Part shown: one piece after another, positions 1 to 64,000 of the stretch
Position numbering within the stretch: position 1 is the stretch's first letter
Layout: the number at the start of each line of letters is the position of its first letter
Source of the DNA: Candidatus Onstottus frigus
Lineage (GTDB): Bacteria > Acidobacteriota > Blastocatellia > UBA7656
Reading direction: 5' to 3'
Length of the DNA: 64,000 bases
Assembly (NCBI GenBank): GCA_038040445.1
Contig: JBBPIG010000007.1
Coordinates: 74,310 to 138,309, forward strand
Program-made: the position numbers and the translations under genes
The notes under the pieces: generated by a model
The model's input: only the letters and a program-made list of their open reading frames with translations
Told to the model about the DNA's origin: nothing
Database searches by the model: none

Positions 1-2
1 AG

Positions 3-146
3 ATTCCGCCCCCGCTGTACGAGGAGTTCCTGTCCTCAAACGGCGACGCTGATCCGTCGGTGATCCCGGAGCCTGGGCAGGTGCTTACAGCGAAGTACTT
101 GTACTTTGACGATCGCGTGCCCGCGCTGAAATCAACCGAGTCTTGA
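3..146 (+). CDS. 3' end of an upstream gene of unknown function (partial, runs off window start)
   Basis: Open frame from window edge to TGA at 144-146, co-directional with the following antiporter gene. No recognisable motif. Confidence 0.3.
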   Translation: MPPPLYEEFLSSNGDADPSVIPEPGQVLTAKYLYFDDRVPALKSTES

Positions 147-168
147 ACGGTCCGCCGTCCTTCCGTCT

Positions 169-1428
169 ATGGCCAGCTTCAAGCTGCTAGTTCTCCAGAT
201 CGGGACCATCCTAATTGTCGCGCGTCTGGTCGGCTTGCTATTCAGCAAGCTTCATCAACCGCGCGTGGTTGGCGAAATGGTCGCCGGAATTCTGCTGGGA
301 CCTTCGCTGCTGGGATGGCTGGCGCCAAACATATCGTCCGCTCTCTTTCCGCCTGAAAGCCTTGGACATCTGAATTCGCTGAGCCAGGTAGGGCTCTTGA
401 TATTCATGTTTCTGGTGGGTCTCGAGCTTGATCTAACGCACCTTCGAGAACTGGGCCGGGCGGCAGTGATGACCAGCCAGGTCAGCATCATCGCGCCGTT
501 CATCCTGGGCTCTCTGTTTGCGGTTTATCTTTATCCAAGATTATCCGACCCAAGCGTTAACCTCACTGGGTTCGTTCTGTTCATGGGCGCGGCCATGAGC
601 GTCACGGCATTCCCGGTTCTGGCTCGTATTCTGACTGAACGCAATATGCTACGCACCAGGGTTGGCTCGGTAGCGATTACCTGCGCGGCGGTAGATGACG
701 TCACGGCATGGTGCATTCTTGCGGTCATAACGGTCATGGTCCGTTCGTCGAGCTTAGAACTTCCAGTATGGTTGACGATGAGTGGGCTGGTGGCATTTGT
801 CCTGGTGATGGTGCTCGCGGTGAGGCCCGCCTTGCGCAAGCTCGAGATGGTCTATGAAAAACGCGGCAATTTAACACAGGACCTGATTGCCATAATTCTG
901 TTGGTAGTATTGGCCTCAGGTTGGATAACAGAAACTCTGGGGGTCCACGCTTTGTTTGGCGCCTTCCTGGCCGGAGTGGTGATGCCCAGACACCCGGAAT
1001 TATCTCGCGAGCTTTCGCAGAAATTCGAAGCACTCATAGTTGTGCTGTTGCTCCCAATCTATTTTGCGCTTACCGGGTTGCGATCCAGTTTTTTCCTGAT
1101 CACCGGCGCGAGCATGTGGTTCTACTGCGGCGTGATCATCGTGCTGGCTGTTGTTGGTAAATTGGGCGGCTCGATGTTGTCGGCAAGAGTGAACGGAATG
1201 TCGTGGCGCGAGTCTGCCGCGGTTGGCGTTCTGATGAACACTCGCGGGCTGGTGGAATTAGTGATCCTCAATATTGGTCTCGATCTTGGCATCCTCTCGC
1301 CGGCGCTATTTTCGATAATGGTGTTGATGGCTCTGGTCACTACATTGATGACAACGCCGCTGCTGAGATGGGTCTACCCGGAAGGAACCTACACCCTGGA
1401 AAAAAACCCTGGAAGGGTGAAGGCATAA
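169..1428 (+). CDS. Cation:proton antiporter, CPA2 / Kef-type Na+(K+)/H+ exchanger family
   Basis: 419 aa, ~12 TM helices. N-terminal 'VVGEMVAGILLGPSLLG' and 'GLELDL' motifs are typical of the CPA2 sodium/hydrogen exchanger family. Confidence 0.85.
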   Translation: MASFKLLVLQIGTILIVARLVGLLFSKLHQPRVVGEMVAGILLGPSLLGWLAPNISSALFPPESLGHLNSLSQVGLLIFMFLVGLELDLTHLRELGRAAVMTSQVSIIAPFILGSLFAVYLYPRLSDPSVNLTGFVLFMGAAMSVTAFPVLARILTERNMLRTRVGSVAITCAAVDDVTAWCILAVITVMVRSSSLELPVWLTMSGLVAFVLVMVLAVRPALRKLEMVYEKRGNLTQDLIAIILLVVLASGWITETLGVHALFGAFLAGVVMPRHPELSRELSQKFEALIVVLLLPIYFALTGLRSSFFLITGASMWFYCGVIIVLAVVGKLGGSMLSARVNGMSWRESAAVGVLMNTRGLVELVILNIGLDLGILSPALFSIMVLMALVTTLMTTPLLRWVYPEGTYTLEKNPGRVKA

Positions 1429-1659
1429 AGCCACGGGTGAGTCCGCGAACCCGTGATTAGGGGCGAGCAGGACAACGAACCCACAAAGTGGGTGGCGGCC
1501 GTTAGGACTAATTTTCTCTTGAGCCGTTGAGACGGGCGTAGGGGACGTCGTGTCGAATGATTGCGTCTAGTGATCGCATTGGCCGTCACCCTCTGCGAGG
1601 GTTCGGGGGACTGCCGATGCGTGCCCACGGGTTCGCGGACTCACCCGTGGCTTTATGCC
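1422..1659. mobile_element. MITE-like element: 34-bp perfect terminal inverted repeats flanking ~170 bp of non-coding DNA
   Basis: 1422-1455 'ggcataaagccacgggtgagtccgcgaacccgtg' is the exact reverse complement of 1626-1659. Each arm is itself a hairpin (cacggg...cccgtg). No ORF inside. The left arm overlaps the antiporter stop codon. Confidence 0.45.
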
Positions 1660-1840
1660 GTCATCCCTTCGGGATTCAACGGCAAAAAATCTAACGCGCC
1701 CCACTGTTGCGCCCCAGCGTTGCCCGATCCCTTGATTTGGCATATGGTGTTGGCGCGATATTCCCCCTGTTGCTTCGGCGGCAGGGTGCGGGGCCGTAGC
1801 CGACACCGGTTGCGGCCCCTGCTTTTATGAGCGTCAGTCT

Positions 1841-1874
1841 GTCACGCTTTAGGTTCTGTCACGCTTTAGGTTCT
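1841..1874. repeat. Perfect tandem duplication of a 17-mer 'gtcacgctttaggttct', 35 bp upstream of the DUF433 gene
   Basis: Direct sequence inspection: 1841-1857 equals 1858-1874. Confidence 0.8.
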
Positions 1875-1909
1875 TGCTAGCCGAACCATAGACCGGTAGA
1901 GTCGTAGCC

Positions 1910-2146
1910 ATGCGATATCAGGACATCATTACCATAGACCCGGGCATGCGCGGGGGGAAGCCGTGCATTCGCGGCATGCGGATCACGGTCTACGATATTT
2001 TCAGCTACCTGGCGGCGGGGATGAACGAGAAGGAGATCTTAGAGGACTTCCCGTGCCTGACTGCCGAAGACATCCAAGCGTGCTACGCGTTCGCAGCCGC
2101 CCGCGAGGGACAGGCTACAGTGGCTCACAGTGAAACTTCTATGTGA
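1910..2146 (+). CDS. DUF433-family small protein (antitoxin-like partner of DUF5615/Mut7-C PIN-like toxins)
   Basis: 78 aa; 'DPGMRGGKPCIRGMRITVYDI...EILEDFPCLTAEDIQACYAFAA' matches the conserved DUF433 core. Ends in ATGTGA, the usual antitoxin/toxin overlap. Confidence 0.7.
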   Translation: MRYQDIITIDPGMRGGKPCIRGMRITVYDIFSYLAAGMNEKEILEDFPCLTAEDIQACYAFAAAREGQATVAHSETSM

Positions 2147-2174
2147 CCATAACCTGTCGCCTCTACTCTGTTGA
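2130..2174 (+). pseudogene. Truncated remnant of a DUF5615 (Mut7-C-like) toxin gene
   Basis: GTG at 2130 overlaps the DUF433 stop and encodes 'MKLLCDHNLSPLLC*'. This resembles the DUF5615 N-terminus (M-K-[FL]-L-x-D-E-N-L-S-P), but a stop follows after 14 codons. Confidence 0.3.
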
Positions 2175-2269
2175 GGCGGCTCGCTGATCGGCACCCGACT
2201 CCTCGCGAGTGTTTGCACAGCCTGTACCGTAGGCTTGAGCGCCTGTCCGGCTCTGGTTATACTCCCGGT

Positions 2270-2506
2270 ATGAAAACGGCGGTATCAATACCCGACGACG
2301 TCTTCGAGAAGGCCGAGCGATTGGCGCGCCGGATGAAGAAGTCTCGAAGCGAGTTGTTCAGCCGGGCGCTGGCTGAGTATGTAGCTCGCCATGCGCCAGA
2401 TCATGTGACGGAATCAATGAATCAGGTCTGCGACGAGATCGGTGGTGAACCGGATCCGTTCCATTCGGCGGCGGCCCGGCGCACGCTGGAGCGCGTCGAG
2501 TGGTGA
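2270..2506 (+). CDS. Ribbon-helix-helix antitoxin (MazE/CopG-like)
   Basis: Internal ATG at 2270 gives 'MKTAVSIPDDVFEKAERLARRMKKSRSELFSRALAEYV', an RHH signature. The stop overlaps the start of the MazF-like gene. Confidence 0.65.
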   Translation: MKTAVSIPDDVFEKAERLARRMKKSRSELFSRALAEYVARHAPDHVTESMNQVCDEIGGEPDPFHSAAARRTLERVEW

Positions 2507-2844
2507 TCTCTCAAGGAGACATCTGGTGGGCAGATCTTCCGGACCCAACTGGATCCGGGCCTGGATTCCGCAGACCAGTCGTTGTTGTGCAGGGAGACTC
2601 ATTCAACCGCAGCCGGCTCGCTACGGTTGTTTGTGTTCCGCTTACAAGCAACACCAAGTGGGCCGAGGCTCCGGGCAACGTTCTGCTGTCAGCTCGATTG
2701 ACGGGGCTCCCAAAAGAATCGGTCGCCAACGTCACACAGATAGTCAGCTTGGATCGAACGCTGCTCACCGAGCGCTCAGGTAAATTGCCGCGAACGAAGC
2801 TTGCTTTGGTGTTATCCGGAATAGACGTTGTGCTGGGCAGATAG
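2500..2844 (+). CDS. mazF: MazF/PemK-family endoribonuclease toxin
   Basis: 114 aa; 'QGDIWWADLPDPTGSGPGFRRPVVVVQGDSFN...ATVVCVPLTSN' is the canonical PemK/MazF N-terminal signature. It overlaps the upstream antitoxin. Confidence 0.85.
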   Translation: MVISQGDIWWADLPDPTGSGPGFRRPVVVVQGDSFNRSRLATVVCVPLTSNTKWAEAPGNVLLSARLTGLPKESVANVTQIVSLDRTLLTERSGKLPRTKLALVLSGIDVVLGR

Positions 2845-3177
2845 GCACTGAGCAGATCTCAGGCAAACGGGGCTACGAGCTTGCGCCTGAAGGCCCGGAC
2901 TACGAACTTTCTTCATCGGAGTCTTCGCGTTGCAAATCAGGTGAGTTGCAGTATAATCCCGGTCGGCTCAGAGCTGGCGGTGTATTTATCACAGTCCGGC
3001 TGCTCGATCGTGTTGTTCATACTGCCTAATCACCGTATCATTTTGCGGTCCTTAATCCGGCAACTGGATCACGCGATCTAATCACAGTGTTCCGATTAAG
3101 TGGGCCATTTTAGAGTAATGCAGCCAGGTTGTGAGAATAGAATGCTGTAAGCGCTTTTCGAGACAGGGAGGACCACG

Positions 3178-4161
3178 ATGAAAGTGTTCATCAGTTGGAG
3201 TGGAGAGCGTAGTCAAGCTTTAGCGCAAACGCTCCGTGACTGGCTGCCACTCGTGCTCCACTACGTTGAACCGTGGCTGTCGGAGGCGGACATCGCCGCC
3301 GGGGAACGGTGGGCGGAGGCTGTCGCAAAGGAACTAGAGGCTTCGAATTTCGGCATCATCTGCGTTACAAGCGAGAATGTCGGTTCCCAGTGGGTTCTAT
3401 TTGAGGCCGGTGCGCTTGCGAAGTCGATGCAAGGCAGCAGAGTGATTCCACTCCTACTAGACTTAGAGTTTCGGGACATCACCGGTCCACTAGCACAGTT
3501 TCAGGCCAAGAAGGTCGAGAAATCCGGTCTGAGTGAGGTGGTTCACTCCATTAACAATGCCGCGAGCCAAGCCGTTCCTGAAGCGCGTGCTAAGCAATTG
3601 TTCGATGCCCTCTGGCCAGAGTTCGAGAAGACAATCACGTCGATACCCAAGGAAGCGTCCGCCACAAAGCATACCCGGCCTCAACACGAAGTACTTGAGG
3701 AGCTCGTCGCAAGCGTGCGCTCTCTCGATTCTCGCTTCCGCGATATTTCGGAGGAGTCACCGCGACAGATGCGATCTCGACGGTTCAAGTTTCATCCCTT
3801 CATGTTACGGGAGTTCGCTGAAATGGTGGGGGAGAAGCCAGGCGATCCGATACTGCTGCTGATTGCGGCGAGCATGTTTCGCGAGGATGCACCGTGGCTC
3901 TACGAACTCGGCATCGAGGCATACCGTGCTGCCAAGAGTGGCGTGCCTGAAGAAAGCGAGCGTACGCTACGCCGTTTCCAACGCGCCGCAGAGCTCATGG
4001 AGCGCGGCCCATTTGCTGAGGAGATGGGCCTCGATCTTAGGGGCACCCATATGATCATGAGAGAGTTAAGACATTTCTTCCCGAGCGAATCAACTGCTGA
4101 TGAGGAGAGCAAGGCAAAGAGCAGACGCAAGAAGGAAGAGCAAGAAGACGAGGGCTCGTAA
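3178..4161 (+). CDS. TIR-domain protein (N-terminal bacterial TIR, C-terminal ~160-aa helical domain of unknown function)
   Basis: 'MKVFISWSGERSQALAQTLRDWL...SEADIAAGERWAEAV...GIICVTSENVGSQWVLFEAGAL' fits the TIR pattern (FISYS-like strand, D-I-x-x-G-x-W, I-x-V-x-S-x-x-x-x-S-x-W). GGGAGG RBS lies 7 nt upstream. Charged KAKSRRKKEEQEDEGS tail. Confidence 0.7.
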   Translation: MKVFISWSGERSQALAQTLRDWLPLVLHYVEPWLSEADIAAGERWAEAVAKELEASNFGIICVTSENVGSQWVLFEAGALAKSMQGSRVIPLLLDLEFRDITGPLAQFQAKKVEKSGLSEVVHSINNAASQAVPEARAKQLFDALWPEFEKTITSIPKEASATKHTRPQHEVLEELVASVRSLDSRFRDISEESPRQMRSRRFKFHPFMLREFAEMVGEKPGDPILLLIAASMFREDAPWLYELGIEAYRAAKSGVPEESERTLRRFQRAAELMERGPFAEEMGLDLRGTHMIMRELRHFFPSESTADEESKAKSRRKKEEQEDEGS

Positions 4162-4251
4162 CCGCACAAACTGAGGGGCTGCGTGATTGGGTTGCGCAGC
4201 CGACCGCCCGCGACGGAGTTCGTAGGACCCTGGAGTACTAGGAGACGACAT

Positions 4252-5847
4252 ATGGGGTTGCGCTTCAATCTTGAGCAAGCAAGCCTTGTTGGATGGCTTA
4301 CGCGTCGGGACTTCCCACCTCCAATCGATGAGTTGGACTGGAGACATTGGCCCGAACCTTGGGATCGGCACTTTCGTCACCGGCGACGGCATCGCGCTCT
4401 CGAACAAAGTGAAGAAGGGGGAGGGCAAGTCTGGCGCGCACCGCGGGTTCAAATACGCGTCCTTGGGGACTTTCTTAGAGCACTGCCAGATTCGGTTGTG
4501 ACTTCACAGCCAGAAGATCATGCGATTCTTCGTGAGCTCGCTACCAAGTCTCGACATGCATTTGCATCCATCGAGGAGAACGATCGAGACGCGGTCGTCT
4601 CCTCCAACGACGTCGCGCGCATTCTTGCTCCACTACGCCCTTGGTTCGACGTGCCCTTTTACTTTTTGCCGCTCGGAAGTCAAGTTCCCTTCGAGCGTTT
4701 CCGAGACTCAACGGACTACACAATGTGGCTTCGTTGCGAGGACAACAGACCTGGGACAATCACAAGAGACCTACTTGATCCGTTTCCGGCAATTAGGCAG
4801 TTGTTCACAGCTAATATACCAGCGACCGTATGTTGGACGTGGAGCGGGGATACAGTCGTCGTATCGCAAGAGAGTGCCTCGGTCGAAAGACTACTGGAAA
4901 TGGTTCGGCATAGTCCACCGTGGCGCCTTTGGTCGGAGCTAAAGGGCCTGCACCAATCCGAAGCGCCCGCATTCAATCTTCTACAACTCAGCGATCTGCA
5001 CTTCGGAGCGAGCGCCGTGACCAATACGAAACTCGCTTACGTCGAGCAGCACTTGCGCGACCGTATTGACGCGGTTCGAAGTACCGGAGGTGTCGTTCAA
5101 CCGGTTATCACTGGCGACCTAATGGACACCCCGAGCAAGAAGAACCTGGAGGAATTCAAGGCGTTTAGGAATCGGCTCACTGATAATTCGAAAACAGAGG
5201 TCATCTGTATTCCGGGAAACCACGACATGCGCAAGAAGGGCTTTCTCTGGAAGAACTGGGAGGCACTGGCTGGTCTAGAGTGGAACAGTGTTGTCGCAAG
5301 CGATGTATGCAAAGTTGTCTTTCTATGTTTTGATACGTCACGCGATGCGAAGCTCGCTCAGGGTCGAATAGCTGACGATCAGTTCCTCGAGGTGGCGACA
5401 AGGCTCACGGAGCTACGTCGAAGAGGGAATTACTCCGACTATATCAGCGTCGCGCTGACGCATCATCATCCGTTTTCCACACGTGATGATGAGATTGACA
5501 CCTTGCCATTTCTAGGGATTCGAGAGGAGCGATTCCTGCGAATGGAGAACGGCGATCATCTAGTGCGCTGGTGCGCAAGCAATAGCGTGCCCCTAATTCT
5601 TCACGGTCACAAGCACAAGCCAAGATTTGTCGGTCAGGAGATTGAATTCGAGGGCCGTACAAGATTGGTTCGAGCGGTGGGCTGTGGTTCTAGCTTTGGA
5701 ATTGAAGGTAAGCCACTATCGTTTAATTGGATCACTTGGCAACCGGCCATAAGACAGTGGACCGTTTCATTCTTCGCCGATCCTGGTGATGGCAGTGGCT
5801 TCCAGGAGAAGAGGCTGGCGATTGGAGCGCAACCGGCTCTCCCGTGA
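4252..5847 (+). CDS. Calcineurin-like metallophosphoesterase with ~250-aa N-terminal domain of unknown function
   Basis: C-terminal half carries the ordered MPP motifs: 'LSDLHFG' (D-x-H), 'GDLMD' (GD), 'IPGNHD' (GNHD/E), 'LTHHHP' (H), 'LHGHKHKP' (GH-x-H). AGGAGA RBS precedes the ATG at 4252; an alternative in-frame ATG lies at 4183. Confidence 0.7.
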   Translation: MGLRFNLEQASLVGWLTRRDFPPPIDELDWRHWPEPWDRHFRHRRRHRALEQSEEGGGQVWRAPRVQIRVLGDFLRALPDSVVTSQPEDHAILRELATKSRHAFASIEENDRDAVVSSNDVARILAPLRPWFDVPFYFLPLGSQVPFERFRDSTDYTMWLRCEDNRPGTITRDLLDPFPAIRQLFTANIPATVCWTWSGDTVVVSQESASVERLLEMVRHSPPWRLWSELKGLHQSEAPAFNLLQLSDLHFGASAVTNTKLAYVEQHLRDRIDAVRSTGGVVQPVITGDLMDTPSKKNLEEFKAFRNRLTDNSKTEVICIPGNHDMRKKGFLWKNWEALAGLEWNSVVASDVCKVVFLCFDTSRDAKLAQGRIADDQFLEVATRLTELRRRGNYSDYISVALTHHHPFSTRDDEIDTLPFLGIREERFLRMENGDHLVRWCASNSVPLILHGHKHKPRFVGQEIEFEGRTRLVRAVGCGSSFGIEGKPLSFNWITWQPAIRQWTVSFFADPGDGSGFQEKRLAIGAQPALP

Positions 5848-5893
5848 GTAGCTGAAGCAGTTTTCGTTTGGGCGCAGAGGGTCAATTCAAAAC

Positions 5894-6487
5894 ATGAGCA
5901 GCTGCACCTCAAATACGAAGAACGATTCGTCGTTCTGTAAGCAGCCGACTATTGGTCCGCATCTTGGAACACTGGAGGCGGTCGTCCAGAGCTACCGCGA
6001 AACGTGCCAATCGCGCTTGGAGGCCCAACTACGTACTTTCGGCGACGAACCCACACTACAGTCTGCGGTGGCGCGGGCGGCTCTTGCTGAGACGCCCGAT
6101 GGAAAGCGATACTCGCACCAACGCCGGATCAAGCGGGTGGTTCTACGAGAGATGCGGCGCCGACTTTTGGAAATCGGCTTTAGCAAGTTGCGTAGCTTCG
6201 ACGAAATCCACAACGCTGTTGACCAGGCGATCGGATCGATTCGTGGTGTTGGCGACTTGCTGTTGTATGATACCGCACTCCGTATCGGCGCAAAGCTCGG
6301 AATTATGCCTGACCGCGTATATCTACACAGCGGCACGAGGCGCGGCGCTCGCGCCCTCGGGTTGCCGTCGAAGCGCCGATCAATCTCGATCGCGGAGCTA
6401 CCAGTTGCTCTTCGCGGTTTGAAACCGCACGAGATCGAGGACTGCCTGTGCATTTTCAAGGACGACTTCCAGGGCGCGGCTCCGTAG
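5894..6487 (+). CDS. Hypothetical protein, possible third gene of the TIR/MPP operon
   Basis: 197-aa ORF starting 47 nt after the MPP stop, same strand, coding-like codon usage. No recognisable motif. Confidence 0.4.
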   Translation: MSSCTSNTKNDSSFCKQPTIGPHLGTLEAVVQSYRETCQSRLEAQLRTFGDEPTLQSAVARAALAETPDGKRYSHQRRIKRVVLREMRRRLLEIGFSKLRSFDEIHNAVDQAIGSIRGVGDLLLYDTALRIGAKLGIMPDRVYLHSGTRRGARALGLPSKRRSISIAELPVALRGLKPHEIEDCLCIFKDDFQGAAP

Positions 6488-6696
6488 CAGGAACTTGTTG
6501 TGACTCCTTATTATGAGCGCCTCAGATCAAGCGTGGCTCTGCCCGGTAGGCAAGCGGCTTCGCCGCAAGCCGACTACCGGTTAGTGATACAAAGTCAGGA
6601 CAGGGCGTTACCGCTTTTCTTTTTCCTCCGCTATCAACTAGAATCCACCGCGCAATATCATTGAAGACTCGAAAGGCTTTCAGCGAACTTGGGTTT

Positions 6697-8169
6697 ATGG
6701 ATCACTCCATGTCAAAGATTAAGAACGTCCTCTTCGCGCTGTTAATCGCGTCACTGTCTCTGTCCTCCGTTGCCGCCGAAGACTGGTTGCAATTTCGCGG
6801 GCCTAACGGCACCGGGGTTTCTACGACTACGGGTCTGCCGACTGAGTTCGGCCCCGAGAAGAACGTCGTATGGAAGACGCCGCTTCCGCCGGGCCATTCC
6901 TCGCCCGTGCTGACGCGCAATCGAATCTTCATCACGGCGCACAGCAACGAGAAAGAGAACCATAAGCTGTTCGTCATCTGCCTCGACCGACAGACGGGCA
7001 AGCAACTCTGGCAGCGCGAAGTGCCTCGCACGCGAACCGGCCGCTTGGAGAACGTCAACGGGCCCGCCTCGCCAAGCCCGGTCACCGACGGCGAGAACGT
7101 CTATGTCTTCTTCCAGGAATTTGGGCTGGTCTCATTCGACGCCGCCGGCAAGGAAAGATGGAAGCTGCCTCTCGGACCTTTCAATATGTTCTACGGGTTT
7201 GGCGCGTCGCCCATCCTTATTGACGACAAGGTGATTCTGCCCATAGACCAGGACAACCCGAACTCATTCCTGATCGCGGTGGACAAGAACAACGGGCGCG
7301 TGCGGTGGAAGGTCGAGCGCCCCGGGGTCATCTCCGGCTACTCGACGCCCATCGTCTATCAACCGAAGCAAGGCGCGAAGCAGATCATCATCCCTGAATC
7401 GTTTCAGCTTTCGGCTTACTCGGTTGAGGACGGCAAGCGAGTCTGGTGGGTGCAAGGTCTAGCTTGCGAGATGAAATCGATCGCCAGCCACGACGCCGAA
7501 TACTTGTATGTAAACGGCTGGGGCTTTCCTCAGAATCAGCCCGGAGAGCAGGTCAAGACCATTCCCTTCGCCGAAGCGCTCGCAAAATACGACGCGAACC
7601 ACGATGGCCAAGTCGCTAAATCAGAAGTGACCGGCAAAGAGATGATGGACAAGATGCTGAGCGACGCGTTCGAAGCCTTTGACACGGACCGCGACGAGAA
7701 GCTCAACGAAAAAGATTGGGGCATCTTCCGCGCGATGCTGGCGGCCGAGAACGGATTGCTCGCAATCAAGCTCGGCGGCAAAGGCGATCAGACCTCGACC
7801 GCGATCCGGTGGCGATACACTAAACCGGTGCCTCAAGTGCCTTCGACGCTGCTCTACAAAGGCGTGCTGTACATGGTGAATGACGGCGGCATACTGATCT
7901 CGTTTGATCCGGCCACGGGCACCGTGATCAAGCAAGGGCGGCTCACGGGCGCGATCGACAAGTACTTCTCGTCGCCGGTCGGAGCCGATGACAAGGTGTT
8001 CCTGATCGGCCAGGGAGGCGCGGTGTCGGTGCTGAAGGCCACCGGCGATTGGGAGATACTCAAGGTCAACCAGCTCGACGACGAATGCTTCGCGACACCG
8101 GCGATTGCCGACGGGCGGATTTACATAAGGACTCGAAGCGCGCTGTATTGTTTTGGCAGTAAGAGCTAA
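6697..8169 (+). CDS. Secreted PQQ-like beta-propeller repeat protein with an inserted EF-hand pair
   Basis: Signal peptide 'MSKIKNVLFALLIASLSLSSVAA'. Repeated 'DG.V...D..TGK.LW' PQQ-type blades. 'DANHDGQVAKSE' is a canonical 12-residue EF-hand loop; 'DTDRDEKLNEKD' is a second EF-like loop. Start could be 6661, 6697 or 6709. Confidence 0.7.
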   Translation: MDHSMSKIKNVLFALLIASLSLSSVAAEDWLQFRGPNGTGVSTTTGLPTEFGPEKNVVWKTPLPPGHSSPVLTRNRIFITAHSNEKENHKLFVICLDRQTGKQLWQREVPRTRTGRLENVNGPASPSPVTDGENVYVFFQEFGLVSFDAAGKERWKLPLGPFNMFYGFGASPILIDDKVILPIDQDNPNSFLIAVDKNNGRVRWKVERPGVISGYSTPIVYQPKQGAKQIIIPESFQLSAYSVEDGKRVWWVQGLACEMKSIASHDAEYLYVNGWGFPQNQPGEQVKTIPFAEALAKYDANHDGQVAKSEVTGKEMMDKMLSDAFEAFDTDRDEKLNEKDWGIFRAMLAAENGLLAIKLGGKGDQTSTAIRWRYTKPVPQVPSTLLYKGVLYMVNDGGILISFDPATGTVIKQGRLTGAIDKYFSSPVGADDKVFLIGQGGAVSVLKATGDWEILKVNQLDDECFATPAIADGRIYIRTRSALYCFGSKS

Positions 8170-8192
8170 GCAAAGAGTTAAAGGAAGAGTCC

Positions 8193-8675
8193 GTGACTGA
8201 AATCAAGAAGGAGACGAAACAATCTATGATCTGGGTGATGTTCGCTTTGGGCGCCGCGCTTTCGTGGGGTCTGTACGGACCCGTTCTGCACAAAGGACAG
8301 GTTGCGCTCGGCAATCCGTTCCGCGCGTTGCTCTGCGTAGGAGTCGCTTACTTTCTAATCGGCGTCCTGGTTCCGGTGATCGTGTTGGGAGCGCAGGGTG
8401 GGCTGAAAGACTTCAACAGCGGCGGCATAACGTGGGCGACGTTTGGCGGGGCGCTCGGAGCGGCGGGAGCGCTTTGCATCATCTACGCGTTCAAAGCTGG
8501 AGGCATTCCGACTTACGTGATGCCGCTGGTGTTCGGAGGCGCTCCGATCGTGAACGTGTTGTTCTCGATGTGGCAGCACCCGCCCAAGGCGTCGCCTAAC
8601 CCGCTGATCTATGTTGGCTTCGTTCTGGTGGCGATCGGCGCGGGATTGGTGTTGTACTTCAAGCCTCAGTCGTAG
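8193..8675 (+). CDS. Small integral membrane protein (4 TM, glycine-rich), unknown function
   Basis: 160 aa, four hydrophobic segments; weak resemblance to EamA/DMT half-transporters. Confidence 0.45.
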   Translation: MTEIKKETKQSMIWVMFALGAALSWGLYGPVLHKGQVALGNPFRALLCVGVAYFLIGVLVPVIVLGAQGGLKDFNSGGITWATFGGALGAAGALCIIYAFKAGGIPTYVMPLVFGGAPIVNVLFSMWQHPPKASPNPLIYVGFVLVAIGAGLVLYFKPQS

Positions 8676-8748
8676 GTCGATCCAATCGCATGAGTGAGAG
8701 CGAAATGCGCAGCAATGGATGGCGAAGCGGTTTCCGGGCTCCGGAAAT

Positions 8749-8896
8749 ACCCCAACTGAAGTTGGGGGACTTCGTCCTCCGTTGTCGTTCTTGTTTCATC
8801 CATCTCGCCCGCGAGATGGATGAAAAGTCTGGGGACCGAGATAGGCCGAGTTCCGACGTAGGTTGAACCTAACAATCCCCCAACTGAAGTTGGGGG
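8749..8896. repeat. Two copies of REP-like palindrome 'ccccaactgaagttgggg' (8749-8768 and 8876-8896) flanking a second hairpin (catccatctcg...cgagatggatg)
   Basis: Stem ccccaact/agttgggg. A third extended copy lies at 14190-14217 with a partial at 14231-14250. Confidence 0.6.
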
Positions 8897-8918
8897 GATT
8901 TCCAAAGTCCCGCGCGAC

Positions 8919-9992
8919 TCACCTGGCTATTCGAAGCATCACCTTCACCAGCACAGGGGTGCTGGGCGTGGCGTTCAAACGCAAGATCGTTTGAGGAAGC
9001 GGATCCCCTTGGGTCAGCATCCGCGAGCCGTCTCCGCCTGCCGACTTTTCTGCTTTGGTGTATGGCAGGCCCGCGCCGCCCTCAAGCTCGAATTGCTCGG
9101 CGCGCCCACCCCACTCCTTCTCCCACTGAGCCAGCTTCGCGGACGGCACGTTGACGGGCTCCGAACTGATGGGCAGGGCAGCGAGCGGTTGAGGTGCCAC
9201 GATCAAGATCAGCACTTCTCCACTATGCTCCGGGCGGCTGCGCGTCAGGGTGAAGTATGGCGGGTTGTCTTCCTGAGCCGGAAACTCGATGACCCGTCCC
9301 CCGACCACCGAGTTGTTTCCGCCGCGCGTGCGCGAGGTAGGGAAGATCAAATACGCGTCGCCAAGGCTGCCGTCGGCGTATTGCTCTCGATCGATGACGT
9401 AGAGATATCCTGTGCTCGGAGACTCGATGCTGACGCGAACACGCTCGCCTTCGCTGACGCGCGTATCGGCTTCGATTCGCTCGGCTGTCCATTCGGCGGT
9501 CTTTGATGCCTGGTGCTCGAGAATCCTTGCGTCTTTGTTGTCGGCAGGCCGCACCGGGCGCAAGCGCCACAGCGTTACGCCGATGACTGCTTCCGATGCC
9601 GACGCCGATTTGCGCAGCTCGGAAGATGAGGCCGAGCCGGTAACCGAGCGATAGGTTCGCGGTTGTTGAGGATCACGTGGCGTAGTGGATGCAGGCCGGC
9701 TCTCTTCGAGTTTCTTGACGTGCAGCCCCCGCGTCTGGTCCTGCTGTTGGGCGGAGGAATTGCGGGCGAGCAGGATCACTGCGCAGATGATGATCGCTGC
9801 CGTAGCTCGAGATGCCAGCCGGCGGCGCGCGAGGGAAGCCGCCAAAGATTCGTGATGAGCGCCGCGGTCCGCGTCACGGTCTCCTAACGATAGACCACGG
9901 CCCCGCCACGCGTGGGCCGCGTAGCGGTTACCAGGATTCCTGCTGAACATCTTCGATGAGAGCGAAGATGTACGCCGGGTCATATTCCACAT
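8919..9992 (-). CDS. DUF4384-domain protein (secreted/anchored), downstream partner of the caspase-WD40 gene
   Basis: 'GERVRVSIESPSTGYLYVIDREQYADGSLGDAYLIFP' matches the DUF4384 core (GYLYV...LFP). Hydrophobic anchor 'AAIIICAVILLA'. The start may be the ATG at 9950 instead. Confidence 0.5.
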   Translation of the reverse strand: MWNMTRRTSSLSSKMFSRNPGNRYAAHAWRGRGLSLGDRDADRGAHHESLAASLARRRLASRATAAIIICAVILLARNSSAQQQDQTRGLHVKKLEESRPASTTPRDPQQPRTYRSVTGSASSSELRKSASASEAVIGVTLWRLRPVRPADNKDARILEHQASKTAEWTAERIEADTRVSEGERVRVSIESPSTGYLYVIDREQYADGSLGDAYLIFPTSRTRGGNNSVVGGRVIEFPAQEDNPPYFTLTRSRPEHSGEVLILIVAPQPLAALPISSEPVNVPSAKLAQWEKEWGGRAEQFELEGGAGLPYTKAEKSAGGDGSRMLTQGDPLPQTILRLNATPSTPVLVKVMLRIAR

Positions 9993-10052
9993 CGAATCTC
10001 CTCAAGAGGGCCAGGTGTTTATCTCTAAGCAAGACGGCTGTAACTCCATAGA

Positions 10053-13000
10053 CTACGGCTTGGCGACGATCATCTGCTGAGTTTCCCGCTCGCGGCGATA
10101 GAAGACCCGTGGACGTTGCACGCTTCGTTTGTCCACGTCCTCCACCTTTTCCTCGCCTTCCACAAAAGCGACCTTGTGTTTGAGCCCTCGCCCTTCCTTC
10201 ATCTTCGCCTCTTGCATTCGAGGCACCCGATCGGTCGCATAATCGAGCCATTCGCGCAGCATCACCTGGCCGTCTTTGGGCTCACCGTCGGCGGCCGCGG
10301 ACTTCAGTCCTTCTTCAACCAGCGCGTAAGTCAAATATCCGTGCCCAAGTTGCTCGGCTTCCATCGCCGCCTGATAGCTCTGCGCCGCTGTCAGAATGTA
10401 CATACCCTTTTCATAAGCAAGCTGCGCCAGCCCCTTCGAATTCATTGGCCCGCGACGTTTCTCTTCGGCTTCAAGCGCCTGCCCGCTGTTGCACGCGTCA
10501 ATCACCATCAGCAGGTTCCCGGCGTCGATGCCTTCGCAAGCCTGCTCGAGCTCGAGATCCGAAACGCTGTGCGAGAGGATCGTCTTCAACCCCGCTTCGT
10601 CGATCTCGGTGCGCGCGCCCGCGTATCCGAGATCGTGAGGGATCAAGTAGAAGCGTTGCTCCTGCGCGGTGCCATGCCCGGCATAGAAAACAACCACCGC
10701 GTCTTCCGGCTCCGCGGCTTTGATTTTTTCAAGGGCTGCCGGAGCGCCCGACGGCGGTTTCGCATCCGGCGAGCCCGCAAGACGTTTCAGTGCGTACAAC
10801 AGGTTCGCTTTCGTCGCGTCGCGATCGAGCAACGTTGTGACTTCAATCTGTCCATAGCCGCCAAGCTTCCGTTGCTGGCGTTCGACCTCTTCGGTGAATG
10901 CGCGCGCGTCGGCCGCCGCGTACTTGAGGTTGTAGTCGGAGTTCGCGTATTGATTAACACCCACGGCAAGAACGTGAAGCGTCGACGCGCGCCTCAGCGA
11001 GTCGGCTCCGTTGACGGCAAGCGCCGCGTCCGGGCTTTTCACGTTGTCTCGGTTGAAGGCATATGCCGTTAGCTGATTCGGTCCGGCAACGACGCTGATG
11101 GTTGTCTCGAGGGTAGCATTCGGCTGGCCCTTGAGCACGTCGCCGCGCCAGAGCTTGACCAGCGAGCCGTTGCGGAAGAGACGCACATCCCGCGCGCCCG
11201 CTGGAGCTTCGCCGACATCGATCTTTATCTTCAGAGTCCGCGTCGAAACACTCGCGGCGTTTTGCGGATCGGCGAGCGCGAGACTCAACTTTGGTTGGCG
11301 GCGATCCTTTTGCGAGATGTCCGCGGCGGCCGCGATCTTCTTGCCGGCCAGAATGTCCGGCAGCAGCCCCGGGTAGTAATACTCGGTGAAGAAAATCTCG
11401 ACAGGTGAAACGTCGAACGTGTTAGGTGAGAACCGCCAGAGGATCTGATTCCAGCCGCCGGGTGAGCCATCGAACAATCCATCGGGTGTTACGACTAACC
11501 AGTCATCGCCTTTGTTCAAGCTGACCATCGTGGCGACAAGCGCTCCCGTTTGCGTGTTCCACAATCGCGCGCTGCCGTCGTCGCTCCCTGAAACCACAAA
11601 GCGGCCATCGCTGCTGAAGTCGACCGCCACGATCGAGCCGCCGTGCCCCGCGAGCGTGCGAAGCTCGCGGCCCGAGGACAGGTCCCACAGCTTGATAGTG
11701 CTGTCGAAACCTCCGGAGGCGAGCATACGGCCGTCAGGGCTGAACGCGAGACCGTTGACGAAATTGTTGTGCCCTGCAAGCGAGTTCAGCTCGCTTCCTG
11801 TTTGCGTGTCCCATACTTTGATCGAGAACGTCAGGTCGTCAAAGGAAAATGTGTCCGCGGCATTGGCGGCGGCAAGATTCCGTTTGGAGCCCGAGTGCGC
11901 CGAAGCGAGTCTCCGGCCGTCGGCGCTCCACGCGAGGCTGAAAACCATCATCGAGAACGTTGACTTGAGAGTGCGCAGCTCCTGCCCGGTGCTCACCTCG
12001 CGGAGCGTGATCGGCGAGTCGAATCCCGACGCTGAAGCAACGATGCGTCCGTCCGGACTGAAGGACAATATCGAACCCGAAATGGCCTCAAACCCGCCCA
12101 TCATCTGGTTTAATAAGCCCGACCGAGCAAGAGGAATCGCTTGCAGTTGCCGGCCTGTTGCCACATCGAGAAGGCGAAGATTGGTCGAGCTCTTATTGGC
12201 AGCTTTTGTTATCGGCGCGGTCACTCCCAGTGAGTCCAACACCGACATGCTGGCGCTCATATCGCCTTTCTTCATGGCCTCTTCGGCCTTCTTCATCATC
12301 TCCTGCATTTTCTTCGGGTCCTTCTGCATCTGCTCCATGATCTTGCTCATATCAGGCATTACGATGGGCTGAGCAGGCATATTGACCGGCGCTTGCGGGG
12401 ATGATTGCTGCGAAGCTTGAGGACCCGGTGCTCCGGGCTTCTGAATATCTCTCTCGACGAGAGCTACAACGCTCCCGTCTCTATTGAAGGCGGCATTTCC
12501 CAATTGTTTGCCTTGAGTCAATGACACGTTTGGCAACTCGCGGCCTGTTGCCACCTCCCAGACTTTTGCGAGCGGCTGGCTGCTGCTGCCGGCAATCACG
12601 AATTTCCCATCGCGGCTCAACAAGCAGCCTCGTTCCTGCATACCAGTCTGTCTGTGCCGAGCGTAATCATCGGGCAGAGCGACGGCGCGCCGCACTCCGC
12701 CTGTAGTCAATTCCCAGGAGCTGACTGCCTGGTGCCCTGCAAGAGAAAGCGACTTCCCATCAGGAGAGAAGGCGAGATCGCTGACCGGCATGGCCGAGCC
12801 GCTCAGCGTTCTTACTTCGCGGCCGGTCGCCGCGTCCCAGAGCTTGATCTGATTGTCGGTGCCCGAAGAAGCGATGAGCTTGCTGTCGGCGCTGAACCCG
12901 ACGCTGATGATCGTGCCGCTGTGCCCGGCAAGCGTATGCAACGTAGCACCGGAAGAAGCATCGACAAGATTGATCTTGTTGCTCTCGCTGACTACCGAAA

Positions 13001-14018
13001 GCGAGTGGCGGTCGGGACTGAAGAGAAACTTGCCGGCGAACATGATCATTGAGGAATCAGACTGGTTGGCTAACATTTTTGGAGCGGCAAAGCTCTTCAG
13101 CTCGCGCCCGGCGGCGACATCCCAGATTTTCATCGAGGCTTCGTCGCGAATCGCCAGCCACGCGCCGTCGCTGCTGAAGGCAAGGGTCGCCGAAGAGCCA
13201 GGGGATACGCCGAATTGCGTCGGGCCTGACGAGACCTTCAACGTCTGCGCTTTTCGTCCGCTCGCAACTTCCCGGAGTGTAATCTGTAGCGTTGTTTCGG
13301 CGGCGCCTTTACGCGAGACCTTCATGGTTTCGGACAGCACCGCCAACAAGCTCCCGTTAGGACTCAGCGCAATCCCATTCTGCGCCTCGATGCGGTCCTC
13401 CTTGTCGAAGGTGACCGGTTGCAGTTCCCGGCCGGCGGTAGTATCCCAGAGCCGCACCGCCGAACCGTCCGGGTTCGCTGCGGCCAGGATACGCCCATCT
13501 TCACTAAGGAGAGCCGCGAAGAAATCTTTGGCCGTCGGTATGTTCGTGCTGGCTAGCTCGCGGCCTGTCTCGACCTCCCATCGCCTGACTTTGCCGTCAG
13601 CAATCGCGGTCAGCGTGCGCCCGTCTACGCTGAACTTGAAAGGCCGCGTCAATGAGTTGGCGCCCATGGATGGAATGCCGCTGTCGAGGTGGCGCAACAA
13701 CCGGCCTGAAGCGACCTCCCACAACTTGATCGCATTGCCGATCATTCCCATCGAGGCGAGCAATCGGCCATCGGGACTGAAACTGAGTTGAGTTTGCGGA
13801 GACGTGATCCCCGCCTGTAGCAAGATCTCCGGTTTGCCCGCGCCCGATTTTGTTTGATTCGGCGTGGCATTTGCCGGGTTCGGACGAACGCCGAGGCCTC
13901 GGTCGTCTTTGGGCTTCGACTCCTGGGAGGCTGAGAGAGTCAAAGCGGCGATCGAATTGATTACCAGAAGAGCAAGCATCGGCAAGCTCAAGAAACGAGA
14001 TCGAGCGAGATGAATCAT
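10053..14018 (-). CDS. Secreted WD40-repeat protein with C-terminal caspase (peptidase C14) domain
   Basis: Signal peptide. At least 12 WD40 blades ('IKLWEVASGR', 'IKLWDAATGREVRTL', 'TIKLWDLSSGRELRTL', etc.). C-terminal caspase His/Cys dyad motifs 'VVFYAGHG' and 'MVIDACNSG'. Low-complexity P/Q/M/K-rich linker mid-protein. Confidence 0.85.
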   Translation of the reverse strand: MIHLARSRFLSLPMLALLVINSIAALTLSASQESKPKDDRGLGVRPNPANATPNQTKSGAGKPEILLQAGITSPQTQLSFSPDGRLLASMGMIGNAIKLWEVASGRLLRHLDSGIPSMGANSLTRPFKFSVDGRTLTAIADGKVRRWEVETGRELASTNIPTAKDFFAALLSEDGRILAAANPDGSAVRLWDTTAGRELQPVTFDKEDRIEAQNGIALSPNGSLLAVLSETMKVSRKGAAETTLQITLREVASGRKAQTLKVSSGPTQFGVSPGSSATLAFSSDGAWLAIRDEASMKIWDVAAGRELKSFAAPKMLANQSDSSMIMFAGKFLFSPDRHSLSVVSESNKINLVDASSGATLHTLAGHSGTIISVGFSADSKLIASSGTDNQIKLWDAATGREVRTLSGSAMPVSDLAFSPDGKSLSLAGHQAVSSWELTTGGVRRAVALPDDYARHRQTGMQERGCLLSRDGKFVIAGSSSQPLAKVWEVATGRELPNVSLTQGKQLGNAAFNRDGSVVALVERDIQKPGAPGPQASQQSSPQAPVNMPAQPIVMPDMSKIMEQMQKDPKKMQEMMKKAEEAMKKGDMSASMSVLDSLGVTAPITKAANKSSTNLRLLDVATGRQLQAIPLARSGLLNQMMGGFEAISGSILSFSPDGRIVASASGFDSPITLREVSTGQELRTLKSTFSMMVFSLAWSADGRRLASAHSGSKRNLAAANAADTFSFDDLTFSIKVWDTQTGSELNSLAGHNNFVNGLAFSPDGRMLASGGFDSTIKLWDLSSGRELRTLAGHGGSIVAVDFSSDGRFVVSGSDDGSARLWNTQTGALVATMVSLNKGDDWLVVTPDGLFDGSPGGWNQILWRFSPNTFDVSPVEIFFTEYYYPGLLPDILAGKKIAAAADISQKDRRQPKLSLALADPQNAASVSTRTLKIKIDVGEAPAGARDVRLFRNGSLVKLWRGDVLKGQPNATLETTISVVAGPNQLTAYAFNRDNVKSPDAALAVNGADSLRRASTLHVLAVGVNQYANSDYNLKYAAADARAFTEEVERQQRKLGGYGQIEVTTLLDRDATKANLLYALKRLAGSPDAKPPSGAPAALEKIKAAEPEDAVVVFYAGHGTAQEQRFYLIPHDLGYAGARTEIDEAGLKTILSHSVSDLELEQACEGIDAGNLLMVIDACNSGQALEAEEKRRGPMNSKGLAQLAYEKGMYILTAAQSYQAAMEAEQLGHGYLTYALVEEGLKSAAADGEPKDGQVMLREWLDYATDRVPRMQEAKMKEGRGLKHKVAFVEGEEKVEDVDKRSVQRPRVFYRRERETQQMIVAKP

Positions 14019-14189
14019 TACAGACCTCTTCCTTCACCGCTTACCCACGCAGGCGGCTACCAATGATCGTATGTGGATAACGATCTTAGCGGATGCCGAG
14101 TTATAAAGGACAGCGAGTTGTCTCCATCGGTGCGGGTCAGACTCTCGCGCATACGGGCACTCGCTAAGCGGTTGGTCCGTGACGCTAAA

Positions 14190-14250
14190 TACCCCCAACT
14201 GAAGTTGGGGGTATTTTAGGGTTTCTCACACAGTCTCTTCAGTTGGGGTT
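14190..14250. repeat. REP-like palindrome 'aatacccccaactgaagttgggggtatt' plus a partial second copy
   Basis: Same palindrome core as at 8749 and 8876; sits upstream of the caspase-WD40 gene start. Confidence 0.6.
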
Positions 14251-14555
14251 TTCCGTCTTTCACTTTCGTGGCTCGTATGGGTCCTCGCGGCACGCGGCCT
14301 TCCGATGCGGATTATCGAGATGGCAAGCCAGCGCCCGCCGGAGATAAGCCGCGTAGATGGACGGGCGCTCTATGCAAACAAAGGGTAGGATCCTCCTGCG
14401 CCGCATAGGACGGAGTTTGCAAAGAGGGAACAATCAGACCGATGCCGAAACAAAGCCTGTAGCAAAAACGGCAAGCCACTTAGATAACTTACGAGGCACG
14501 TCAGAGCCGTCTGTTGGGCAAGCTGTTTGATTGGCCAATCAGTCCTCCAAACCGA

Positions 14556-16937
14556 TCACGTGCCTATCGCTTGCTCAGCCGCTTGCTCTCGAATGATTAC
14601 GTCTTGTTCGCTCGTTTGCGGACGCGTGATCAGAAACATCGCGACAAGATACAATCCCGCGCCGATCATCAACGCTTGATTGAAGCCGGAGAGTATCGCG
14701 ATCACCAGCGCCGCGACTGACCCCATCACCGAGGTCGCCCCGTTCACACCCCACGCCCACGGAATAATCTCGGGCGCGTTTCGAGCCAGGATGCGTATCC
14801 CGATCGGCATCGGCATCCCCATAACCAGAGCGAGCGGCGCCATCAACACAACGGCTATCACGATTCGAAACTCGCGCGCGAGATGGACCAGTCCATAGAA
14901 GATCGGTGGAAGCGCCACGATGTAGATGAACACCAGCGCCACAACTACCATTAGCAATTTCATCAGGGCCGCGGTCAGCCGCTCTTCGCCTATTCGTCCG
15001 CTCAGGTAGCTGCCCAGCGCGCTGAACGCCAGCACCGAGAACAGCACCACCGCCAGCGAGTAAACCGGATGTCCCAGGAAGAGGATGAACTTCTGAATCA
15101 TCGCGACCTCGACGATGATAAAGCCCGCGCCCAAACAAGCGAAGTATAAAAGGTACGAAAGTTTCGTTCTCAAGCCCGTCGCAAGCGCGCGGCCTCGAAT
15201 CAGCACCAGCGGCCCGATGATGAACAGCAGCACCAGCACGCTTGTGATGGCGAACAGCGCAAACAGAATCGAAGTGCCCAGATTGGTCTTTTGCCACTCG
15301 CCCGTTGTTCCCTCGATCACGCTCCAGATGTTCGAGAGGCGAACCGAGTTGAAGAAGAACGGATTGTTGTCGCGCGTGGGCTCGACGTTTGTTTCGAGGC
15401 TTGCCCAAAGCGCGGCGGGATCCGGCGCCTCGATCATTTGCGTGAAGACGTTCGGCGGGCGAGAGAGAGGACTGAACAACAATTGGAAACCGCTGGTCTG
15501 CGCCAGGGCCTCGATGTCTCGAACTTCGTCGTCGGTGAACTCGCTGCGCTTGAAGATGTAGGTCGCCGGTGTGCGGTCGTAACCGGATCTCGCGTCGCGC
15601 ACCAGCATTATGTGCCGAGCCGGGTTCGAGATTCCAAGCTCGTCCATCATCGCGCGGGTGAGCGTGATCAATCGCAGCAATTGATCGGGCGGCTCGAAGT
15701 ACCACCGCGTCATCGTCAGCACGCCGTCGTCGGTCAGATGGGTGACGTAGTCCTTAAAGGCTTCGACGGTGTACAGATTGTTTTCGCTGAGCGAGAACGC
15801 GCCCGCCGCAGTGGCCGCCCAGGTGTCCACCATCGTAGCTTGAATGATGTCGTAGCGATCGGGCGAGTTTCTAATAAAGCTGCGGCCTTCATCGACGACC
15901 AGGCTGACGTCGGGCTGCTGATAGATCGAACCGGAATAACTCTTGAACGGCTCGGACGACATGACATCGTGAGCGATTATCGGGTTTATCTCCACCGCGG
16001 TGATGTGCTTCTGCTCGAGGACCCGCGCGGCCATCACGTCGTTGCCTCCGCCCGGACCTATTATGAGCACGTTTGCGTTGCGCTTCAGGTGGTGCGCCAA
16101 CGCGCTGAGCGAGTCTCGCGCATCCTGGTGAATCGCTGAGTTGCTCGCGTCTTTGCTGATGCCGGTCGCAGCGTCCGCGTCGATCTTGATTTCGACTCCG
16201 GTATCGAAGTCGCCTTCGACCGTGATTCGCGAAAACGAGTTCCACTTTGCAAACAGCACGCTGGTCTCCTCGAAGCCCTTCGATTTGCGAATGTCGATTC
16301 GACGAGTCGCGCTGTTGTAGACGACAAGCCCGGTCAAACCTACGGCAAGCAGAAGCGAGCAGACCGCCACCGCTCGGCTGCCGCCGGTCGAAGCGCCGAA
16401 CATCACTCCGGCAATTGCGGCGAGCGCCGAGACCAACAGGACTATGTTGATCGCCCCCATCGTGTTGAGCACCGGTATCAACAGCAAACACCCGAGCGCC
16501 GCCCCCGCCAGATCGAACAGATAGAGCTTGCTGATCTCCTTCGCAAGCCGCGTAATCGCAAGCGTCACCGCGCACCCGGCAAAGAAGAACGGCAACGCCG
16601 CCGCGCCGTAGATTCTCGCGAGTCGATAGTAGTTCTCCGGGCCGGTTTCAAACGTCAGCGGATTGGCCAGTATTACGTAAAGCGAAAACAGATTGCTGAG
16701 GGCGAAGAGCATCGCCGCGGCGCTCAGCCACTGACCGGTGCGTTCCGGTTTCAACCCGCGTTGAATGATGTAGACGAACACGCCGCTCGCGCCCGAGCCG
16801 AATAACGCAAGCGAGATCGCCATGAACGCGAAGTGATAGTACATCGTCGCGGAAAAGAGGCGAGTGAGTGAGAGTTCGAGCATCAACACCGAAAGCGTGA
16901 TCAACGATATGCCCAGAAAGATTCGTCTGCGATTCAT
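14556..16937 (-). CDS. Membrane-embedded spermidine-synthase-like protein (polyamine aminopropyltransferase fold fused to N- and C-terminal multi-TM domains)
   Basis: 'NVLIIGPGGGNDVMAARVLEQKHITAVEINP...DRYDIIQATMVDTW...LTDDGVL' is the SpeE-type Rossmann motif set, flanked by ~7 N-terminal and ~6 C-terminal TM helices. Confidence 0.75.
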   Translation of the reverse strand: MNRRRIFLGISLITLSVLMLELSLTRLFSATMYYHFAFMAISLALFGSGASGVFVYIIQRGLKPERTGQWLSAAAMLFALSNLFSLYVILANPLTFETGPENYYRLARIYGAAALPFFFAGCAVTLAITRLAKEISKLYLFDLAGAALGCLLLIPVLNTMGAINIVLLVSALAAIAGVMFGASTGGSRAVAVCSLLLAVGLTGLVVYNSATRRIDIRKSKGFEETSVLFAKWNSFSRITVEGDFDTGVEIKIDADAATGISKDASNSAIHQDARDSLSALAHHLKRNANVLIIGPGGGNDVMAARVLEQKHITAVEINPIIAHDVMSSEPFKSYSGSIYQQPDVSLVVDEGRSFIRNSPDRYDIIQATMVDTWAATAAGAFSLSENNLYTVEAFKDYVTHLTDDGVLTMTRWYFEPPDQLLRLITLTRAMMDELGISNPARHIMLVRDARSGYDRTPATYIFKRSEFTDDEVRDIEALAQTSGFQLLFSPLSRPPNVFTQMIEAPDPAALWASLETNVEPTRDNNPFFFNSVRLSNIWSVIEGTTGEWQKTNLGTSILFALFAITSVLVLLFIIGPLVLIRGRALATGLRTKLSYLLYFACLGAGFIIVEVAMIQKFILFLGHPVYSLAVVLFSVLAFSALGSYLSGRIGEERLTAALMKLLMVVVALVFIYIVALPPIFYGLVHLAREFRIVIAVVLMAPLALVMGMPMPIGIRILARNAPEIIPWAWGVNGATSVMGSVAALVIAILSGFNQALMIGAGLYLVAMFLITRPQTSEQDVIIREQAAEQAIGT

Positions 16938-16961
16938 TCAATGTCTCCGGTGATTGACGTA

Positions 16962-17044
16962 ATTGCCGATTGCCGATTGCCAATTGCCGATTTCGGATTG
17001 CAGATCGCTGGTTCCTTCAATCGGCAATCGGCAATCGGCAATTA
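16962..17044. repeat. Long hairpin built from inverted arrays of the heptamer ATTGCCG
   Basis: Left arm 'attgccgattgccgattgccaattgccgatt' (16962-16992) is the reverse complement of right arm 'caatcggcaatcggcaatcggcaatt' (17019-17044). The right arm overlaps the glycosyltransferase stop codon. Confidence 0.65.
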
Positions 17045-18235
17045 TGTCTTCGGTTCCAACAGCGCGGCGATAGCCTCGCTCACTTCCTCTGCTCGAGCGT
17101 CCCAGGTTGACTCTTTCACTGCTTGTTGACGGGCATCGCGCTTCAATTCCGAATCGTTGGTAAGCGCGTCTTCAACCTTCGCGATGAAGTCATCGTAGCC
17201 GCGAGAAACGCGCAGTATACCATCCAACGATTCGTATTCGTAAATCGGGGTGATCACCACCGGCTTACCGGTCGCCAGGTACTCGCGCACCTTGATCGGG
17301 CTGCCGTAGTTCACGAACTCATTGTCCGTAACCCACGCCAGCACGCACACGTCGAAAGCCGCGGCATAGCAAGGCATTGATGAATACGGCCTCGAGCCCA
17401 GGTAGTGAACGTTTGTGAGTGACTCGATGTCGAGCGGCGAAGCCCGCAAGCCAATCAGCACCCAGTGCCAATCCGGGCGCTTGCGGCTGACGTAGCGGAT
17501 GAGCTCCTGATCTATCAGCCACGGATCAATCGCGCCAAAATAACCAAGGCGAGGGCGAGGCACGTCAGCTATGTCGCCGGGCTCGGTCCAATCTCGAGCC
17601 GTCGCCGATGCGAAGTGATCGTAGTCGGCTGCCTGCTCGAGCAGCCTGGCTTTTTTGGCAATCTCAGGAAACCGCGCGCGTTCTTCTTCGAACAGCTTCC
17701 GGCCCGAGTAGTAAACGAGATCGGCCCGGGCCAGCAGATCGCCGTGCATCTCGGCGATCACGCCGGAAGAGGTCGCGTGGTCCATTTGATTTGCGTCGTA
17801 CTTGTCCGAGACTTGATAGATCAACGCCTGCTCGCCGATTCGGCCAACAACTTCGCGAGCAGTCGGAATTGCTATCCAAAGAATCGGGTCGCGCATATCG
17901 AATGCGATCATCAGCAGCTTGATCTGGGCTACCAGCAACCATCGATTGATCGTTCGCGCCAAGCGATTCGAATAGAATGGAAGCAGCGGAGGCGAGACGA
18001 CGATCAGGCCTTCTTCGGTGACTCGCACCGGTTTGGCGTAGCTGCGCAGCTTTCGTTTGATCTTGCTGAACAAGTCGGGACTCCCAAGCGAAGGCAATCC
18101 CATGGAAATCGAATTCACAAAGACGACGCGATTCCCGGCGCGCGCCAGTCTACGCATGATGTGATTCTTGGAGTGCTGATGGTGATACCACCAGTCTTCG
18201 CCGGCGAAGCAGATTATCGATTGGTTTCGAATCAT
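17042..18235 (-). CDS. Glycosyltransferase, family 1 (GT4-like)
   Basis: 397 aa; C-terminal 'E.FG....EA.A.G.PVV' type motif ('KVREYLATGKPVVITPIYEYESLDGIL') and overall GT-B pattern. Confidence 0.7.
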   Translation of the reverse strand: MIRNQSIICFAGEDWWYHHQHSKNHIMRRLARAGNRVVFVNSISMGLPSLGSPDLFSKIKRKLRSYAKPVRVTEEGLIVVSPPLLPFYSNRLARTINRWLLVAQIKLLMIAFDMRDPILWIAIPTAREVVGRIGEQALIYQVSDKYDANQMDHATSSGVIAEMHGDLLARADLVYYSGRKLFEEERARFPEIAKKARLLEQAADYDHFASATARDWTEPGDIADVPRPRLGYFGAIDPWLIDQELIRYVSRKRPDWHWVLIGLRASPLDIESLTNVHYLGSRPYSSMPCYAAAFDVCVLAWVTDNEFVNYGSPIKVREYLATGKPVVITPIYEYESLDGILRVSRGYDDFIAKVEDALTNDSELKRDARQQAVKESTWDARAEEVSEAIAALLEPKT

Positions 18236-18323
18236 TCTGGGGCGAGAAGCGTCGAGCGAATTCGGGAAGCATCAGTTCCGCGAAGTGCAAGCTACAAAGA
18301 GACTCATGCCAAGCGGTCATGAG

Positions 18324-18557
18324 TTACGCGTACATGAGCCGGCCCTTGGGCTCAGGAATCGGCCGGCCGAGTTCCTTTGCGGTTTCGATCCACTCATCGA
18401 TGATGATTTGAATGTTCGCGAGAGCCACGCTGTACGTTGCGCCGTCTGCCGCACAGCCCGCTAACTCAGGGGCCTCTGCGATGAAAGCACTATCTTCTTC
18501 GCTCCAGTAGATGATGACCTCGTATTTGGAATCCCTATTCATCGTCTCGTCCTCCAA
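18324..18557 (-). CDS. HicB-family (UPF0150) antitoxin-like protein
   Basis: 'YEVIIYWSEEDSAFIAEAPELAGCAADGATYSVALANIQIIIDEWIE' matches the HicB/UPF0150 fold pattern (Y.v.ie...dg.y.a..Pdl.GC...G.T.eEAl.N..eai). Confidence 0.55.
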   Translation of the reverse strand: MEDETMNRDSKYEVIIYWSEEDSAFIAEAPELAGCAADGATYSVALANIQIIIDEWIETAKELGRPIPEPKGRLMYA

Positions 18558-18584
18558 GCTTATACTCTAGCTCCAGTACAGGTA

Positions 18585-18776
18585 TCAACGTCGCACTCGG
18601 TTTAGCGCGCTGCATGATTCACACTCTACAACCATTGCGTTGGCCTCGGGCTCATAGAAAATCGTGCACGCATCTTCGCCGCAGTTGCCGCACGTCCATC
18701 GCACGGCGGGTAGCTCACCGTGAATCATCTTGATCACTTCGCCTTCGACCTCGAAATCGTAGCTGTGATCTTCCAT
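18585..18776 (-). CDS. Small zinc-ribbon protein (CxxC...CxxC)
   Basis: 63 aa with 'CGNCGEDAC...CESCSALNR'. Confidence 0.4.
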   Translation of the reverse strand: MEDHSYDFEVEGEVIKMIHGELPAVRWTCGNCGEDACTIFYEPEANAMVVECESCSALNRVRR

Positions 18777-18788
18777 ATCATCATCAAT

Positions 18789-19580
18789 TCATCTGGGCTT
18801 GGGCGTGTAATATCTCTTCAGCCAACTGCTCAAACCATCGAGTCCCGGCATCAGCACCCGCTCGGTAATGTTGGCCTGGTCAAGCTTGTCGCGCACTTCC
18901 CATTTCAACTCGGCGGGGATGATCACCCGCCTGCACAACTCGGGGTGCTCTTCAAGCCAGCGATCGAGCCGCGCCGTCGGGCTGGACATCATCGAGAACA
19001 ACGCGAACTGATTCACTATTCGGTCGTCCAGCGACGGCGGTTCGAAGAAGACCACGAATTCATTGTCCGGCGACAGACGATCGTATTCGGCAAGGGTGCC
19101 CGCTACTCGATTCAGCATGTCAACGGTGAAAGCGTTCGAGCCTTCCTCTTGCAACAACGTCTTGAGTTTCTCCGGCAGCAGCCCGTTGGTCTTCACGAAG
19201 TCCACGCACCAGATGACTCCGTCGACGTCGTAGTCCTGAAGCCAGACGGTTGCGAAATGCATGGCAACGAACGGAGAGAAGGTCCAATCGATCAACCGTG
19301 TGGGCAAGCCGTGATGCTGAGCGAGAGCGATCCAGTTCCACATCGAATCGTCGGGCACTGAATCACGCCGCGCGTACTTGCGATAGTTGCGCAGCAGGTG
19401 CCCTTCGAGCTTCTCCGCCGCCCCGCCCAGTCTTATCAGACCGGTCTTCAGGTCATAAGCTGAATTGCCCAGGCCGCGAAACGCCAGGTTGGACCGAAAG
19501 CGCGCGAGGGGTTCTTCCCACGATCCCTCGTAGAGCCGCTCGTTCAACTCGTGCCAGTTTGATATGCGGATATCGTCCAC
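18789..19580 (-). CDS. FRG-domain protein
   Basis: 'IALAQHHGLPTRLIDWTFSPFVAMHFAT' is the FRG-domain signature (AQHYGLPTRLLDWT..P.vAl.FA). Confidence 0.7.
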   Translation of the reverse strand: MDDIRISNWHELNERLYEGSWEEPLARFRSNLAFRGLGNSAYDLKTGLIRLGGAAEKLEGHLLRNYRKYARRDSVPDDSMWNWIALAQHHGLPTRLIDWTFSPFVAMHFATVWLQDYDVDGVIWCVDFVKTNGLLPEKLKTLLQEEGSNAFTVDMLNRVAGTLAEYDRLSPDNEFVVFFEPPSLDDRIVNQFALFSMMSSPTARLDRWLEEHPELCRRVIIPAELKWEVRDKLDQANITERVLMPGLDGLSSWLKRYYTPKPR

Positions 19581-19672
19581 CAGGATCTCTCTAGGCTAGC
19601 GCAGACTCTAGTCTGTGCGAGCCAATAGCGCAGCACAGAATTCGCCGGACACAGACTAAAGTCTGCGTCACG

Positions 19673-22015
19673 TCACTTGGCCGTTGCGGTCAGCTCGTTC
19701 GATTGAATACCCTGCGAAGTTACAACGCGTATCCGCATGGTAGTGCCGGCAGCCGGCGCCGATTGAGGCCCAATCTTGGCTGAGATGAAATCGGCCGCCT
19801 CGAAGCTCGCAAAGTCCAACGGCACCGGAGAACCGTTCGCCGTTACGGAGACCGTTCCCGCAACCGGGAAGTTTGCGCCGAAGATCTTCAGTATCAATGC
19901 GCCTGACGCTTTCTTCTTTACCTTGACGTTTGTAATCTGAGGCCCGACCAGCGTGCCCGCGACGATCTCATTGGAAAGGTCCGAGGGCGAGGGGCTGCTG
20001 TTGCGCACGCGCACGGCCAGCGGCCCGGCTCTGAACCTAATTGTTGGATTGCTGTCCAGGAAAACAGCCCTTGTAGTGGCGCCGGGCGGAGGATCGATTG
20101 TCGGACCAGATACTACGAGAGTGTCATTGATGAAAACTTGAAGATCAGACTTGAAGCCTGTGCCATTGACCACTACCACAAGATTTTCTTCTCCTGCAGG
20201 GGCCTGTTGCACCTGTGTGCCGTTAATAAGTCCGCCTCTAAACAGCACCGCCGAAGTGAGGACCGGAGTCGGCGCCTGCTCGGGCGCAAGCATGCCAAGC
20301 TTGGCCGACAGTTTCTTGCCGCTGAAGATGTAGACGTTTCCTCCGTTAAAGACTCCGTTGCCGAAGCCGTCGCCATGCATAGCGTTTGCAATGTAGTCAA
20401 TGTATCCGTCGCCGTCGACGTCCGCTCCCGTCAACCGGTAAGAAAACTCATCTTCGGTTTGCGCGCCGGCAAGTCTGAAAATGCGCACACCAGCCGGCGG
20501 ATCGTAGAACTTAATGACCGGCGGAAGGAAATCACGCTGGCCGTAGATCACTTCAGTGACCCCGGCGTCCTCGCGCTCCTCGCCATTCACTATGAATGTC
20601 CGCTCGGGGCTGCCGATAAACAGATCCGAGAGACCGTCCTTGTTTATGTCGTAGGTCCGAACCGAGTCCCCGGCGCAATCCAATACATGTTCGCCATAGA
20701 TCGACGAGATTCTTAGCCCTGATGCGTCGGGATTGGCGAGATCGATAAACGCTCCGGGCAAGTTCGCCGCGCCGTAGATGACGTAGACCGCGCCTGTCTG
20801 GCCTTTATTGTCGGGAGCCGAAGCCCGCAGCGCGCCGATTATCAAATCAGTGCGGCCATCTCCGTTCACGTCGCCGCTGTGGAGCTGCGAGCCAAGGAAG
20901 TCGAACGCGTTAGCCCCGACTACGTGGGTTGCGTTGGCAGGCGGGTTACTGAGAAGTGTGTTCGGCGGCCAGTTTTGCTGTCCGTAGATCACGTAGGCTT
21001 CGCCGCACCCAGGTCGTTGCCCGCCGAAACTCGCAGCTTTCCCGGCGTGACCATTGTCTTGGTCGCTTGGCGTGACGTAGAAACCCGAGTCGCGGTTGAT
21101 TGAGCCTCCGATAATGACGTCGCCGATCCCGTCGTTATTGATATCGCCGACTTGCAGCGCTGCGCCCCAGTGATCTTCCTGGCCCGCGCCAACTATGCGA
21201 GCGGTCCGGACTCCGGCCGGAGGGCTTGCCAGGTCGATTACCTGCGGCAGAGACAACGAGCCGAACACAATATAAGCGCCGCCGGCATGCTGGTTCCCAG
21301 CCACATTGATCTGGTCCGACCCGATGATGATGTCAGCTATCCCGTCGCCGTCGAGATCGCCTTCGTCGATCCATATTCCCATTCGCCCGCCCGGCTGCGG
21401 GCCGTAGATCGCAATGACGCCGGGTACCGGGTTGCCGTCCAGCGTGTTGAGATCCGCGTTAAGGCTGAAGGTCCGCGAGCCCAGAACTACATAAGCCGCG
21501 CCCCGGTTATCCGCGATTCCGCCGCCGGGTCCGTCCTGCAAGGCGGCTCCGATCGCCACATCGCGTATTCCGTCTCCGTTTACGTCGCCGTTAGCGGACA
21601 CGGAAGTTCCCAGCAGATCACCCGAACGCTGCCCGGTCAGCTTGAAGATGTTTGGTGGGTTTTGAGCAGCGTCGACGAAGCCACTGTCGCGTCCATCGCT
21701 CAAATAAAAACTGACTACGCCATCGTTGTCGCGGGTTCCAGTGCTGCCGTACATCCCGCAGACGATCACGTCACCGCGCCCATCCCCGTTGATGTCTCCG
21801 GCGGCAACAGGCAACCCGATGTCGCCCTGCAACCGCAACCCGCCGAACAGCACAAGCAAGCCGTCTTGATTGAAGTTTGCAGTGTCAACCGCCAGTTCAA
21901 TCGCGCCGCCTTGAGCGGTAGCTCGAATCGAGATAAGTGGCAATACCAACGAAAGAATGAGTCCGAGGATTAAACCCTTGTAACCCTTGTACGCCCTTGT
22001 ACCCTGTTTACTCAT
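19673..22015 (-). CDS. Secreted FG-GAP/VCBS-repeat beta-propeller protein with C-terminal IPT/TIG-like domains
   Basis: Signal peptide. Many 'GDVNGDGxxDxxxGA' FG-GAP calcium-binding repeats. C-terminal Ig-like repeats. Confidence 0.8.
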   Translation of the reverse strand: MSKQGTRAYKGYKGLILGLILSLVLPLISIRATAQGGAIELAVDTANFNQDGLLVLFGGLRLQGDIGLPVAAGDINGDGRGDVIVCGMYGSTGTRDNDGVVSFYLSDGRDSGFVDAAQNPPNIFKLTGQRSGDLLGTSVSANGDVNGDGIRDVAIGAALQDGPGGGIADNRGAAYVVLGSRTFSLNADLNTLDGNPVPGVIAIYGPQPGGRMGIWIDEGDLDGDGIADIIIGSDQINVAGNQHAGGAYIVFGSLSLPQVIDLASPPAGVRTARIVGAGQEDHWGAALQVGDINNDGIGDVIIGGSINRDSGFYVTPSDQDNGHAGKAASFGGQRPGCGEAYVIYGQQNWPPNTLLSNPPANATHVVGANAFDFLGSQLHSGDVNGDGRTDLIIGALRASAPDNKGQTGAVYVIYGAANLPGAFIDLANPDASGLRISSIYGEHVLDCAGDSVRTYDINKDGLSDLFIGSPERTFIVNGEEREDAGVTEVIYGQRDFLPPVIKFYDPPAGVRIFRLAGAQTEDEFSYRLTGADVDGDGYIDYIANAMHGDGFGNGVFNGGNVYIFSGKKLSAKLGMLAPEQAPTPVLTSAVLFRGGLINGTQVQQAPAGEENLVVVVNGTGFKSDLQVFINDTLVVSGPTIDPPPGATTRAVFLDSNPTIRFRAGPLAVRVRNSSPSPSDLSNEIVAGTLVGPQITNVKVKKKASGALILKIFGANFPVAGTVSVTANGSPVPLDFASFEAADFISAKIGPQSAPAAGTTMRIRVVTSQGIQSNELTATAK

Positions 22016-22119
22016 TTGACCTCGAGATGAATTGGCCCGCGCGAGAGTGTCTCTCCGTGGGCTGATGATTATACAATGCGGTCGAGCCGCATTGCGAACG
22101 TTGCGTCGAGCGGTGGGTT

Positions 22120-22350
22120 CTTGGTTTCTAGTTTGTGGTTTCTAGTTTCTGGTTGTATCCGTGCGAATCCGTCAAACCCGTGTGATCGGTGGTCTATTAG
22201 TTCGTAAGAATCGCATTGCCAGCGCCGAATACACCACGGATCGACACTGAATCGGCGGACTTGCGCGGATACAACCAGAAACCAGAAATCGGAAACCAGA
22301 AACTAGAAGCCGGCCGCCAACCATAAACTAGAAACCAGAAACTAGAAACC
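22120..22350. repeat. Composite repeat: ~112-bp structured core (22161-22272) flanked by inverted tandem arrays of 'ctagtttctggtt' / 'aaccagaaactag'
   Basis: The core recurs as a direct repeat at 25211-25321 (~85% identity). The flanking short tandem units are mutually inverted. Confidence 0.7.
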
Positions 22351-22403
22351 AGATCGGGATGGAAGAAAAGTGAAGCCGTGGCCGTCTAATCAACGATTTA
22401 TGG

Positions 22404-23003
22404 ATGGCTACACTTATGGAGCAGCTCGCAATAATGAGCGAACGCCAAACAGAGGCTGAAACAATCGAGGCTTGCAAACAGGGTGACCGGGATGCCTTTC
22501 ACGACCTGTTTGAAGCACACAAAGATCGGGTGTACACGATCGCGTTTCATTACAGCGGCGACGAGGCAATGGCGCGCGATGTGTGCCAGCAGGTCTTTCT
22601 GAAGCTCTTCACGAGCATCAACCAGTTTCGCGAGGACTCACAGTTCACGACCTGGCTCTATCGCATAGTAGCTAACGCGTGCGCCGACGAGCACCGGAAG
22701 CGAAAACGGTTCGTGCCGTTCAGCCCCGAGATCGAGGCGAGGAATATGGTGGCGAAGGGATCTCAAGAGGAAGCCTATAACAAGAGACAGGTGGCCGAGT
22801 CGGTTCGCGGCGCGATCGCCGAGCTGACACCGAAGCTGCGATTGCCGATCTTGCTCAAATATGTAGAGGGGCTGTCGTACGACGAGATAGCGGAATCGCT
22901 CGGGCTCTCCATAGGCACGGTATCCTCGCGGCTTAATCGGGGACACAAGATGCTGGCGCGCAAGCTGGATCATCTGCGCGGCGAGTTGGCAGCAGGGGAA
23001 TGA
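22404..23003 (+). CDS. ECF (sigma-70 family group IV) RNA polymerase sigma factor
   Basis: Region 2 'VYTIAFHYSGDEAMARDVCQQVFLKLF...FTTWLYRIVANACAD' and region 4 'LKYVEGLSYDEIAESLGLSIGTVSSRLNRG'. Confidence 0.9.
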   Translation: MATLMEQLAIMSERQTEAETIEACKQGDRDAFHDLFEAHKDRVYTIAFHYSGDEAMARDVCQQVFLKLFTSINQFREDSQFTTWLYRIVANACADEHRKRKRFVPFSPEIEARNMVAKGSQEEAYNKRQVAESVRGAIAELTPKLRLPILLKYVEGLSYDEIAESLGLSIGTVSSRLNRGHKMLARKLDHLRGELAAGE

Positions 23004-24094
23004 AGATGTTTACAAAGCATGTGATCAAAAAACTATCGGCATACTGCAACGGCGAGTTGCCGGCTCAGGAGGCGCGCGGCGTGCGCGAACACCTGCTGGC
23101 GTGTGAGCGATGCCGCAACCAGCACGGCGAAATAAAGCTCGGTATGCAGTTGGCGCAGCAGCTCCCGCCGGCAACGGCTCCGGCCGGGATGTGGAGCGAG
23201 ATCGAGGCGTTGTTGGATGAGCGTTCGCCTCGGCCGGACTTCCAACCGAAGGCTCCGAGGCTTGCCTTCGGCTTCAGTTGGTTTCGCGTTGCCGCTGCCA
23301 CCGCCGTGCTCCTGGTCGCGGTGACGATTGGATTGATGTGGTTCAATTACGCTCCGGGAGTTAAGTGGCCTGTTGAAAGTTCCGGGTCGGTACGAATCGA
23401 TGGCAACCACATCAGTGACAAGGGGAGCATTGCCGCCGGCGAAACGCTCGAGACCGACAATTCATCGCGAGCACGGATCACGATAGGCGTGATCGGAGAG
23501 GTTGAACTGGATCCGAACTCGCGCATACGACTGGTGCAGACTCGACTCACGGAACATCGTCTCGCGCTCGATCGTGGCCGAATGAGCGCGAAGATCACAG
23601 CGCCGCCACGGTTCTTCTTCGTCGACACGCCCTCAGCGGTGGCGATCGACCTCGGCTGCGCGTACACGTTCGAGGTGGACGATGCGGGTCGAAGCTTCTT
23701 GCACGTCACTTCAGGTTGGGTCGAGCTGGTTGGCAATGGACGTGAGTCGTACGTCCCGATCGGCGCGATGTGTGAGGCGCGGCTTGGATTCGGGCCGGGG
23801 ACGCCCTACTTCGACGATGCTTCTGAAGATTTCGTGCGCGCGCTCGAGAAGTTCGATTTCGAAGGCGGCAGCCATTCAGAGTTCAGCACAGTGTTGAAAG
23901 AGTCTCGCGAGCGCGACACGTTCACGTTGTGGCATCTGTTATCGCGGGTCGAGGGTGACCGGCGAGTTCAGGTGTTAAACCGGATGATCGAGCTGGTCGG
24001 TTTGCCGAACGGCGTGACGCGAGAAGGAACGCTGCAGCTCGATCCGAAGACGCTCGAAGCCTGGAAGGATGAGATGGACACGGTGTGGTTCTAG
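23000..24094 (+). CDS. Anti-sigma factor (zf-HC2 N-terminal, TM, FecR-like C-terminal domain)
   Basis: 'CNGELPAQEARGVREHLLACERCR' is a zf-HC2 motif. TM segment 'VAAATAVLLVAVTIGLMWF'. Overlaps the sigma gene stop (ATGA). Confidence 0.75.
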   Translation: MKMFTKHVIKKLSAYCNGELPAQEARGVREHLLACERCRNQHGEIKLGMQLAQQLPPATAPAGMWSEIEALLDERSPRPDFQPKAPRLAFGFSWFRVAAATAVLLVAVTIGLMWFNYAPGVKWPVESSGSVRIDGNHISDKGSIAAGETLETDNSSRARITIGVIGEVELDPNSRIRLVQTRLTEHRLALDRGRMSAKITAPPRFFFVDTPSAVAIDLGCAYTFEVDDAGRSFLHVTSGWVELVGNGRESYVPIGAMCEARLGFGPGTPYFDDASEDFVRALEKFDFEGGSHSEFSTVLKESRERDTFTLWHLLSRVEGDRRVQVLNRMIELVGLPNGVTREGTLQLDPKTLEAWKDEMDTVWF

Positions 24095-24097
24095 AAT

Positions 24098-25207
24098 ATG
24101 ACCCGAGGTAGACGATTGCGGAAACACTCGGCTTGGATAGCCGGCGCGCTGCTCATCCTGCTGATCATTTCAAACGTCCACCACCTCTCACGCTCGGGCA
24201 AGCCCGCTGACCAAAATCGCGGAGCACCGCCCGCAAGCGAATCGTTAACGCCGATCGTCGAGCAGTACGCGCCGTTCGTCTACGCTGAGACGGGCAAAAG
24301 CGGCGGCCGGCAGGACGTCATCTCGAACATTGACTTCGACGGCGATCTCGAGGGCAACAACAACTGGGAGAACTTCGATCGTTTCGTGCTGAAGCCAACT
24401 GTCTACTACGCCGTTCTGGAAACCGAGACTCATTACTTCATCGCGTATCACTTGTTTCACCCGCGCGATTGGAACCGCTTCACCGTGTGGCTGAACGACA
24501 CTCACGAAAACGACGGCGAGAACTTTCAGGTGGTCGTCCGTAAGAGTGACGGTCGCGTTGTGCTGCTGTGGACCCAGGCTCATTACCGCAGCAGCGTGTA
24601 CACGATTTCCGGCTCAGGCATCGAGTCTGGCGCGACACGAATGGCAGGCCAGTTTCAAACCGTCGACTCGAACAGTGTGCCGAGCGACGAGGGAACTCAC
24701 GCTTGTGTATTCGTGGAAGCGGAGGGTCACGGCATCTATGGAACGCTGGACTCGGACAGCGAAGTGCGCGTGAACGCGGACGGCACTTTCGGCTTCAAAG
24801 GCGGGATCGGTCTGCTGTTCCGCCCGGCGCGAGCGGGTGAAGAGGTGAAGGAGCCGGAGAACACAAGCTCAGGTCAGGTCGCTTATCAGCTCGATTCAAC
24901 AACGATGAAGCTGTGGCCGTTGCTTCGAGATGGAAGATTGACCGGCGACGGCAAGCTGCTCGACGGGTCATATCGTTATCAGGACGAGCTTGTAGACATC
25001 GAAGAGGTCCCGCGCTTTTACGATGGGAACCGATTCAGCGGGCCGTTCGGGAGCGATCGAGGCATCTCCCCCTTCGCTCTTGATTTTTCGTTCGATCGCG
25101 GAACGCTGGGCGCGCTGTTCTTCAACCCGGCGAAGCGATACGCTGAAGCGCTGAAGATCACTGGTCCGTGGTCACATGAATATACCAACTATCCGTTTGC
25201 GAGATGA
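24098..25207 (+). CDS. Hypothetical membrane-anchored protein co-transcribed with the sigma/anti-sigma pair
   Basis: 369 aa, N-terminal TM anchor. No recognised motif. Confidence 0.45.
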   Translation: MTRGRRLRKHSAWIAGALLILLIISNVHHLSRSGKPADQNRGAPPASESLTPIVEQYAPFVYAETGKSGGRQDVISNIDFDGDLEGNNNWENFDRFVLKPTVYYAVLETETHYFIAYHLFHPRDWNRFTVWLNDTHENDGENFQVVVRKSDGRVVLLWTQAHYRSSVYTISGSGIESGATRMAGQFQTVDSNSVPSDEGTHACVFVEAEGHGIYGTLDSDSEVRVNADGTFGFKGGIGLLFRPARAGEEVKEPENTSSGQVAYQLDSTTMKLWPLLRDGRLTGDGKLLDGSYRYQDELVDIEEVPRFYDGNRFSGPFGSDRGISPFALDFSFDRGTLGALFFNPAKRYAEALKITGPWSHEYTNYPFAR

Positions 25208-25210
25208 TCG

Positions 25211-25321
25211 GTGCGAATCCGTCAAACCCGTGTGATCGGTGGTCTATGAGTTCGGAATAATCACATTGCCAGCGCCGCATAGACCACAGATGACGCTGAT
25301 TCGGCTGATTTGCGCGGATAC
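25211..25321. repeat. Second copy of the ~112-bp structured repeat seen at 22161-22272
   Basis: 'gtgcgaatccgtcaaacccgtgtgatcggtggtctat...cattgccagcgccg.ata.accac.gat...ttgcgcggatac' is shared between the two copies. Confidence 0.7.
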
Positions 25322-25325
25322 CTTC

Positions 25326-25712
25326 CTAAGGCTCCTGCCTGAGCCGCCACGGCGGATTCAGCCTGTTCTCTCCGGCATAGTAAAGGCAAATCAGGTTGCC
25401 ATCGGGATCTCGCAGATAAGCCTCACGCCAGTGCCAGTGTTGGTCTGTTGGTTCGGACTCGAACCGGATACCTCTTTGCTTAAGCTCGGCGACTTTCTCA
25501 TCGAGGTTCTCGCATTCAAAGTAAACGACTGGCTTTTCTCCCGGTGCGACTGCATCCACGACATGAATTGAAAAGGTCGCGTCGCCATCGGGACAAACGA
25601 AGCGAGCGTAGCTGGGCAAGCTGGCGACGATCTGAATCAGCCCGAGCTGCTTATAGAACTGGACTGATCTAGCTACGTCGGTTGATGGGACGGTGACCTG
25701 ATTGAGATTCAT
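25326..25712 (-). CDS. VOC-family (glyoxalase/bleomycin-resistance fold) protein
   Basis: 'MNLNQVTVPSTDVARSVQFYKQLGL...FESEPTDQHWHWREAYLRDPDGNLICLY' is typical of the glyoxalase I/VOC fold. Start taken at internal ATG 25712. Confidence 0.65.
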   Translation of the reverse strand: MNLNQVTVPSTDVARSVQFYKQLGLIQIVASLPSYARFVCPDGDATFSIHVVDAVAPGEKPVVYFECENLDEKVAELKQRGIRFESEPTDQHWHWREAYLRDPDGNLICLYYAGENRLNPPWRLRQEP

Positions 25713-26010
25713 GCGATAGACGTCCAAACCCTCGCCGCTGATTTTGATTCTGGTCCTAACATAGCCTCTCGTTGGGCGGGTGACAAACAAACCGGTATGA
25801 GCTCATTGAAGGGGAACTATTCGCGTCTCGCTCACCAGCCTCACACACCAAAGCGTCTCCGGTAACCTGTTCCGCAGCGTTGACGGTTACCTGATTCAGA
25901 ACCCAATTGGCAGGCTATGGCTTACGCCGGGAGTTATCTTCAGCGAGTTCAGCGGTGTGATCCCGGATCTGGTTTTTGTGCGCCACGAGCGGCTCACAAC
26001 TCAAGTGTTG

Positions 26011-26349
26011 CTAAGGCAATGATTCAGAAGCGGTGAGCCTTTGCCTAAGTAGCTTACTGACCTGGAGACTCATATTATCGTGTTTGATAAAGGCAGGCTT
26101 GAAGATGGCTTCCAGTTGGCGCTCGATGCGATCGAGGCGTACTTCCACCGAATCAATCCGCTGGTCGAGTCGCTTCTCCACTTCTTCAACTCGGGTCTCC
26201 ACCGAATCGAATCGCGCGTCGAAGCGCTTACCTAGTTCTTCAACTACTCGCTCGGTATTCCGCTGGTTGAGCCACGAAGCGCCGAAGATGGAGAGCACCA
26301 GTGCAAACACGGTGATCGCAGCGGAAAGGATCGCAATGCCTTGACTCAT
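26011..26349 (-). CDS. Small N-terminally membrane-anchored coiled-coil protein (paralog of 58304-58546)
   Basis: Start at ATG 26349 gives 'MSQGIAILSAAITVFALVLSIFGASWLNQ...RLDRIERQLEAIFKP'. The same '...SIFGASWLNQ...RLDRIERQLEAIFKP' framework is present in the 80-aa ORF at 58304-58546. Confidence 0.5.
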   Translation of the reverse strand: MSQGIAILSAAITVFALVLSIFGASWLNQRNTERVVEELGKRFDARFDSVETRVEEVEKRLDQRIDSVEVRLDRIERQLEAIFKPAFIKHDNMSLQVSKLLRQRLTASESLP

Positions 26350-26440
26350 ACGGCGCTTAGTATACTGGAATCTGAAGTCCTTGACTACGCTTTGAGCCGC
26401 GAGGTATAAGCCTTCTGACGACATTGTTGGAGAGTTCCCC

Positions 26441-27877
26441 ATGAAAACACTGCTGCTCAACCCGCCTTCATTCCCCAATTTTGATGGAGGCGCCGGTTCG
26501 CGCTGGCCCGCTGCGCGTGAGATCGCGTCGTTCTGGTATCCGGTTTGGCTGACGTATCCAGCGGGCATGATCAAAGACAGCCGGTTGCTCGACGCGCCGC
26601 CTCACGGGGTCACCCCGGAGGAGACGATAGAGATTGCGAAAGGGTACGACTTCGTCGCTCTTTACACCAGCACGCCGGGATGGAAGAACGATGTGCGGCT
26701 CGCCGAATTAATGAAGGCCGCGAAGCCCGATCTCAAACTCGCGTTCGTCGGGCCGCCGGTCACTTCGCAGCCCGATCAGGCGTTGACTGCATCCGAGGCG
26801 ATCGACTTCGTGGTCAGGAAGGAGATCGATTACTCACTCAAGGAGTTCGCTGAGGGGAAAGAGCTCGATGATATTCAAGGCGTGAGCTATCGAAAGGATG
26901 GCCGCATAGTTCACAACGTGGACCGGCCGCCGCTTCACGATCTGGACACGCTGCCGTTCGCGTCGGACATTTACAAACGCGACCTGGACATCACCAGGTA
27001 TAACGTTCCGTTTCTGCTTAACCCTTACATCTCGTTTTACACGTCCAGAGGCTGCCCGGCGCTTTGCACGTTCTGCCTTTGGCCGCAGACGATTAGCGGG
27101 CATGCGTGGCGCACACGAAGTCCCGAGAACGTCGCCACCGAAGTCAAACGCGCGTGGGAGCTGTTCCCTAACCTTCAAGAGATTTTCTTCGACGATGACA
27201 CTTTCGCGTGGGCGAAGAACCGAACGATCGCGGTGTGTGAAAAGCTAAAGCCGCTCAAGACGACCTGGTCGTGCACCTCGCGAGTACACACCGACTACGA
27301 GACGCTCAAGGCGATGAAGGAAGCCGGCTGCCGCTTGCTGATCGTAGGCTTCGAGTCCGGCGATCCTCAAATACTAAAGAACATCAAGAAAGGCGCGACC
27401 GTCGAGCAGGCTCGCGAGTTCATGAAGAATTGCAAGAAGCTCGGCATAGTCGTTCACGGCGACTTCATCATCGGCCTCCCGGGTGAAACGCCCGAGACGA
27501 TAAAGCGCACAGTAAAGTTCGCCGAGGAGATTGATTGCGAGACGATTCAAGTTTCAATCGCCCACTCCTACCCTGGCACTGAGCTCGACGACTATCTCAA
27601 GAAGAACAACTTCTTCACCCAGATCGAGGATATGACCGACGAGATGGGCCACCAGCTTCCGACTATTCACTATCCGGGTCTGAGTCGTGAAGAGATCGTG
27701 CAGGCGGTCGAGCACTTCTACGATCGCTATTATTTCCGCCCGAGGATTATCTTCAGGATCGTTCGCCGCGCGGCATTCAACGGGCACGAACGCAAGCGCC
27801 TGTACAAGGAAGCGAAGGAGTTTCTCCAGCTTCGCGCGAAACGGAAAGAGTTCGTAGCAGCGCAAGCCAGCAGATGA
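26441..27877 (+). CDS. hpnJ: B12-binding radical SAM protein, HpnJ-like (hopanoid side-chain cyclitol ether formation)
   Basis: 478 aa; N-terminal B12-binding-like domain then radical SAM 'SRGCPALCTFC' (CxxxCxxC). Adjacent to YdjC-like and GT2 genes, as in hpnI-J-K clusters. Confidence 0.7.
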   Translation: MKTLLLNPPSFPNFDGGAGSRWPAAREIASFWYPVWLTYPAGMIKDSRLLDAPPHGVTPEETIEIAKGYDFVALYTSTPGWKNDVRLAELMKAAKPDLKLAFVGPPVTSQPDQALTASEAIDFVVRKEIDYSLKEFAEGKELDDIQGVSYRKDGRIVHNVDRPPLHDLDTLPFASDIYKRDLDITRYNVPFLLNPYISFYTSRGCPALCTFCLWPQTISGHAWRTRSPENVATEVKRAWELFPNLQEIFFDDDTFAWAKNRTIAVCEKLKPLKTTWSCTSRVHTDYETLKAMKEAGCRLLIVGFESGDPQILKNIKKGATVEQAREFMKNCKKLGIVVHGDFIIGLPGETPETIKRTVKFAEEIDCETIQVSIAHSYPGTELDDYLKKNNFFTQIEDMTDEMGHQLPTIHYPGLSREEIVQAVEHFYDRYYFRPRIIFRIVRRAAFNGHERKRLYKEAKEFLQLRAKRKEFVAAQASR

Positions 27878-28857
27878 TCCGCCAGTCATCAGGTTCGACA
27901 GCACAATCTAGCGCTGCCTCTCGAAGTAGAGGCAGCGCTAGCGCGCTTTTGCCTGAAACTCGCATCGACAACACCTCGCGCGGAGGCGCCGCAAAGCAAC
28001 GACGGTTGATCGTCAACGCTGATGATTTCGGCATCTCCGCGGAAGTCAACGAAGCAGTCATTCGCGCGTTCAGGGAAGGCGTGCTGACCAGCACCAGCCT
28101 TATGGTGACCGGCGCCGCGTTCCAGCAGGCGGTCGACCTTGCGAAGGAGAATCCAGGTCTCGCAGTGGGGATTCACCTGGTCACGGTCGTGGGAAAAAGC
28201 GTGCTTCCGCATTCGGAGATTCCGGCGCTGGTCGATAAACAGGGGAACTTCTCAAACAACTCGACGCTGGCCGGGCTGAAGTACTATTTCTCCCGGCGGG
28301 CGCGCCGCGAGCTGAGAAAAGAAATCGCCGCGCAGTTCGAGAAGTTTCACTCGACGGGCTTGCCGCTTTCGCATATCGACGGACATCTTCATCTGCACGT
28401 GCATCCGGTGATCTTCAACGCCGCGCTCGAACTAGGCGCGAAATACGGCGCGCGGCGTATGCGAGTGCCCGCTGAAGAGCGGGAGCTCGCCCTTGCGTTT
28501 GATCGCACCAATGTTCTTCGGAAGACGATCCACGCGATGTTGTTTGGCGGGCTCGGGCGATACATGAAAAGGAACTTGCGCGCTAGCCGCTTCATCTTTC
28601 CGGAGCGGGTATATGGCAATCTTCAAAGCGGCAGAATGAGCGAGCAGTACTTTCTTTATGCGCTCGACAACCTTAGCGCCGAAACCAGTGAGATATATTT
28701 TCATGCGGCTGTTTATGCTGACGACAAACTGCTCAACGATGAGGAGCGTCAGTGTTCGATTGAGTTCGAAGCGCTGACGAGCAGAAAGGTAAAGGAAAAA
28801 GTGCACGAGCTTGGCATCAAGCTGACCAACTACTTTGAAACGGAAGCGACCCGATGA
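27874..28857 (+). CDS. hpnK: YdjC-like carbohydrate deacetylase, HpnK-like
   Basis: 'LIVNADDFGISAEVNEAVIRAFREGVLTSTSLMV...GIHL' is the YdjC/ChbG family signature. Start overlaps the hpnJ stop (ATGA). Confidence 0.7.
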   Translation: MIRQSSGSTAQSSAASRSRGSASALLPETRIDNTSRGGAAKQRRLIVNADDFGISAEVNEAVIRAFREGVLTSTSLMVTGAAFQQAVDLAKENPGLAVGIHLVTVVGKSVLPHSEIPALVDKQGNFSNNSTLAGLKYYFSRRARRELRKEIAAQFEKFHSTGLPLSHIDGHLHLHVHPVIFNAALELGAKYGARRMRVPAEERELALAFDRTNVLRKTIHAMLFGGLGRYMKRNLRASRFIFPERVYGNLQSGRMSEQYFLYALDNLSAETSEIYFHAAVYADDKLLNDEERQCSIEFEALTSRKVKEKVHELGIKLTNYFETEATR

Positions 28858-29297
28858 AGACAACTGCCGTGCTGATCACCGCAATCTTCGCGCAAGCCTT
28901 CGGCGATGTATGCCTGACCAAAGGAATGAAGGCGATAGCTTCGTTGGAGACGGGCGGCGGCGGTTTCTCCGAATCGCTCTCGCAAGTCTTGCATATCGCC
29001 CTTCAAGCAATGCAGAGCCCGCTGGTGTGGGTCGGCACGCTGCTGCTGATCGTGTTCTTCCTGCTGTTCTCGGCGGCGCTTTCGTGGGCGGATTTGAGTT
29101 TCGTGCTCCCGGCTACCGCGTTCGGCTACGTGTTGAACGTCGCGGCGGGTTATTACTTCTTAGGCGAATCAGTCTCAAACAGAAGATGGATGGGCGCCGT
29201 GATAATCACTCTAGGAGTTCTGTTCGTCTCGCGTTCCGGCGCTCGCGCGGCCGAAGCGCCAGGCGACCAGTTGCCAGCAGCAGGAGTTCTGGAATGA
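28854..29297 (+). CDS. Small 4-TM DMT/EamA-like membrane protein (first of a tandem pair)
   Basis: 147 aa; 'AIFAQAFGDVCLTKGMK' and hydrophobic profile resemble SMR/EamA half-transporters. Confidence 0.55.
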   Translation: MKTTAVLITAIFAQAFGDVCLTKGMKAIASLETGGGGFSESLSQVLHIALQAMQSPLVWVGTLLLIVFFLLFSAALSWADLSFVLPATAFGYVLNVAAGYYFLGESVSNRRWMGAVIITLGVLFVSRSGARAAEAPGDQLPAAGVLE

Positions 29298-29665
29298 TGA
29301 CCGCGGTGCTGATTGCGCTCGTCGTACTTGGCGGTTCGGCGGGCGATGTGCTCATAACGAAAGGCATGAAGCAACTGGGCGAGATTTCAACGCTTCATGC
29401 CGGAAAGCTGCTTCGCATTGCTTGGCGCGCAATCACGAATCGATACGTTCTGACCGGCGTGCTGTTCATGGCAATAAGCTACTTCTCGTTCCTTGGGGCG
29501 CTGAGGCTTGCCGATCTGAGCCTCGTGCTTCCCGCAACTTCGATCAGCTTCGTCATCACGACGATCGCAGCACGGCTCTTCCTAAGAGAGACGATCAGCG
29601 CGACACGTTGGGCCGGCATTCTGCTGGTCTGCATTGGCGTCGCGCTGATCTCGATACCTTCGTAG
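29294..29665 (+). CDS. Small 4-TM DMT/EamA-like membrane protein (second of the pair)
   Basis: Internal ATG 29294 overlapping the previous stop; 'MMTAVLIALVVLGGSAGDVLITKGMK...' parallels the upstream paralog. The long alternate-frame ORF 28835-29665 was rejected. Confidence 0.55.
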   Translation: MMTAVLIALVVLGGSAGDVLITKGMKQLGEISTLHAGKLLRIAWRAITNRYVLTGVLFMAISYFSFLGALRLADLSLVLPATSISFVITTIAARLFLRETISATRWAGILLVCIGVALISIPS

Positions 29666-29677
29666 CCCAGATAAACG

Positions 29678-30871
29678 TTGATACACGTTGCCTACATAGC
29701 GATCAAGGTCATCCTGGCCGGCTGCGCGCTGGCAGCCAACGTCTATTATCTATTGTCCATTGTCGCCGCGTTCAGATTCTTTTCAAGGCCCAGGCTGGAT
29801 GACAGCGTCAATTTTCTACCGGTGACGATAATGATTCCGCTGCACGGGGCCGATTTCAAAGCATACGAGAACTATGCCCGGTTCTGCCGCCAGGACTATG
29901 CCCAATATCAAATCGTATTCGGCGTGCGCGACTCGCGTGACTCTTCGGTGCCAATCGTTCAAGAGCTAATCGCAAATTTTCCTGATCGAGACATAGCCCT
30001 GGTCATCTCTGAAGAAACGATCGGGGAGAATCTTAAGGTGAGCAACCTTCACAACATGCTCGGGCACGTCAAGTACGAGCAAATTGTCATCGTCGACAGC
30101 GACATTCGAGTTAGCCGCGACTACCTGCGCAAGATTCTCGCGCCCCTTTCAGATGAGCGAGTCGGGCTGGTGACCTGTCTCTATCGCGCAGCGGAAACAC
30201 CTGACTTCGCATCGAAGCTCGAAGCGGTGGGAATATCGACGGAGTTCGCACCGGGTGTGCTGATGGCGTGGATGCTGGAAGGGGTGAAGTTCGCGCTGGG
30301 GTCTACGATGGCGACGACGCGGACGAGGCTTGAAGCGATCGGAGGATTTCGAGCGCTTGCTGACTACCTCGCCGATGATTTCATGCTTGGCAATCTGATC
30401 GCGAAGTCCGGCTATGAGGTTTGTCTTTCTGATCACGTCGTCGAAACGGCGATGCAGCCCGCCGGCTTCACGGGGATGATGCGGCATCAGGTGCGATGGG
30501 CTCGCTCGACTCGGATCTCGCGGCCGGCAGGCTATCTCGGCTTGATCTTGACTTACGGGACTGCGCTGGCGCTGTTGAACGTGGCGGTCGATAACGCGTC
30601 GAGGTTCAGCCTATTGCTGCTCGCCACGACGCTGGTGGTGCGCCTGACGATGGGTTGGATGATAGGGGTGCATTGGCTTGGCGATAAGATTCTGAAGAAG
30701 TATTTTTGGCTTGTGCCGGTGCGCGATCTGCTGAGTTTCGCGATCTGGTGCTCGAGCTGGGTCGGCAAGAGAGTTGAATGGCGCGGGCGGCTGTTCGAGG
30801 TCGCCCGCAACGGAAAGATGATTCAGGTTGGAAGAGAGGAAACCCACGCTACGCAAGTTCATTCTTCGTGA
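29678..30871 (+). CDS. hpnI: Family 2 glycosyltransferase, HpnI-like (ceramide glucosyltransferase-like)
   Basis: N-terminal TM, 'IMIPLHGAD' GT-A start, 'VIVDSDIRV' DxD-like motif, C-terminal TM bundle. Lies downstream of the hpnJ/hpnK-like genes. Confidence 0.65.
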   Translation: MIHVAYIAIKVILAGCALAANVYYLLSIVAAFRFFSRPRLDDSVNFLPVTIMIPLHGADFKAYENYARFCRQDYAQYQIVFGVRDSRDSSVPIVQELIANFPDRDIALVISEETIGENLKVSNLHNMLGHVKYEQIVIVDSDIRVSRDYLRKILAPLSDERVGLVTCLYRAAETPDFASKLEAVGISTEFAPGVLMAWMLEGVKFALGSTMATTRTRLEAIGGFRALADYLADDFMLGNLIAKSGYEVCLSDHVVETAMQPAGFTGMMRHQVRWARSTRISRPAGYLGLILTYGTALALLNVAVDNASRFSLLLLATTLVVRLTMGWMIGVHWLGDKILKKYFWLVPVRDLLSFAIWCSSWVGKRVEWRGRLFEVARNGKMIQVGREETHATQVHSS

Positions 30872-30975
30872 CGCGTCTCCAATAGACAGCAACACAAGAA
30901 TGGGACACTACCACTCTTGACCGAGCACAATCGTCCGGCTACACTCGATCTGGCCTTCAGTACGTAAGTCGCTAG

Positions 30976-31149
30976 AGGAGCGCCGATGCGCAAAGAAGCA
31001 GAGGTGAAGAAAATCAACCTGAGACCGTCGCTGCGTCCCAGACGCGAGATCACATCGCGCAAGGAGGAACTGCAGCGGTTTCGGAGCATCGAGGAGTGGA
31101 GGCGCGCCCACTTTGAAGAGTTCAAGAAAACCCACCCCAAGGTCCGCAA
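30976..31149 (+). CDS. Possible small basic protein (57 aa), not in the ORF track
   Basis: ATG preceded by GAGGAG RBS; 'MRKEAEVKKINLRPSLRPRREITSRKEELQRFRSIEEWRRAHFEEFKKTHPKVRNPH'. No homology recognised. Confidence 0.3.
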
Positions 31150-31353
31150 TCCGCATTGAGTGCTACGTTCCAGAACGCCTTGACCAGGATGCTTACAACA
31201 TAGCCTTCGACTGGCTGTCTTCATCATCGAGTGAAGATAGAGTCTGGATGGATGGCGATTTTCACCTTGGTTAGTGCCGCGTTTCCTTCTGCCTGGAACC
31301 CCAATGTTGGTTTGTACTCCAAGAATGCATTAACCGAGAAGAGCCAAACGCGA

Positions 31354-32424
31354 TTATGCTGTGGCCTGATGACGGGCCGCGAGCTGACCGCATGCAGCCG
31401 AGATGTCTTGGCCTCGCGGACGACGGATGAACGAAGGCAAGCCGGCATCGGTCAGGATCTTCTGAAAAGCGAGTATTCGATCCATCGGCGAGGAGGCATA
31501 AGGAAGTTCCGGCGCCGGATTGTGCGGAATCAAATTCACCTTCGCTCGAATGCCCGACAGCAACCGCACGAGCTCGCGGGCTTGTTGATCGTTGTCGTTT
31601 ATTCCATCCAGCATCACGTATTCGAATGTCAGTCGCTCGCGCTCGCTCAATGGATAACGGCGGCACGATTCGATCAACTCACTCAGCGGGTACTTGCGAT
31701 TGATCGGAAACAAACGGTCGCGAATCTCGTCGTTGGGCGCCGTCAACGAAATAGCCAACCTCGGCCTGACTTCTTCCTTTGCAAGATCGTGGATTCGCGG
31801 AACTATTCCGGCCGTTGAAAGAGTCACGTAACGGGGCGCGATCGCCAGGCCTTCCTGGGCGGCGAGCAAGCGCACAGCTCTGATCACCTGGTCGTAGTTC
31901 AGCAGTGGCTCGCCCATTCCCATCATCACTATGTTCGTGCGGTGCGGCACCGCGACTCCTTTGCCATAGACCTGATTCAGGACGATGATCACCTGGGAGA
32001 CCATTTCGCCAGCCGTCATATTGCGCTTCAGTCCGAGAACACCGGTCATGCAAAAGCCGCAAGCAAGCGGGCAGCCGACCTGACTCGAAATGCAGATCGT
32101 GTCACGGCGCTCTTCGGGCATGAACACCGACTCGACTTCAGATCCATCGACGAGCCTTAAAAGGAATCGGCGCGTTCCGTCTGACGATAGAAACACGCTT
32201 TCGATTTGCATGTTGGTAACGACCGCCGCCTCTCCCAGAATGCGCCGGAGAGTCTTGGGCAGATCGGTCATTGAATCCACGTTCGTAATTCGGCGACGGT
32301 AGATCGCGTCGTGAAGCTGCCGCGCGCGATAGGGTTTCTCGCCGAGCGCAACCATGAATTCGCGCAACCCGTCCTGGGTGAGACCAATCAACTCGGTTTG
32401 TGTGTCTTTTGTGACGCCGCTCAT
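31354..32424 (-). CDS. rlmN: 23S rRNA (A2503-C2)/tRNA methyltransferase RlmN (radical SAM)
   Basis: 'CISSQVGCPLACGFCMTG' is the radical SAM CxxxCxxC motif; 'MGMGEPLLN' and 'KVNLIPHNP' are RlmN/Cfr hallmarks. Confidence 0.9.
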   Translation of the reverse strand: MSGVTKDTQTELIGLTQDGLREFMVALGEKPYRARQLHDAIYRRRITNVDSMTDLPKTLRRILGEAAVVTNMQIESVFLSSDGTRRFLLRLVDGSEVESVFMPEERRDTICISSQVGCPLACGFCMTGVLGLKRNMTAGEMVSQVIIVLNQVYGKGVAVPHRTNIVMMGMGEPLLNYDQVIRAVRLLAAQEGLAIAPRYVTLSTAGIVPRIHDLAKEEVRPRLAISLTAPNDEIRDRLFPINRKYPLSELIESCRRYPLSERERLTFEYVMLDGINDNDQQARELVRLLSGIRAKVNLIPHNPAPELPYASSPMDRILAFQKILTDAGLPSFIRRPRGQDISAACGQLAARHQATA

Positions 32425-32730
32425 CGAAGGGATTATATGAACCCGCGCCTCGGATCAGCAAGAAGCTCATCTGCGAGACTGGGACATGTGAATATCTCTA
32501 ACTCGGCATGCTATGCTGAGTTAGTTCAGACGATCCACCTCGGCTCCCTGAAAAACAGACCGTTTTTCGACGGCTGCTTTGCGGCCTAACCGCTGTCTTA
32601 CGAGTGGCCGATGAGTGTAACCCATAAGGTTCATCAGTGTACTAAACGGGGCCTGTATTTGTGCGCGCAAAGGACGAACCCTTATCATGCATACATTTAC
32701 GGCGTGGTATGCCATTTGCCAACCTCTTTG

Positions 32731-32826
32731 TGGATCGATGCAATCGTGGATCGATGCAATCGTGGATCGATGCAATCGTGGATCGATGCAATCGTGGATC
32801 GATGCAATCATGGAATCGATCAGGGA
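32731..32826. repeat. Tandem repeat, 16-mer 'tggatcgatgcaatcg' x ~6
   Basis: Contiguous perfect copies from 32731 with a final variant copy. Sits immediately upstream of the Q-rich secreted protein gene. Confidence 0.85.
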
Positions 32827-32833
32827 GGTTACT

Positions 32834-33883
32834 ATGACAGTCAATTCATTTAGGCAAATGACGATCGCATCTGTTATTGGCGCGGCGTTACTCCTGGGGA
32901 CAAGCGTCCAAGCGAGTGCGCAGCAAACCGATGAGCAGCGCCGACAACAGAAGGCTGAACGGAAACAACAACAACAGCAGCAGGCTCAGCAGCAGCAGAG
33001 CCAACAGCAACAACAGAAGGCTGCGCGAAAACAGCAGAACCAGACCCAGGCGCAGCAAGCGCAACAGCAGCAAGCGCAACAACAGCAGCAGCGCCAGGCC
33101 GCAAGAACTCAAAGGCAGCAGACACAGGCCCAGCAGGAGCAGGTTCTTCAGCAGCAGCGCCAGCAACAGAAGGCTGCACGGCAAGTACAGAACCAGGCCG
33201 AAGCGCAGCGTCAGCAGCAGCTAGAACAGCAACGTCAACAGCAGCTTCAACAACGGAGCGGTCAAGTCCAGCGCGGGACACGCCAGCAACAATCGCCGCA
33301 ATTGGCGCAGGAGCGACAGCGTCGCGACGAACTAGGCCAGCGGCAGCGGCTGGATCAGTATCGGCAGCAACAGATTCAGCAGCAACGCCTCGATTCGCAG
33401 CGTCGGCAGATACTCGAGCGGGAACGCCGGGTTGCGCAGTTGCGTTATCAGCAGCGCTATTTCGATCGTCTGCGTCAGGATCAGGCCCGGCTGCAAAGCT
33501 GGAGCTACACCTACGCGCCTACACAGTATCGCTACAATCGCGGTGGCAGATACTACGAGGTAAATAACTATGGCGCAGACATGCTTCGGCAGGCTGTGAG
33601 GTACGGCTATGAGGAGGGCGTCCGCGCTGGCCAATCTGATCGAGAGGATCGTTGGCGCAACAACTATCAGGAGAGCTTCGCGTATCAGGACGCAACCGCC
33701 GGTTATAACGGGTACTATGTTGATCTACCCGAGTACCGCCACTACTTCCGCGAGGGTTTCCGGCGCGGCTACGAGGACGGCTTCAACGGCCGGTTCCGCT
33801 ACGGCAGCAACTCGAACGGAGTGTTTAGCTTGCTAGGCAACGTTCTGCAGGGAATCCTTAATCTGCAGACCTACAACTACTAG
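32834..33883 (+). CDS. Secreted glutamine-rich low-complexity protein with Tyr/Arg-rich C-terminal domain
   Basis: GGGAGG RBS. Signal peptide 'MTVNSFRQMTIASVIGAALLLGTSVQASA'. ~250 aa of Q/R/A repeats (QQQ..QKAARKQQ). C-terminal 'YRYNRGGRYYEVNNYG...GFRRGYEDGFNGRFRYG'. Confidence 0.6.
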   Translation: MTVNSFRQMTIASVIGAALLLGTSVQASAQQTDEQRRQQKAERKQQQQQQAQQQQSQQQQQKAARKQQNQTQAQQAQQQQAQQQQQRQAARTQRQQTQAQQEQVLQQQRQQQKAARQVQNQAEAQRQQQLEQQRQQQLQQRSGQVQRGTRQQQSPQLAQERQRRDELGQRQRLDQYRQQQIQQQRLDSQRRQILERERRVAQLRYQQRYFDRLRQDQARLQSWSYTYAPTQYRYNRGGRYYEVNNYGADMLRQAVRYGYEEGVRAGQSDREDRWRNNYQESFAYQDATAGYNGYYVDLPEYRHYFREGFRRGYEDGFNGRFRYGSNSNGVFSLLGNVLQGILNLQTYNY

Positions 33884-33909
33884 TCTGCGATAGTGCAGAC
33901 GTAAAGAGA

Positions 33910-33955
33910 GACGCCCGGCTCCGCTGATGGCAGCGAAGCCGGGCGTTTGTTTTTC
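33910..33955 (+). terminator. Rho-independent terminator
   Basis: 'acgcccggct...agccgggcgt' GC-rich stem followed by 'ttgttttt'. Confidence 0.7.
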
Positions 33956-34116
33956 AACGGCCGGTCACCGAGAACCATTCCCCGCTGACCTCGACTCTGT
34001 CGGGTGTGAGATTCCCAACCGACAGGTTGCGGCTGACCGCGAGGCCGCCCCACGAGGGTATCGCTGACGGTTTCGAAGCGGCTGTTGGCTACAAATCCAG
34101 TTCGGGTTGCGAACGA

Positions 34117-35472
34117 TTATCGAGTCCACCTGCCGCTTGGGATTCTGACCGGACCTGCGTGGAAAAACTTCTCAGGCATCATCACGCCGTCCTTCTTGAA
34201 CACCATTCCGTTCTTCATGACGAACTGCACGTTGCGCAACGCGTCGATGTCGCTGAGCGGGTCGCCCGCGACCGCGATCAGATCGGCGAAGAAGCCCGCT
34301 TTGATCGGACCGCGCTCCTTGATGATATCCGCCGCCTTGTAGCCGTTGATCGTCATCGCACGGAGGGTGTCCGCCGGGGGAATGCCGGCTGCTTTCCACG
34401 TCTCGATGAAGGCGATCGTCAGGTCACCGCGGCTCAACCAGTCGCCTGTCTTCTCGTCCTTCATACGCTCGTTCCAGTAGTCGAGGTCCGTCGAGAAGGT
34501 CAACGGCACTTTTTTCTCCCACGCGTCGCGCAGCTTGGCGACCACTTGTTTGAAGGCCGCCTCACTGCCCCGGTACTTTGTGAACGGCGTGTCGGTCCCC
34601 GCGAGGAAGATTCCCTTTTCGGCCATCTGCCGATGATGATCGGGCGTAAGCGCATTGCCGTGCGCGATGATGTAGATGCCGGCATCAATCGCGCGCTGCG
34701 CTCCCTCGGCTGTCTGAACGTGCCCTTCAACTTTGCAGCCGCCCTTCGCGGCCTCGCTGATGGCCAGCTTGATGTCCTCGACCGAGTAACCCCAGGGCTT
34801 GCAGTCGATGCACAGCTTGATCGCCCGGGCGCCGAACAGCATGTTCTCACGGATCGCGCGGACGATCTCGTCTGGGCTGTTCGCGTCGATGTATTCAGGA
34901 AAGACGATGTTGTGCTGCTTGTACATTTCCGGCGTCGGCCAGAACTGCCCGCCGGTGCTGCCGATGATAATTCCCGAGGGGATTATTGTCGGCCCCGGCA
35001 GCCAGCCTTGCTCGATCGCCTGTCGCAGCGCGGTATCCGCATAAAGCCCGTTGTTTCCCACGTCTCGAATGACGGTGAAGCCCGAGTTGAGAAGTTGAAT
35101 GCCGTTCGAGGCGGCTTGAATCGCGCGCAACGCCGTCGAGTCCATGACGTAGGTGAGGTAGTAGTAGTTGTTCTCGGGCTGATCCTTGTAAGTCATGGCC
35201 ATATGCGTGTGCGCATCGACCAGACCTGGAAGCACCGTGAGTTTTCCGAGATCGATGATCGTCGCGCCGGCGGGAATGGCGAGGTTGGGACCGACGGCGG
35301 TAATCTTCTCTCCCTGAATCAAGATCACCTGGTTAGCAGCGACTGTCCCGGTTTCAGGATCAATCAAACGTCCGGCCTTGATCGCGGTAATCGGCGCGGG
35401 CTGCGACTGCGCGGCCGCCTCAGCCAGTGGCATCGCCAAGATCAGACAGAATGCGGCTAGTCTCATTCTCAT
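34117..35472 (-). CDS. Secreted amidohydrolase-family metal-dependent hydrolase
   Basis: Signal peptide. 'LPGLVDAHTHMAM' is the H-x-H metal-binding motif of the amidohydrolase superfamily; later conserved His and Asp residues. Confidence 0.8.
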   Translation of the reverse strand: MRMRLAAFCLILAMPLAEAAAQSQPAPITAIKAGRLIDPETGTVAANQVILIQGEKITAVGPNLAIPAGATIIDLGKLTVLPGLVDAHTHMAMTYKDQPENNYYYLTYVMDSTALRAIQAASNGIQLLNSGFTVIRDVGNNGLYADTALRQAIEQGWLPGPTIIPSGIIIGSTGGQFWPTPEMYKQHNIVFPEYIDANSPDEIVRAIRENMLFGARAIKLCIDCKPWGYSVEDIKLAISEAAKGGCKVEGHVQTAEGAQRAIDAGIYIIAHGNALTPDHHRQMAEKGIFLAGTDTPFTKYRGSEAAFKQVVAKLRDAWEKKVPLTFSTDLDYWNERMKDEKTGDWLSRGDLTIAFIETWKAAGIPPADTLRAMTINGYKAADIIKERGPIKAGFFADLIAVAGDPLSDIDALRNVQFVMKNGMVFKKDGVMMPEKFFHAGPVRIPSGRWTR

Positions 35473-35821
35473 GATTTGCTCCTCGAGTCAGGGTTAAGAA
35501 CTGGGTTATTCACGCAACGCCAGCCTTGTGCGCTGAATCGCGCTCGGCGCGATCATCGCGAGTTCAAGCGGACGTCTCTGCGGCAGTTGCCAAGCCACAC
35601 CTTACTGGAACCGGCAGGAGTTGCTCAAGCACAGGGCAAGGCTCATTCACGACATTACGCTTGACAGACAACCGTAAATCAAAATAGGTTCACCATTCGC
35701 TCGAAGGATTCCAGCAGCCGCGCCCTGGGGAAAAGGGTATCGAACGAGTGGCTGTCACATCCGTTATCTCAAGCTTCGCCAGAAGACGGCGAGCAACCGA
35801 CCCCACAAGGAGAGTGCTGAG

Positions 35822-36373
35822 ATGGTAAATCTGACTGAGTTGTGGCTCCCGATCCTGTTGTCAGCGGTTGTCGTGTTCATCGCCAGTTCCATCCTTCATA
35901 TGGCTCTGCGATACCACAAGAACGATTACTCGAAGCTGCCCAACGAGGACAAGGTGCTCGAATGCCTGCGCAATGAGGGTGTGGGTCCTGGCAACTACAT
36001 GTTTCCTCACTCTACGAAGATGAGCGACCCTGAGACCATCGAGAAGCAAAAGAAAGGACCAGTCGGGACGATCAACGTGATATCAAGCGGCCCGCCCGCC
36101 ATGAGTAAGTACCTGCTACTGTGGTTCATTTACTGCGTAGTGATCAGCATTTTCGTTGCGTACCTCGCCGGGAGCACACTCGCCCCGAAAGCGGAATACC
36201 TGAGAGTCTTTCGTGTGGCCGGGTGCGTGGCCTTTCTGAGCTATGCCGCCGGGCAGGCACAGGAATCGATCTGGAAGGGTCAGCGCTGGAGCACGACGAT
36301 TAAGCAGATGTTCGACGGGCTGATTTACGGGCTGCTGACGGCAGGCGTTTTCGGCTGGCTCTGGCCTCGGTAG
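35822..36373 (+). CDS. Hypothetical membrane protein (4 TM)
   Basis: 183 aa with hydrophobic segments; no motif recognised. Confidence 0.45.
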   Translation: MVNLTELWLPILLSAVVVFIASSILHMALRYHKNDYSKLPNEDKVLECLRNEGVGPGNYMFPHSTKMSDPETIEKQKKGPVGTINVISSGPPAMSKYLLLWFIYCVVISIFVAYLAGSTLAPKAEYLRVFRVAGCVAFLSYAAGQAQESIWKGQRWSTTIKQMFDGLIYGLLTAGVFGWLWPR

Positions 36374-36418
36374 AGCCAGCCAGGTCGTCGTCCTTGGGTC
36401 GGTCTCAGGAAATCGCAT

Positions 36419-37723
36419 CTATGCCGCTCTGAGCGTTATGTGAGTGATCTCGGGTGGCGCATTGATCCTGATAGGCGGTCCCGTTGTCCCGAGCCCGCGG
36501 TTCACGTAAAGGTGCGAGTCGCCGATCTTGAACAGACCCGCTAGAAACATCGTCGAAAAGCGAGCCGGAGCGATGATCAGGTCTCCGATGGTCAGCGCTA
36601 TCTGACCTCCGTGTGTGTGGCCCGACAGCGTTAAGTCTATTCCAAACTTGGCGGCTAGAGGGAACAACTGCGGAGCGTGCTGAAGCAGAATCGTCGTGCC
36701 TTCCAACGACAGCTCGCTTAGAACATGATTGAGCGTGCTGGCGGTCGCTCTCGATGCGAACAGATAATCCACTCCGATGATATTTAGCTTTGCCCCGCCG
36801 ATGTCGATGATCTCGCTTTTGTTTCTCAGCAGCTTGAAGCCGGCTCTCGTGAAGCGGCGCGCGAGCGCTTCCTCCGAGCGAGTGAACATGTCGTGATTGC
36901 CCAGACATGCGAACACACCGTACTTTGCCTCGAGCAATGTCATCGCGTTCATGAAGGGCTCAACCTGATCGCTGTGAGTAGCAACGAAGTCACCAGTCAA
37001 CGCGATAACGTCGGGCTTGAGGCTGCTGGCGATGCGGGCGTACTCAGCCATCTGCGACTCTCGCATGAACATCCCCGAGTGAATGTCGCTGAGTTGAACG
37101 ATAGTTAGCCCGTCGAGTTGAGGCGGAAGACCGGAGATCGGAACAAAGACTTTTTCAACAACCTTACGAGTGCGCGCTGCAACCGCGCCATAAGCCGCGA
37201 TTGCAAACGGCATCGCGGCAATCGCGGTCAACGCCATCTGCAAGAACCGGCGGCGCGAAAGATCGAACACCTCCACCGTTACCCCTTCTTCCCTGGGATC
37301 GCTCTTCTTACGCCTGAAGAACTGGACGCCGGCAAAACAAGCCATCGCTATCGGAGCCGCCGCCGCAAAGAACAACGAACCGATTGTCCATACGAAGAAC
37401 GTGTAAGCAAAAGGGCGAATCGTCGACTCGTATGCTGACGGCGGGGCATACAGGAGCAACCTGCGCGGAGTGACCAGTCCTTCGACAATGAAGAATACAA
37501 GAGGCACGTTCACGATCACCAAGAGAGCGACAGCGGCTGCGATCAGACTCTTTTCCTTCCTCGGGATTAGCTGCATCGACCGTATGATTCGCAGCATCGC
37601 CCGAAGCACATAAAGCTGGACCGCGACGAGCAGCAGCGCAAACACGGTACGCGCTCCGATAAGCAACAACGTTTGATCGGCGAGCGCTAAGAGTTGGGTG
37701 ATTGCCGTGTGCAGATGGTTCAA
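36419..37723 (-). CDS. Membrane-anchored metallophosphoesterase (YkuE-like)
   Basis: N-terminal TM helices followed by 'IVQLSDIHSG', 'ALTGDFV', 'LGNHDM' and 'SGHTHGGQI' calcineurin-like motifs. Confidence 0.75.
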   Translation of the reverse strand: MNHLHTAITQLLALADQTLLLIGARTVFALLLVAVQLYVLRAMLRIIRSMQLIPRKEKSLIAAAVALLVIVNVPLVFFIVEGLVTPRRLLLYAPPSAYESTIRPFAYTFFVWTIGSLFFAAAAPIAMACFAGVQFFRRKKSDPREEGVTVEVFDLSRRRFLQMALTAIAAMPFAIAAYGAVAARTRKVVEKVFVPISGLPPQLDGLTIVQLSDIHSGMFMRESQMAEYARIASSLKPDVIALTGDFVATHSDQVEPFMNAMTLLEAKYGVFACLGNHDMFTRSEEALARRFTRAGFKLLRNKSEIIDIGGAKLNIIGVDYLFASRATASTLNHVLSELSLEGTTILLQHAPQLFPLAAKFGIDLTLSGHTHGGQIALTIGDLIIAPARFSTMFLAGLFKIGDSHLYVNRGLGTTGPPIRINAPPEITHITLRAA

Positions 37724-37917
37724 CGGGTACCTCTTGGGGGCGACTCCTTTGGTTTATGATACAGGCTGCGCTGCGCGCTTGAAAGTTAGAGTCGACTTGC
37801 CGTCGCGCGCGCGTGACATTGCTGTTTATCGACCGGCTTGGCCCACCGGTCGGTGCGTGTCCCCGCCTGTGCAAAGTGCGTGTCGAGCTGTGTTAGAATT
37901 GGTGCCACTAAGGAAGC

Positions 37918-38148
37918 ATGCTTATGGAAAACAGATCCGAATATGAAGGAAAGGTAGTGAATGGGGTCGTCGTCCTGGAGAACGGTGACTCTTTGCCAGA
38001 GGGCACCCGAGTGCGGGTTTTGACTGTGGAGCCGACCGGCGAGACGCTAGGTCAGCGGCTGCTTAAGTTCGCCGGGACCGCGAAAGGACTACCGAGCGAC
38101 ATGGCAGAGAATCACGATCACTACATTCACGGGCGCCCTAAGAAATGA
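37918..38148 (+). CDS. VapB-like antitoxin (small beta-rich DNA-binding protein)
   Basis: 76 aa, overlaps the downstream PIN gene by 4 nt; 'KVVNGVVVLENGDSLPEGTRVRV' is an AbrB/SpoVT-like swapped-hairpin-type segment. Confidence 0.5.
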   Translation: MLMENRSEYEGKVVNGVVVLENGDSLPEGTRVRVLTVEPTGETLGQRLLKFAGTAKGLPSDMAENHDHYIHGRPKK

Positions 38149-38546
38149 GAACGCTGTTCGCCGATACCTTCTATTACATCGCTCTGCTTAGCCCAACTGA
38201 CGCGGCGCATACTCGCGCTGTCGAATTCACAAGAACCTACAATGAGTTGATGGTCACGACAGCGTGGATCATCACTGAACTCGCCGATGGTATGGCTGAC
38301 GCCAGTAACCGCCAGGCTTTCACGAGTTTCTACGACGCACTGCGAGTCGATCCACAGGTTTCAGTAGTCCAACCGGAACAGGACATCTTCAATGAAGGAA
38401 TGGAACTATACCGCACCCGTCCCGATAAGGACTGGTCCCTCACCGATTGCATTTCGTTTGTTGTCATGCGACGGCAGGAGATCACTGAAGCGCTAACGGG
38501 CGACCACCACTTCGAACAAGCCGGGTTTAAAGCGCTGTTAAGGTAG
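38145..38546 (+). CDS. vapC: PIN-domain toxin (VapC-like)
   Basis: 'LFADTFYYIALL...D......TD.ISFVVMRR.EITEALTGDHHFEQAGF' carries the conserved PIN acidic residues in order (D, E, D, D). Confidence 0.8.
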   Translation: MRTLFADTFYYIALLSPTDAAHTRAVEFTRTYNELMVTTAWIITELADGMADASNRQAFTSFYDALRVDPQVSVVQPEQDIFNEGMELYRTRPDKDWSLTDCISFVVMRRQEITEALTGDHHFEQAGFKALLR

Positions 38547-38607
38547 ATCGAGCTCAATCACGTCGCAGGCGTGTGAGAGCGAGCAAGACTTCCGAGAGAG
38601 CAGATCT

Positions 38608-39015
38608 ATGCTGCACATTCACAACGGAGACTCCACCGCAGGAACATTGATGCGGTTTCCTTCGGTGAAGAACGGTCTGGGGCGCGTCGAGAACACGGCG
38701 TTGGAGATGATTTCAAACGGCGCGAGCGGATTCAAATCACTGTTCCCGAGATTCGGAAAGGCCGAGCCCGTCTACGGAATGGGAGATTCGCAGTTCTGGT
38801 GCGCGATGAAGCGCCTCGGTGAAGCCAAAGATCCGCTGATCACGTTAAGCGGACTCGGTGACGACCCACCATTCAAGTCGACTCGCTACTACGACGTTTC
38901 GTTTGAGCTGACTGAAACTGGACGAGCAGTGCTTGCGGGCGAGCGCGACTTCAGCGAGACCAACGGCATAGATCTTTGGTTAGGTGGCGTTCACGTCGTT
39001 GACGGCGCGGGGTAG
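38608..39015 (+). CDS. Hypothetical protein, possibly DUF1835-like (N-terminal 'MLHIHNGDSTAG')
   Basis: The N-terminal motif resembles DUF1835 starts; shorter than typical family members. Confidence 0.35.
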   Translation: MLHIHNGDSTAGTLMRFPSVKNGLGRVENTALEMISNGASGFKSLFPRFGKAEPVYGMGDSQFWCAMKRLGEAKDPLITLSGLGDDPPFKSTRYYDVSFELTETGRAVLAGERDFSETNGIDLWLGGVHVVDGAG

Positions 39016-39262
39016 AGATGGGATGAGCGCAACGGATTGACGCGACGCAGCGCCTAATAAAGCCGAAGAGACGAGGGAATGAAAAAGGATGAACAGCGCA
39101 TGCTCTTTCGAGCATCCTGTTCATCGGCTTTGCCTTAGAAACGCAATCTGCCTCAAAAAGAATTCGTTTGCCCCAAAAAGACTCTGGTGCCTTATCAAGG
39201 GGTGTTGCTGGTTTTGGTTGTCTGCTTGATGCGGGGAGTCCCGCGCGAGTAAGCTTCGCGGC

Positions 39263-40864
39263 ATGGGCCGTCGGGAGATCGCCACGCTTATTGGCAGCGG
39301 TGCTTTTGCGCTGGTTGTCAGTCTCATTGTCAGCGCATTTCAAGTTGCGGGAGTTATCAATATGACTCTCGCGCACCTATTGATAGCAGCGGCGTGGTCG
39401 GTCGCAATGATTGCGGTCTGGACATCGGAGAAGCTATCCAATAAGTCAAGACGACATACTAGGGTGGTTGTCTTAGTGACCGGGCTCGTTTTGGCGGTTC
39501 TCTTGGTTGGTGTTGACCGATGGATGGTTAAGGAGAAGGCCGCACAGGACGCTAATGCGGCGGCTACGAATACATCTCCATCGGAAACACACACCGATTC
39601 AACGGCCAAACCGCCGACTTCAGTACCTGAGCCTAAGCCCTCGGCAGCGGATGCAAGTGACCCGCTAGACCTGGAACCGGTCTACAAAGCGCCGAAAGTC
39701 GAAGTGCCGCGAATAACGGACCCGCCGCGTTCACCGTTTAAAGAGACTCTACCTCATATCGTTGAGGGAGACTTTCCCCAAGAGGTCCTGAAAGCCACTA
39801 AACCTGTCTTGGTGTTCTTTTGTGCAGAACCGTATGAATCGTGTGATCAGACGGCCCCGGCTGTTCTAGCAGCCGTTGGCGACCAACGGGATAAGATCAA
39901 ACTCGTGGCGCTCGACGTGCGGATCAACAGAGTAGTGTCTACCCAGTACGGTGCAACGTTCTCCACTATTCCACTCCTCATGATCTTCAAAGACGGCAAA
40001 CCGGTTGGTCAGTTCTTCGGGGCAGCATCAAAGCAAACCGTAACTCGCCTCATTGAAAAACCTGAGGACTTCAAGATTCAGTCAAGTCAGGCAAGAGAGA
40101 AGGAACCCTCGCAGAAGGATAAGGATCCATTAGTGACAATACCAACCGTCCCAGAAAGTGATTTTGACGATGAGGTGCTCAAGTCTTCAATCCCTGTCCT
40201 TGTGTACTTTCACGCGAGTTTCCAAGACGCATGTAAGGTAGTGTCCCCGTTGGTCGCGCAAATAGCAGAGAGCTACAAGGGTAAAATCAAAGTGCTACAG
40301 ATTGATTCCAGCATTCATCGAAATATCTCTAGCAAATACAACGCAGGCCCTCTTAGCGCTCCCGTGCTTATTTTGTTCAAGGATGGTGCAGCGCGTGGCC
40401 GAATCAAGGGCACCACGTCAATGCAAACTATTGCTCGTTTAATCGAGCGGCCCGAAGATTTCAAGATTGAGGTTGCTGAAGATCGAAGACGAGTAGAGCC
40501 AGAGCCTCCATCTCGCGTGTCCGTGATCCTAGCTGCAATACCTGATGTCCTAGAAAGCGACTTCGACTCAGAAGTCAAATCTGCTATTCCGACTTTGGTT
40601 TATTTCTATGACGACGACGATAGAGTTTGCAAACTTATGGCCCCAACTGTTGTGGAGATAGCAGGACTGTATAAGGGCAGAATCCGAGTTCTAAGACTGG
40701 ATGCGTCTATCAACCAAAGTACTCATTACAGGTATCGAGCGGGCGGTTCCTGGGGTCCTGGTCTGCTTCTCTTCAGGGGCGGAAAAGTGAAGGACCGTAA
40801 GGATGGCGCATTCTCCAGAGCTGCTATCGTCAACATGATTGATAAGGTCCTTGCAGCAAAATAG
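39263..40864 (+). CDS. Membrane-anchored protein with three tandem thioredoxin-fold repeats lacking a canonical CxxC
   Basis: N-terminal TMs, S/T/P linker, then three ~140-aa repeats each with 'KPVLVFF / IPVLVYF / IPTLVYF ... C...VV... IK(V)..LD...N......Y...S.P.L..F+DG ... RLIE+PEDFKI'. The CGPC position is replaced by 'CAEPYESCD', 'FHASFQDACK' and 'YDDDDRVCK'. Confidence 0.6.
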   Translation: MGRREIATLIGSGAFALVVSLIVSAFQVAGVINMTLAHLLIAAAWSVAMIAVWTSEKLSNKSRRHTRVVVLVTGLVLAVLLVGVDRWMVKEKAAQDANAAATNTSPSETHTDSTAKPPTSVPEPKPSAADASDPLDLEPVYKAPKVEVPRITDPPRSPFKETLPHIVEGDFPQEVLKATKPVLVFFCAEPYESCDQTAPAVLAAVGDQRDKIKLVALDVRINRVVSTQYGATFSTIPLLMIFKDGKPVGQFFGAASKQTVTRLIEKPEDFKIQSSQAREKEPSQKDKDPLVTIPTVPESDFDDEVLKSSIPVLVYFHASFQDACKVVSPLVAQIAESYKGKIKVLQIDSSIHRNISSKYNAGPLSAPVLILFKDGAARGRIKGTTSMQTIARLIERPEDFKIEVAEDRRRVEPEPPSRVSVILAAIPDVLESDFDSEVKSAIPTLVYFYDDDDRVCKLMAPTVVEIAGLYKGRIRVLRLDASINQSTHYRYRAGGSWGPGLLLFRGGKVKDRKDGAFSRAAIVNMIDKVLAAK

Positions 40865-40917
40865 TGCACGGAAATTATGATGCGGCGGTTAGCTTCTTGT
40901 ATTCAAGATTCGAGTTC

Positions 40918-41994
40918 CTAGCTTGAACGCTTCGCGAAGGCAGGGTGCGTCTTTTCGAAAATCACGTCAAACTTCAAGGGTGCTGGAGTCCTTTTCCTTG
41001 TACGTCGAGCATCCTCCCAAGCGGACAACGCGGCTTCGAGTGAATGGACTTGAGCCGATGTTACTGGCGACCCATAGAGCGAAGCAATCAATGCAGTCCG
41101 TGCGCTAGTGGCGGGAGCCTTGCCGCCGTTCTCCCATCCCTCGATTGCGGCGGTCTTCGCCTTATTCGCCTCCCTGTTGTTCGCGCAGAGGCCGGACGCC
41201 ACGAGACGAGGGACCATGCGAAGGATGCTGCCGAGTTGGTCGGCTTGTTTGAGAGCGTGCGCAACCGAATTCGACTTACGGCAAAGAGCCTGTAGCGCAC
41301 GAACGCTGCGCACCCCCTTGCGAACAAACGAAACAGCCACAGCAACGAGTCGGGTACTTACTCCGCTTCGAATAAAGACTGGCCGGCCTTTTCGCAAGAC
41401 AGGCTCGTTCGTTCCCGGCTTCAACTTCGCGCGCTTCGTTATTGCACAGATCATTTCTTCGGCTATCTTGTCATCTGCCCAGAAGGAATCCGCGTCGAAA
41501 CTGGCGCCTTGGGAGTCACGCTCGATCTGGAGGCGCTGAGAATACCACTTCGATACAATGCCAAACATTCCCTGGAAGTACTCGCTTCCGATTTCAGGAG
41601 GTCCGCACTCGACAAAAACAATCATCGCGTCGCGCTTTTTCTTTCGGGCTTGTTCGTGGCGTTTCTCGCGCGCTCGGGTGCTGGCAATTTCTGCCGCGCT
41701 GCGGCACGTATTGCTAGCGACGTGTTGATTGTAGTGACTCCCGATTGCTCTAAGGCCGCAACGCTCACAGGTACCGTATGCTGGATTCTCGGGGCAGACA
41801 TCTCTGAGGTGTTCTTGATAGTCGAATACTGGCACGAGTTCGCCACAGTATTCGCAGTCACGGTAGCGGGGGATGTTAGATTGTCCAGTTGGTTCACTCG
41901 CCTGTTCCTCATCAGGCGGTCTTGATACCCGTGAGGGGTCCATTCCAGTCTTCGTTCTAAACACCATCGCGAACTTTGATGCGCGCTTGTTCAC
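40918..41994 (-). CDS. Hypothetical cysteine-rich protein (N-terminal zinc-ribbon-like motifs), in lower-GC islet
   Basis: 358 aa; 'CEYCGELVP...CPENPAYGTCERCG...HYNQHVASNTC'. No known family recognised. Confidence 0.45.
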   Translation of the reverse strand: MNKRASKFAMVFRTKTGMDPSRVSRPPDEEQASEPTGQSNIPRYRDCEYCGELVPVFDYQEHLRDVCPENPAYGTCERCGLRAIGSHYNQHVASNTCRSAAEIASTRAREKRHEQARKKKRDAMIVFVECGPPEIGSEYFQGMFGIVSKWYSQRLQIERDSQGASFDADSFWADDKIAEEMICAITKRAKLKPGTNEPVLRKGRPVFIRSGVSTRLVAVAVSFVRKGVRSVRALQALCRKSNSVAHALKQADQLGSILRMVPRLVASGLCANNREANKAKTAAIEGWENGGKAPATSARTALIASLYGSPVTSAQVHSLEAALSAWEDARRTRKRTPAPLKFDVIFEKTHPAFAKRSS

Positions 41995-42092
41995 GGATAC
42001 CTCCGAACTTATTTATATCGCTTGCTCTGAGCCGTTCACAAGCAGACAATGACAGACGAAATCGGCTCGCCTAACGTCGGCCTAATTACCCG

Positions 42093-42878
42093 ATGAACAG
42101 CCGCGCAATCTCTACGCGGTTGGCGAGTCGAAATGAACTAGAGACTTGCCGCCGAAGAGAGGGCGAGACGATGCGAATTAGAAGTCCGCTTGAATTTGCC
42201 AATGGACACGCATGCCTAAAGATTCAGCAGGCCGATCGCTTGGAGGACGAGCGATTATCAGATTTGGTCGCGCTCGGCATGCCTACAGACGGTCAGGTCC
42301 GGCTCACAATAAAGGGCGAGTTTTTTGATCCTGCCTTCGCCGGCTATACGCTAGAGCTTTATGGGTTTTGGCCTGAAGACTTGGAGCCGAATCGGCGTGA
42401 TCAGAGAATTGGGGCTCCCGATCATACGCTTGTCAATTACCCATCAGAGGCGAGCGGGTACATCTTCAAGGCGTGTTATTACTTCTGGCTACAGAGAGTA
42501 AGGTATGGGAACGAGACAGTACGCGAGTTAAGCTGGCATCCTGACGTGCGCGACTACCTATCCATTAAGCGCAACGTGTGGGTCAAGTATTCAGAACCTG
42601 CACGGGCTCTGCTACGCCACGTACAGCAGCGCGGACGGCGCGAAGGGACCGGCTACTTCAAGAGCGATGCGAGTTTCATCAACGCACTTAGCGAGGTGCT
42701 AAGAGATCAAGACCGGAGACTGTCCGAATCGAAGGGCCTGTACTTCTTATCACGAAATCAATTTTGGCAAGCAAAGCCCCTAACGATGAGGGAAAGCCAA
42801 GCCAGAACGAAAACGTTGAGGAACTGGCTTACACGATGTGGCCTCACTTGGGATCAGGCAAAAGGCAAGTATTGCTAG
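42093..42878 (+). CDS. Hypothetical protein, tandem paralog A
   Basis: 261 aa; C-terminal 'GTGYFKSDASFINALSEVL...NWLTRCGLTWDQAKGKY' parallels paralog B. Confidence 0.45.
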   Translation: MNSRAISTRLASRNELETCRRREGETMRIRSPLEFANGHACLKIQQADRLEDERLSDLVALGMPTDGQVRLTIKGEFFDPAFAGYTLELYGFWPEDLEPNRRDQRIGAPDHTLVNYPSEASGYIFKACYYFWLQRVRYGNETVRELSWHPDVRDYLSIKRNVWVKYSEPARALLRHVQQRGRREGTGYFKSDASFINALSEVLRDQDRRLSESKGLYFLSRNQFWQAKPLTMRESQARTKTLRNWLTRCGLTWDQAKGKYC

Positions 42879-42891
42879 GGCGAACTAACAA

Positions 42892-43689
42892 TTGAAAGGC
42901 ATAAGCGCTGAAATTCCGGCTCCGCATTGGAAGGGAGACCTTAAAGAATATCTCCAATGGCTAGCACCAAGGGATCAGCGTCTTGTTAGGACGCTCAAAA
43001 CCTCAGGCTTACCGTCGAAGGGTGAGTGTAGCCTAACAGCAACGCCGGGAGAGAACTACGGAATCCGCTATAAGGACTTCGCGGTCAACAGTCTCTCGGT
43101 GTTGTTGGGCAATCGGGATGACTTCGACCTGAACAAGATGGGGGGCATGTTCTGTGTTTCGGGTTCGGGCTCGGAAGGCTGGAGAATCTGGAGAGTGTGG
43201 CTACTCGAAGTTGCACATAACGATCCGCAGCGAGGCTCGTGTATTCGTTATCTCTGGGATCGGGCCAGCAACGGCTCACGCATTAGCATCGAGCATATTA
43301 ACGACGACTTAGCTAGGTCAGAGCGCAAACAACTCGGACGAACTAGCGTCGTTACCCAGTTGAAACAGCTCGTATCCGGCCTTGAAATCATCTCGATGGA
43401 AGAAGCCAAATCGAAGCTTTCGGGTCGGCCGGAAGGAACCGGTTGGTTCAAAAGCCTTAAGGATTTTCGTATCGCTCTAAAGGAGGTATTGGCAGCGCAG
43501 AATAGCCGCCCGACTCAGTTGAACGTACTGAAACTTCTTGACAATCACCGTTTCTGTCAAATAAAAGCTCGAAAGCCACGCAATCAAAGTCATACCAAAT
43601 TACTGAGACATTGGCTTCATAAGGCTAAGATCAAAAGCTACAACAAAGCTCTGCAAATGTACTGGAAGCCATCGAAAAGCGGAAAATAA
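42892..43689 (+). CDS. Hypothetical protein, tandem paralog B
   Basis: 265 aa; C-terminal 'GTGWFKSLKDFRIALKEVL...HWLHKAKIKSYNKALQMY'. Confidence 0.45.
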   Translation: MKGISAEIPAPHWKGDLKEYLQWLAPRDQRLVRTLKTSGLPSKGECSLTATPGENYGIRYKDFAVNSLSVLLGNRDDFDLNKMGGMFCVSGSGSEGWRIWRVWLLEVAHNDPQRGSCIRYLWDRASNGSRISIEHINDDLARSERKQLGRTSVVTQLKQLVSGLEIISMEEAKSKLSGRPEGTGWFKSLKDFRIALKEVLAAQNSRPTQLNVLKLLDNHRFCQIKARKPRNQSHTKLLRHWLHKAKIKSYNKALQMYWKPSKSGK

Positions 43690-44356
43690 TTCAACCGCCG
43701 TTTCTTCCTGCGGAAAATAAGTCATACCGAGTTTCTTCCCTATATCGTGAACCGCCCGAACGTGCTGTAATCGGATCGTTGAAGGTTTCGTTTGTGCTGC
43801 CAACTAGTGTAATCGAGCCTAAGAATTTTTTCACGAAGCAGAGCCGGTGAGCATATCGGAGTTCGCCCGATTGTTCGCCGGCTCTTGCTATTTCTGGAGG
43901 GTTGCCTATGAAAGCAAAACGACCCCGGTAGTTCGTAGCTACCAGGGCCGTTGAAAACCAAATTTCTTATTAGCTGGCTTGCGAGCCAGCCTGCATTGTA
44001 ATCCCACCGAGGCCGGTTCGCAACCAAAATTTTTCACCTTCGAACTGAGCCTGCCATTTCTTGGCGGGTAGGGAGACCTATGCAGAAAACGAAGAGACGC
44101 GGCCAAGGCCGCAGACCAGTGCGGGCATCGCCCCGCATTCTCACTCGAAACGGACAGCGCAAGACTCGATTGAACTGCGCGGTTCGATGCTTCTAGTGAA
44201 GTCAGCTAGCAGCGGGCCGGGGAGCCAACGATTCTCCCCGCGCCCGCGCGATTGCTACGGCTATGCGTCATTCTGGCGATCATACCACCCTTGCATGCCG
44301 CCGAGCGTTATAGTACGTATCCACTTCGGGCTATGACTTAATTTCACTATTTCAAC

Positions 44357-45079
44357 GTGCGCAGACATTCTCAATCCTCTCTGATAAAGCATGGAACGGC
44401 CATCGTGATCCTTCGAACCGCGAACGATATTATTGTAGGTGCCGATAGCAAAGTTAATTATGCCGTAGCAACCGGGAATGTTGAGACGACGTGCAAGATA
44501 TTCCAGGTGGGGCGGGTTTTTGTCGCCTCCGCTGGAATGATAGAGAGCGCGGAATTCGAATATGACGCGCGGACAATCGCTACTGCCGCGATCCAACAAG
44601 GTAGCAGGATTCTTGAAATGATGGATCGGTACCAAGATGCCATCTCTCAACCGCTGCTAGAGGCCGCCGGCTCCTTGCACGATCAGAATCCAGCCTTATA
44701 CCAAAGCATGATCGGCGATGGAGAAGTTCTCGATACGGCCTTCTTTGGAATCGAGAATGACGTTCCTGCTCTAATCTACAGTCAGTTTGAAATTACATTC
44801 TCGCCCGACCGAGACGTTATGAAAGTTGTGCCCGGAATCCTGGGGGTAGATCACTACTTGTTGTGGGGACATCCCCGGCCACTAAAGAAGTTTCTTGATA
44901 GCCATCACGGCTACTTCGATGAGGTCGGAGACGTGAATGCGATTAGGAACCTCATTCAAATTGCAATTGACGATAAGCCCGGTAAGGTCGGGAAGCCCAT
45001 TGTAATTATCCGCGTCAATACAGAGGGCGCAGAATGGGTCATAGAATCTCCGTGTTGTCCTCCAATAGAACCATACTAG
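44357..45079 (+). CDS. Hypothetical protein with possible proteasome-beta/HslV-like Ntn-hydrolase fold (Anbu-like size)
   Basis: 240 aa; 'HGTAIVILRTANDIIVGADSKVNYA...CKIFQVGRVFVASAGMIESAEF' resembles the T-T-I-V...G.V.A.D.R...K.h...h.aG..aD pattern after a short propeptide. Inference only. Confidence 0.3.
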   Translation: MRRHSQSSLIKHGTAIVILRTANDIIVGADSKVNYAVATGNVETTCKIFQVGRVFVASAGMIESAEFEYDARTIATAAIQQGSRILEMMDRYQDAISQPLLEAAGSLHDQNPALYQSMIGDGEVLDTAFFGIENDVPALIYSQFEITFSPDRDVMKVVPGILGVDHYLLWGHPRPLKKFLDSHHGYFDEVGDVNAIRNLIQIAIDDKPGKVGKPIVIIRVNTEGAEWVIESPCCPPIEPY

Positions 45080-45182
45080 GATTTTGGGGCAGAACTCGCG
45101 CTTGCCTCGTAAATGGGGCCATAATCGGCTTTTCAAGGCAAAGCCCTGTTCATCCTTTTCTTCTTTATCGGAATCCGTCTGA

Positions 45183-47429
45183 TTATCGTCGCGGACCGCG
45201 AGGCGGACGCCGGTCGCGGTCACCGCCGGGTCGCGGCGGGCGCGGACCCCGATCATCCCGTGGACGATCATCCCGAGGCGGACGATCTCCGCCGCCGTCG
45301 CGATCAGAGTCAGGCTGGCGCTCTTCTTCACCTGTTTCGCCGCGCTCATCTCTCAGCACTGCCTTGCGTGATAATCGTATCTTGCCCGATGGATCGACGT
45401 TGATCACTTTCACCAGCAACTGCTGGCCTTCTGTAAGCTCGTCGCGAACGTTCTGCACTCTGTAATCAGCAATCTCGGAGACATGCAACAAGCCGTCGGT
45501 GCCCGGCATGATCTCGACAAACGCCCCAAAGTCTGCGATGCGCTGGACTGTGCCCAAATAAGTTTTGTTCACCTCGGGGACAGCGGTGATCTCTTCGATC
45601 AAGCGCTTGCAAGCCTCGGCTTTCTCGAGATTGGCCGAGGCAATGTTGATGCGACCAGTGTCTTCAACGTCGATCTTGCAGCCGGTTTTTTCGACCAGGC
45701 CGCGAATTATCTTACCGCCCGGCCCAATGACCTCGCGAATCTTGTCGATCGGAATCTGAACCGTAAGGATTCGCGGAGCATACTTGCTGATTTCAGCGCG
45801 CGGCTCCGCAATGGCCGCATCCATCTTTTCCAGAATGTAGAGACGCCCATCCTTCGCCTGCTGCAAGGCGTCGGCGAGAATCTGAGCGTTTATGCCCGTG
45901 ACTTTGATATCCATCTGCAGCGCTGTGATACCCGTGCGCGTTCCCGTGACCTTGAAGTCCATGTCGCCGTAGTGATCTTCAGCGCCGGCGATGTCGGTCA
46001 AAATCGCGTATTTGTTGCCTTCCATCACCAGTCCCATCGCAACGCCGGCGACTGGAGCTTTCAGCGGGACGCCTGCATCCATCAACGCAAGCGAGCCTCC
46101 GCACACCGATGCCATCGAGCTGGAACCATTCGATTCGGTGATATCGGAAACAACGCGCGTGATATAGGGCCAGTCTGCTTCCGCGGGAAGCAGCGGCTCG
46201 AGCGCCCTGCGAGCAAGCGCGCCGTGGCCGTACTCGCGGCGACTTGTCGAGCCCGTGCGGCCAGTCTCGCCAACTGAGAAATGCGGAAAGTTATAGGCAA
46301 GCAGGAAACGGCGCTTGATCTCGCCTTTTTCCAAGTCGTCCATATACTGGACGTCTTCGCTGGTGCCCAAGGTGGCGGTGACGATTGCCTGAGTCTCACC
46401 GCGGGTGAACAACGCCGAACCGTGCGCACGTGGGAGCCAACCGACCTCGATCGAGATCGGCCGGATCTGGTTGAACCGGCGGCCGTCAGGACGATGACGA
46501 CGATTCAGAATGTCCTCGCGGAAAATCTTCTCCTTCAAATGATCGAAGATCTTTCCGGCCATCTTTCGTTTGTCCGGCTCCTCCTCGGGATAAGCCGAAA
46601 CGGTTTCGTCTTTCAGTTTGTCAACCAGCGTATAGCTTTCAAGCTTGCCGTGTTTTGTTGTGTCGAGCGCATCGCGCAAGCCGTCAGTGATTCGGGTTTC
46701 GATCTCCGACAGCATCGCTTGATCGAGTTCGGGCTTAACAACTTCGCGCTTGACGATGCCGAGCTTCTGATACATTTCTCTCTGAAGCCGGCACAGCTTC
46801 TTTATTTCGTTGTGGCCGAACATCAGCGCTTCGACCATCACGTCTTCGGCGACTTCGCTCGCGCCCGCTTCCACCATCACGATCGCCTCTTCGGACCCCG
46901 CGACGATCAGATTCAACGGTGAAGCACGTGTTTGATCGTAGGTGGGATTGACTATGAAACGATCCTCGATCAGCCCCACGCGAACGCCGGCGATTGGTGT
47001 CTCGAGCGGGATGTCCGAAAGGTAAAGCGCGGCTGACGCTCCGGTTATCGCAAGGACGTCGGAGTCGTAGTTCTCATCGGCCGAAAGCACGAAGGCTATC
47101 ACCTGTGTTTCGCTGTTGTATCCCTTGGTGAACAATGGCCGGATCGGCCGGTCGATTAGCCTCGAAGTCAGCGTCTCTTTCTCGGACGGACGACCTTCGC
47201 GTCTAAAGTAGTTGCCGGGAATGCGCCCGGCCGCGTAACCGTACTCGCGGTATTCAACCGTGAGCGGGAAAAAATTTATGCCCTCGCGGGGCTTCGTGCC
47301 GACCACGGCTACCAGAACCACTGTGTCTCCATAACGAACTATCACAGCGCCATCGGCCTGCTTGGCGACTTTGCCGGTCTCAATCGAAAACTCTACTCCC
47401 CCTAGCTGAACTGATTGCTTCAACTCCAT
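45183..47429 (-). CDS. pnp: Polyribonucleotide nucleotidyltransferase (PNPase) with an R/D/P-rich C-terminal extension
   Basis: 'MELKQSVQLGGVEFSIETGKVAKQADGAV...' plus RNase PH, KH and S1 domains in order. GGAGAG RBS. The ORF track's longer N-terminus (to 47642) lacks an RBS and reads through the leader. Confidence 0.95.
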   Translation of the reverse strand: MELKQSVQLGGVEFSIETGKVAKQADGAVIVRYGDTVVLVAVVGTKPREGINFFPLTVEYREYGYAAGRIPGNYFRREGRPSEKETLTSRLIDRPIRPLFTKGYNSETQVIAFVLSADENYDSDVLAITGASAALYLSDIPLETPIAGVRVGLIEDRFIVNPTYDQTRASPLNLIVAGSEEAIVMVEAGASEVAEDVMVEALMFGHNEIKKLCRLQREMYQKLGIVKREVVKPELDQAMLSEIETRITDGLRDALDTTKHGKLESYTLVDKLKDETVSAYPEEEPDKRKMAGKIFDHLKEKIFREDILNRRHRPDGRRFNQIRPISIEVGWLPRAHGSALFTRGETQAIVTATLGTSEDVQYMDDLEKGEIKRRFLLAYNFPHFSVGETGRTGSTSRREYGHGALARRALEPLLPAEADWPYITRVVSDITESNGSSSMASVCGGSLALMDAGVPLKAPVAGVAMGLVMEGNKYAILTDIAGAEDHYGDMDFKVTGTRTGITALQMDIKVTGINAQILADALQQAKDGRLYILEKMDAAIAEPRAEISKYAPRILTVQIPIDKIREVIGPGGKIIRGLVEKTGCKIDVEDTGRINIASANLEKAEACKRLIEEITAVPEVNKTYLGTVQRIADFGAFVEIMPGTDGLLHVSEIADYRVQNVRDELTEGQQLLVKVINVDPSGKIRLSRKAVLRDERGETGEEERQPDSDRDGGGDRPPRDDRPRDDRGPRPPRPGGDRDRRPPRGPRR

Positions 47430-47819
47430 ATCTGTCTCCCTTCTCTCCGCTGCGCGCCTCTCCGCTTTTGATCTGAGAGCCACAGCCTGCGTGCGTACCG
47501 CATGCGGCTCAGTTTTGTAGCGCGCTGTTGCAGTAACTGAAATTTCCGGCTTGCAGTCTACGTTCTGCAAGCAAAGTGTTGCTGTGAAAAGCAACAAGGC
47601 CACGGTGAGCGGCAAAGCCTGCCGGCTCGCTCCCGTGGCCATCGATGAACTGAATTGTCTGAACTGTACGTGGCGCGTCCGGTTTCCATCGCCTGGTCTT
47701 TTGCCGCCAGGACTTCACACCTAATCGAGTTATTTCTTGGTTGCGCGCCAGAGAACCGACAACTGACCGGACCGCTCGAAACGGCTGCACTCGGTTCCGG
47801 CCTTTCGCTGAGGTGATCT

Positions 47820-48089
47820 CTATTTTCTTATACCCAGACGGTTGATGACTTCTCGGTAACGGTCGGCGTTCTTACGCCTCAGATAATCCAACAAGCGCCG
47901 CCGCTGGCTGACCATCTTCAACAGACCTCGCCTCGAATGATTGTCTTTGACGTGAGCTTTGAAGTGCTCCATGAGGCCGTTGATACGCTGCGTAAGCAGG
48001 GCAACCTGAACTTCAGGCGAGCCGGTGTCAGTAGGGTGCGTCTTGTATTGACCGATCACTTCGGTCTTAGCTTCCTTAGCCAAAGCCAC
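47820..48089 (-). CDS. rpsO: 30S ribosomal protein S15
   Basis: 89 aa; '[49 protein letters not shown]' is the canonical S15 sequence. Lies upstream of pnp as in the conserved rpsO-pnp operon. Confidence 0.95.
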
Positions 48090-48213
48090 TGTAACTCTTT
48101 CTCCTCTACAAGCTAGAAATCTTCGTTCTCATTGAACTGCCAAAAGTTATCACACGCGGAGCAACGGTGTAAAGTCCAACACGGACGACGGCACTTCCTT
48201 GAAAAATGTCGAT

Positions 48214-49620
48214 CTACCGCTGGCTGACCCCGGCAGGACCTTCCGCGTAGAAGAGGCGAACCTCCTTTTCGGTCCTCAACACTCGGTTTGATCCGGCGGT
48301 CAGGACGATGTCGGCGCTGGGCCGCTGCGATTTCAAGCGGCGCTCGCGTTCGATCGCAAGAGCATGGGCGCCCGGCTGCGAACCCTGATCCAGATAGTCA
48401 AGACCAAGCTCGATCTTGGCATATGCTTCCGCGAGTTCATGAAAGGTTATCGCACCAGTTTGAACCCAGTAGTTGCTGCTCAGGTTGTACCAACGCGCGT
48501 CGGGATTCATGGCCACAAGCGAGTCAAATCCTTCAGGCGGCTGCTCTACAGCGAGCTTCTTGCCATCTTTTCGATAACGATTGATGCGGCTGTCGAAGTT
48601 CGTGTCCAGGTTTATGCTTCCGCTGATGGTTATGATCTTTCCCAGCGTTGGAACTTGCCGGCCTGTGTGAAGGCGGTAACGGTAACGCCCTTCCGCGAGT
48701 TGAACCAGGAGAAGCAGTCCTTCATTTGACCAGATATGTTTTGCCACTTGTACAGCATCACCCGCCCGAGACGGGCCGAGGCCGCCCGTGTTCGCCAACA
48801 ACCTTCTATCCAGTTGTACGCGTCCATCGGGATCGAGCTTGATCAACTGGGCATTCTCTGCGCCGACGATCCATCGTAGGCGCGCCAGTCCCTCGGCGGT
48901 GTCGCCGGTTATCCAAAGGCCGCCTCGATTCCTGGATTCAACCCGGTAAGGTCGCACTTCACCGACGACGAGCCTCAGCGCCAGTGTGACCGGTTCCGGC
49001 CTGGGTATAAGCCCTGTATCAATACGGGGCGCGAGACCAAGTGCCGATGCTCTGAAATCGGGCAGCGGTGTAGCAGGAGAAGCATACGTCTCGCGCGCCG
49101 CCGCGACCGGTCGAACTCTGAGCGTCGCATTCCGAGCGCTCTCTGGCAGTGAAGCCCCCTTGGCAGCCGCTGGACTCAAGATGAAGTTCTCAGCGCTCAC
49201 CGCGTGGCGCGTGCTTGGTGGTTTATGCCGGGCGACTGAGGCCAGCGCTTCCGGGTCGCTGCCAGTGACGCGTCTGGGTCGAGTGACCGCCTGATTCGGG
49301 TCCGCTCGCCTAACCAGAAACTCGTCGACGACGCCACGCCCCACCAGGTTCTCGCCGTAACGGCGCGCCGCTTCGCTGGTCGAGAATAGTCCTACAAATA
49401 CCCTGGTCCAGTACCCGCGTGCTTGTAGCTCTACAGTTGCGCAGAATGGACGCTCTCCGGCTCGAACCAGCTTAACGGCGAAACGATCGGCGAGATCCGT
49501 GGTAGGGAACGCAGCAACTTGCAATGTGTAAGGAACGGCTGGATCTGAACCGGCAAGCGCGATTGCCGGGCCTATCAACATGAGCACCGCCGTTGAGAAG
49601 AGAAAGAGCCGCCAGTGCAT
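48214..49620 (-). CDS. Secreted SPOR-domain protein with large C-terminal domain of unknown function
   Basis: Signal peptide; 'YTLQVAAFPTTDLADRFAVKLVRAG...YWTRVFVGLFSTSEAA' fits the SPOR repeat consensus. Confidence 0.5.
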   Translation of the reverse strand: MHWRLFLFSTAVLMLIGPAIALAGSDPAVPYTLQVAAFPTTDLADRFAVKLVRAGERPFCATVELQARGYWTRVFVGLFSTSEAARRYGENLVGRGVVDEFLVRRADPNQAVTRPRRVTGSDPEALASVARHKPPSTRHAVSAENFILSPAAAKGASLPESARNATLRVRPVAAARETYASPATPLPDFRASALGLAPRIDTGLIPRPEPVTLALRLVVGEVRPYRVESRNRGGLWITGDTAEGLARLRWIVGAENAQLIKLDPDGRVQLDRRLLANTGGLGPSRAGDAVQVAKHIWSNEGLLLLVQLAEGRYRYRLHTGRQVPTLGKIITISGSINLDTNFDSRINRYRKDGKKLAVEQPPEGFDSLVAMNPDARWYNLSSNYWVQTGAITFHELAEAYAKIELGLDYLDQGSQPGAHALAIERERRLKSQRPSADIVLTAGSNRVLRTEKEVRLFYAEGPAGVSQR

Positions 49621-50005
49621 GGGCCCTCCGCTAAAAAGTTATTTGTGGGCGTCCAATTCTGCGGGTGCAAAAGACAGCTTCGGGGACTCCGGGGGAGTTG
49701 CAGCTCTGAAGGCTGCAAGTGAAAAGAGGCGGCGGTGGCTAACCGGAAAAGGGAGCACGTCCGCTTACGTTCTTCATCCTAGGTTACGACCAGATCACTG
49801 TCAATAATTACGTCAGTCGTGATCACTCTGGTCCGCGACGTTGACCCAGCAAACATCGCGCCGCGATTCTCAAAGCCGATGGCGCTCCTGGAAACGATTA
49901 TCGACGGCCTCACACTCAATTGTTTTCTGGTGCTAGCGTTAACAAACCAGCTATCGAGCGCTGACTTGCCTTCGCCTGTGCAAGTAACTAGCATGCTCAT
50001 TTCGC

Positions 50006-51274
50006 GTGCTCGCCAAAATGCTGAGTGAAGACACCATAATGCCTCACGAGGGAACAATCGAAACACTCATAGGAGCAGTTCGAAAAGTCAGCAGCTCGCT
50101 TGACCTCGACGAAGTGCTCGACACGATTTTCGATTCGATCAAGGAACTCATCAACTACTCGGCTGCCGTGATCTACGTCATGGACCCGCGGAGCGGCGAA
50201 GTTCACGAATTCAAGACTCGCGGATACGCGCCGCAATCAATATCCGAAGACTTTCTCGCAACCGGCAGCGGCATAATCGGCTGGGTGATTCGAAACCGAA
50301 CAGGCGAAATCGTCGACGATGTGAAGCGCGACGCGCGTTACGTCAAGGTGCGAGCCGAGACCGGCTCCGAGATAGCCGCGCCCATCATTCGCGCCGATGG
50401 CAGGGTCATCGGCGTCATCAATCTCGAAGCCGATGTGGTCAACGGTTACGGTCAGCGCGACCTTGAACTGCTGACGATGTTCGCGTCGCTCGCGGCTGCA
50501 GCGATCGACCACACGCTGCTTTACCGCCAGGTGATGCGCCAGCGCCGAGTCGAGAGCGAGCTCGAGCTTGCGCGCAAAGTAGTCGAGGGCCTGATGCCGC
50601 GCTCGTTCCCGCTGATCGAGGGCTTCGACATCTACGGCACAACGATCTCGTTCCGCGAGGTTGGAGGCGACTACCTTGATTTCATCGACTCGATCTCGGA
50701 CCGGCTGGTTGTTCTGGTAGCGGACGTATCCGGCAAGGGGCTGGCGGCGGCATTGATTATGGTCGCGTTCAGGGCTTACTTTCACGCGACGGTAATCAAC
50801 GAGCTGGCGATGCGAGTGGTGATGTCCCGCGTCAACCGGCTGGTCCACGACACAACCGACGGAGAAAGGTTTATCACTTGTTTTTACGGCTTGATCGATC
50901 CCGAGCACAAACGCTTGCTGTACATCAGCGCCGGTCACAATCCGCCGCTGCTGTTGCGCGGCGACGGGACCAGCGAACTGCTGACCCAAGGCGGTCTGCC
51001 GTTGGGCCTATTCGAGACCTCGCGCTATTCGGAATCGGTGGTCGAGTTCCGCTCGGGCGACATCCTGGTGCTGTACACGGATGGAGTTGTCGAAGCTCGG
51101 AATCAGCTCGATGAAGAATTCGGCGTGGAAGGGCTCGAAAAAGTAGTGCGCGCATCAAGCGACCGGCGCGCCCACGAAATCGTGAAGGCAATAACAACCG
51201 CCGTGGACGAGCACTCTGTTGAGGTGGGCGGCCCCGAAGATGACCTGACAGTGTCGGTAATCAAAGTGAAATAG
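50006..51274 (+). CDS. GAF domain + PP2C-type (SpoIIE/RsbU-like) serine phosphatase
   Basis: N-terminal GAF ('...GIIGWVIRNRTGEIVDDV..D.RY...') and C-terminal 'LVVLVADVSGKGLAAALIM...ERFITCFYGLID...LLYISAGHNPPLL' PP2C motifs. Confidence 0.8.
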   Translation: MLAKMLSEDTIMPHEGTIETLIGAVRKVSSSLDLDEVLDTIFDSIKELINYSAAVIYVMDPRSGEVHEFKTRGYAPQSISEDFLATGSGIIGWVIRNRTGEIVDDVKRDARYVKVRAETGSEIAAPIIRADGRVIGVINLEADVVNGYGQRDLELLTMFASLAAAAIDHTLLYRQVMRQRRVESELELARKVVEGLMPRSFPLIEGFDIYGTTISFREVGGDYLDFIDSISDRLVVLVADVSGKGLAAALIMVAFRAYFHATVINELAMRVVMSRVNRLVHDTTDGERFITCFYGLIDPEHKRLLYISAGHNPPLLLRGDGTSELLTQGGLPLGLFETSRYSESVVEFRSGDILVLYTDGVVEARNQLDEEFGVEGLEKVVRASSDRRAHEIVKAITTAVDEHSVEVGGPEDDLTVSVIKVK

Positions 51275-51281
51275 CCATTAA

Positions 51282-53741
51282 CTACATCACCCTGAACTGA
51301 CCAAGATCGTTCGTAGTCAAGCTGTTGGACTCAGCGAACAGCGCCTTACGTCGCGCCTTGTCCGCATGCATCGCGCGGTCGGCTGCAAGCAGCAACTCAT
51401 CAAACGTCTCACCGTCCACTCCGAAGCTCGCGTAGCCGACGCTCATGCCGATGAACAGCTTAGAGCCCGCATAGCCGAAATCGTGGCGGTCTATCGCTCG
51501 TTGAATTCGCTGCGAAAGCTCCTGCACTTCTTCCGTGCCGACTTGCAGTATCGCCACGAACTCATCACCGGCGTAGCGGCTCACGAAATCCGATGAGCGA
51601 ACCTGACCCAGCAGCAGCACTGAGAACTCTTTCAGCATTTGGTCACCCGCCTGATGCCCAAACTTATCGTTCACCGCCTTGAAGCCATCCAGGTCCATCA
51701 TAACCACCGAGAAACTGTCGCGATGCCGCCGCGCGCGGTCAGCTTCTTCCTCAAAGCGATATCGGAGCGCTCGCGCGTTCGGCAGGCTCGTCAGCAAATC
51801 AGTGAGCACGCCTGTTTCGGTTCGCTCGTGATGGACCGCATTGGCGATCGCATCCGTCGCGAGCTTCGCTACCGCTTCCATCAATCTCAGATGTTCAGCA
51901 GTGTACGCGCTGAGGTCGGCGGAATACAGCGCCAGCGCGCCGAGCATCACTTCGTCCCTTGTGAGCGGCACGACGGTCGCCGTGCGGTACGGTTCGGGCA
52001 GATCGACCTTGAGCACATCGAAATCAAGACGGGGATCGCAATTGTGCATCGGGTGACGATTGGCGACGACCCATCCGGTTATTCCCGCGCCCGAAGGAAC
52101 GCCTTTGCCTTTGAACAACTCGGCGTGGCGCCCCGCAACGTGCGCAGCTTCGACATCGGTCGAGTCCGGCCGCACCAGGTAAAGCACGCAGGTCGTGTAG
52201 CTGACTATGTCTTCCAGTCTCGCAGCGAACACCGCGAACGTGTCGCGCAAGTCCAAGCTCGTACCGATCGTTTGTGCGATGTCGTACAGGGTGATCACTT
52301 CTCGATGCGCGCTGCGTATGCGTTCGTAGACCATCGGTCCGCTCTCGGTGACCGGGGCCCGGGCGATCCCTCGCTCTTGCGGATGCTCGACCCGCCGAGG
52401 CTCGAAGCACTTCTCGCGAATCTCGGCTTCGAACTCATCAAGATGATCCAGAAAAGTTCTAACAACGTTTGGATCGAAGACGGTCCCGCTCCCTTCGTCT
52501 AGCATAGCGATCGCTTCGCCGCGAGTCATCGCCTCGCGATAGTTCCGGTCCTCGCGCACTGCGTCGAAGCAATCCGATAGCGTCAGTATTCGCGCGGTCA
52601 TCGGAATCTCGTCGCCGCGCAGGCCGTCGGGATAGCCCCGCCCATCCCAGCGCTCATGATGGTGACGAACGACGGGCACGACGGGATAAGGGAAGCCGAC
52701 TCGCTCGAGTATCTCGGCTCCGACGATGGTATGCACTTTCATCTTGTCGAACTCGGCGGGCGTGAGCGGACCGGGCTTGTTCAGGATGTAGTCGGGCACG
52801 GCCAGCTTGCCGATGTCGTGTAGCAGCGCGCCGGCCCTGAGAGCTTCGATCTCCGGCTCCGATAGGCCGAACAATCGCGCGAGTCCCGTAGCATAGACTT
52901 GCACGCGATGGACGTGGTCGGCGGTCACTTCGTCCTTGGCGTCGATGGCGATGGCCAGCGCCTCGATGGTCTTCAAGTGAAGCTCGGCCATCTGCTCGGC
53001 GTGACGGTTCGAGGTCTCGACCCGCTCGAGATAGACTTTGTAGGTCAAGAAGGTGACGGCCAGGATCGGAACCGAAATGATGAAGGCGTAAAATGAAATG
53101 ACCGTGATCAGCTTGACGATCAGGCAGGCGCTCGCCGCGCCGGCGAAGACCGATATCGAAGTCAACAGGAACGATTGTTTCCAGGTGTCGACGATTCCTC
53201 GCTCGTTTTCCAGTGCGGCCGCCACGCTCATCATAGCGGAGTTCAGTACGAGATGAATCACCCCGAGCATTCCCGCGGCGAGGACCAATGTCCCCGGATC
53301 AGAAGCGAGCGTTTTCGGTTCGCCAAATACCAGAGAGACCGCCGCGCCCGAAACGAAGATGGACAAGCTCATCGCCGCCGCGTCAAACAAGATCATCTTG
53401 CGGCGTTCCTTGAACCCGAGCGCGCACACGGCAACGTCGAGCCCGGCGAGCACCACCGAGGGGTGTACGCCGTAGAGCAGTATCGAGATGAAGATGAATG
53501 ACTCGGACAGAGTGACGGCGCTTCTGGCCCTGGGGATCCCGATGTCGATGCGCGAAACCATCAGTATCGTCACCAGGCTTAACAGGACCCATTCGAAGTT
53601 GATGGGGTGCAAGGCGACCGCGAAAGCCGAGTAAGCGAAAAACATCAGTCCAATCAGAGACACCGCTGCTATGAAGAGACTGGCGGTATTTTTGCGCTCA
53701 CTGGGTTTCATGACCTGGTTTCTCGGCCGAGCAAAGTACAA
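51282..53741 (-). CDS. Multi-domain c-di-GMP signalling membrane protein: 7-TM sensor + HD-GYP + GAF + GGDEF (AGDEF variant)
   Basis: HD-GYP: 'ALLHDIGK...HHERWDGRGYPDGL'. GGDEF: 'RYAGDEFVAIL' with upstream 'DLDGFKAVND'. N-terminal multi-TM region. Confidence 0.8.
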   Translation of the reverse strand: MYFARPRNQVMKPSERKNTASLFIAAVSLIGLMFFAYSAFAVALHPINFEWVLLSLVTILMVSRIDIGIPRARSAVTLSESFIFISILLYGVHPSVVLAGLDVAVCALGFKERRKMILFDAAAMSLSIFVSGAAVSLVFGEPKTLASDPGTLVLAAGMLGVIHLVLNSAMMSVAAALENERGIVDTWKQSFLLTSISVFAGAASACLIVKLITVISFYAFIISVPILAVTFLTYKVYLERVETSNRHAEQMAELHLKTIEALAIAIDAKDEVTADHVHRVQVYATGLARLFGLSEPEIEALRAGALLHDIGKLAVPDYILNKPGPLTPAEFDKMKVHTIVGAEILERVGFPYPVVPVVRHHHERWDGRGYPDGLRGDEIPMTARILTLSDCFDAVREDRNYREAMTRGEAIAMLDEGSGTVFDPNVVRTFLDHLDEFEAEIREKCFEPRRVEHPQERGIARAPVTESGPMVYERIRSAHREVITLYDIAQTIGTSLDLRDTFAVFAARLEDIVSYTTCVLYLVRPDSTDVEAAHVAGRHAELFKGKGVPSGAGITGWVVANRHPMHNCDPRLDFDVLKVDLPEPYRTATVVPLTRDEVMLGALALYSADLSAYTAEHLRLMEAVAKLATDAIANAVHHERTETGVLTDLLTSLPNARALRYRFEEEADRARRHRDSFSVVMMDLDGFKAVNDKFGHQAGDQMLKEFSVLLLGQVRSSDFVSRYAGDEFVAILQVGTEEVQELSQRIQRAIDRHDFGYAGSKLFIGMSVGYASFGVDGETFDELLLAADRAMHADKARRKALFAESNSLTTNDLGQFRVM

Positions 53742-54048
53742 ATCCGATTCACTAAGGCGACCCGCGTTCCACCGCTTGGTGCGTGCTCAAGTCAGCGTAA
53801 GGCGAACAAATCGTTACCCGAACGTGCCCCGGGCCGCGCGACTTATGAGGAGAATCGGACCAAATTGAATGAATAGTTTCGGTCAAATTGCCGCATAGCC
53901 GTGGCGGAAGTAGCGCAGACTTTAGAGTCTATGCCACCGGCTGTCGCAATAGAAAACCATTGGGCCGTTCTTTGCGTATGAACCAGTTGGTAAGGTATAA
54001 ATGAATCAACCGTGTTAGCCCCAATCTACAAAAAGGTGTTTAGGCAAA

Positions 54049-54702
54049 GTGCATCACAAGAAGTTCTTGGTCACAGCAGTCATCACAGCCGCAGCTCTCG
54101 CCGTTGCGATCTCAACAATCGTTTTCAGCTACGGCCCTCCCGCGGAATCCCGTTCTACGGACGAGAATCGAGCTGAGCCGCTGGAGGACGCAGCCGGAGA
54201 AGTCGCAGCAACCCTGCCGTTGTTTCACCGAGTCGATTCGAATTATGTCCGCGGGTCGCAGCCTTTGCGCGGCGGCATCAGAACGCTCAGCCGCCTCGGA
54301 GTCAGGACCCTCGTCGACTTGCGCTCAATTTACGATCACACGAAGGACATCAAGGAAGCGGCCGAGCTTGCCGGCCTCGCTTACCAATGGGTGCCGATGA
54401 GCGTTTGGAATCCGCCCACTGATGAGGAAGCCGATCGGTTCGTATCGGTCGTGACGGACACCGCGAACGGTCCGTTCTATGTTTTCTGCGCGGACGGGTT
54501 GAACCGCACGGGCGAGATGACCGCGATCTATCGCGTCGCGCACTCAAACTGGACTGTTGAGAAGGCGCTCGATGAAGCGGACGAGCTTGGCTTCAACCCT
54601 TATTACTACACGCTGCGGAGCTACGTCTGGGACTATGCGCGCAAGTTCAGGCCGTCATCAGTGCCTCCCACCGGCCGCCGGGTGAGTCCCCTCGAACCGT
54701 AA
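54049..54702 (+). CDS. Protein-tyrosine/dual-specificity phosphatase family protein (CX5R)
   Basis: 'FYVFCADGLNRTGEM' contains the C-x5-R P-loop; N-terminal TM anchor. Confidence 0.65.
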   Translation: MHHKKFLVTAVITAAALAVAISTIVFSYGPPAESRSTDENRAEPLEDAAGEVAATLPLFHRVDSNYVRGSQPLRGGIRTLSRLGVRTLVDLRSIYDHTKDIKEAAELAGLAYQWVPMSVWNPPTDEEADRFVSVVTDTANGPFYVFCADGLNRTGEMTAIYRVAHSNWTVEKALDEADELGFNPYYYTLRSYVWDYARKFRPSSVPPTGRRVSPLEP

Positions 54703-54892
54703 GCAACAAAGTAGATCTTACTTAAGCACGATCAGATCAATCACGAAAACTCGCCGCCTGGTTTTCACACGCGGGCAAGCTCGCCACCTCTGGATAGTTT
54801 GGCGCGACACGCTTGCTTGATAATGAGGCGCCGCTTCAATCATACTTCGCCCGGAAAGATGGGCAGGCAGGCCTCCCAACAAGAGTAACCAA

Positions 54893-56272
54893 ATGGCAAA
54901 GTCCAAGTCTCCTAAGCTTGTCTTCGTCTGTCAACAATGCGGCTCGCAGCAGCCGAGATGGATGGGCAAATGCCCCGACTGCGGCGAGTGGAATTCGCTG
55001 GTTGAAGAGAAGTCCACGAGCGCACACCCGGAGTCTTCCCCTCGCGGCGGGTTGTTTCGCATGCGGGAAGTCGCGCCGGTCGCTTATCAGGATATCGAAA
55101 GTCAGAACGACGCGCGCCAGCCCTCGGGCATTGAAGAGTTCGATCGAGTGCTTGGCGGCGGAATAGTTCCAGGCTCACTTGTGCTGATCGGCGGCGATCC
55201 CGGCATCGGCAAATCAACGCTGCTGCTCGAAGTGGCGGACAAGCTTTCGATCACCTGCGGCAGAGTCCTGTACATCTCGGGCGAAGAGAGCGAGCGGCAG
55301 ATCAAGCTGCGCGGCGAGCGGCTAGGCATCAATCCCACGGGTCTGTACCTCTTGCCCGAAACGTGTCTCGAACGAATCTTTCAAGAGATCGACCGGCTTG
55401 ACCCGCAAGCGGTAATCGTCGATTCCGTGCAAACCGTATTCTCGATGAAGCTCGAATCCGCGCCGGGATCGGTTTCGCAAGTCCGCGAAGTAGCGGGGCA
55501 GTTTTTGATGCTTGCTAAGAACCGCTCGGTGCCCGTGTTCCTGATCGGGCACGTCACCAAAGACGGGGCGATCGCCGGACCGAAAGCGCTCGAGCATATC
55601 GTCGATACGGTCCTCTACTTCGAAGGCGAGCGCCATCATAATCATCGCATCATTCGCGCGGTGAAGAACCGCTTCGGCGCGGCGAATGAAGTCGGGGTGT
55701 TCGAAATGACCAGCCGCGGGCTGGTGCCTGTGCTCAATCCCTCCGGGTTGTTTTTGAATGAGCGGCCCGTTGGAGTGTCGGGCTCGGTGGTGACGGCTTG
55801 CGTGGAGGGCACACGGCCGATGCTGGTCGAGCTTCAAGCGCTGGTCACCTCAACGAAATACGCGACTGCTCGACGGATGACACAGGGCGTTGATGCGAAC
55901 CGCGTTTCGCTGCTGATGGCGATGCTCGAAAAGCGAGTAGGCATGCACGTACTCGGCGACGACGTTTTCGTGAATGTGGCAGGTGGCATGACGATAGACG
56001 AACCGGCGGCCGACCTGGGCATTGTCGCAGCGATTGCATCGAGCTTCCGCAATGTTCCTGTTGACGAACGCTCGGCAGTGTTTGGAGAAGTCGGGTTGGC
56101 CGGCGAAGTGCGCGCGACAAGCCAGGCTTCAGTGCGAGTGCGTGAAGCTTACTCAATGGGCTTCCGCCGCTGCGTGATTCCTCACGGGAACCTCGCCGGG
56201 CTCGAGTACGACGACGGGATTGAAGTAGTTGGGGTGCGCAACGTCGGTGATGCGCTCGAGGCGTTGTTTTGA
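54893..56272 (+). CDS. radA: DNA repair protein RadA (Sms)
   Basis: N-terminal zinc finger 'CQQCGSQQPRWMGKCPDCGEWNS', Walker A 'GGDPGIGKSTLLL', KNRFG motif 'AVKNRFGAANE', Lon-like C-terminal domain. Confidence 0.9.
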   Translation: MAKSKSPKLVFVCQQCGSQQPRWMGKCPDCGEWNSLVEEKSTSAHPESSPRGGLFRMREVAPVAYQDIESQNDARQPSGIEEFDRVLGGGIVPGSLVLIGGDPGIGKSTLLLEVADKLSITCGRVLYISGEESERQIKLRGERLGINPTGLYLLPETCLERIFQEIDRLDPQAVIVDSVQTVFSMKLESAPGSVSQVREVAGQFLMLAKNRSVPVFLIGHVTKDGAIAGPKALEHIVDTVLYFEGERHHNHRIIRAVKNRFGAANEVGVFEMTSRGLVPVLNPSGLFLNERPVGVSGSVVTACVEGTRPMLVELQALVTSTKYATARRMTQGVDANRVSLLMAMLEKRVGMHVLGDDVFVNVAGGMTIDEPAADLGIVAAIASSFRNVPVDERSAVFGEVGLAGEVRATSQASVRVREAYSMGFRRCVIPHGNLAGLEYDDGIEVVGVRNVGDALEALF

Positions 56273-56439
56273 TTTGCAGGTTTTTTCCGATCAATTGCTG
56301 AATCAAAATCCACTAAACGAAACGTCCACTTAACAGTTAGCTTCTACGGGACTGCAGTCGTGTGGAAGTGACGCCCGCTGGGTCAGAACCCCAAAACGTT
56401 CAGCGAGCACGGTCAGCAGTTTGACGTTAAGGCCGGGTC

Positions 56440-56901
56440 TCAAAGTGAGGATGTGATTTCCGCAAGCTTAACCGAAATCTCTCTTGATGCTGCTTCCTGG
56501 GCTTCTGAAAGCAACGCCGTCATACTGTCAGACAGATCAGCCAGACAAAGTTCGATCTCCTGCGGTAGTCGGCCACGCTGTTGTTCACTCATGGAGTAGT
56601 CGTAAATATCTTTGTCAGCCAGGATCATCAGCTTCTGGGGCGCTTCCGAAAGTATAAGAAACATGATGTCGGAATGAATCTTCCTCATCTTGGACTTGGC
56701 GAAGCCTCCTTTCTTCGCGCGCCCACTGTTTGCCGATATGCAACCAACGATCTGACCGTCATTGGATACTGCGTCAAACGCGAAGAAACCGTTGTTTCGT
56801 AAGGGAGCAATCTTTTTGGTAAACACTTGACCGTACTTTCGATGAAGCCATTCCGCCCGAATGTACTCCTCGACGATAAGGAATGATTTTGAAACAGCCA
56901 T
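56440..56901 (-). CDS. Hypothetical protein in low-GC islet
   Basis: Start at internal ATG 56901 ('MAVSKSFLIVEEYIRAEW...'). ~47% GC versus ~60% in the flanks. No motif recognised. Confidence 0.4.
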   Translation of the reverse strand: MAVSKSFLIVEEYIRAEWLHRKYGQVFTKKIAPLRNNGFFAFDAVSNDGQIVGCISANSGRAKKGGFAKSKMRKIHSDIMFLILSEAPQKLMILADKDIYDYSMSEQQRGRLPQEIELCLADLSDSMTALLSEAQEAASREISVKLAEITSSL

Positions 56902-57136
56902 GTTTGGTCTCCAGGACCATGGTAGACGATCCCAATTCCAGGTCAATCGTTTCGACAACTGAACATGTGCTGCGCAAACTGGACTTGCCACGTTTGAACT
57001 GACATATCGAGGAGCAGTTCTGAAACAAAACATATCCGTTGCGACGAACTATCTACTAGATAATAAGGGGCCTGTGATGTAATAGATATGGGGGTTTGTC
57101 ACTTAAAAAGTGAAACGCAATTCGGCCTCTGTTCTT

Positions 57137-58098
57137 CTATTCGACGGGCAAGAGCTTCCAAGCTGGCAGCCAGCCGGTCTTGCCCTTATAGGCTCCGTCC
57201 AGGATGCGCACCCTAATCAGGCATTCCGCAGCAAGCTGTCGTGGGTATTGATCCGACTGCCCGCGGATCTTGGCGAGCTCACTTTCCAAGTGCATTTTGA
57301 AGTAGGAAAGGGAGGTTTCAAGTATTTTCACCTTAACTTCGACCGGAACAAGCAGCAAATTACCTCCGTCTGTAAGTTCGTTAATGCCTTGTGAATCTTT
57401 TGCAGCTACAGATTTATTATAATCATCGTACGAAGACGAATACACTGCCATGACAACGCGGGGTCTGGAGTCCGTTTCCTCGTTTTGTCTGGCCTTGAGG
57501 TCGGAGTCTACAACCCGAGCTACGCGCCCCGGTTCAATAGTCATGCTGACATCGAGCTTATTTGCTCGCAGTCCTGAGGCTACTGCTACTGACAACGCCC
57601 AAATTCCGCGCTGAGCTTTCTCTGCCTCTCGCTCGGCTGCGCGTACGTCGCGCGCATACTTGAACGGGTTGTCCGTGTCGGTGAGACAGCAACCCTGTCG
57701 GACAATCTCGAGATTTATAAATAATCGATCTGGCATACGATAGATGTAGACCATGGCATTGCCATCACTATCTACCGCCAAGTCAGGCTCCAACTCAATC
57801 AATATGTGTGCCCTGCGATTAGCGAGTTTAGGCAATTAGTCGCTTGAGAAGCGTTGAATCGCGCATTAACGCCGATGAGCCGCACAACACTCTCTTTTCC
57901 GTGCAGCATGAGCACAGCTCTTGCGCCATCGAGTACTCGCAACACCTTCCAGACACTGTCGGAGGTTTTTGTTTTGGTCTGAGAGACTCCTAGACTTGGC
58001 GAGAAAACACTCAGGATGAGAAAACCCGCTGCTAGGTGTTTCTTCATTACTACCTCGCTATCTAGACACAGGGCTGAGGCGTCACTCCAAAGTGACAT
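57137..58098 (-). pseudogene. Thermonuclease (SNase-like) gene disrupted by a frameshift
   Basis: ORF 57799-58098 encodes a signal peptide plus the SNase N-terminus ('KVLRVLDGARAVLMLHGKESVVRLIGVNA'). The overlapping ORF 57137-57835 in another frame continues with the SNase C-terminal motifs ('MVYIYRMPDRLFINLEIVRQGC...ARDVRAAEREAEKAQRGIWA'). A sequencing error cannot be excluded. Confidence 0.5.
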
Positions 58099-58303
58099 TG
58101 CCTAACCGAGGATCGCCAACTCGCAACAGGCTAGGAGCAATGATGGTATTCTGGCAGCCAGTTACAGTGAGTCAAGCCTTTTAGTGGCGTAACCAATATT
58201 CTTTGAGTGTGCGCAGGTTTCGTGGAGCAACGGTTTACGCGAGCACAGATTCCGTGGCGGCCCTCTCGTCTAATCCGCTAATAAGCACTGCGTAGCCCGC
58301 GCG

Positions 58304-58546
58304 TTAGCGGGTGGGTAAGGATGGCTTGAAGATAGCTTCGAGTTGGCGCTCAATTCGATCCAAGCGCTGCTCAAGGGCCGCAAACCGAGTATCCTGAGCC
58401 GCAAACCGGGCGTCGAGATAGCCACGAAGATCATCAATCCGCTTGTTCATCGCCTGCTGATTAAGCCAGCTTGCGCCAAAGATGCTGACGATGAAGGTCG
58501 CTAACGCAATGATGATGGTCACGATCAGTGGATTCATCGGCGTCAT
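58304..58546 (-). CDS. Small membrane-anchored coiled-coil protein (paralog of 26011-26349)
   Basis: 'IVSIFGASWLNQQAMNKRIDDLRGYLDARFAAQDTRFAALEQRLDRIERQLEAIFKP'. Confidence 0.5.
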   Translation of the reverse strand: MTPMNPLIVTIIIALATFIVSIFGASWLNQQAMNKRIDDLRGYLDARFAAQDTRFAALEQRLDRIERQLEAIFKPSLPTR

Positions 58547-58618
58547 TATACTGAGTTGACCGAGGGAAGACTAGGGCTTGTCAAACATTGCGGACAGCTT
58601 CTTGAACCCTTGTTCTGT

Positions 58619-59095
58619 TCAGGGCGCCGGGTTGCTCTTTCCAATCCAATAATCCGGCCGCTCTTGCGTACTCGGATCGTGTCTCTCCATCCACCGCTCG
58701 GGAAGTTTCAGTTCATTGAATCCGAACTTGCGATAAAGATCGTGCGCGTCTTTCGTCGCAAGCACCCATCGCCTGAAACCTTGAAGTTCGGGATGCGAGA
58801 TGATCACTTCCATCAGCCATTTCGAAAGGCCGTGCCCGCGATGCGACTCAAGCACAAACACGTCGGCTATCCACGCGAACGTTGCGTAGTCGGTGATGAC
58901 TCGCGCGAATCCGACTTGCTGATCGCCCTTGTAGAGACCAAACGGAATCGAGTGTTCGATCGACCGGCGGATTGTCTCGACGGATCGCCCCGCGGCCCAA
59001 TATGAAGTGTCCAGGAAACTGTGAATGACACCAATGTCGAGGCGTGTCTTGTCGGTGCTGATCGTGTATTCGCCTCTGTGCCAATGACCGTCCAT
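58619..59095 (-). CDS. GNAT-family N-acetyltransferase
   Basis: 'VGFARVITDYATFAWIADVFVLESHRGHGLSKWLMEVI' spans acetyl-CoA-binding motif A (R/Q-x-x-G-x-G/A). Confidence 0.8.
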   Translation of the reverse strand: MDGHWHRGEYTISTDKTRLDIGVIHSFLDTSYWAAGRSVETIRRSIEHSIPFGLYKGDQQVGFARVITDYATFAWIADVFVLESHRGHGLSKWLMEVIISHPELQGFRRWVLATKDAHDLYRKFGFNELKLPERWMERHDPSTQERPDYWIGKSNPAP

Positions 59096-59183
59096 GCTCG
59101 CCCTCCGTTCGTGTCATCAACGCGCTGAAGAGTGCTCAACTCCCTCCCGCAATCGGCGTTCGGCCAGGCGATCTGCAGGTCGA

Positions 59184-59852
59184 CTACTCTTTCAACGCCG
59201 GTCTCGCGTACTCTCTCGCGTACTCTGGTGGTTCAATGCCCGCCGGAAGCCGACCGTCACTGATTGGCGCACCGGCCGTTAGTTTCAACGGCACCACGCC
59301 TGCCCAGACTGAGAGCTCGTAGTCTTCTTCATCGTCAATCGGGGGACCTGTACGCACCTTCGCCGAGACTTCGACGAGCGGCAGCTTCAGCACCAGCGTC
59401 GCGCGCAACTCGCCTTCATCAGGCGTGCGAACCTCTTCCCAACGTCCGGGCACTACCTGGTCGGTGAACGCATGGAGCGCTTTGAGCTTCTCGTCCTGAG
59501 CATCGACCGCCGTCGCATTTCCAAAAATGACCACGGACCTGTAGTTGATCGAATGATGGAACGCGGAACGCGCCAACACCAGTCCGTCAATCAGCGTGAC
59601 GGTTACGCAAACGTCTATGCCTTCTTCCAACGAGCGCAGCATGCGGCTAGCGGCCGAGCCATGGATGTACAGATCATCTTCGATCCGCCCGTAGGAAGTT
59701 GGAATCACCACGGGCTTGCCTTCAGCGATGAATCCGACGTGGCATATGAAGGCTTCATCAAGGATTTGAAACACCGCGGCGCGATCGTACTCGCCTCGTT
59801 TCGGCAGTCGTTTCAAAACGGTTCGCTCGGTTGGTGTAAAGGTCCTCGTCAA
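59184..59852 (-). CDS. Pyridoxamine 5'-phosphate oxidase-like FMN-binding split-barrel protein
   Basis: 'ICHVGFIAEGKPVVIPTSYGRIEDDLYIHGSAASRM' is the typical PNPOx-like fold pattern. Confidence 0.7.
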   Translation of the reverse strand: MTRTFTPTERTVLKRLPKRGEYDRAAVFQILDEAFICHVGFIAEGKPVVIPTSYGRIEDDLYIHGSAASRMLRSLEEGIDVCVTVTLIDGLVLARSAFHHSINYRSVVIFGNATAVDAQDEKLKALHAFTDQVVPGRWEEVRTPDEGELRATLVLKLPLVEVSAKVRTGPPIDDEEDYELSVWAGVVPLKLTAGAPISDGRLPAGIEPPEYAREYARPALKE

Positions 59853-59868
59853 GCTGTTTACTCCGTTG

Positions 59869-60183
59869 CTATCTCCAATGCTCGGCGCGGGCAGTCGCCG
59901 GCGCAGGCCTCTTGATCCGCGGCGCTTGCTTATCCTTTAGCGTTTTTAGGACCAGTGTCGTACGCGTCGAATGAACAGCTGCGATTCGCTCGATCTTGTC
60001 GCTGACCAGCCGTCCAAGCTGTTCGGTGTTCGATACCCGCACTCGCAGAACGTAGCAGTCTTCGCCTGCTATGCGGTGTAGTTCTTCGACCTCGGGAATT
60101 CGCGCGAGCAGCGCGGCGGCTTTGGCTGCGCGAAACTGAGTCTGAACGAAAACGAAAGCTACGAGGCTATCCTTCATAATCAC
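59869..60183 (-). CDS. Stand-alone AsnC/Lrp-type ligand-binding (RAM) domain protein
   Basis: 'IPEVEELHRIAGEDCYVLRVRVSNTEQLGRLVSDKI' matches the RAM domain; no HTH is present. Confidence 0.55.
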   Translation of the reverse strand: MIMKDSLVAFVFVQTQFRAAKAAALLARIPEVEELHRIAGEDCYVLRVRVSNTEQLGRLVSDKIERIAAVHSTRTTLVLKTLKDKQAPRIKRPAPATARAEHWR

Positions 60184-60195
60184 CCCGCGAAGTAG

Positions 60196-60456
60196 CGCAG
60201 ACTTTAATCTGTGTCTCTAGTCTCGACATTCCCGTGCCTCTCCCAACTCCCTTTGAGCAACTCCGCTAGGAGTTGAATGTTTATAGAAGCGGGTCGTTCG
60301 GCGGGGCGCACACCAGCGGGGTGCTATGTCGATGACTCGCTCATTCTACGAGAGTTGATCCGGCACATTGCACCCCGCTGGGGTGCGGCTCACGCGGACC
60401 ACGTTTCTATAAACATTGCACCCCTACGGGGGTGCCTGCACAGACTTTAGTCTGTG
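60196..60456. repeat. Cluster of nested hairpins: three GCACCCC-loop-GGGGTGC stems inside a 13-bp outer inverted repeat, bounded by two CAGACTnnAGTCTG-type palindromes
   Basis: 'aatgtttatagaa' (60277) pairs with 'ttctataaacatt' (60405). 'gcacaccagcggggtgc', 'gcaccccgctggggtgc' and 'gcacccctacgggggtgc' are each palindromic. 'cgcagactttaatctgtg' at 60196 and 'cagactttagtctg' at 60441. Confidence 0.55.
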
Positions 60457-60457
60457 T

Positions 60458-61993
60458 TCAGACCAATGCTCTCAGCCCTTCGACTCGTTTGACCGACCGT
60501 TGTTGCCGGCTCTTCAGTAGCCGGGCTTTGATCATCGACCCTAGTTGTTTGACCGCCTGCTCGATCGCTTGAGGACCGGCCATGGTGAAACTCAGCCGCA
60601 TCATGTTCTGTTGCGGCGAGCTCGAATAGAAGTGTTCTCCGCTGACGAAAGTAACTCCACTCTCGATCGCCTGAACGAGTAGCTGCGAGGTGTTTATCGA
60701 CTCAGGAAGCCTGACCCATACGGACATTCCACCGGCTGGCCGGCTCCAGCTTGCATCGTTCGGGAAGTGCTTCTCCAGCGCTTCAAGCATCGCGTCGCGG
60801 CGCTGAGCGTAAGCCTTCTTCACCCTCTTTATGTGCTTGGCGAGAAGCCCTCGCCGGGCGAATTCGAAGATCGCCGCTTGGGCGAGAAGGCTCGCGTGCA
60901 AATCGGATCGCTGCTTGGCGCGATTGAGATGATCAATGACCACTTGCGGCGCGGCAATCCAGCCGACTCTGAGCCCGGGGAAACCGACCTTAGAGAAGCT
61001 GCTGATGTAGATCACCATGCCGTGCTCGTCCAGCGCCTTGAGCGGCGGGACCTCGGGTCCGTTGTAGCGCAGTTCCCGGTAGATGTCGTCCTCGACTATT
61101 GGCACACGATATTGGCCGGCGATCTCGATCAGGCGGCGCCGCGACGCCACATCCATCGTGACCCCGGTCGGGTTGTGAAAACTCGGCACGACGTAGATCA
61201 GTTTCGCGCGCCGCTGAGAAAGAACGTCTTCGAGAACGTTGAGGTCCATTCCATTTTCGCCGACCGGTACGCTGATGTACTTCGAGCTCGCTCCGCAGAA
61301 TACGCTGAGCGCGCCCGGATAAGTCGGATTCTCGAGCGCGACTTCTTCGCCGGGGGCCACCAGTATCTGGCGGATCAAATCGAGAGACTGCTGGCAGCCA
61401 TTGGTGACAAGCACCTCGCCGGGCGATGCCTTCACTCCGGACAGCGCGAGCTGCGCGGCGATGTATTCCTGAAGCGGCGCGTACCCGCTGGTGGTTCCCA
61501 ACTGGAGCAGTATGCGGCCTTGTCTTCTCAGCGCTCGATCGACACAGCGGCGGAAATCATCGAGCGGGAAAAGATCGGCCGAGGGAAGGGCGAGGGCGAG
61601 CGGAATCACCTCGCGCCGGGTTTCGAAGCCGGCCATCTCCTGTAGCCAGTTGTCTCTGCCCTGGACTGCGAGCAGCGACTCCCAGGGCATCGGCGATGGC
61701 AAGCTTTGCTCTTTGGCCGGAGAAGCTGGAGCCGGCGCTGGGACTCGCGTGATGTAGGTGCCGCTGCCGACGCGCGATGTTATGACCCCGTCGGCGGCGA
61801 GTTCGGCGTAGGCGTTCGTGACGGTGTTGCGATTGACACCGAGCGTCTTCGCAAGCTCTCTATTCGCGGGAAGCCGATCCCCGATCTTCAATGCGCCGTC
61901 GGAGATTCTGCGGCGCACTTCAGTCACGATCTGGGTGTAAAGCGGAACGTGACTGTCGCGTTTCAGCTCCAATAGCATCGATGGCAGCCTCAA
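60458..61993 (-). CDS. MocR/PdxR-family regulator (GntR HTH fused to PLP-dependent aminotransferase-like domain)
   Basis: N-terminal 'PLYTQIVTEVRRRISDGALKIGDRLPANRELAKTLGVNRNTVTNAY' GntR HTH; C-terminal fold-type I aminotransferase motifs including the 'SFSK' PLP lysine. Confidence 0.85.
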   Translation of the reverse strand: MRLPSMLLELKRDSHVPLYTQIVTEVRRRISDGALKIGDRLPANRELAKTLGVNRNTVTNAYAELAADGVITSRVGSGTYITRVPAPAPASPAKEQSLPSPMPWESLLAVQGRDNWLQEMAGFETRREVIPLALALPSADLFPLDDFRRCVDRALRRQGRILLQLGTTSGYAPLQEYIAAQLALSGVKASPGEVLVTNGCQQSLDLIRQILVAPGEEVALENPTYPGALSVFCGASSKYISVPVGENGMDLNVLEDVLSQRRAKLIYVVPSFHNPTGVTMDVASRRRLIEIAGQYRVPIVEDDIYRELRYNGPEVPPLKALDEHGMVIYISSFSKVGFPGLRVGWIAAPQVVIDHLNRAKQRSDLHASLLAQAAIFEFARRGLLAKHIKRVKKAYAQRRDAMLEALEKHFPNDASWSRPAGGMSVWVRLPESINTSQLLVQAIESGVTFVSGEHFYSSSPQQNMMRLSFTMAGPQAIEQAVKQLGSMIKARLLKSRQQRSVKRVEGLRALV

Positions 61994-62531
61994 AGAATTG
62001 GAATATCTGACCGAGCCATTTTACAGCCAGATTGCGCGATGTAAAGAACCAATTATGGGCCAATTCTCATAGGCCAATCAATGGGCTGTGTGGCTCCGAT
62101 GTATTGGATATCGGTTTTTGAAAACGAACGGAGGTCGCTTAGTTTCGGATAGGTGATTTTGGATTACGCTTGTGTGCTACTGATGGGCTTATCGGAATCG
62201 TTAGATAACAGCCCGGACTTCGCGGGCCGGGTAAGATACTGTCTGGGCCAAACCGAAAAACACCAAAGGGGATGACGCCGCCCCCGTGGCCTCATCCCCC
62301 TCAGTTTATTGTTGCTTTGTCTGTCGCTTCTCTCAGTCTTGCGATGACCGGCGGAGCCCCCGTTCCCCCAACCACCGCCTAACTTTTTAAAGCTACGCAG
62401 TCACATTGGCAATGTTTGTGCCAGCGTTTCTGCCCCGCGCAGGTAGCCGTAACTTGTGCGGTTGAATGAAACCGTGTCTGTGCTCTTCTTTGAGCTGCCA
62501 AAACTTGTCAAGTAGCGAGTGACGAATCGCG

Positions 62532-62688
62532 GCAAAGAGCAAAGAGCAAAGAGCAAAGAGCAAAGAGCAAAAGGCAAAGGGCAAAGGGCAAAGAGCAAAG
62601 CGCAAAGGGCGGCGGTTCGACATCTTCTCTAGCTATGTTCCTCTTTACTCTTTGCTCTTTGCTCTTTGCCCTTTGCGCACTATAATGA
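62532..62688. repeat. Inverted arrays of the heptamer GCAAAGA (about 11 copies forward, about 6 reverse-complement copies)
   Basis: 'gcaaagagcaaagagcaaagagcaaagag...' at 62532-62608 and 'ctctttgctctttgctctttgccctttgc' at 62641-62688. Upstream of the yacL-like gene. Confidence 0.8.
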
Positions 62689-63016
62689 ACGCCGTCAGGG
62701 CCCGCCCTTGACACGACTGGGAGTCAGAACGGATCGCGGCCTCGATCAAATCCTATTCACTAATTGTTTCGCGCCGCTTTCCCGCGACTTGTTCGATTCT
62801 TATCTTCTTTAGTGTTCCAGTCGTAATCAAGCCGGAGCGAACAGGACAACTTGAATTCCAGATTGCGGTGATCCTATTTGTTTGATGTCGCAATCGCAGC
62901 TTAGTCGGAGTCGCGACCAAAGGGCCGCGAATTGATCTTTCAAAACTCAGCTTAACTATTCGCAGCGTCGTAAGGCAGGAACGGCTCGAGCGATAGATAA
63001 GACGTACGGAGGATAT

Positions 63017-64000
63017 ATGCAAGCCGATGTTACTCTGATTCGTATCGTCTTCGTCGCGGCGCTCGTGAGTGCAGGTTACTTCCTGAGGCCTTTCCCCAAA
63101 CCCGGTTCGGGAAATGGGGTAATGTCGGCGGTCATTGGGGGAGTACTTGCAGTCTCGATAATCTACTTCGAGACCCGGATTCGCAAAGCCACACTTAAGA
63201 CTCTTATTGGCGGGGCGGTCGGGTCGATACTCGGTATCGCAGGCGCAACCTTAATCTGCTGGATCATAGCCGCGCAGCATGCGATCCCGGAAGAGTTCAA
63301 ATCTTTCCTAACACTCACGCTCACGTTGTTCATGGGTTACGTAGGATTGATAGTCGGCGCGGTCAAGGGGGACTATCTGGACCTCACTGCGCTTGGAGGA
63401 ATATTCGTAGAAAAAGGAGCAGCCAAGTCGCACTCGTTGATACTGGACACTTCGGTCATCATCGATGGCCGCGTCGCCGATATTGCCGAGACAGGGTTTC
63501 TCTCCGGGATGCTGGTAATCCCTCAGTTCGTGCTGCGCGAGCTTCAACAGATCGCCGACAGCGCCGACTCGATCAAACGCAACCGCGGGCGCCGCGGACT
63601 CGACATACTTCAGCGGATTCAGAAGAAAAAAGGCAGCAGCTACGAGATAGTCATCAGCGAGGCTGACTTCCCGGATGTGCGCGAAGTCGACCACAAGCTC
63701 ATCGAGCTGGCCAAGCAGATCGAAGCCAAAATCGTCACCAACGACTTCAACCTGAACAAGGTCGCTCAACTTCGCGGCGTGTCGGTGCTCAACATCAACG
63801 AGCTTGCCAATGCGTTGAAACCGGTCGTGCTGCCCGGCGAGATCATGCGGGTCTTCGTTCTGAAAGAGGGTAAGGAATACAACCAGGGCGTGGCCTATCT
63901 CGACGACGGCACGATGGTGGTTGTGGACAACGCCCGTCGCATGATCGGCAAGAACATCGACGTGTCGGTCACCAGCGTCTTGCAGACCACAGCGGGCAAG
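63017..64000 (+). CDS. yacL: PIN/TRAM-domain membrane protein YacL-like (partial, runs off window end)
   Basis: Not in the ORF track because there is no stop inside the window. ATG at 63017; in-frame translation to 64000 gives 4 TM helices then 'LILDTSVIIDGRVADIAETGFLSGMLVIPQFVLRELQ...' (PIN) and the start of a TRAM domain ('GEIMRVFVLKEGKEYNQGVAYLDDGTMVVV'). Confidence 0.8.
   Translation, partial: MQADVTLIRIVFVAALVSAGYFLRPFPKPGSGNGVMSAVIGGVLAVSIIYFETRIRKATLKTLIGGAVGSILGIAGATLICWIIAAQHAIPEEFKSFLTLTLTLFMGYVGLIVGAVKGDYLDLTALGGIFVEKGAAKSHSLILDTSVIIDGRVADIAETGFLSGMLVIPQFVLRELQQIADSADSIKRNRGRRGLDILQRIQKKKGSSYEIVISEADFPDVREVDHKLIELAKQIEAKIVTNDFNLNKVAQLRGVSVLNINELANALKPVVLPGEIMRVFVLKEGKEYNQGVAYLDDGTMVVVDNARRMIGKNIDVSVTSVLQTTAGK

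Follow-up and report, generated by a model that had tools for sequence, protein, structure and literature searches.

Among prokaryotic caspase homologues, 10.9% carry WD40 repeats, and in some, N-terminal helices probably serve as signal peptides (PMC3501461). DUF4384 is an already known companion of caspase and CHAT proteases (PMC7475262; bioRxiv 10.1101/2022.08.17.504292). Here, we describe a locus in a 64-kb stretch of DNA (the window, meaning the whole stretch that was analysed) in which such a protease gene and a DUF4384 gene lie between palindromic repeats. A first-pass annotation had recognized a secreted-looking WD40-caspase, a DUF4384 partner and REP-like palindromes, and all three descriptive parts hold in ORF, Pfam and exact motif searches.

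With good confidence, the whole is best explained as two unrelated things lying side by side, a Blastocatellia gene pair and repeats of the REP/REPIN type. The pair, judged by sequence, is a two-gene unit conserved in Blastocatellia (Acidobacteriota), composed of an exported-looking WD40-caspase and a DUF4384 partner and, within this explanation, vertically inherited. The surrounding palindromes do not mark the ends of a mobile cassette; they are REP-type repeats of an ordinary kind that inserted recently. The observations used are domain content, conservation of the pair, a natural fusion, the topology of fused relatives, a repeat census and insertion polymorphism.

The gene pair and its relatives

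The pair and its parts are as follows.

10053..14018, minus strand: WD40-caspase gene, 1321-aa ORF
13926..14018, minus strand: predicted Sec-type signal peptide, codons 1-31 of the WD40-caspase, read from the sequence
13887..13907, minus strand: conserved DDRGLGV motif directly after this signal peptide
11502..13835, minus strand: WD40 region, 14 blades, aa 62-839, from Pfam and motif count
12240..12359, minus strand: Met/Lys/Gln-rich low-complexity insert, aa 554-593, between blades 9 and 10
11034..11303, minus strand: Ig/Fn3-like beta-sandwich, about aa 906-995, ahead of the protease domain, from an AF2 model and Foldseek
10209..10985, minus strand: Peptidase_C14 caspase domain, about aa 1012-1270
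10674-10676, minus strand: codon of His1115 ('YAGHG')
10491-10493, minus strand: codon of Cys1176 ('DACNSG')
10443-10463, minus strand: invariant K-R-R-G-P loop, after the catalytic Cys at the position of the caspase intersubunit linker
8919..9992, minus strand: partner gene, downstream of the WD40-caspase gene, 357-aa ORF
9750-9827, minus strand: signal-like segment of the partner, RRRLASRATAAIIICAVILLARNSSA/QQQ
9717-9737, minus strand: QTRGLHV motif of the partner
about 9192-9452, minus strand: DUF4384 core of the partner

From N to C terminus, the larger protein is laid out as a signal-like N-terminus, two propellers (14 blades), an Ig/Fn3-like sandwich, the C14 domain and a conserved QRPRVFYRRE tail. 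Its WD40 repeats score 157 bits against PF00400 in a Pfam search, and the earlier count of at least 12 blades can be raised to 14 W-D/E-x-x-x-G motifs (13 by regular expression and SSWELTTGG by eye), which would be enough for two seven-bladed propellers. The low-complexity insert at aa 554-593 has no Pfam match, and the Foldseek matches of the modelled beta-sandwich are Fn3-like modules. The protease domain matches PF00656 with an E value of 2e-11 and 44.4 bits against a cut-off of 21.4, and the caspase His and Cys named in the first-pass annotation were located as AGH(1115)GT and DAC(1176)NSG, both invariant in 30 orthologues at 65-90% identity. Modelled with AF2, the C-terminal 482 aa (pLDDT 74.8, falling below 50 in the K-R-R-G-P loop) match MALT1 paracaspase and caspase-7/-3 at a Foldseek probability of 1.0 (E about 1e-6 to 1e-4), while a sequence search of the caspase region against the PDB gave no match. 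As modelled, the protease thus has the caspase-hemoglobinase fold of clan CD and belongs to the C14 caspase/metacaspase family.

Export of both proteins was judged by eye and from hydropathy. The WD40-caspase N-terminus, MIHLARSRFLSLPMLALLVINSIAALTLSAS/QE, has by eye the n-h-c layout of a Sec signal peptide, with a basic n-region and a 20-residue hydrophobic core followed by SAS/QE. By hydropathy, 96 of 97 full-length caspase orthologues and 99 of 108 partner orthologues have a hydrophobic segment at the N-terminus. Both proteins are accordingly candidates for Sec export, although the 20-residue h-region of the WD40-caspase could instead be a signal anchor. A lipoprotein reading was set aside, with no lipobox visible on inspection of either signal segment. 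An R-G-[LIV]-x-[VIA] motif stands at the same place behind the signal segment in both proteins. The exported-looking WD40-caspase was thus described correctly at the outset; its topology was called unusual, which overstates the case, as surveys list both WD40 caspase homologues and probable signal peptides (PMC3501461).

The partner scores 25.0 bits against DUF4384 (PF14326), slightly under the gathering score of 27. Precomputed annotation places PF14326 on many of its close orthologues, and distant fused relatives exceed the threshold at 27.8-33.1 bits. It is probably a DUF4384-type beta-sandwich protein, from a family of 1036 clusters at 50% identity. The conserved protein is about 300 aa long and begins near codon 50-56 of the 357-aa ORF; its start codon is ambiguous, and ATG1, equipped with a Shine-Dalgarno sequence (GAGGAG), would lengthen the N-terminus by 53 residues. 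Seven fusions join the partner module to TIR, Pkinase, cyclase, CHAT or Metallophos domains, and all seven place one hydrophobic helix ahead of it. The topology of these fused relatives, with a single TM helix before the module, indicates an extracytoplasmic location for it, and DUF4384 emerges as an extracytoplasmic module common to TIR, kinase, cyclase and CHAT receptors. Additionally, both products are naturally fused in the 1924-aa protein P0340, in which WD40, Ig-like and caspase regions (E 1e-121) come after the partner module (44% identity, E 7e-61); from this fusion, the two genes are predicted to be functionally linked.

More than 100 clusters of full-length caspase orthologues, named 'caspase family protein', come from Blastocatellia or Pyrinomonadaceae. 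Seven related genomic contexts were compared, and in six of them the caspase gene and the partner are adjacent (L125, L126, L129 and L130) or split only by a second WD40 paralogue (L122 and L124). The same 793-aa gene and glycosyltransferase gene adjoin the pair in L122, L124, L126 and L129, three of which are palindrome-free. An ECF sigma/anti-sigma pair lies upstream of the pair in one relative only (L130). GC content is 0.57-0.63 in the pair and 0.55-0.58 in the flanks. Horizontal acquisition was also considered, and was rejected on this non-anomalous composition and the lack of a tRNA gene or integrase nearby.

A different reading would make the WD40-caspase a cytoplasmic conflict or abortive-infection effector of the STAND, EACC1 or CHAT type, its hydrophobic N-terminus being an anchor or a gene-call artefact. 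Weak matches point in this direction, namely to NF047832 ('caspase, EACC1-associated type', 50.6 bits), to the PADLOC 'caspase' model and, in the Pfam profile search, to CHAT, as do nSTAND genes within 10 kb in L124 and L130 and the tandem paralogues in L122 and L124. However, the NF047832 score lies far under the cut-off of 140, PADLOC returned only generic 'caspase' and HEAT-ARM matches and none for the partner, and the known anti-phage caspase/CHAT system models (NF047832, PADLOC) gave no match at curated thresholds. The WD40-caspase is also without an NTPase domain, the signal-like N-terminus is kept across the family and has its counterpart in the partner, the partner module appears extracytoplasmic by fused-relative topology, and the pair is a stable chromosomal one across a class instead of a patchy island. 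We consider a cytoplasmic effector distinctly unlikely and continue to read the pair as exported.

The repeats and their family

Two repeat elements lie in the spacers on either side of the pair.

8735..8912, no strand: degenerate REPIN-like doublet, hairpins 8750-8767 and 8878-8895
14181..14250, no strand: single REP unit, hairpin 14193-14210, extended stem 14187-14216, conserved tail GTATTTTAGGGTTTCTCACACAGTCTCTTCAGTTGGGG

The palindrome CCCCAACTGAAGTTGGGG occurs in exactly three copies in the 64-kb window (8750-8767, 8878-8895 and 14193-14210), with no further copies and a chance expectation of 0. That all three exact copies in 64 kb sit in the two spacers flanking the pair is, by a rough post hoc estimate, about a 1-in-25 coincidence. 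Copies on both sides and a partial copy had been reported before, correctly, if a few bases out of place; the 'partial palindrome', the half copy CTTCAGTTGGGG at 14237-14248, is the end of the REP-unit tail GTATTTTAGGGTTTCTCACACAGTCTCTTCAGTTGGGG. The doublet is situated between a convergent EamA-like gene and the partner gene; its hairpin at 8878-8895 has a GTAGGTTGAACCTAACAATC head ahead of it, a perfect 15-bp hairpin occupies its centre (8794-8825), and its single-stranded DNA fold has z = -6.8. The single unit occupies a 538-bp spacer between the gene for the 793-aa membrane protein and the caspase gene, which can otherwise be aligned with that of L122 and relative to which the unit is an insertion of about 70 nt. 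In a strain at 97-98% nucleotide identity the downstream doublet is swapped for a different remnant, and strains differ by a flip of the hairpin loop; the local copies were inserted at the level of species or strain. A search for degenerate copies of the unit with an nhmmer profile turned up none in the rest of the window or at five orthologous loci, and the palindrome element is absent within 10 kb from L122, L124, L125, L129 and L130 (pattern with up to 3 mismatches; profile search).

Beyond the window, the 18-mer CCCCAACTGAAGTTGGGG makes up the core of an extragenic REP/REPIN-like element found across the lineage, whose unit consists of head, hairpin and tail and which also forms inverted doublets of about 290 nt with a central hairpin. 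Eighteen such doublets were found, mostly with 166-175 bp spacing, and their central hairpin is conserved. The head carries a conserved GTAGG or CTAGG at a distance of 16-17 nt from the stem; among the window copies, the one at 8878 has it and those at 8750 and 14193 do not. A census of the palindrome had been set beforehand as the refuting test for a mobile cassette; it returned at least 120 stretches bearing the 18-mer and at least 30 eight-kb blocks with it in one related Blastocatellia MAG (SMAG_U10123), with at least 9, 7, 4 and 3 such blocks in four other related MAGs. Long open stretches (at least 200 codons) hold 8 of 71 repeat copies (11%), against 80% of random positions.

In L007 (E 1e-26) and L045, from two other phyla, Y1_Tnp (RAYT-like) genes are flanked by the same 18-mer, and near-identical hairpins stand beside RAYTs in L146 and L156. 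Speculatively, the C-TGAA-G-looped hairpin might be a recognition element shared by one RAYT clade across many phyla, a reading we hold as doubtful. Screening with tblastn revealed no cognate RAYT in the compared loci. No RAYT with the head/tail unit of the Blastocatellia type came up in 84 RAYT loci either, and this unit is absent from all 80 metagenomic RAYT loci. Three candidates were rejected as cognates, the Blastocatellia RAYT P0255 for carrying a different hairpin and P0267 and P0253 for their unrelated contexts. A REP/REPIN-like family that varies between strains is hereby documented in Acidobacteriota.

These data bear on the proposal, made in the first-pass annotation, that the pair is a mobile or recombining cassette ending at the palindromes. 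All three exact window copies do flank the pair, and gene order departs from that of relatives at exactly both spacers (upstream in L122, with four extra genes at the palindrome spacer; downstream in L122 and L129). However, the palindrome is a generic lineage repeat, present here as single units of a genome-wide family, and it is the repeats, not the genes, that vary. A cassette would be present or absent precisely between the repeats, yet the pair is kept at 65-90% identity in relatives with no palindrome within 10 kb, being repeat-free in L122, L124, L125, L129 and L130. Its neighbours, the 793-aa and glycosyltransferase genes, are likewise kept in four relatives, only two genes and no transposase or integrase lie between the repeats, and, as noted above, composition is not anomalous and no tRNA gene is near. 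The two observations named in the first-pass annotation as refuting a cassette, a generic repeat and a pair conserved in relatives, have essentially both been made. A cassette is highly improbable, and a false lead is removed: bracketing of a gene pair by repeats from a genome-wide REP family is no evidence of mobility. Both palindrome spacers coincide with gene-order differences in L122 and L129, and the repeats may have a local role in rearrangement there.

The hairpins might alternatively be operon-specific regulatory elements (intrinsic terminators, attenuators or mRNA-stabilizing stem-loops) selected at this locus. Their positions downstream of convergent genes and between co-directional genes would suit such roles, a role of REPs as RNA elements is known (PMC3733652), A- and T-rich runs flank an extended stem in the 14193 copy, and pairing of the tail end CTTCAGTTGGGG with the 5' arm could give an alternative structure. 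Against this, a promoter/terminator scan called none of the three hairpins, of which only the 14193 copy has a short TATTTT, no Rfam match was obtained for 8600-14700 at E values up to 1, and the upstream unit, folded as RNA, shows only modest stability (z = -3.1). The same unit is, moreover, scattered at unrelated loci in several genomes, and orthologous spacers of relatives are without it. Selection as local regulatory elements is unlikely, and we favour insertion of ordinary REP-type repeats.

A proposed mechanism

From these observations we infer export, joint function, substrate specificity and processing sites. The caspase and the partner would act together in the periplasm or cell envelope, with the partner as a ligand-binding adaptor or substrate and the propellers as a docking platform. 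In paracaspases and metacaspases, D-x-C goes with Arg/Lys P1 specificity, and because the protease shares this motif with both groups we propose that it may be Arg/Lys-specific. The candidate protease probably matures at conserved R-G sites. The repeats, for their part, would be non-autonomous elements recently inserted into both intergenic spacers.

A fuller scheme, which we regard as speculative and in its entirety doubtful, is that the pair forms a self-contained periplasmic proteolytic switch. A zymogen would be activated by an Arg-specific cut at the invariant K-R-R|G linker; the active protease would then trim itself and the partner at the R|G-[LIV]-x-[VI] motif shared behind both signal peptides; and an envelope cue sensed by the beta-sandwich and propellers would lead to a signal or to envelope remodelling. 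If true, this would be an extracytoplasmic counterpart of Craspase-Csx30 or metacaspase activation. A large bacterial caspase family is now defined whose members appear to be exported and are genetically linked to a DUF4384 partner, and the natural fusion and candidate cleavage sites make the pair easy to approach biochemically.

Comparison with known systems

The Blastocatellia unit resembles the REP/REPIN-RAYT systems and GTAG-tagged REP dimers (Bertels & Rainey 2011, PMC3116915; Di Nocera et al. 2013, PMC3733652) in its short GC-rich hairpins, in being extragenic, multi-copy and insertion-polymorphic between convergent or co-directional genes, and in the identical hairpin beside Y1-transposase genes in two other genomes. 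Its inverted doublets, with a conserved structured spacer and foldable into one long hairpin, recall REP head-to-head dimers. Unlike known REPINs, the doublet is large (about 290 nt), the conserved tail is 40 nt long and GTAGG lies 16-17 nt off the stem instead of abutting it. Density in the window is also low (3 copies), and a Blastocatellia-type RAYT was not found among the loci screened.

Several clan-CD proteases are instructive for the gene pair. Gingipains and other secreted members (C25, C11) are exported Cys proteases and, like the exported-looking one here, combine the caspase-hemoglobinase fold with accessory domains of the Ig-like type, but they form other MEROPS families, bear T9SS C-terminal domain signals and have no WD40 repeats. 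Type III-E Craspase, in which the TPR-CHAT protease Csx29 is paired with its substrate Csx30 (bioRxiv 10.1101/2022.08.17.504292), shares the arrangement of a clan-CD protease and a separate protein and gives, by analogy, a precedent for casting a DUF4384 protein in the role of cognate partner or substrate; Craspase, however, is cytoplasmic, RNA-guided and CRISPR-linked, whereas no Cas gene is present here and both proteins have putative export signals. The best structural match of the model is MALT1 paracaspase, which also sets a caspase fold beside an Ig-like domain and has D-x-C before the Cys. Identity is 10-14%, the Ig-like domain is N-terminal in the window protein and C-terminal in MALT1, and MALT1 is a eukaryotic, cytosolic protein with death and Ig domains and without WD40 repeats.

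Finally, orthocaspases and metacaspases (MEROPS C14; Asplund-Samuelsson et al. 2012, PMC3501461; Bhattacharjee & Mishra 2020, PMC7475262) share with the window protein the p20-type His-Cys dyad and D-x-C, and orthocaspases have WD40 accessory repeats, N-terminal helices or signal peptides in a minority and DUF4384 as a recurrent companion. Here, in contrast, the propellers come before and not after the protease, no NACHT or AAA module is present, the protein appears to be exported whole, and DUF4384 would be a separate, co-exported protein.

The caspase and its DUF4384-type partner

The pair consists of two neighbouring genes read in the same direction:

8919-9992, minus strand: partner gene, 357 aa
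10053-14018, minus strand: WD40-caspase gene, 1321 aa

The first-pass annotation had described the larger product as a WD40 protein with caspase His and Cys motifs, and this description is borne out by a strong WD40 match (PF00400, 157 bits; Pfam), by a Peptidase_C14 match in a separate scan of the C-terminal third (44.4 bits, cut-off 21.4, E 2e-11; CHAT matches more weakly), and by catalytic residues His1115 (YAGHGT) and Cys1176 (DACNSG) that are invariant in 30 of 30 orthologues of 65-90% identity. Where at least 12 blades had been noticed, we count 14 x-W-D/E-x-x-x-G-R motifs, a number sufficient for two propellers of seven blades each. After blade 9, inside the second propeller, lies a 40-residue Met/Lys/Gln-rich insert (MPDMSKIMEQMQKDPKKMQEMMKK...; aa 554-593, window 12240-12359) that is kept in caspase orthologues and has no family match in a Pfam scan; by analogy, it recalls Met-rich periplasmic metal-binding or chaperone-like segments. 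The last 482 residues were modelled (AlphaFold2, mean pLDDT 74.8) with an Ig/Fn3-like sandwich ahead of an alpha/beta domain, the best PDB matches being the MALT1 paracaspase and caspase-7/-3 (Foldseek probability 1.0); a PDB search by sequence alone returned no solved relative of the caspase region.

The DUF4384 assignment of the partner is borderline for the window protein, which scores 25.0 bits, just under the threshold of 27, and stands for many of its orthologues, whose precomputed annotation includes PF14326. The family comprises 1036 clusters at 50% identity (E up to 1e-3), and the model of the window protein is all-beta (pLDDT 67.9) with matches only to generic Ig-like or macroglobulin-like sandwiches. 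The start codon is ambiguous, since orthologues begin near codon 50-56 of the window ORF, whereas GAGGAG stands ahead of ATG1 in this species. The 5' extension (window 9833-9992) is not conserved, and the equivalent stretch in some relatives gives tandem repeats on translation (NRYAAKPRRAHVVLSIG, four copies; proteins P0130 and P0125); the sequences suggest repetitive DNA in the caspase-partner spacer.

Both N-termini, as read from the sequence, run from basic residues through a hydrophobic core to a cleavage motif of small residues (MIHLARSR-FLSLPMLALLVINSIAALTL-SAS/QE in the caspase, RRRLASR-ATAAIIICAVILLA-RNSSA/QQQ in the partner), and among the full-length caspase orthologues 96 of 97 have a hydrophobic N-terminal 12-mer, as do 99 of 108 partner orthologues. 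Export of both proteins is thus predicted with good support; the topology of the caspase, originally termed unusual, is so described here only in a softened sense.

A tie between the two genes is provided by P0340, a 1924-aa metagenomic representative that carries an N-terminal anchor at the start of the chain, a partner module (44% identity, E 7e-61), WD40 repeats with an Ig-like domain and a caspase domain bearing SSHGY and DACHS (E 1e-121), and, last among its parts, TPR repeats. Judged by its sequence, P0340 joins the two window genes in a Rosetta-stone fusion, and we infer, with direct support, that caspase and partner function jointly. In other long proteins of the partner family, the module lies C-terminal to a TIR, Ser/Thr kinase, nucleotide cyclase, CHAT or metallophosphoesterase domain. 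Because a single hydrophobic helix separates the two parts in 7 of 7 such fusions, the module would act as the extracytoplasmic part of single-pass receptors, a placement consistent with the export signal that the free-standing partner carries.

Conservation of the pair in relatives

Caspase orthologues form more than 100 full-length clusters (45-98% identity, approximately 1300-1380 aa), and all those that are named come from Blastocatellia, Pyrinomonadaceae or Acidobacteriota. Seven genomic contexts of the pair were fetched:

L126, caspase 98% identical: gene order identical to the window
L122, 90%: order of L129, but with caspase and partner separated by a second WD40-caspase paralogue
L123, 90%: contig stops at the caspase gene, partner outside
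L124, 80%: order of L129, but with caspase and partner separated by a second WD40 paralogue
L130, 78%: pair adjacent, neighbourhood different
L129, 76%: glycosyltransferase, 793-aa membrane protein, caspase, partner
L125, 65%: pair adjacent, neighbourhood different

The partners from these contexts can be aligned end to end. The flanking palindromes had raised the possibility that the pair is a mobile or recombining cassette. In L122, L124, L125, L129 and L130, however, neither the palindrome (up to 3 mismatches) nor the repeat-unit profile was found within 10 kb; at the pair region itself, base composition is unremarkable, and no tRNA or recombinase gene was found. Since the pair is conserved in relatives without the palindrome nearby and the repeats belong to a dispersed family, we reject the cassette; the pair is a conserved unit.

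In a single relative, an ECF sigma factor gene and a zf-HC2 anti-sigma gene lie immediately upstream of the pair (L130 8353-9821), and nSTAND ATPase genes occur near the pair in two (L124 2786-6045; L130).

The palindromic repeats and a possible link to local rearrangement

The repeats in the window are as follows:

8750-8895: degenerate doublet containing a perfect hairpin (8794-8825), folding as one long hairpin (z = -6.8); 18-mer core at 8750
8878: 18-mer core, with head
14193: 18-mer core, with tail
14237: half copy

The last of these, previously listed as a partial palindrome copy, is present as sequence and represents the tail end of the 14193 unit. The exact 18-mer occurs three times in the window against an expectation of 0. 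A scan of 185,579 species genomes (596 Gb) gave at least 120 matching stretches, approximately 17 being expected by chance for any 18-mer by our own arithmetic, and among the matches listed these are strongly clustered by genome:

Blastocatellia MAG SMAG_U10123: at least 30 eight-kb blocks
MAG labelled 'Clostridia' (SRP119689_co1_191): at least 9
three other Blastocatellia MAGs: at least 7, 4 and 3

The 'Clostridia' MAG is 74-80% identical in nucleotide sequence to window 19672-25207; its label is almost certainly wrong, and it is in fact a relative of the window. Loci of this 'uncultured Clostridia bacterium' (CAZJQQ01; L011, L012, L015, L020, L026, L032, L082, L087, L094) bear Blastocatellia REP doublets.

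The conserved unit in these genomes consists of a head (cGTAGGyTGAAaCTAAAgaAC), a hairpin and a tail (GTATTrCTgGAGTTTTCACACAGTCTCTgcGTTGGTGGGA). Units are often paired head-to-head, with a long GC-rich hairpin at the centre and a spacing of mostly 166-175 bp, and so compose a palindromic element of approximately 290 nt. Copies of the 18-mer avoid coding sequence, 11% falling in open stretches of 200 codons or more vs 80% of random positions. This census of a multi-copy, extragenic family upholds the original description of the palindromes as REP-like; they are a REP/REPIN-like family of Acidobacteriota. The window also holds a second inverted-repeat family (1424-1657; arms GCATAAAGCCACGGGTGAGTCCGCGAACCCGTG and complement, approximately 200 nt apart), common to a Blastocatellia MAG (L046), and inverted arrays of the heptamer GCAAAGA (62534-62676) that form a long imperfect palindrome and occur in both orientations in L028.

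In L007 (5908-6549), a 143-aa Y1_Tnp gene (Pfam E 1e-26) has the identical 18-mer at its flanks, as does a Y1_Tnp-like gene in L045 (4911-5673); L007 and L045 represent two lineages other than that of the window. Near approximately 80 metagenomic relatives of these RAYT-like transposases, the hairpin shape seen most often is a variable 7-bp stem followed by C-TGAA-G or C-TAAA-G (for example, ACCCAACTGAAGTTGGGT in L146, 300-925, and CCCCATCTTCAGATGGGG in L156, ~2140), adjoining a constant AAACCGTTGAAACGGTTT hairpin. Over these four loci, then, the hairpin beside the Y1 genes is identical or near-identical although the phyla are unrelated. The 18-mer is also multi-copy, with quite different flanks, in Planctomycetota, Vulcanimicrobiota, Calditrichota, Cloacimonadota and Burkholderiales, probably because it has the shared hairpin shape of this transposase clade; there may be a cross-phylum REP superfamily with a C-TGAA/TAAA-G loop. 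As no transposase flanked by the Blastocatellia head/tail unit was found among 84 RAYT loci (Y1-transposase genes linked to such repeats) and the gathered loci, REPIN membership of the Blastocatellia repeats is likely but incomplete.

The local copies are recent and variable, being gained and lost while the genes persist. In an alignment with L122, the caspase gene's upstream spacer is conserved apart from an insertion of approximately 70 nt, which corresponds exactly to the tail-plus-hairpin unit. In L126, L127 and L128, which belong to the window's species (~97.6% nucleotide identity), the 4-nt loop of this unit is inverted on the same strand, TGAA vs TTCA (window 14200-14203; L126 9816-9819), within an otherwise nearly identical spacer; such a flip is what recombination or template switching between hairpin arms would produce. 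Downstream of the partner, a different decayed remnant replaces the window's doublet in these strains. In the 'Clostridia'-labelled relative, a doublet lies beside an FG-GAP gene (L011 818-1009), just beyond the segment aligned to window 19672-22154; no palindrome copy was found at the window counterpart, or anywhere in the 64 kb outside the two spacers.

All three 18-mer copies thus lie in the two spacers flanking the pair, a coincidence of approximately 4% by a rough, after-the-fact estimate over ~55 spacers, and gene order in relatives differs at both. In L122, four extra genes (including Metallophos and PhoD) separate the 793-aa gene from the caspase gene, flanked by relics of the 793-aa gene 3' end, duplicated, and of the partner gene 3' end (3305-3499, 9477-9711); in L122 and L129, the genes downstream of the pair differ from the window's. 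From this confinement and these differences, the REPs may mark, or promote, local rearrangement, a link that is a general trait of such repeats and not specific to this gene pair. The L122 locus, in which the second WD40-caspase paralogue follows, is recombinationally active.

Proposed processing and relation to known systems

The catalytic Cys of the window caspase is preceded by a D-x-C motif, the arrangement of metacaspases and paracaspases that accompanies Arg/Lys specificity, caspases proper having Q-A-C-x-G. Three conserved R-G sites, each in a stretch where flexibility is predicted or expected, are candidates for Arg-specific processing:

13887-13907: K-D-D-R-G-L-G-V, a few residues past the caspase signal peptide
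9717-9737: Q-T-R-G-L-H-V, at the equivalent position in the partner
10443-10463: invariant E-K-R-R-G-P-M loop (pLDDT <50), right after the catalytic Cys, at the place of the caspase intersubunit linker

The motif R-[GI]-[LIV]-x-[VIA] is found in 58 of 97 caspase orthologues and 99 of 108 partner orthologues. The D-x-C motif and the three sites together lead us to propose a zymogen maturation scheme, in which the caspase would be exported as a zymogen, matured by Arg-specific cleavage, and would then act with, or on, the DUF4384 partner in the cell envelope. A periplasmic protease-partner unit is reasonably probable; Arg-specific cleavage at these R-G sites in particular is a speculative proposal that we consider unlikely to hold as drawn.

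REP head-to-head dimers and REPINs have been described between convergent or co-directional genes (PMC3733652, PMC3116915), with which the window repeats agree. DUF4384 is a frequent companion of orthocaspases (PMC7475262) and forms the C-terminal domain of Csx30 in one of its groups, Csx30 serving the CHAT protease Csx29 as substrate (bioRxiv 10.1101/2022.08.17.504292). Within the multidomain bacterial caspases, the pair counts as a new and uncharacterised member, and it adds a useful fusion-based tie to DUF4384.

Follow-up and report, generated by a model that had tools for sequence, protein, structure and literature searches.

The window, by which we mean the whole 64-kb stretch of DNA analysed, carries a transposon-like 6-kb cassette that encodes no transposase, lodged in the terminator behind an acidobacterial pnp gene. 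The element is 6,020 bp long (39126–45145) and is bounded by imperfect terminal inverted repeats that face inward (GGCTTTGCC...TGCCCCAAAA). The left repeat, or 'a' end (39126–39182, plus strand), reads inward as GGCTTTGCCTTAGAAAC...TCTGCCTCAAAAAGAATTCGTTTGCCCCAAAAAGAC, and the right repeat, or 'b' end (45081–45145, minus strand), as GGCTTTGCCTTGAAAAGCC...GAGGCAAGCGCGAGTTCTGCCCCAAAA. Each end motif occurs twice in the 64-kb window, compared to ∼0.1 occurrences expected by chance. A perfect 9-bp target-site duplication, CTGTTCATC, directly abuts both ends of the element. Five genes lie inside the bracket: a membrane-anchored protein with thioredoxin-fold repeats, a Cys-rich zinc-finger protein (Cys358), two tandem paralogs (par261 and par265), and a 240-residue N-terminal nucleophile (Ntn) hydrolase (Ntn240).

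The sequences flanking the element record the insertion site. The left copy of the duplication forms the last 9 bp (39117–39125) of the left part of a split bidirectional terminator located between orf135 and pnp (39081–39125). The right copy (45146–45154) is followed by what is left of the displaced terminator arm with its T-run, as read from the sequence; this right remnant (45146–45160) lies 22 nt from the pnp stop. When the element is removed in silico, a hairpin of −30.3 kcal/mol is rebuilt as the common terminator of orf135 and pnp, with A- and T-runs on either side, and a strong hairpin is found at an equal distance past the pnp stop in three relatives (L017, L019 and L024). It is likely, then, that a cassette with IS5/IS903-like ends transposed into the 3′ arm of this hairpin in a Blastocatellia-class host and duplicated 9 bp of its target in doing so.

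The region was originally predicted to be a lower-GC islet of four hypothetical genes at 40900–45100, possibly acquired horizontally. The GC content of this interval is indeed low (52.3%, compared to a window mean of 56.5%) and ranks 14th lowest among 598 sliding 4.2-kb windows. The 4.2-kb minimum itself begins at 39801, and the tetranucleotide deviation across the 64-kb window peaks at 40001–44000, such that the extremes of both measures fall on the inverted-repeat bracket. The four open reading frames exist as predicted, but the islet was drawn too narrowly: the anomaly reaches left to ∼39.1 kb and takes in the thioredoxin-repeat gene (50.9% GC), whereas the Cys-rich gene, at 55.7% GC, is not itself low. 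The foreign composition of the region is explained by the inserted element.

Two sibling elements sharing these ends were found in related metagenomes, L014 and L003. The L014 element is 9,626 bp long and has its own exact 9-bp duplication, CCGCTGCAT; one of its ends is 89% identical to the left end of the window element. A third inverted pair surrounds 3.6 kb in L003, where no target-site duplication was found. An exact 9-bp duplication at both ends would arise by chance with a probability of ∼4e-6 per locus, and two independent cases are seen, in the window and in L014. The six ends of the three elements can be aligned and are ∼55–70 nt long, imperfect, and of two length variants. These six were the only end copies recovered when 1.48 Mb of Acidobacteriota DNA was searched with a profile.

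No transposase domain was detected with Pfam among the five cargo genes of the window element. The L014 element, in comparison, encodes a protein with SWIM and DDE_Tnp_1 domains, the SWIM finger being N-terminal, whose closest annotated relatives are IS5-family and IS903B transposases (23–27% identity). No homolog of this candidate transposase was found by tblastn in the 64-kb window of the 275-kb contig. It could belong to an unrelated nested IS; no separate inverted repeats were found around it. The window element may be mobilised in trans by an IS5-type transposase similar to that of the L014 sibling. A 9-bp target duplication is typical of IS903, and the window element shares its tip, GGCTTTG, with an annotated IS903B copy (GG(C/T)TTTG...). 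However, the classic IS903 terminal repeat is 18 bp, and the ends described here are unusually long and imperfect for an IS5-type element, which counts against an IS5 assignment. The traits shared with the IS5/IS903 group are the duplication length and the tip, together with a distantly related DDE_Tnp_1 protein present in the L014 sibling alone.

Mobile insertion cassettes (MICs) are defined by terminal inverted repeats that bracket passenger genes, with no transposase (PMC3129680). The window element likewise has IS-type inverted repeats, a flanking direct duplication, and passenger genes only, and since this copy lacks a transposase it fits the description of a MIC. It differs from MICs and from IS5 transporter IS elements in its large cargo, five genes in 6 kb, and in the zinc-finger gene common to all three elements. 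Mobile elements are poorly annotated in Acidobacteriota, and the locus provides a cleanly bounded, sequence-proven case in this phylum of an IS cassette that moves multi-gene cargo without encoding a transposase.

The zinc-finger gene, Cys358 (cargo gene 2; 40918–41994, minus strand, 358 aa), encodes two C2HC zinc fingers (residues 47–97), followed by a basic linker and, at the C-terminus, a conserved domain of ∼200 residues without a recognised fold. It had been listed among genes without a conserved-family signature, a description that holds for the paralog pair but not for Cys358, which matches Pfam CEP104_ZnF (32.3 bits against a cut-off of 27.4; 1.2e-7). The tandem fingers align over residues 46–100 with the zinc-finger array of CEP104 (PDB 5lpi; profile match 7.8e-4). 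Unlike CEP104/UBZ-type C2HC proteins, Cys358 is bacterial and its fingers are joined to an unrelated C-terminal domain, for which no homolog was detected beyond the relatives of Cys358 itself. P0166 has this domain but not the fingers, and P0162 has it with an added ribbon-helix-helix (RHH) domain; the L003 Cys358 is fused to an RHH DNA-binding domain. Twelve homologs were collected, 11 of them at 75–100% identity. At the DNA level, a unit spanning 40912–42006 is 83–91% identical at five loci with unrelated flanks. The homology begins at the Shine-Dalgarno sequence GGAGGT, and the conserved unit consists of the ribosome-binding site and the open reading frame, with no repeats.

Of all the cargo genes, Cys358 alone is shared by the three elements, and it is always located one gene in from an end and transcribed toward that end. 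This arrangement would fit an autonomous element with Cys358 as an unrecognised transposase or an essential accessory protein for transposition. The zinc fingers and basic linker would suit DNA binding, and homologs 75–89% identical are found in unrelated contexts. However, no ends were detected around the homologs in L013 (±10 kb), L015 or L016 (available contig), the conserved unit defined by DNA identity is confined to the gene and its ribosome-binding site, and no transposase or recombinase family was detected in Cys358. In addition, the tips and the 9-bp duplication match DDE chemistry of the IS5/IS903 type, for which L014 supplies a DDE_Tnp_1 protein. We therefore consider an autonomous element improbable and favor a non-autonomous cassette.

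The first cargo gene (39263–40864, plus strand) encodes a 533-aa membrane-anchored protein with three thioredoxin-fold repeats (Pfam Thioredoxin, 8.1e-39, three matched stretches), the CxxC motifs of which appear degenerate by eye. The paralogs, par261 (cargo gene 3; 42093–42878, plus strand, 261 aa) and par265 (cargo gene 4; 42892–43689, plus strand, 265 aa), are a real but orphan pair that share a C-terminal module with the motif GRxEGTG(Y/W)FKS...W-L. They are 42% identical over 71 C-terminal residues (E 4e-11). The view that they share only their C-terminal ∼90 residues stands in so far as 84–92 residues align at ∼39% identity and the N-terminal parts are unalignable. The N-terminal half of par261 is weakly similar to a 343-aa protein of the L014 element (27% over 118 aa, E 5e-5), and the 76-nt 5′ region of this gene is also found in L014. 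No match to par261 was found in Pfam, PADLOC, NCBIfam, PHROGs or the PDB. For par265, there were no relatives in metagenome or viral contigs and no family or PDB match in searches that included Pfam, PADLOC, NCBIfam and PDB.

A strongly structured spacer without open reading frames (43690–44356) separates par265 from Ntn240. Its fold z-score is −5.4 on the plus strand and −2.95 on the minus strand, and it has no match in Rfam. A 31-nt tandem repeat is located at 43679–43739. The last ∼90 nt of the spacer (44265–44356), a conserved 5′ region, move together with the Ntn gene, with DNA identity to L001 and L002 starting at 44265.

Ntn240 (cargo gene 5; 44357–45079, plus strand, 240 aa) starts with a GTG at 44357, a choice of start supported by an ATG aligned with it in L001 and L002. 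The protein has a 13-residue leader, MRRHSQSSLIKHG, and a mature chain of ∼227 residues beginning with the nucleophile Thr14; the other key residues are Asp30, Lys47 and Gly60, and a conserved Cys46/Cys234 pair. The HG|TAIVILRTANDIIVGADSKV...K motif noted in the original prediction is present and conserved across homologs. Among 110 family members, position 14 is Thr in 97, Ser in 10 and a gap in three; Asp30 and Lys47 are invariant (110/110), and Gly60 is conserved in 95. These residues correspond to the catalytic Thr/Ser as residue 1, Asp17, Lys33 and the Gly47 oxyanion hole of the proteasome family, and in HMM alignments the threonine coincides with the first residue of mature BPH, HslV and β2. 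Ntn240 is modeled as an αββα Ntn sandwich that has proteasome topology; H2 and the strands are long, and the model finishes with strands and a tail, H5 being absent.

Ntn240 has a proteasome-β fold and is a true, though highly diverged, relative of the proteasome catalytic subunit. Sequence similarity to known proteasome-type proteins covers the first 50–85 residues only (E∼1e-4). Ntn240 scores 14.9 bits against Pfam PF00227 (Proteasome), under the gathering threshold of 22.4, while 48 of 110 relatives match this family at E<0.1 (best 1.8e-5). The kinship is one of remote homology and draws its support from the fold, not from the curated model. Neither Pfam nor NCBIfam offers a model for the clade.

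The precursor probably cleaves itself between Gly13 and Thr14. Gly is found at position −1 in 33 of 38 leader-type members, which fits the Gly-1/Thr1 processing site of proteasome β subunits. The freed α-amino and hydroxyl groups of Thr14, aided by Lys47 and Asp30 and by the Gly60 oxyanion hole, would then hydrolyze a peptide or amide bond; the self-processing, the activity and the substrate are inferred. Most of the wider family may obtain the equivalent N-terminus in another way, by signal peptidase cleavage during export: a signal peptide ending at the threonine is predicted in 63 of 110 members. The Cys46/Cys234 pair is near-universal in the family, and a second Cys pair is present in most members.

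The proposal of an HslV/Anbu-type enzyme survives as a proteasome-like Ntn hydrolase; neither family accommodates the protein itself. HslV has its threonine right after the initiator methionine and a chain of ∼175 residues, in contrast to the leader and longer mature chain of Ntn240, and no HslU, AAA+ or Anbu partner is located in or beside the element. The NCBIfam HslV model does not match Ntn240 and matches only four of 110 relatives, weakly; the archaeal-β model does not match Ntn240 either. Anbu is encoded in a conserved operon with ATP-grasp, transglutaminase-like and α-E proteins (PMC5666114). None of these domains was found in the window neighborhood or at the family loci inspected, and the absence of Anbu operon partners was predicted correctly (no Anbu or HslU partner family among the genes at 31.3–39.0 kb and 48.2–53.7 kb). 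The long C-terminal helix H5 of Anbu is also missing from the Ntn240 model. Compared to proteasome β, HslV, BPH and Anbu, the clade is set apart by its longer chain, long H2 and long strands, its Cys pair and frequent signal peptides, and the absence of an unfoldase or operon partner at the family loci inspected.

A further 22 families of proteasome homologs were catalogued by Fuchs, Alva and Lupas in 2021 (PMC8665760), where propeptides are confined to β and HslV and signal peptides are never mentioned. That description is indirect evidence that the clade of Ntn240 may not be one of the catalogued families (WPH, PHI, AAH, CPH, PPH, RPC, DPH, PMI-1 to PMI-6, PHD, ACC, FC1 to FC5, GPH and DAH). 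The phage-associated AAH and PPH are unlikely to be its family because three clade members gave no phage match.

It is very hard to maintain that Ntn240 is an ordinary housekeeping HslV, Anbu or BPH in a slightly AT-rich stretch, with coincidental repeats and duplication. Ntn240 shares its fold and catalytic residues with the proteasome family and the best single PDB sequence match is BPH, but the gene is absent from all 80 Acidobacteriota pnp loci compared, and only four clusters among 5.8 billion exceed 60% identity to Ntn240. These results, with the family-model and partner searches and the recurrence of a duplication improbable by chance, contradict such a reading. We estimate a probability of ∼80% that the element is a non-autonomous 6,020-bp cassette with five passenger genes and that its 240-aa protein is a true proteasome-β-fold Ntn hydrolase.

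The region had also been suspected to be a defense or toxin locus. In such a module, Ntn240, and in L003 also a trypsin-like protease, would be the proteolytic effector and Cys358 a sensor or regulator, with the element spreading the module. Gene context alone hints at this role. A VapBC pair adjoins the window element; DUF433/DUF5615 toxin-antitoxin genes, a MafB19-type deaminase and an MmeI-type restriction-modification enzyme are found in L097, and UPF0175/DUF3368 toxin-antitoxin genes and RepA in L009. A Spirosoma family member is flanked by a cI-like repressor and an integrase, the L014 element contains a Type ISP restriction enzyme with a TIR protein just outside, and AbiEii, Uma2 and Mrr adjoin other Cys358 homologs. 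Cys358 is also in operon-like arrangement with differing enzymes, and in L003 it has the RHH fusion. However, such guilt by association carries little weight in variable islands. PADLOC gave no matches at E≤1 for all four proteins, there were no phage, plasmid or viral-contig matches, and the Ntn family has no conserved neighbor except for a single Cys358 co-occurrence, in L003. Furthermore, most of the family is seemingly exported, which is ill-suited to an intracellular abortive-infection effector. An anti-phage defense or toxin module is thus unlikely, and the original interpretation of the locus as a whole is partly supported.

Beyond the cassette itself, the family appears to be large and unstudied, with most members exported. 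We tentatively suggest that the Ntn gene represents an undescribed, ancestrally extracytoplasmic proteasome-β clade (at least 1,500 clusters at 50% identity), in which Sec signal peptidase rather than autolysis would bare Thr1 and one or two disulfides would stabilize the fold. The subclade in the window would be secondarily cytoplasmic and self-processing, carried as IS-cassette cargo alongside a zinc-finger partner and perhaps serving as a proteolytic conflict module. To our knowledge, all characterized proteasome-family Ntn hydrolases are cytoplasmic and self-compartmentalizing or, for connectase, monomeric. If correct, the proteasome family would gain its first exported branch: a clade in which more than half of the members have a signal peptide ending exactly at the nucleophile would take the family to the envelope or the outside of the cell and reveal a second route to generating Thr1. 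Connectase is an earlier proteasome-family source of a specific enzyme of the peptidase/ligase kind, and the exported proteins could yield new specific peptidases or ligases. Gene callers systematically place the starts of Ntn240-type genes downstream of the catalytic threonine.

The original prediction of a compositionally distinct islet is confirmed, with both the Ntn hydrolase and horizontal acquisition upheld, while its role in defence or as a toxin remains hypothetical. All four predicted ORFs were located: a 358-aa Cys-rich protein on the minus strand (Cys358, 40918–41994) and, on the plus strand, the tandem paralogs par261 (261 aa, 42093–42878) and par265 (265 aa, 42892–43689) and a 240-aa protein (Ntn240, 44357–45079). 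GC content is 52.3% at 40900–45100 versus 56.5% for the window, the 14th lowest value among 598 sliding windows, and the lowest-GC 4.2-kb window starts at 39801. Tetranucleotide usage shows its largest deviation within the 64-kb window at 40001–44000. The compositional anomaly reaches further left, over a fifth gene (39263–40864, 50.9% GC); the GC content of the Cys358 gene (55.7%) is close to the genome average. Further low-GC patches (50–52%) are present at 56000–58000 and 62000–63000. The former holds a 197-aa ORF without a family match and a protein with a partial staphylococcal-nuclease domain, and adjoins a radA-like gene (54893–56272).

The region at 39.1–45.2 kb is bracketed by two short inverted matches, each motif occurring twice in the window, where ~0.1 occurrences are expected by chance. 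Alignment of the window ends with copies from related metagenomic contigs reveals an imperfect terminal inverted repeat of ~55–70 nt, reading inward GGCTTTGCC...TGCCCCAAAA. A 9-bp perfect direct repeat, CTGTTCATC, abuts both tips (39117–39125 and 45146–45154). The terminal inverted repeats and target duplication delimit an element of 6,020 bp (39126–45145). When the element is removed in silico together with one copy of the repeat, AAAAAGGATGAACAG...CTGTTCATCCTTTT form a hairpin (−30.3 kcal/mol) with A- and T-runs at its flanks, 22 nt past the pnp stop. This rebuilt hairpin is the bidirectional terminator of pnp and the 135-aa ORF on the other side of the insertion, and a comparable hairpin is found in the same position in three relatives (L017, L019 and L024). 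An inverted match at 39083–39099/45143–45159, considered as part of the terminal repeat, was rejected, as its halves are the arms into which the insertion split the host terminator.

In the related locus L014, a sibling element of 9,626 bp (1572–11197) shares these ends and carries its own perfect 9-bp duplication, CCGCTGCAT. A third inverted pair surrounds 3.6 kb in locus L003, without a target duplication. The profile of the ends matches six copies only in the 1.48 Mb of Acidobacteriota sequence searched, too few for a generic intergenic repeat. The chance of an exact 9-mer at both ends is ~4e-6 per locus, and it occurred twice. The proposed horizontal acquisition is therefore demonstrated by the structure of the insertion, with its inverted ends and exact duplication, and not by composition alone. 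In a comparison of 80 Acidobacteriota pnp loci, the islet genes are absent near pnp, but no true empty site was recoverable, because synteny ends at pnp. An integron cassette with an attC site was considered because Cys358 resembled a gene-sized cassette. This reading was rejected, since inverted repeats and a target duplication mark the ends, and no repeats flank the Cys358 unit.

No transposase is encoded in the window copy, as judged from a domain scan of the cargo and a search of the window for the L014 transposase. The L014 element encodes a 414-aa protein with SWIM and DDE_Tnp_1 domains, whose closest annotated relatives are IS5-family transposases, including IS903B, at 23–27% identity; a search for inverted repeats belonging to this gene itself found none. 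A 9-bp target duplication is a hallmark of IS903. The end of an annotated IS903B copy reads GG(C/T)TTTGTTGAATAAATC, and the tip GGCTTTG is common to IS903B and the window element. By the definitions in PMC3129680, the window element, with IS-type ends and no transposase, can be classed as a mobile insertion cassette and the L014 element as a transporter IS. The window cassette, which would be mobilised in trans, is a new example of an already known mobile-element type.

Conserved catalytic residues and profile matches to proteasome-type chains support the prediction that Ntn240 is a proteasome-like Ntn hydrolase. A word-indexed search gave four relatives only; an exhaustive profile search gave 1,506 family representatives at E<=1e-3 (547 at E<=1e-10), nearly all full length. 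Of the columns in an alignment of 110 members, D30 and K47 alone are invariant; the T14 position is occupied by Thr in 97 sequences and by Ser in 10, and 95/110 have G60. With T14 numbered as residue 1, T14, D30, K47 and G60 correspond to proteasome Thr1, Asp17, Lys33(34) and Gly47. A profile search of the PDB with the family matched 160 chains, all proteasome beta (one alpha), HslV or BPH, and the alignments place the family Thr on mature residue 1. The sole result of a single-sequence PDB search, a sphingomyelinase match, was rejected as spurious. The Pfam Proteasome model is matched by 48 of the 110 members, the window protein being under threshold, and cluster look-ups returned no informative names. 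An AF2 model built with 5 close homologs only had a pLDDT of 35, and a usable model was obtained from the 110-sequence alignment.

A start of Ntn240 at GTG 44357 is supported by an aligned ATG in two related loci (L001 and L002) and a conserved GTA(I/V)V motif. The GenBank (AABO57_09730, 224 aa) and JGI calls begin at Val17, losing the nucleophile Thr14 (window 44357–44407; proteins P0001 and P0004). The aligned start codons and the motif indicate that these annotated starts are very probably wrong.

In 63 of the 110 members, the Thr is immediately preceded by a hydrophobic signal peptide that terminates in AxA, G or Q. A short hydrophilic leader is found in 38, with Gly at −1 in 33 of them, and nine are leaderless. 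The hydrophilic-leader type includes the window subclade and P0171, a second copy in the same MAG. The Cys46/Cys234 pair is ~95% conserved in the family; a second Cys pair, absent from the window protein, occurs in 51/63 signal-peptide members versus 13/38 leader-type members. This distribution of leaders and cysteine pairs suggests that the signal-peptide members are exported, disulfide-bonded enzymes, in which signal peptidase would create the catalytic N-terminus, alongside leader-type derivatives that would be cytoplasmic and self-processing. P0171 (AABO57_13260; 4712–5521 of locus L008) is 29% identical, its leader ending ...AYLSG before TTVVV, and its gene adjoins those for a BTAD regulator and LigD.

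The clade is covered by no Pfam or NCBIfam model. Fuchs et al. 2021 (PMC8665760) described 22 extra proteasome homolog families; in their account, propeptides are limited to beta and HslV, and signal peptides are not mentioned. Judged by the text of that paper, the Ntn clade is apparently absent from its catalogue and would represent a new variant among the proteasome homologs. No relevant publication on secreted or defence-island members of this superfamily turned up in the literature searches. The interest of the locus lies in this family of likely exported proteasome-like hydrolases, together with a cleanly resolved cassette.

The Ntn-family gene is a stand-alone gene, and no neighbour recurs across eleven loci, with Cys358 as the single exception. 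Anbu operon partners are missing, as predicted: no AAA+ or Anbu-operon gene is present at the Ntn-family loci inspected. In L003, a Cys358 homolog (76% identical) directly follows the Ntn gene, and is itself followed by a trypsin-like protease. Cys358 consists of two C2HC fingers matching CEP104, a basic linker, and a C-terminal domain without an assigned family. It is the only gene common to all three bracketed elements. Homologs without detectable ends also occur, beside a Type ISP restriction enzyme, AbiEii, Uma2 and Mrr, where the conserved unit is the ribosome-binding site and ORF alone. In the L014 element, a Type ISP restriction-modification enzyme is followed 19 nt on by the Cys358 homolog, and a TIR-domain protein (12065–13012) lies just past the right end. 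In two independent Terriglobia assemblies, a 170-aa ORF of no known family (L009 8876–9388 and L010 1203–1715) overlaps the 3′ end of the Ntn-family gene and, from this arrangement, may be a lineage-specific partner.

A defence role of the cargo would be in keeping with the neighbourhoods of Ntn-family members, where toxin-antitoxin pairs, restriction-modification genes and prophage-edge genes abound. However, PADLOC gave no match for the islet proteins; defence is therefore a contextual hypothesis only, and one that we consider unlikely. Searches with Ntn240 against phage, plasmid and viral-contig sequences, with Cys358 against phage and plasmid sequences, and with two further Ntn-family members against phages (one also against plasmids) gave no matches. 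In Spirosoma flavum (L011 7203–12167), a signal-peptide-type member has a cI-like HTH/S24 repressor on one side and a tyrosine integrase on the other. This puts the gene on the margin of an apparent prophage beside rplS, a place classically occupied by moron or accessory genes.

The predicted C-terminal-only paralogy of par261 and par265 holds, with 71 C-terminal residues at 42% identity (E 4e-11) and nothing convincing elsewhere. For neither protein was a match obtained in metagenome or viral contigs, or in Pfam, PHROGs, PADLOC, NCBIfam or the PDB; the N-terminal half of par261 is weakly similar to the product of a 343-aa gene inside the L014 element. The product of the fifth cargo gene is a 533-aa membrane protein that combines three thioredoxin-fold repeats with hydrophobic segments at the N-terminus and a linker rich in Pro, Ala and Ser. 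Judged by eye, the CxxC motif is lost in all three repeats (CAEPYESC, ASFQDAC, DDDDRVC), so that the protein is probably not a classical oxidoreductase.

The 667-bp spacer at 43690–44356, which contains no ORF, is unusually structured (fold z −5.4 on the plus and −2.95 on the minus strand), with several GC-rich hairpins and a 14-bp terminator-like stem on the minus strand (43952–43918). A 31-nt tandem repeat lies at its edge with par265 (43679–43739). Possible readings of the spacer are a non-coding RNA, a regulatory region and the remnant of a gene. An Rfam scan of 38–46 kb, spacer included, gave no matches, and a promoter/terminator scan was at background level.

A toxin-antitoxin gene pair (37918–38546), ~0.6 kb to the left of the insertion site, encodes a VapB-like protein (76 aa) and a PIN-domain VapC (133 aa). 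Its stop and start codons overlap, and the unannotated 135-aa ORF (38608–39015) follows. To the right, the pnp ORF (45183–47642) is listed as an 819-aa PNPase with an N-terminal extension of ~70 aa that is unmatched in relatives (matches start at about residue 66–81); translation probably begins at the internal Met preceding ELKQSVQLGG. The C-terminal tail of this PNPase, ~60 aa, is rich in Arg, Gly, Asp and Pro.
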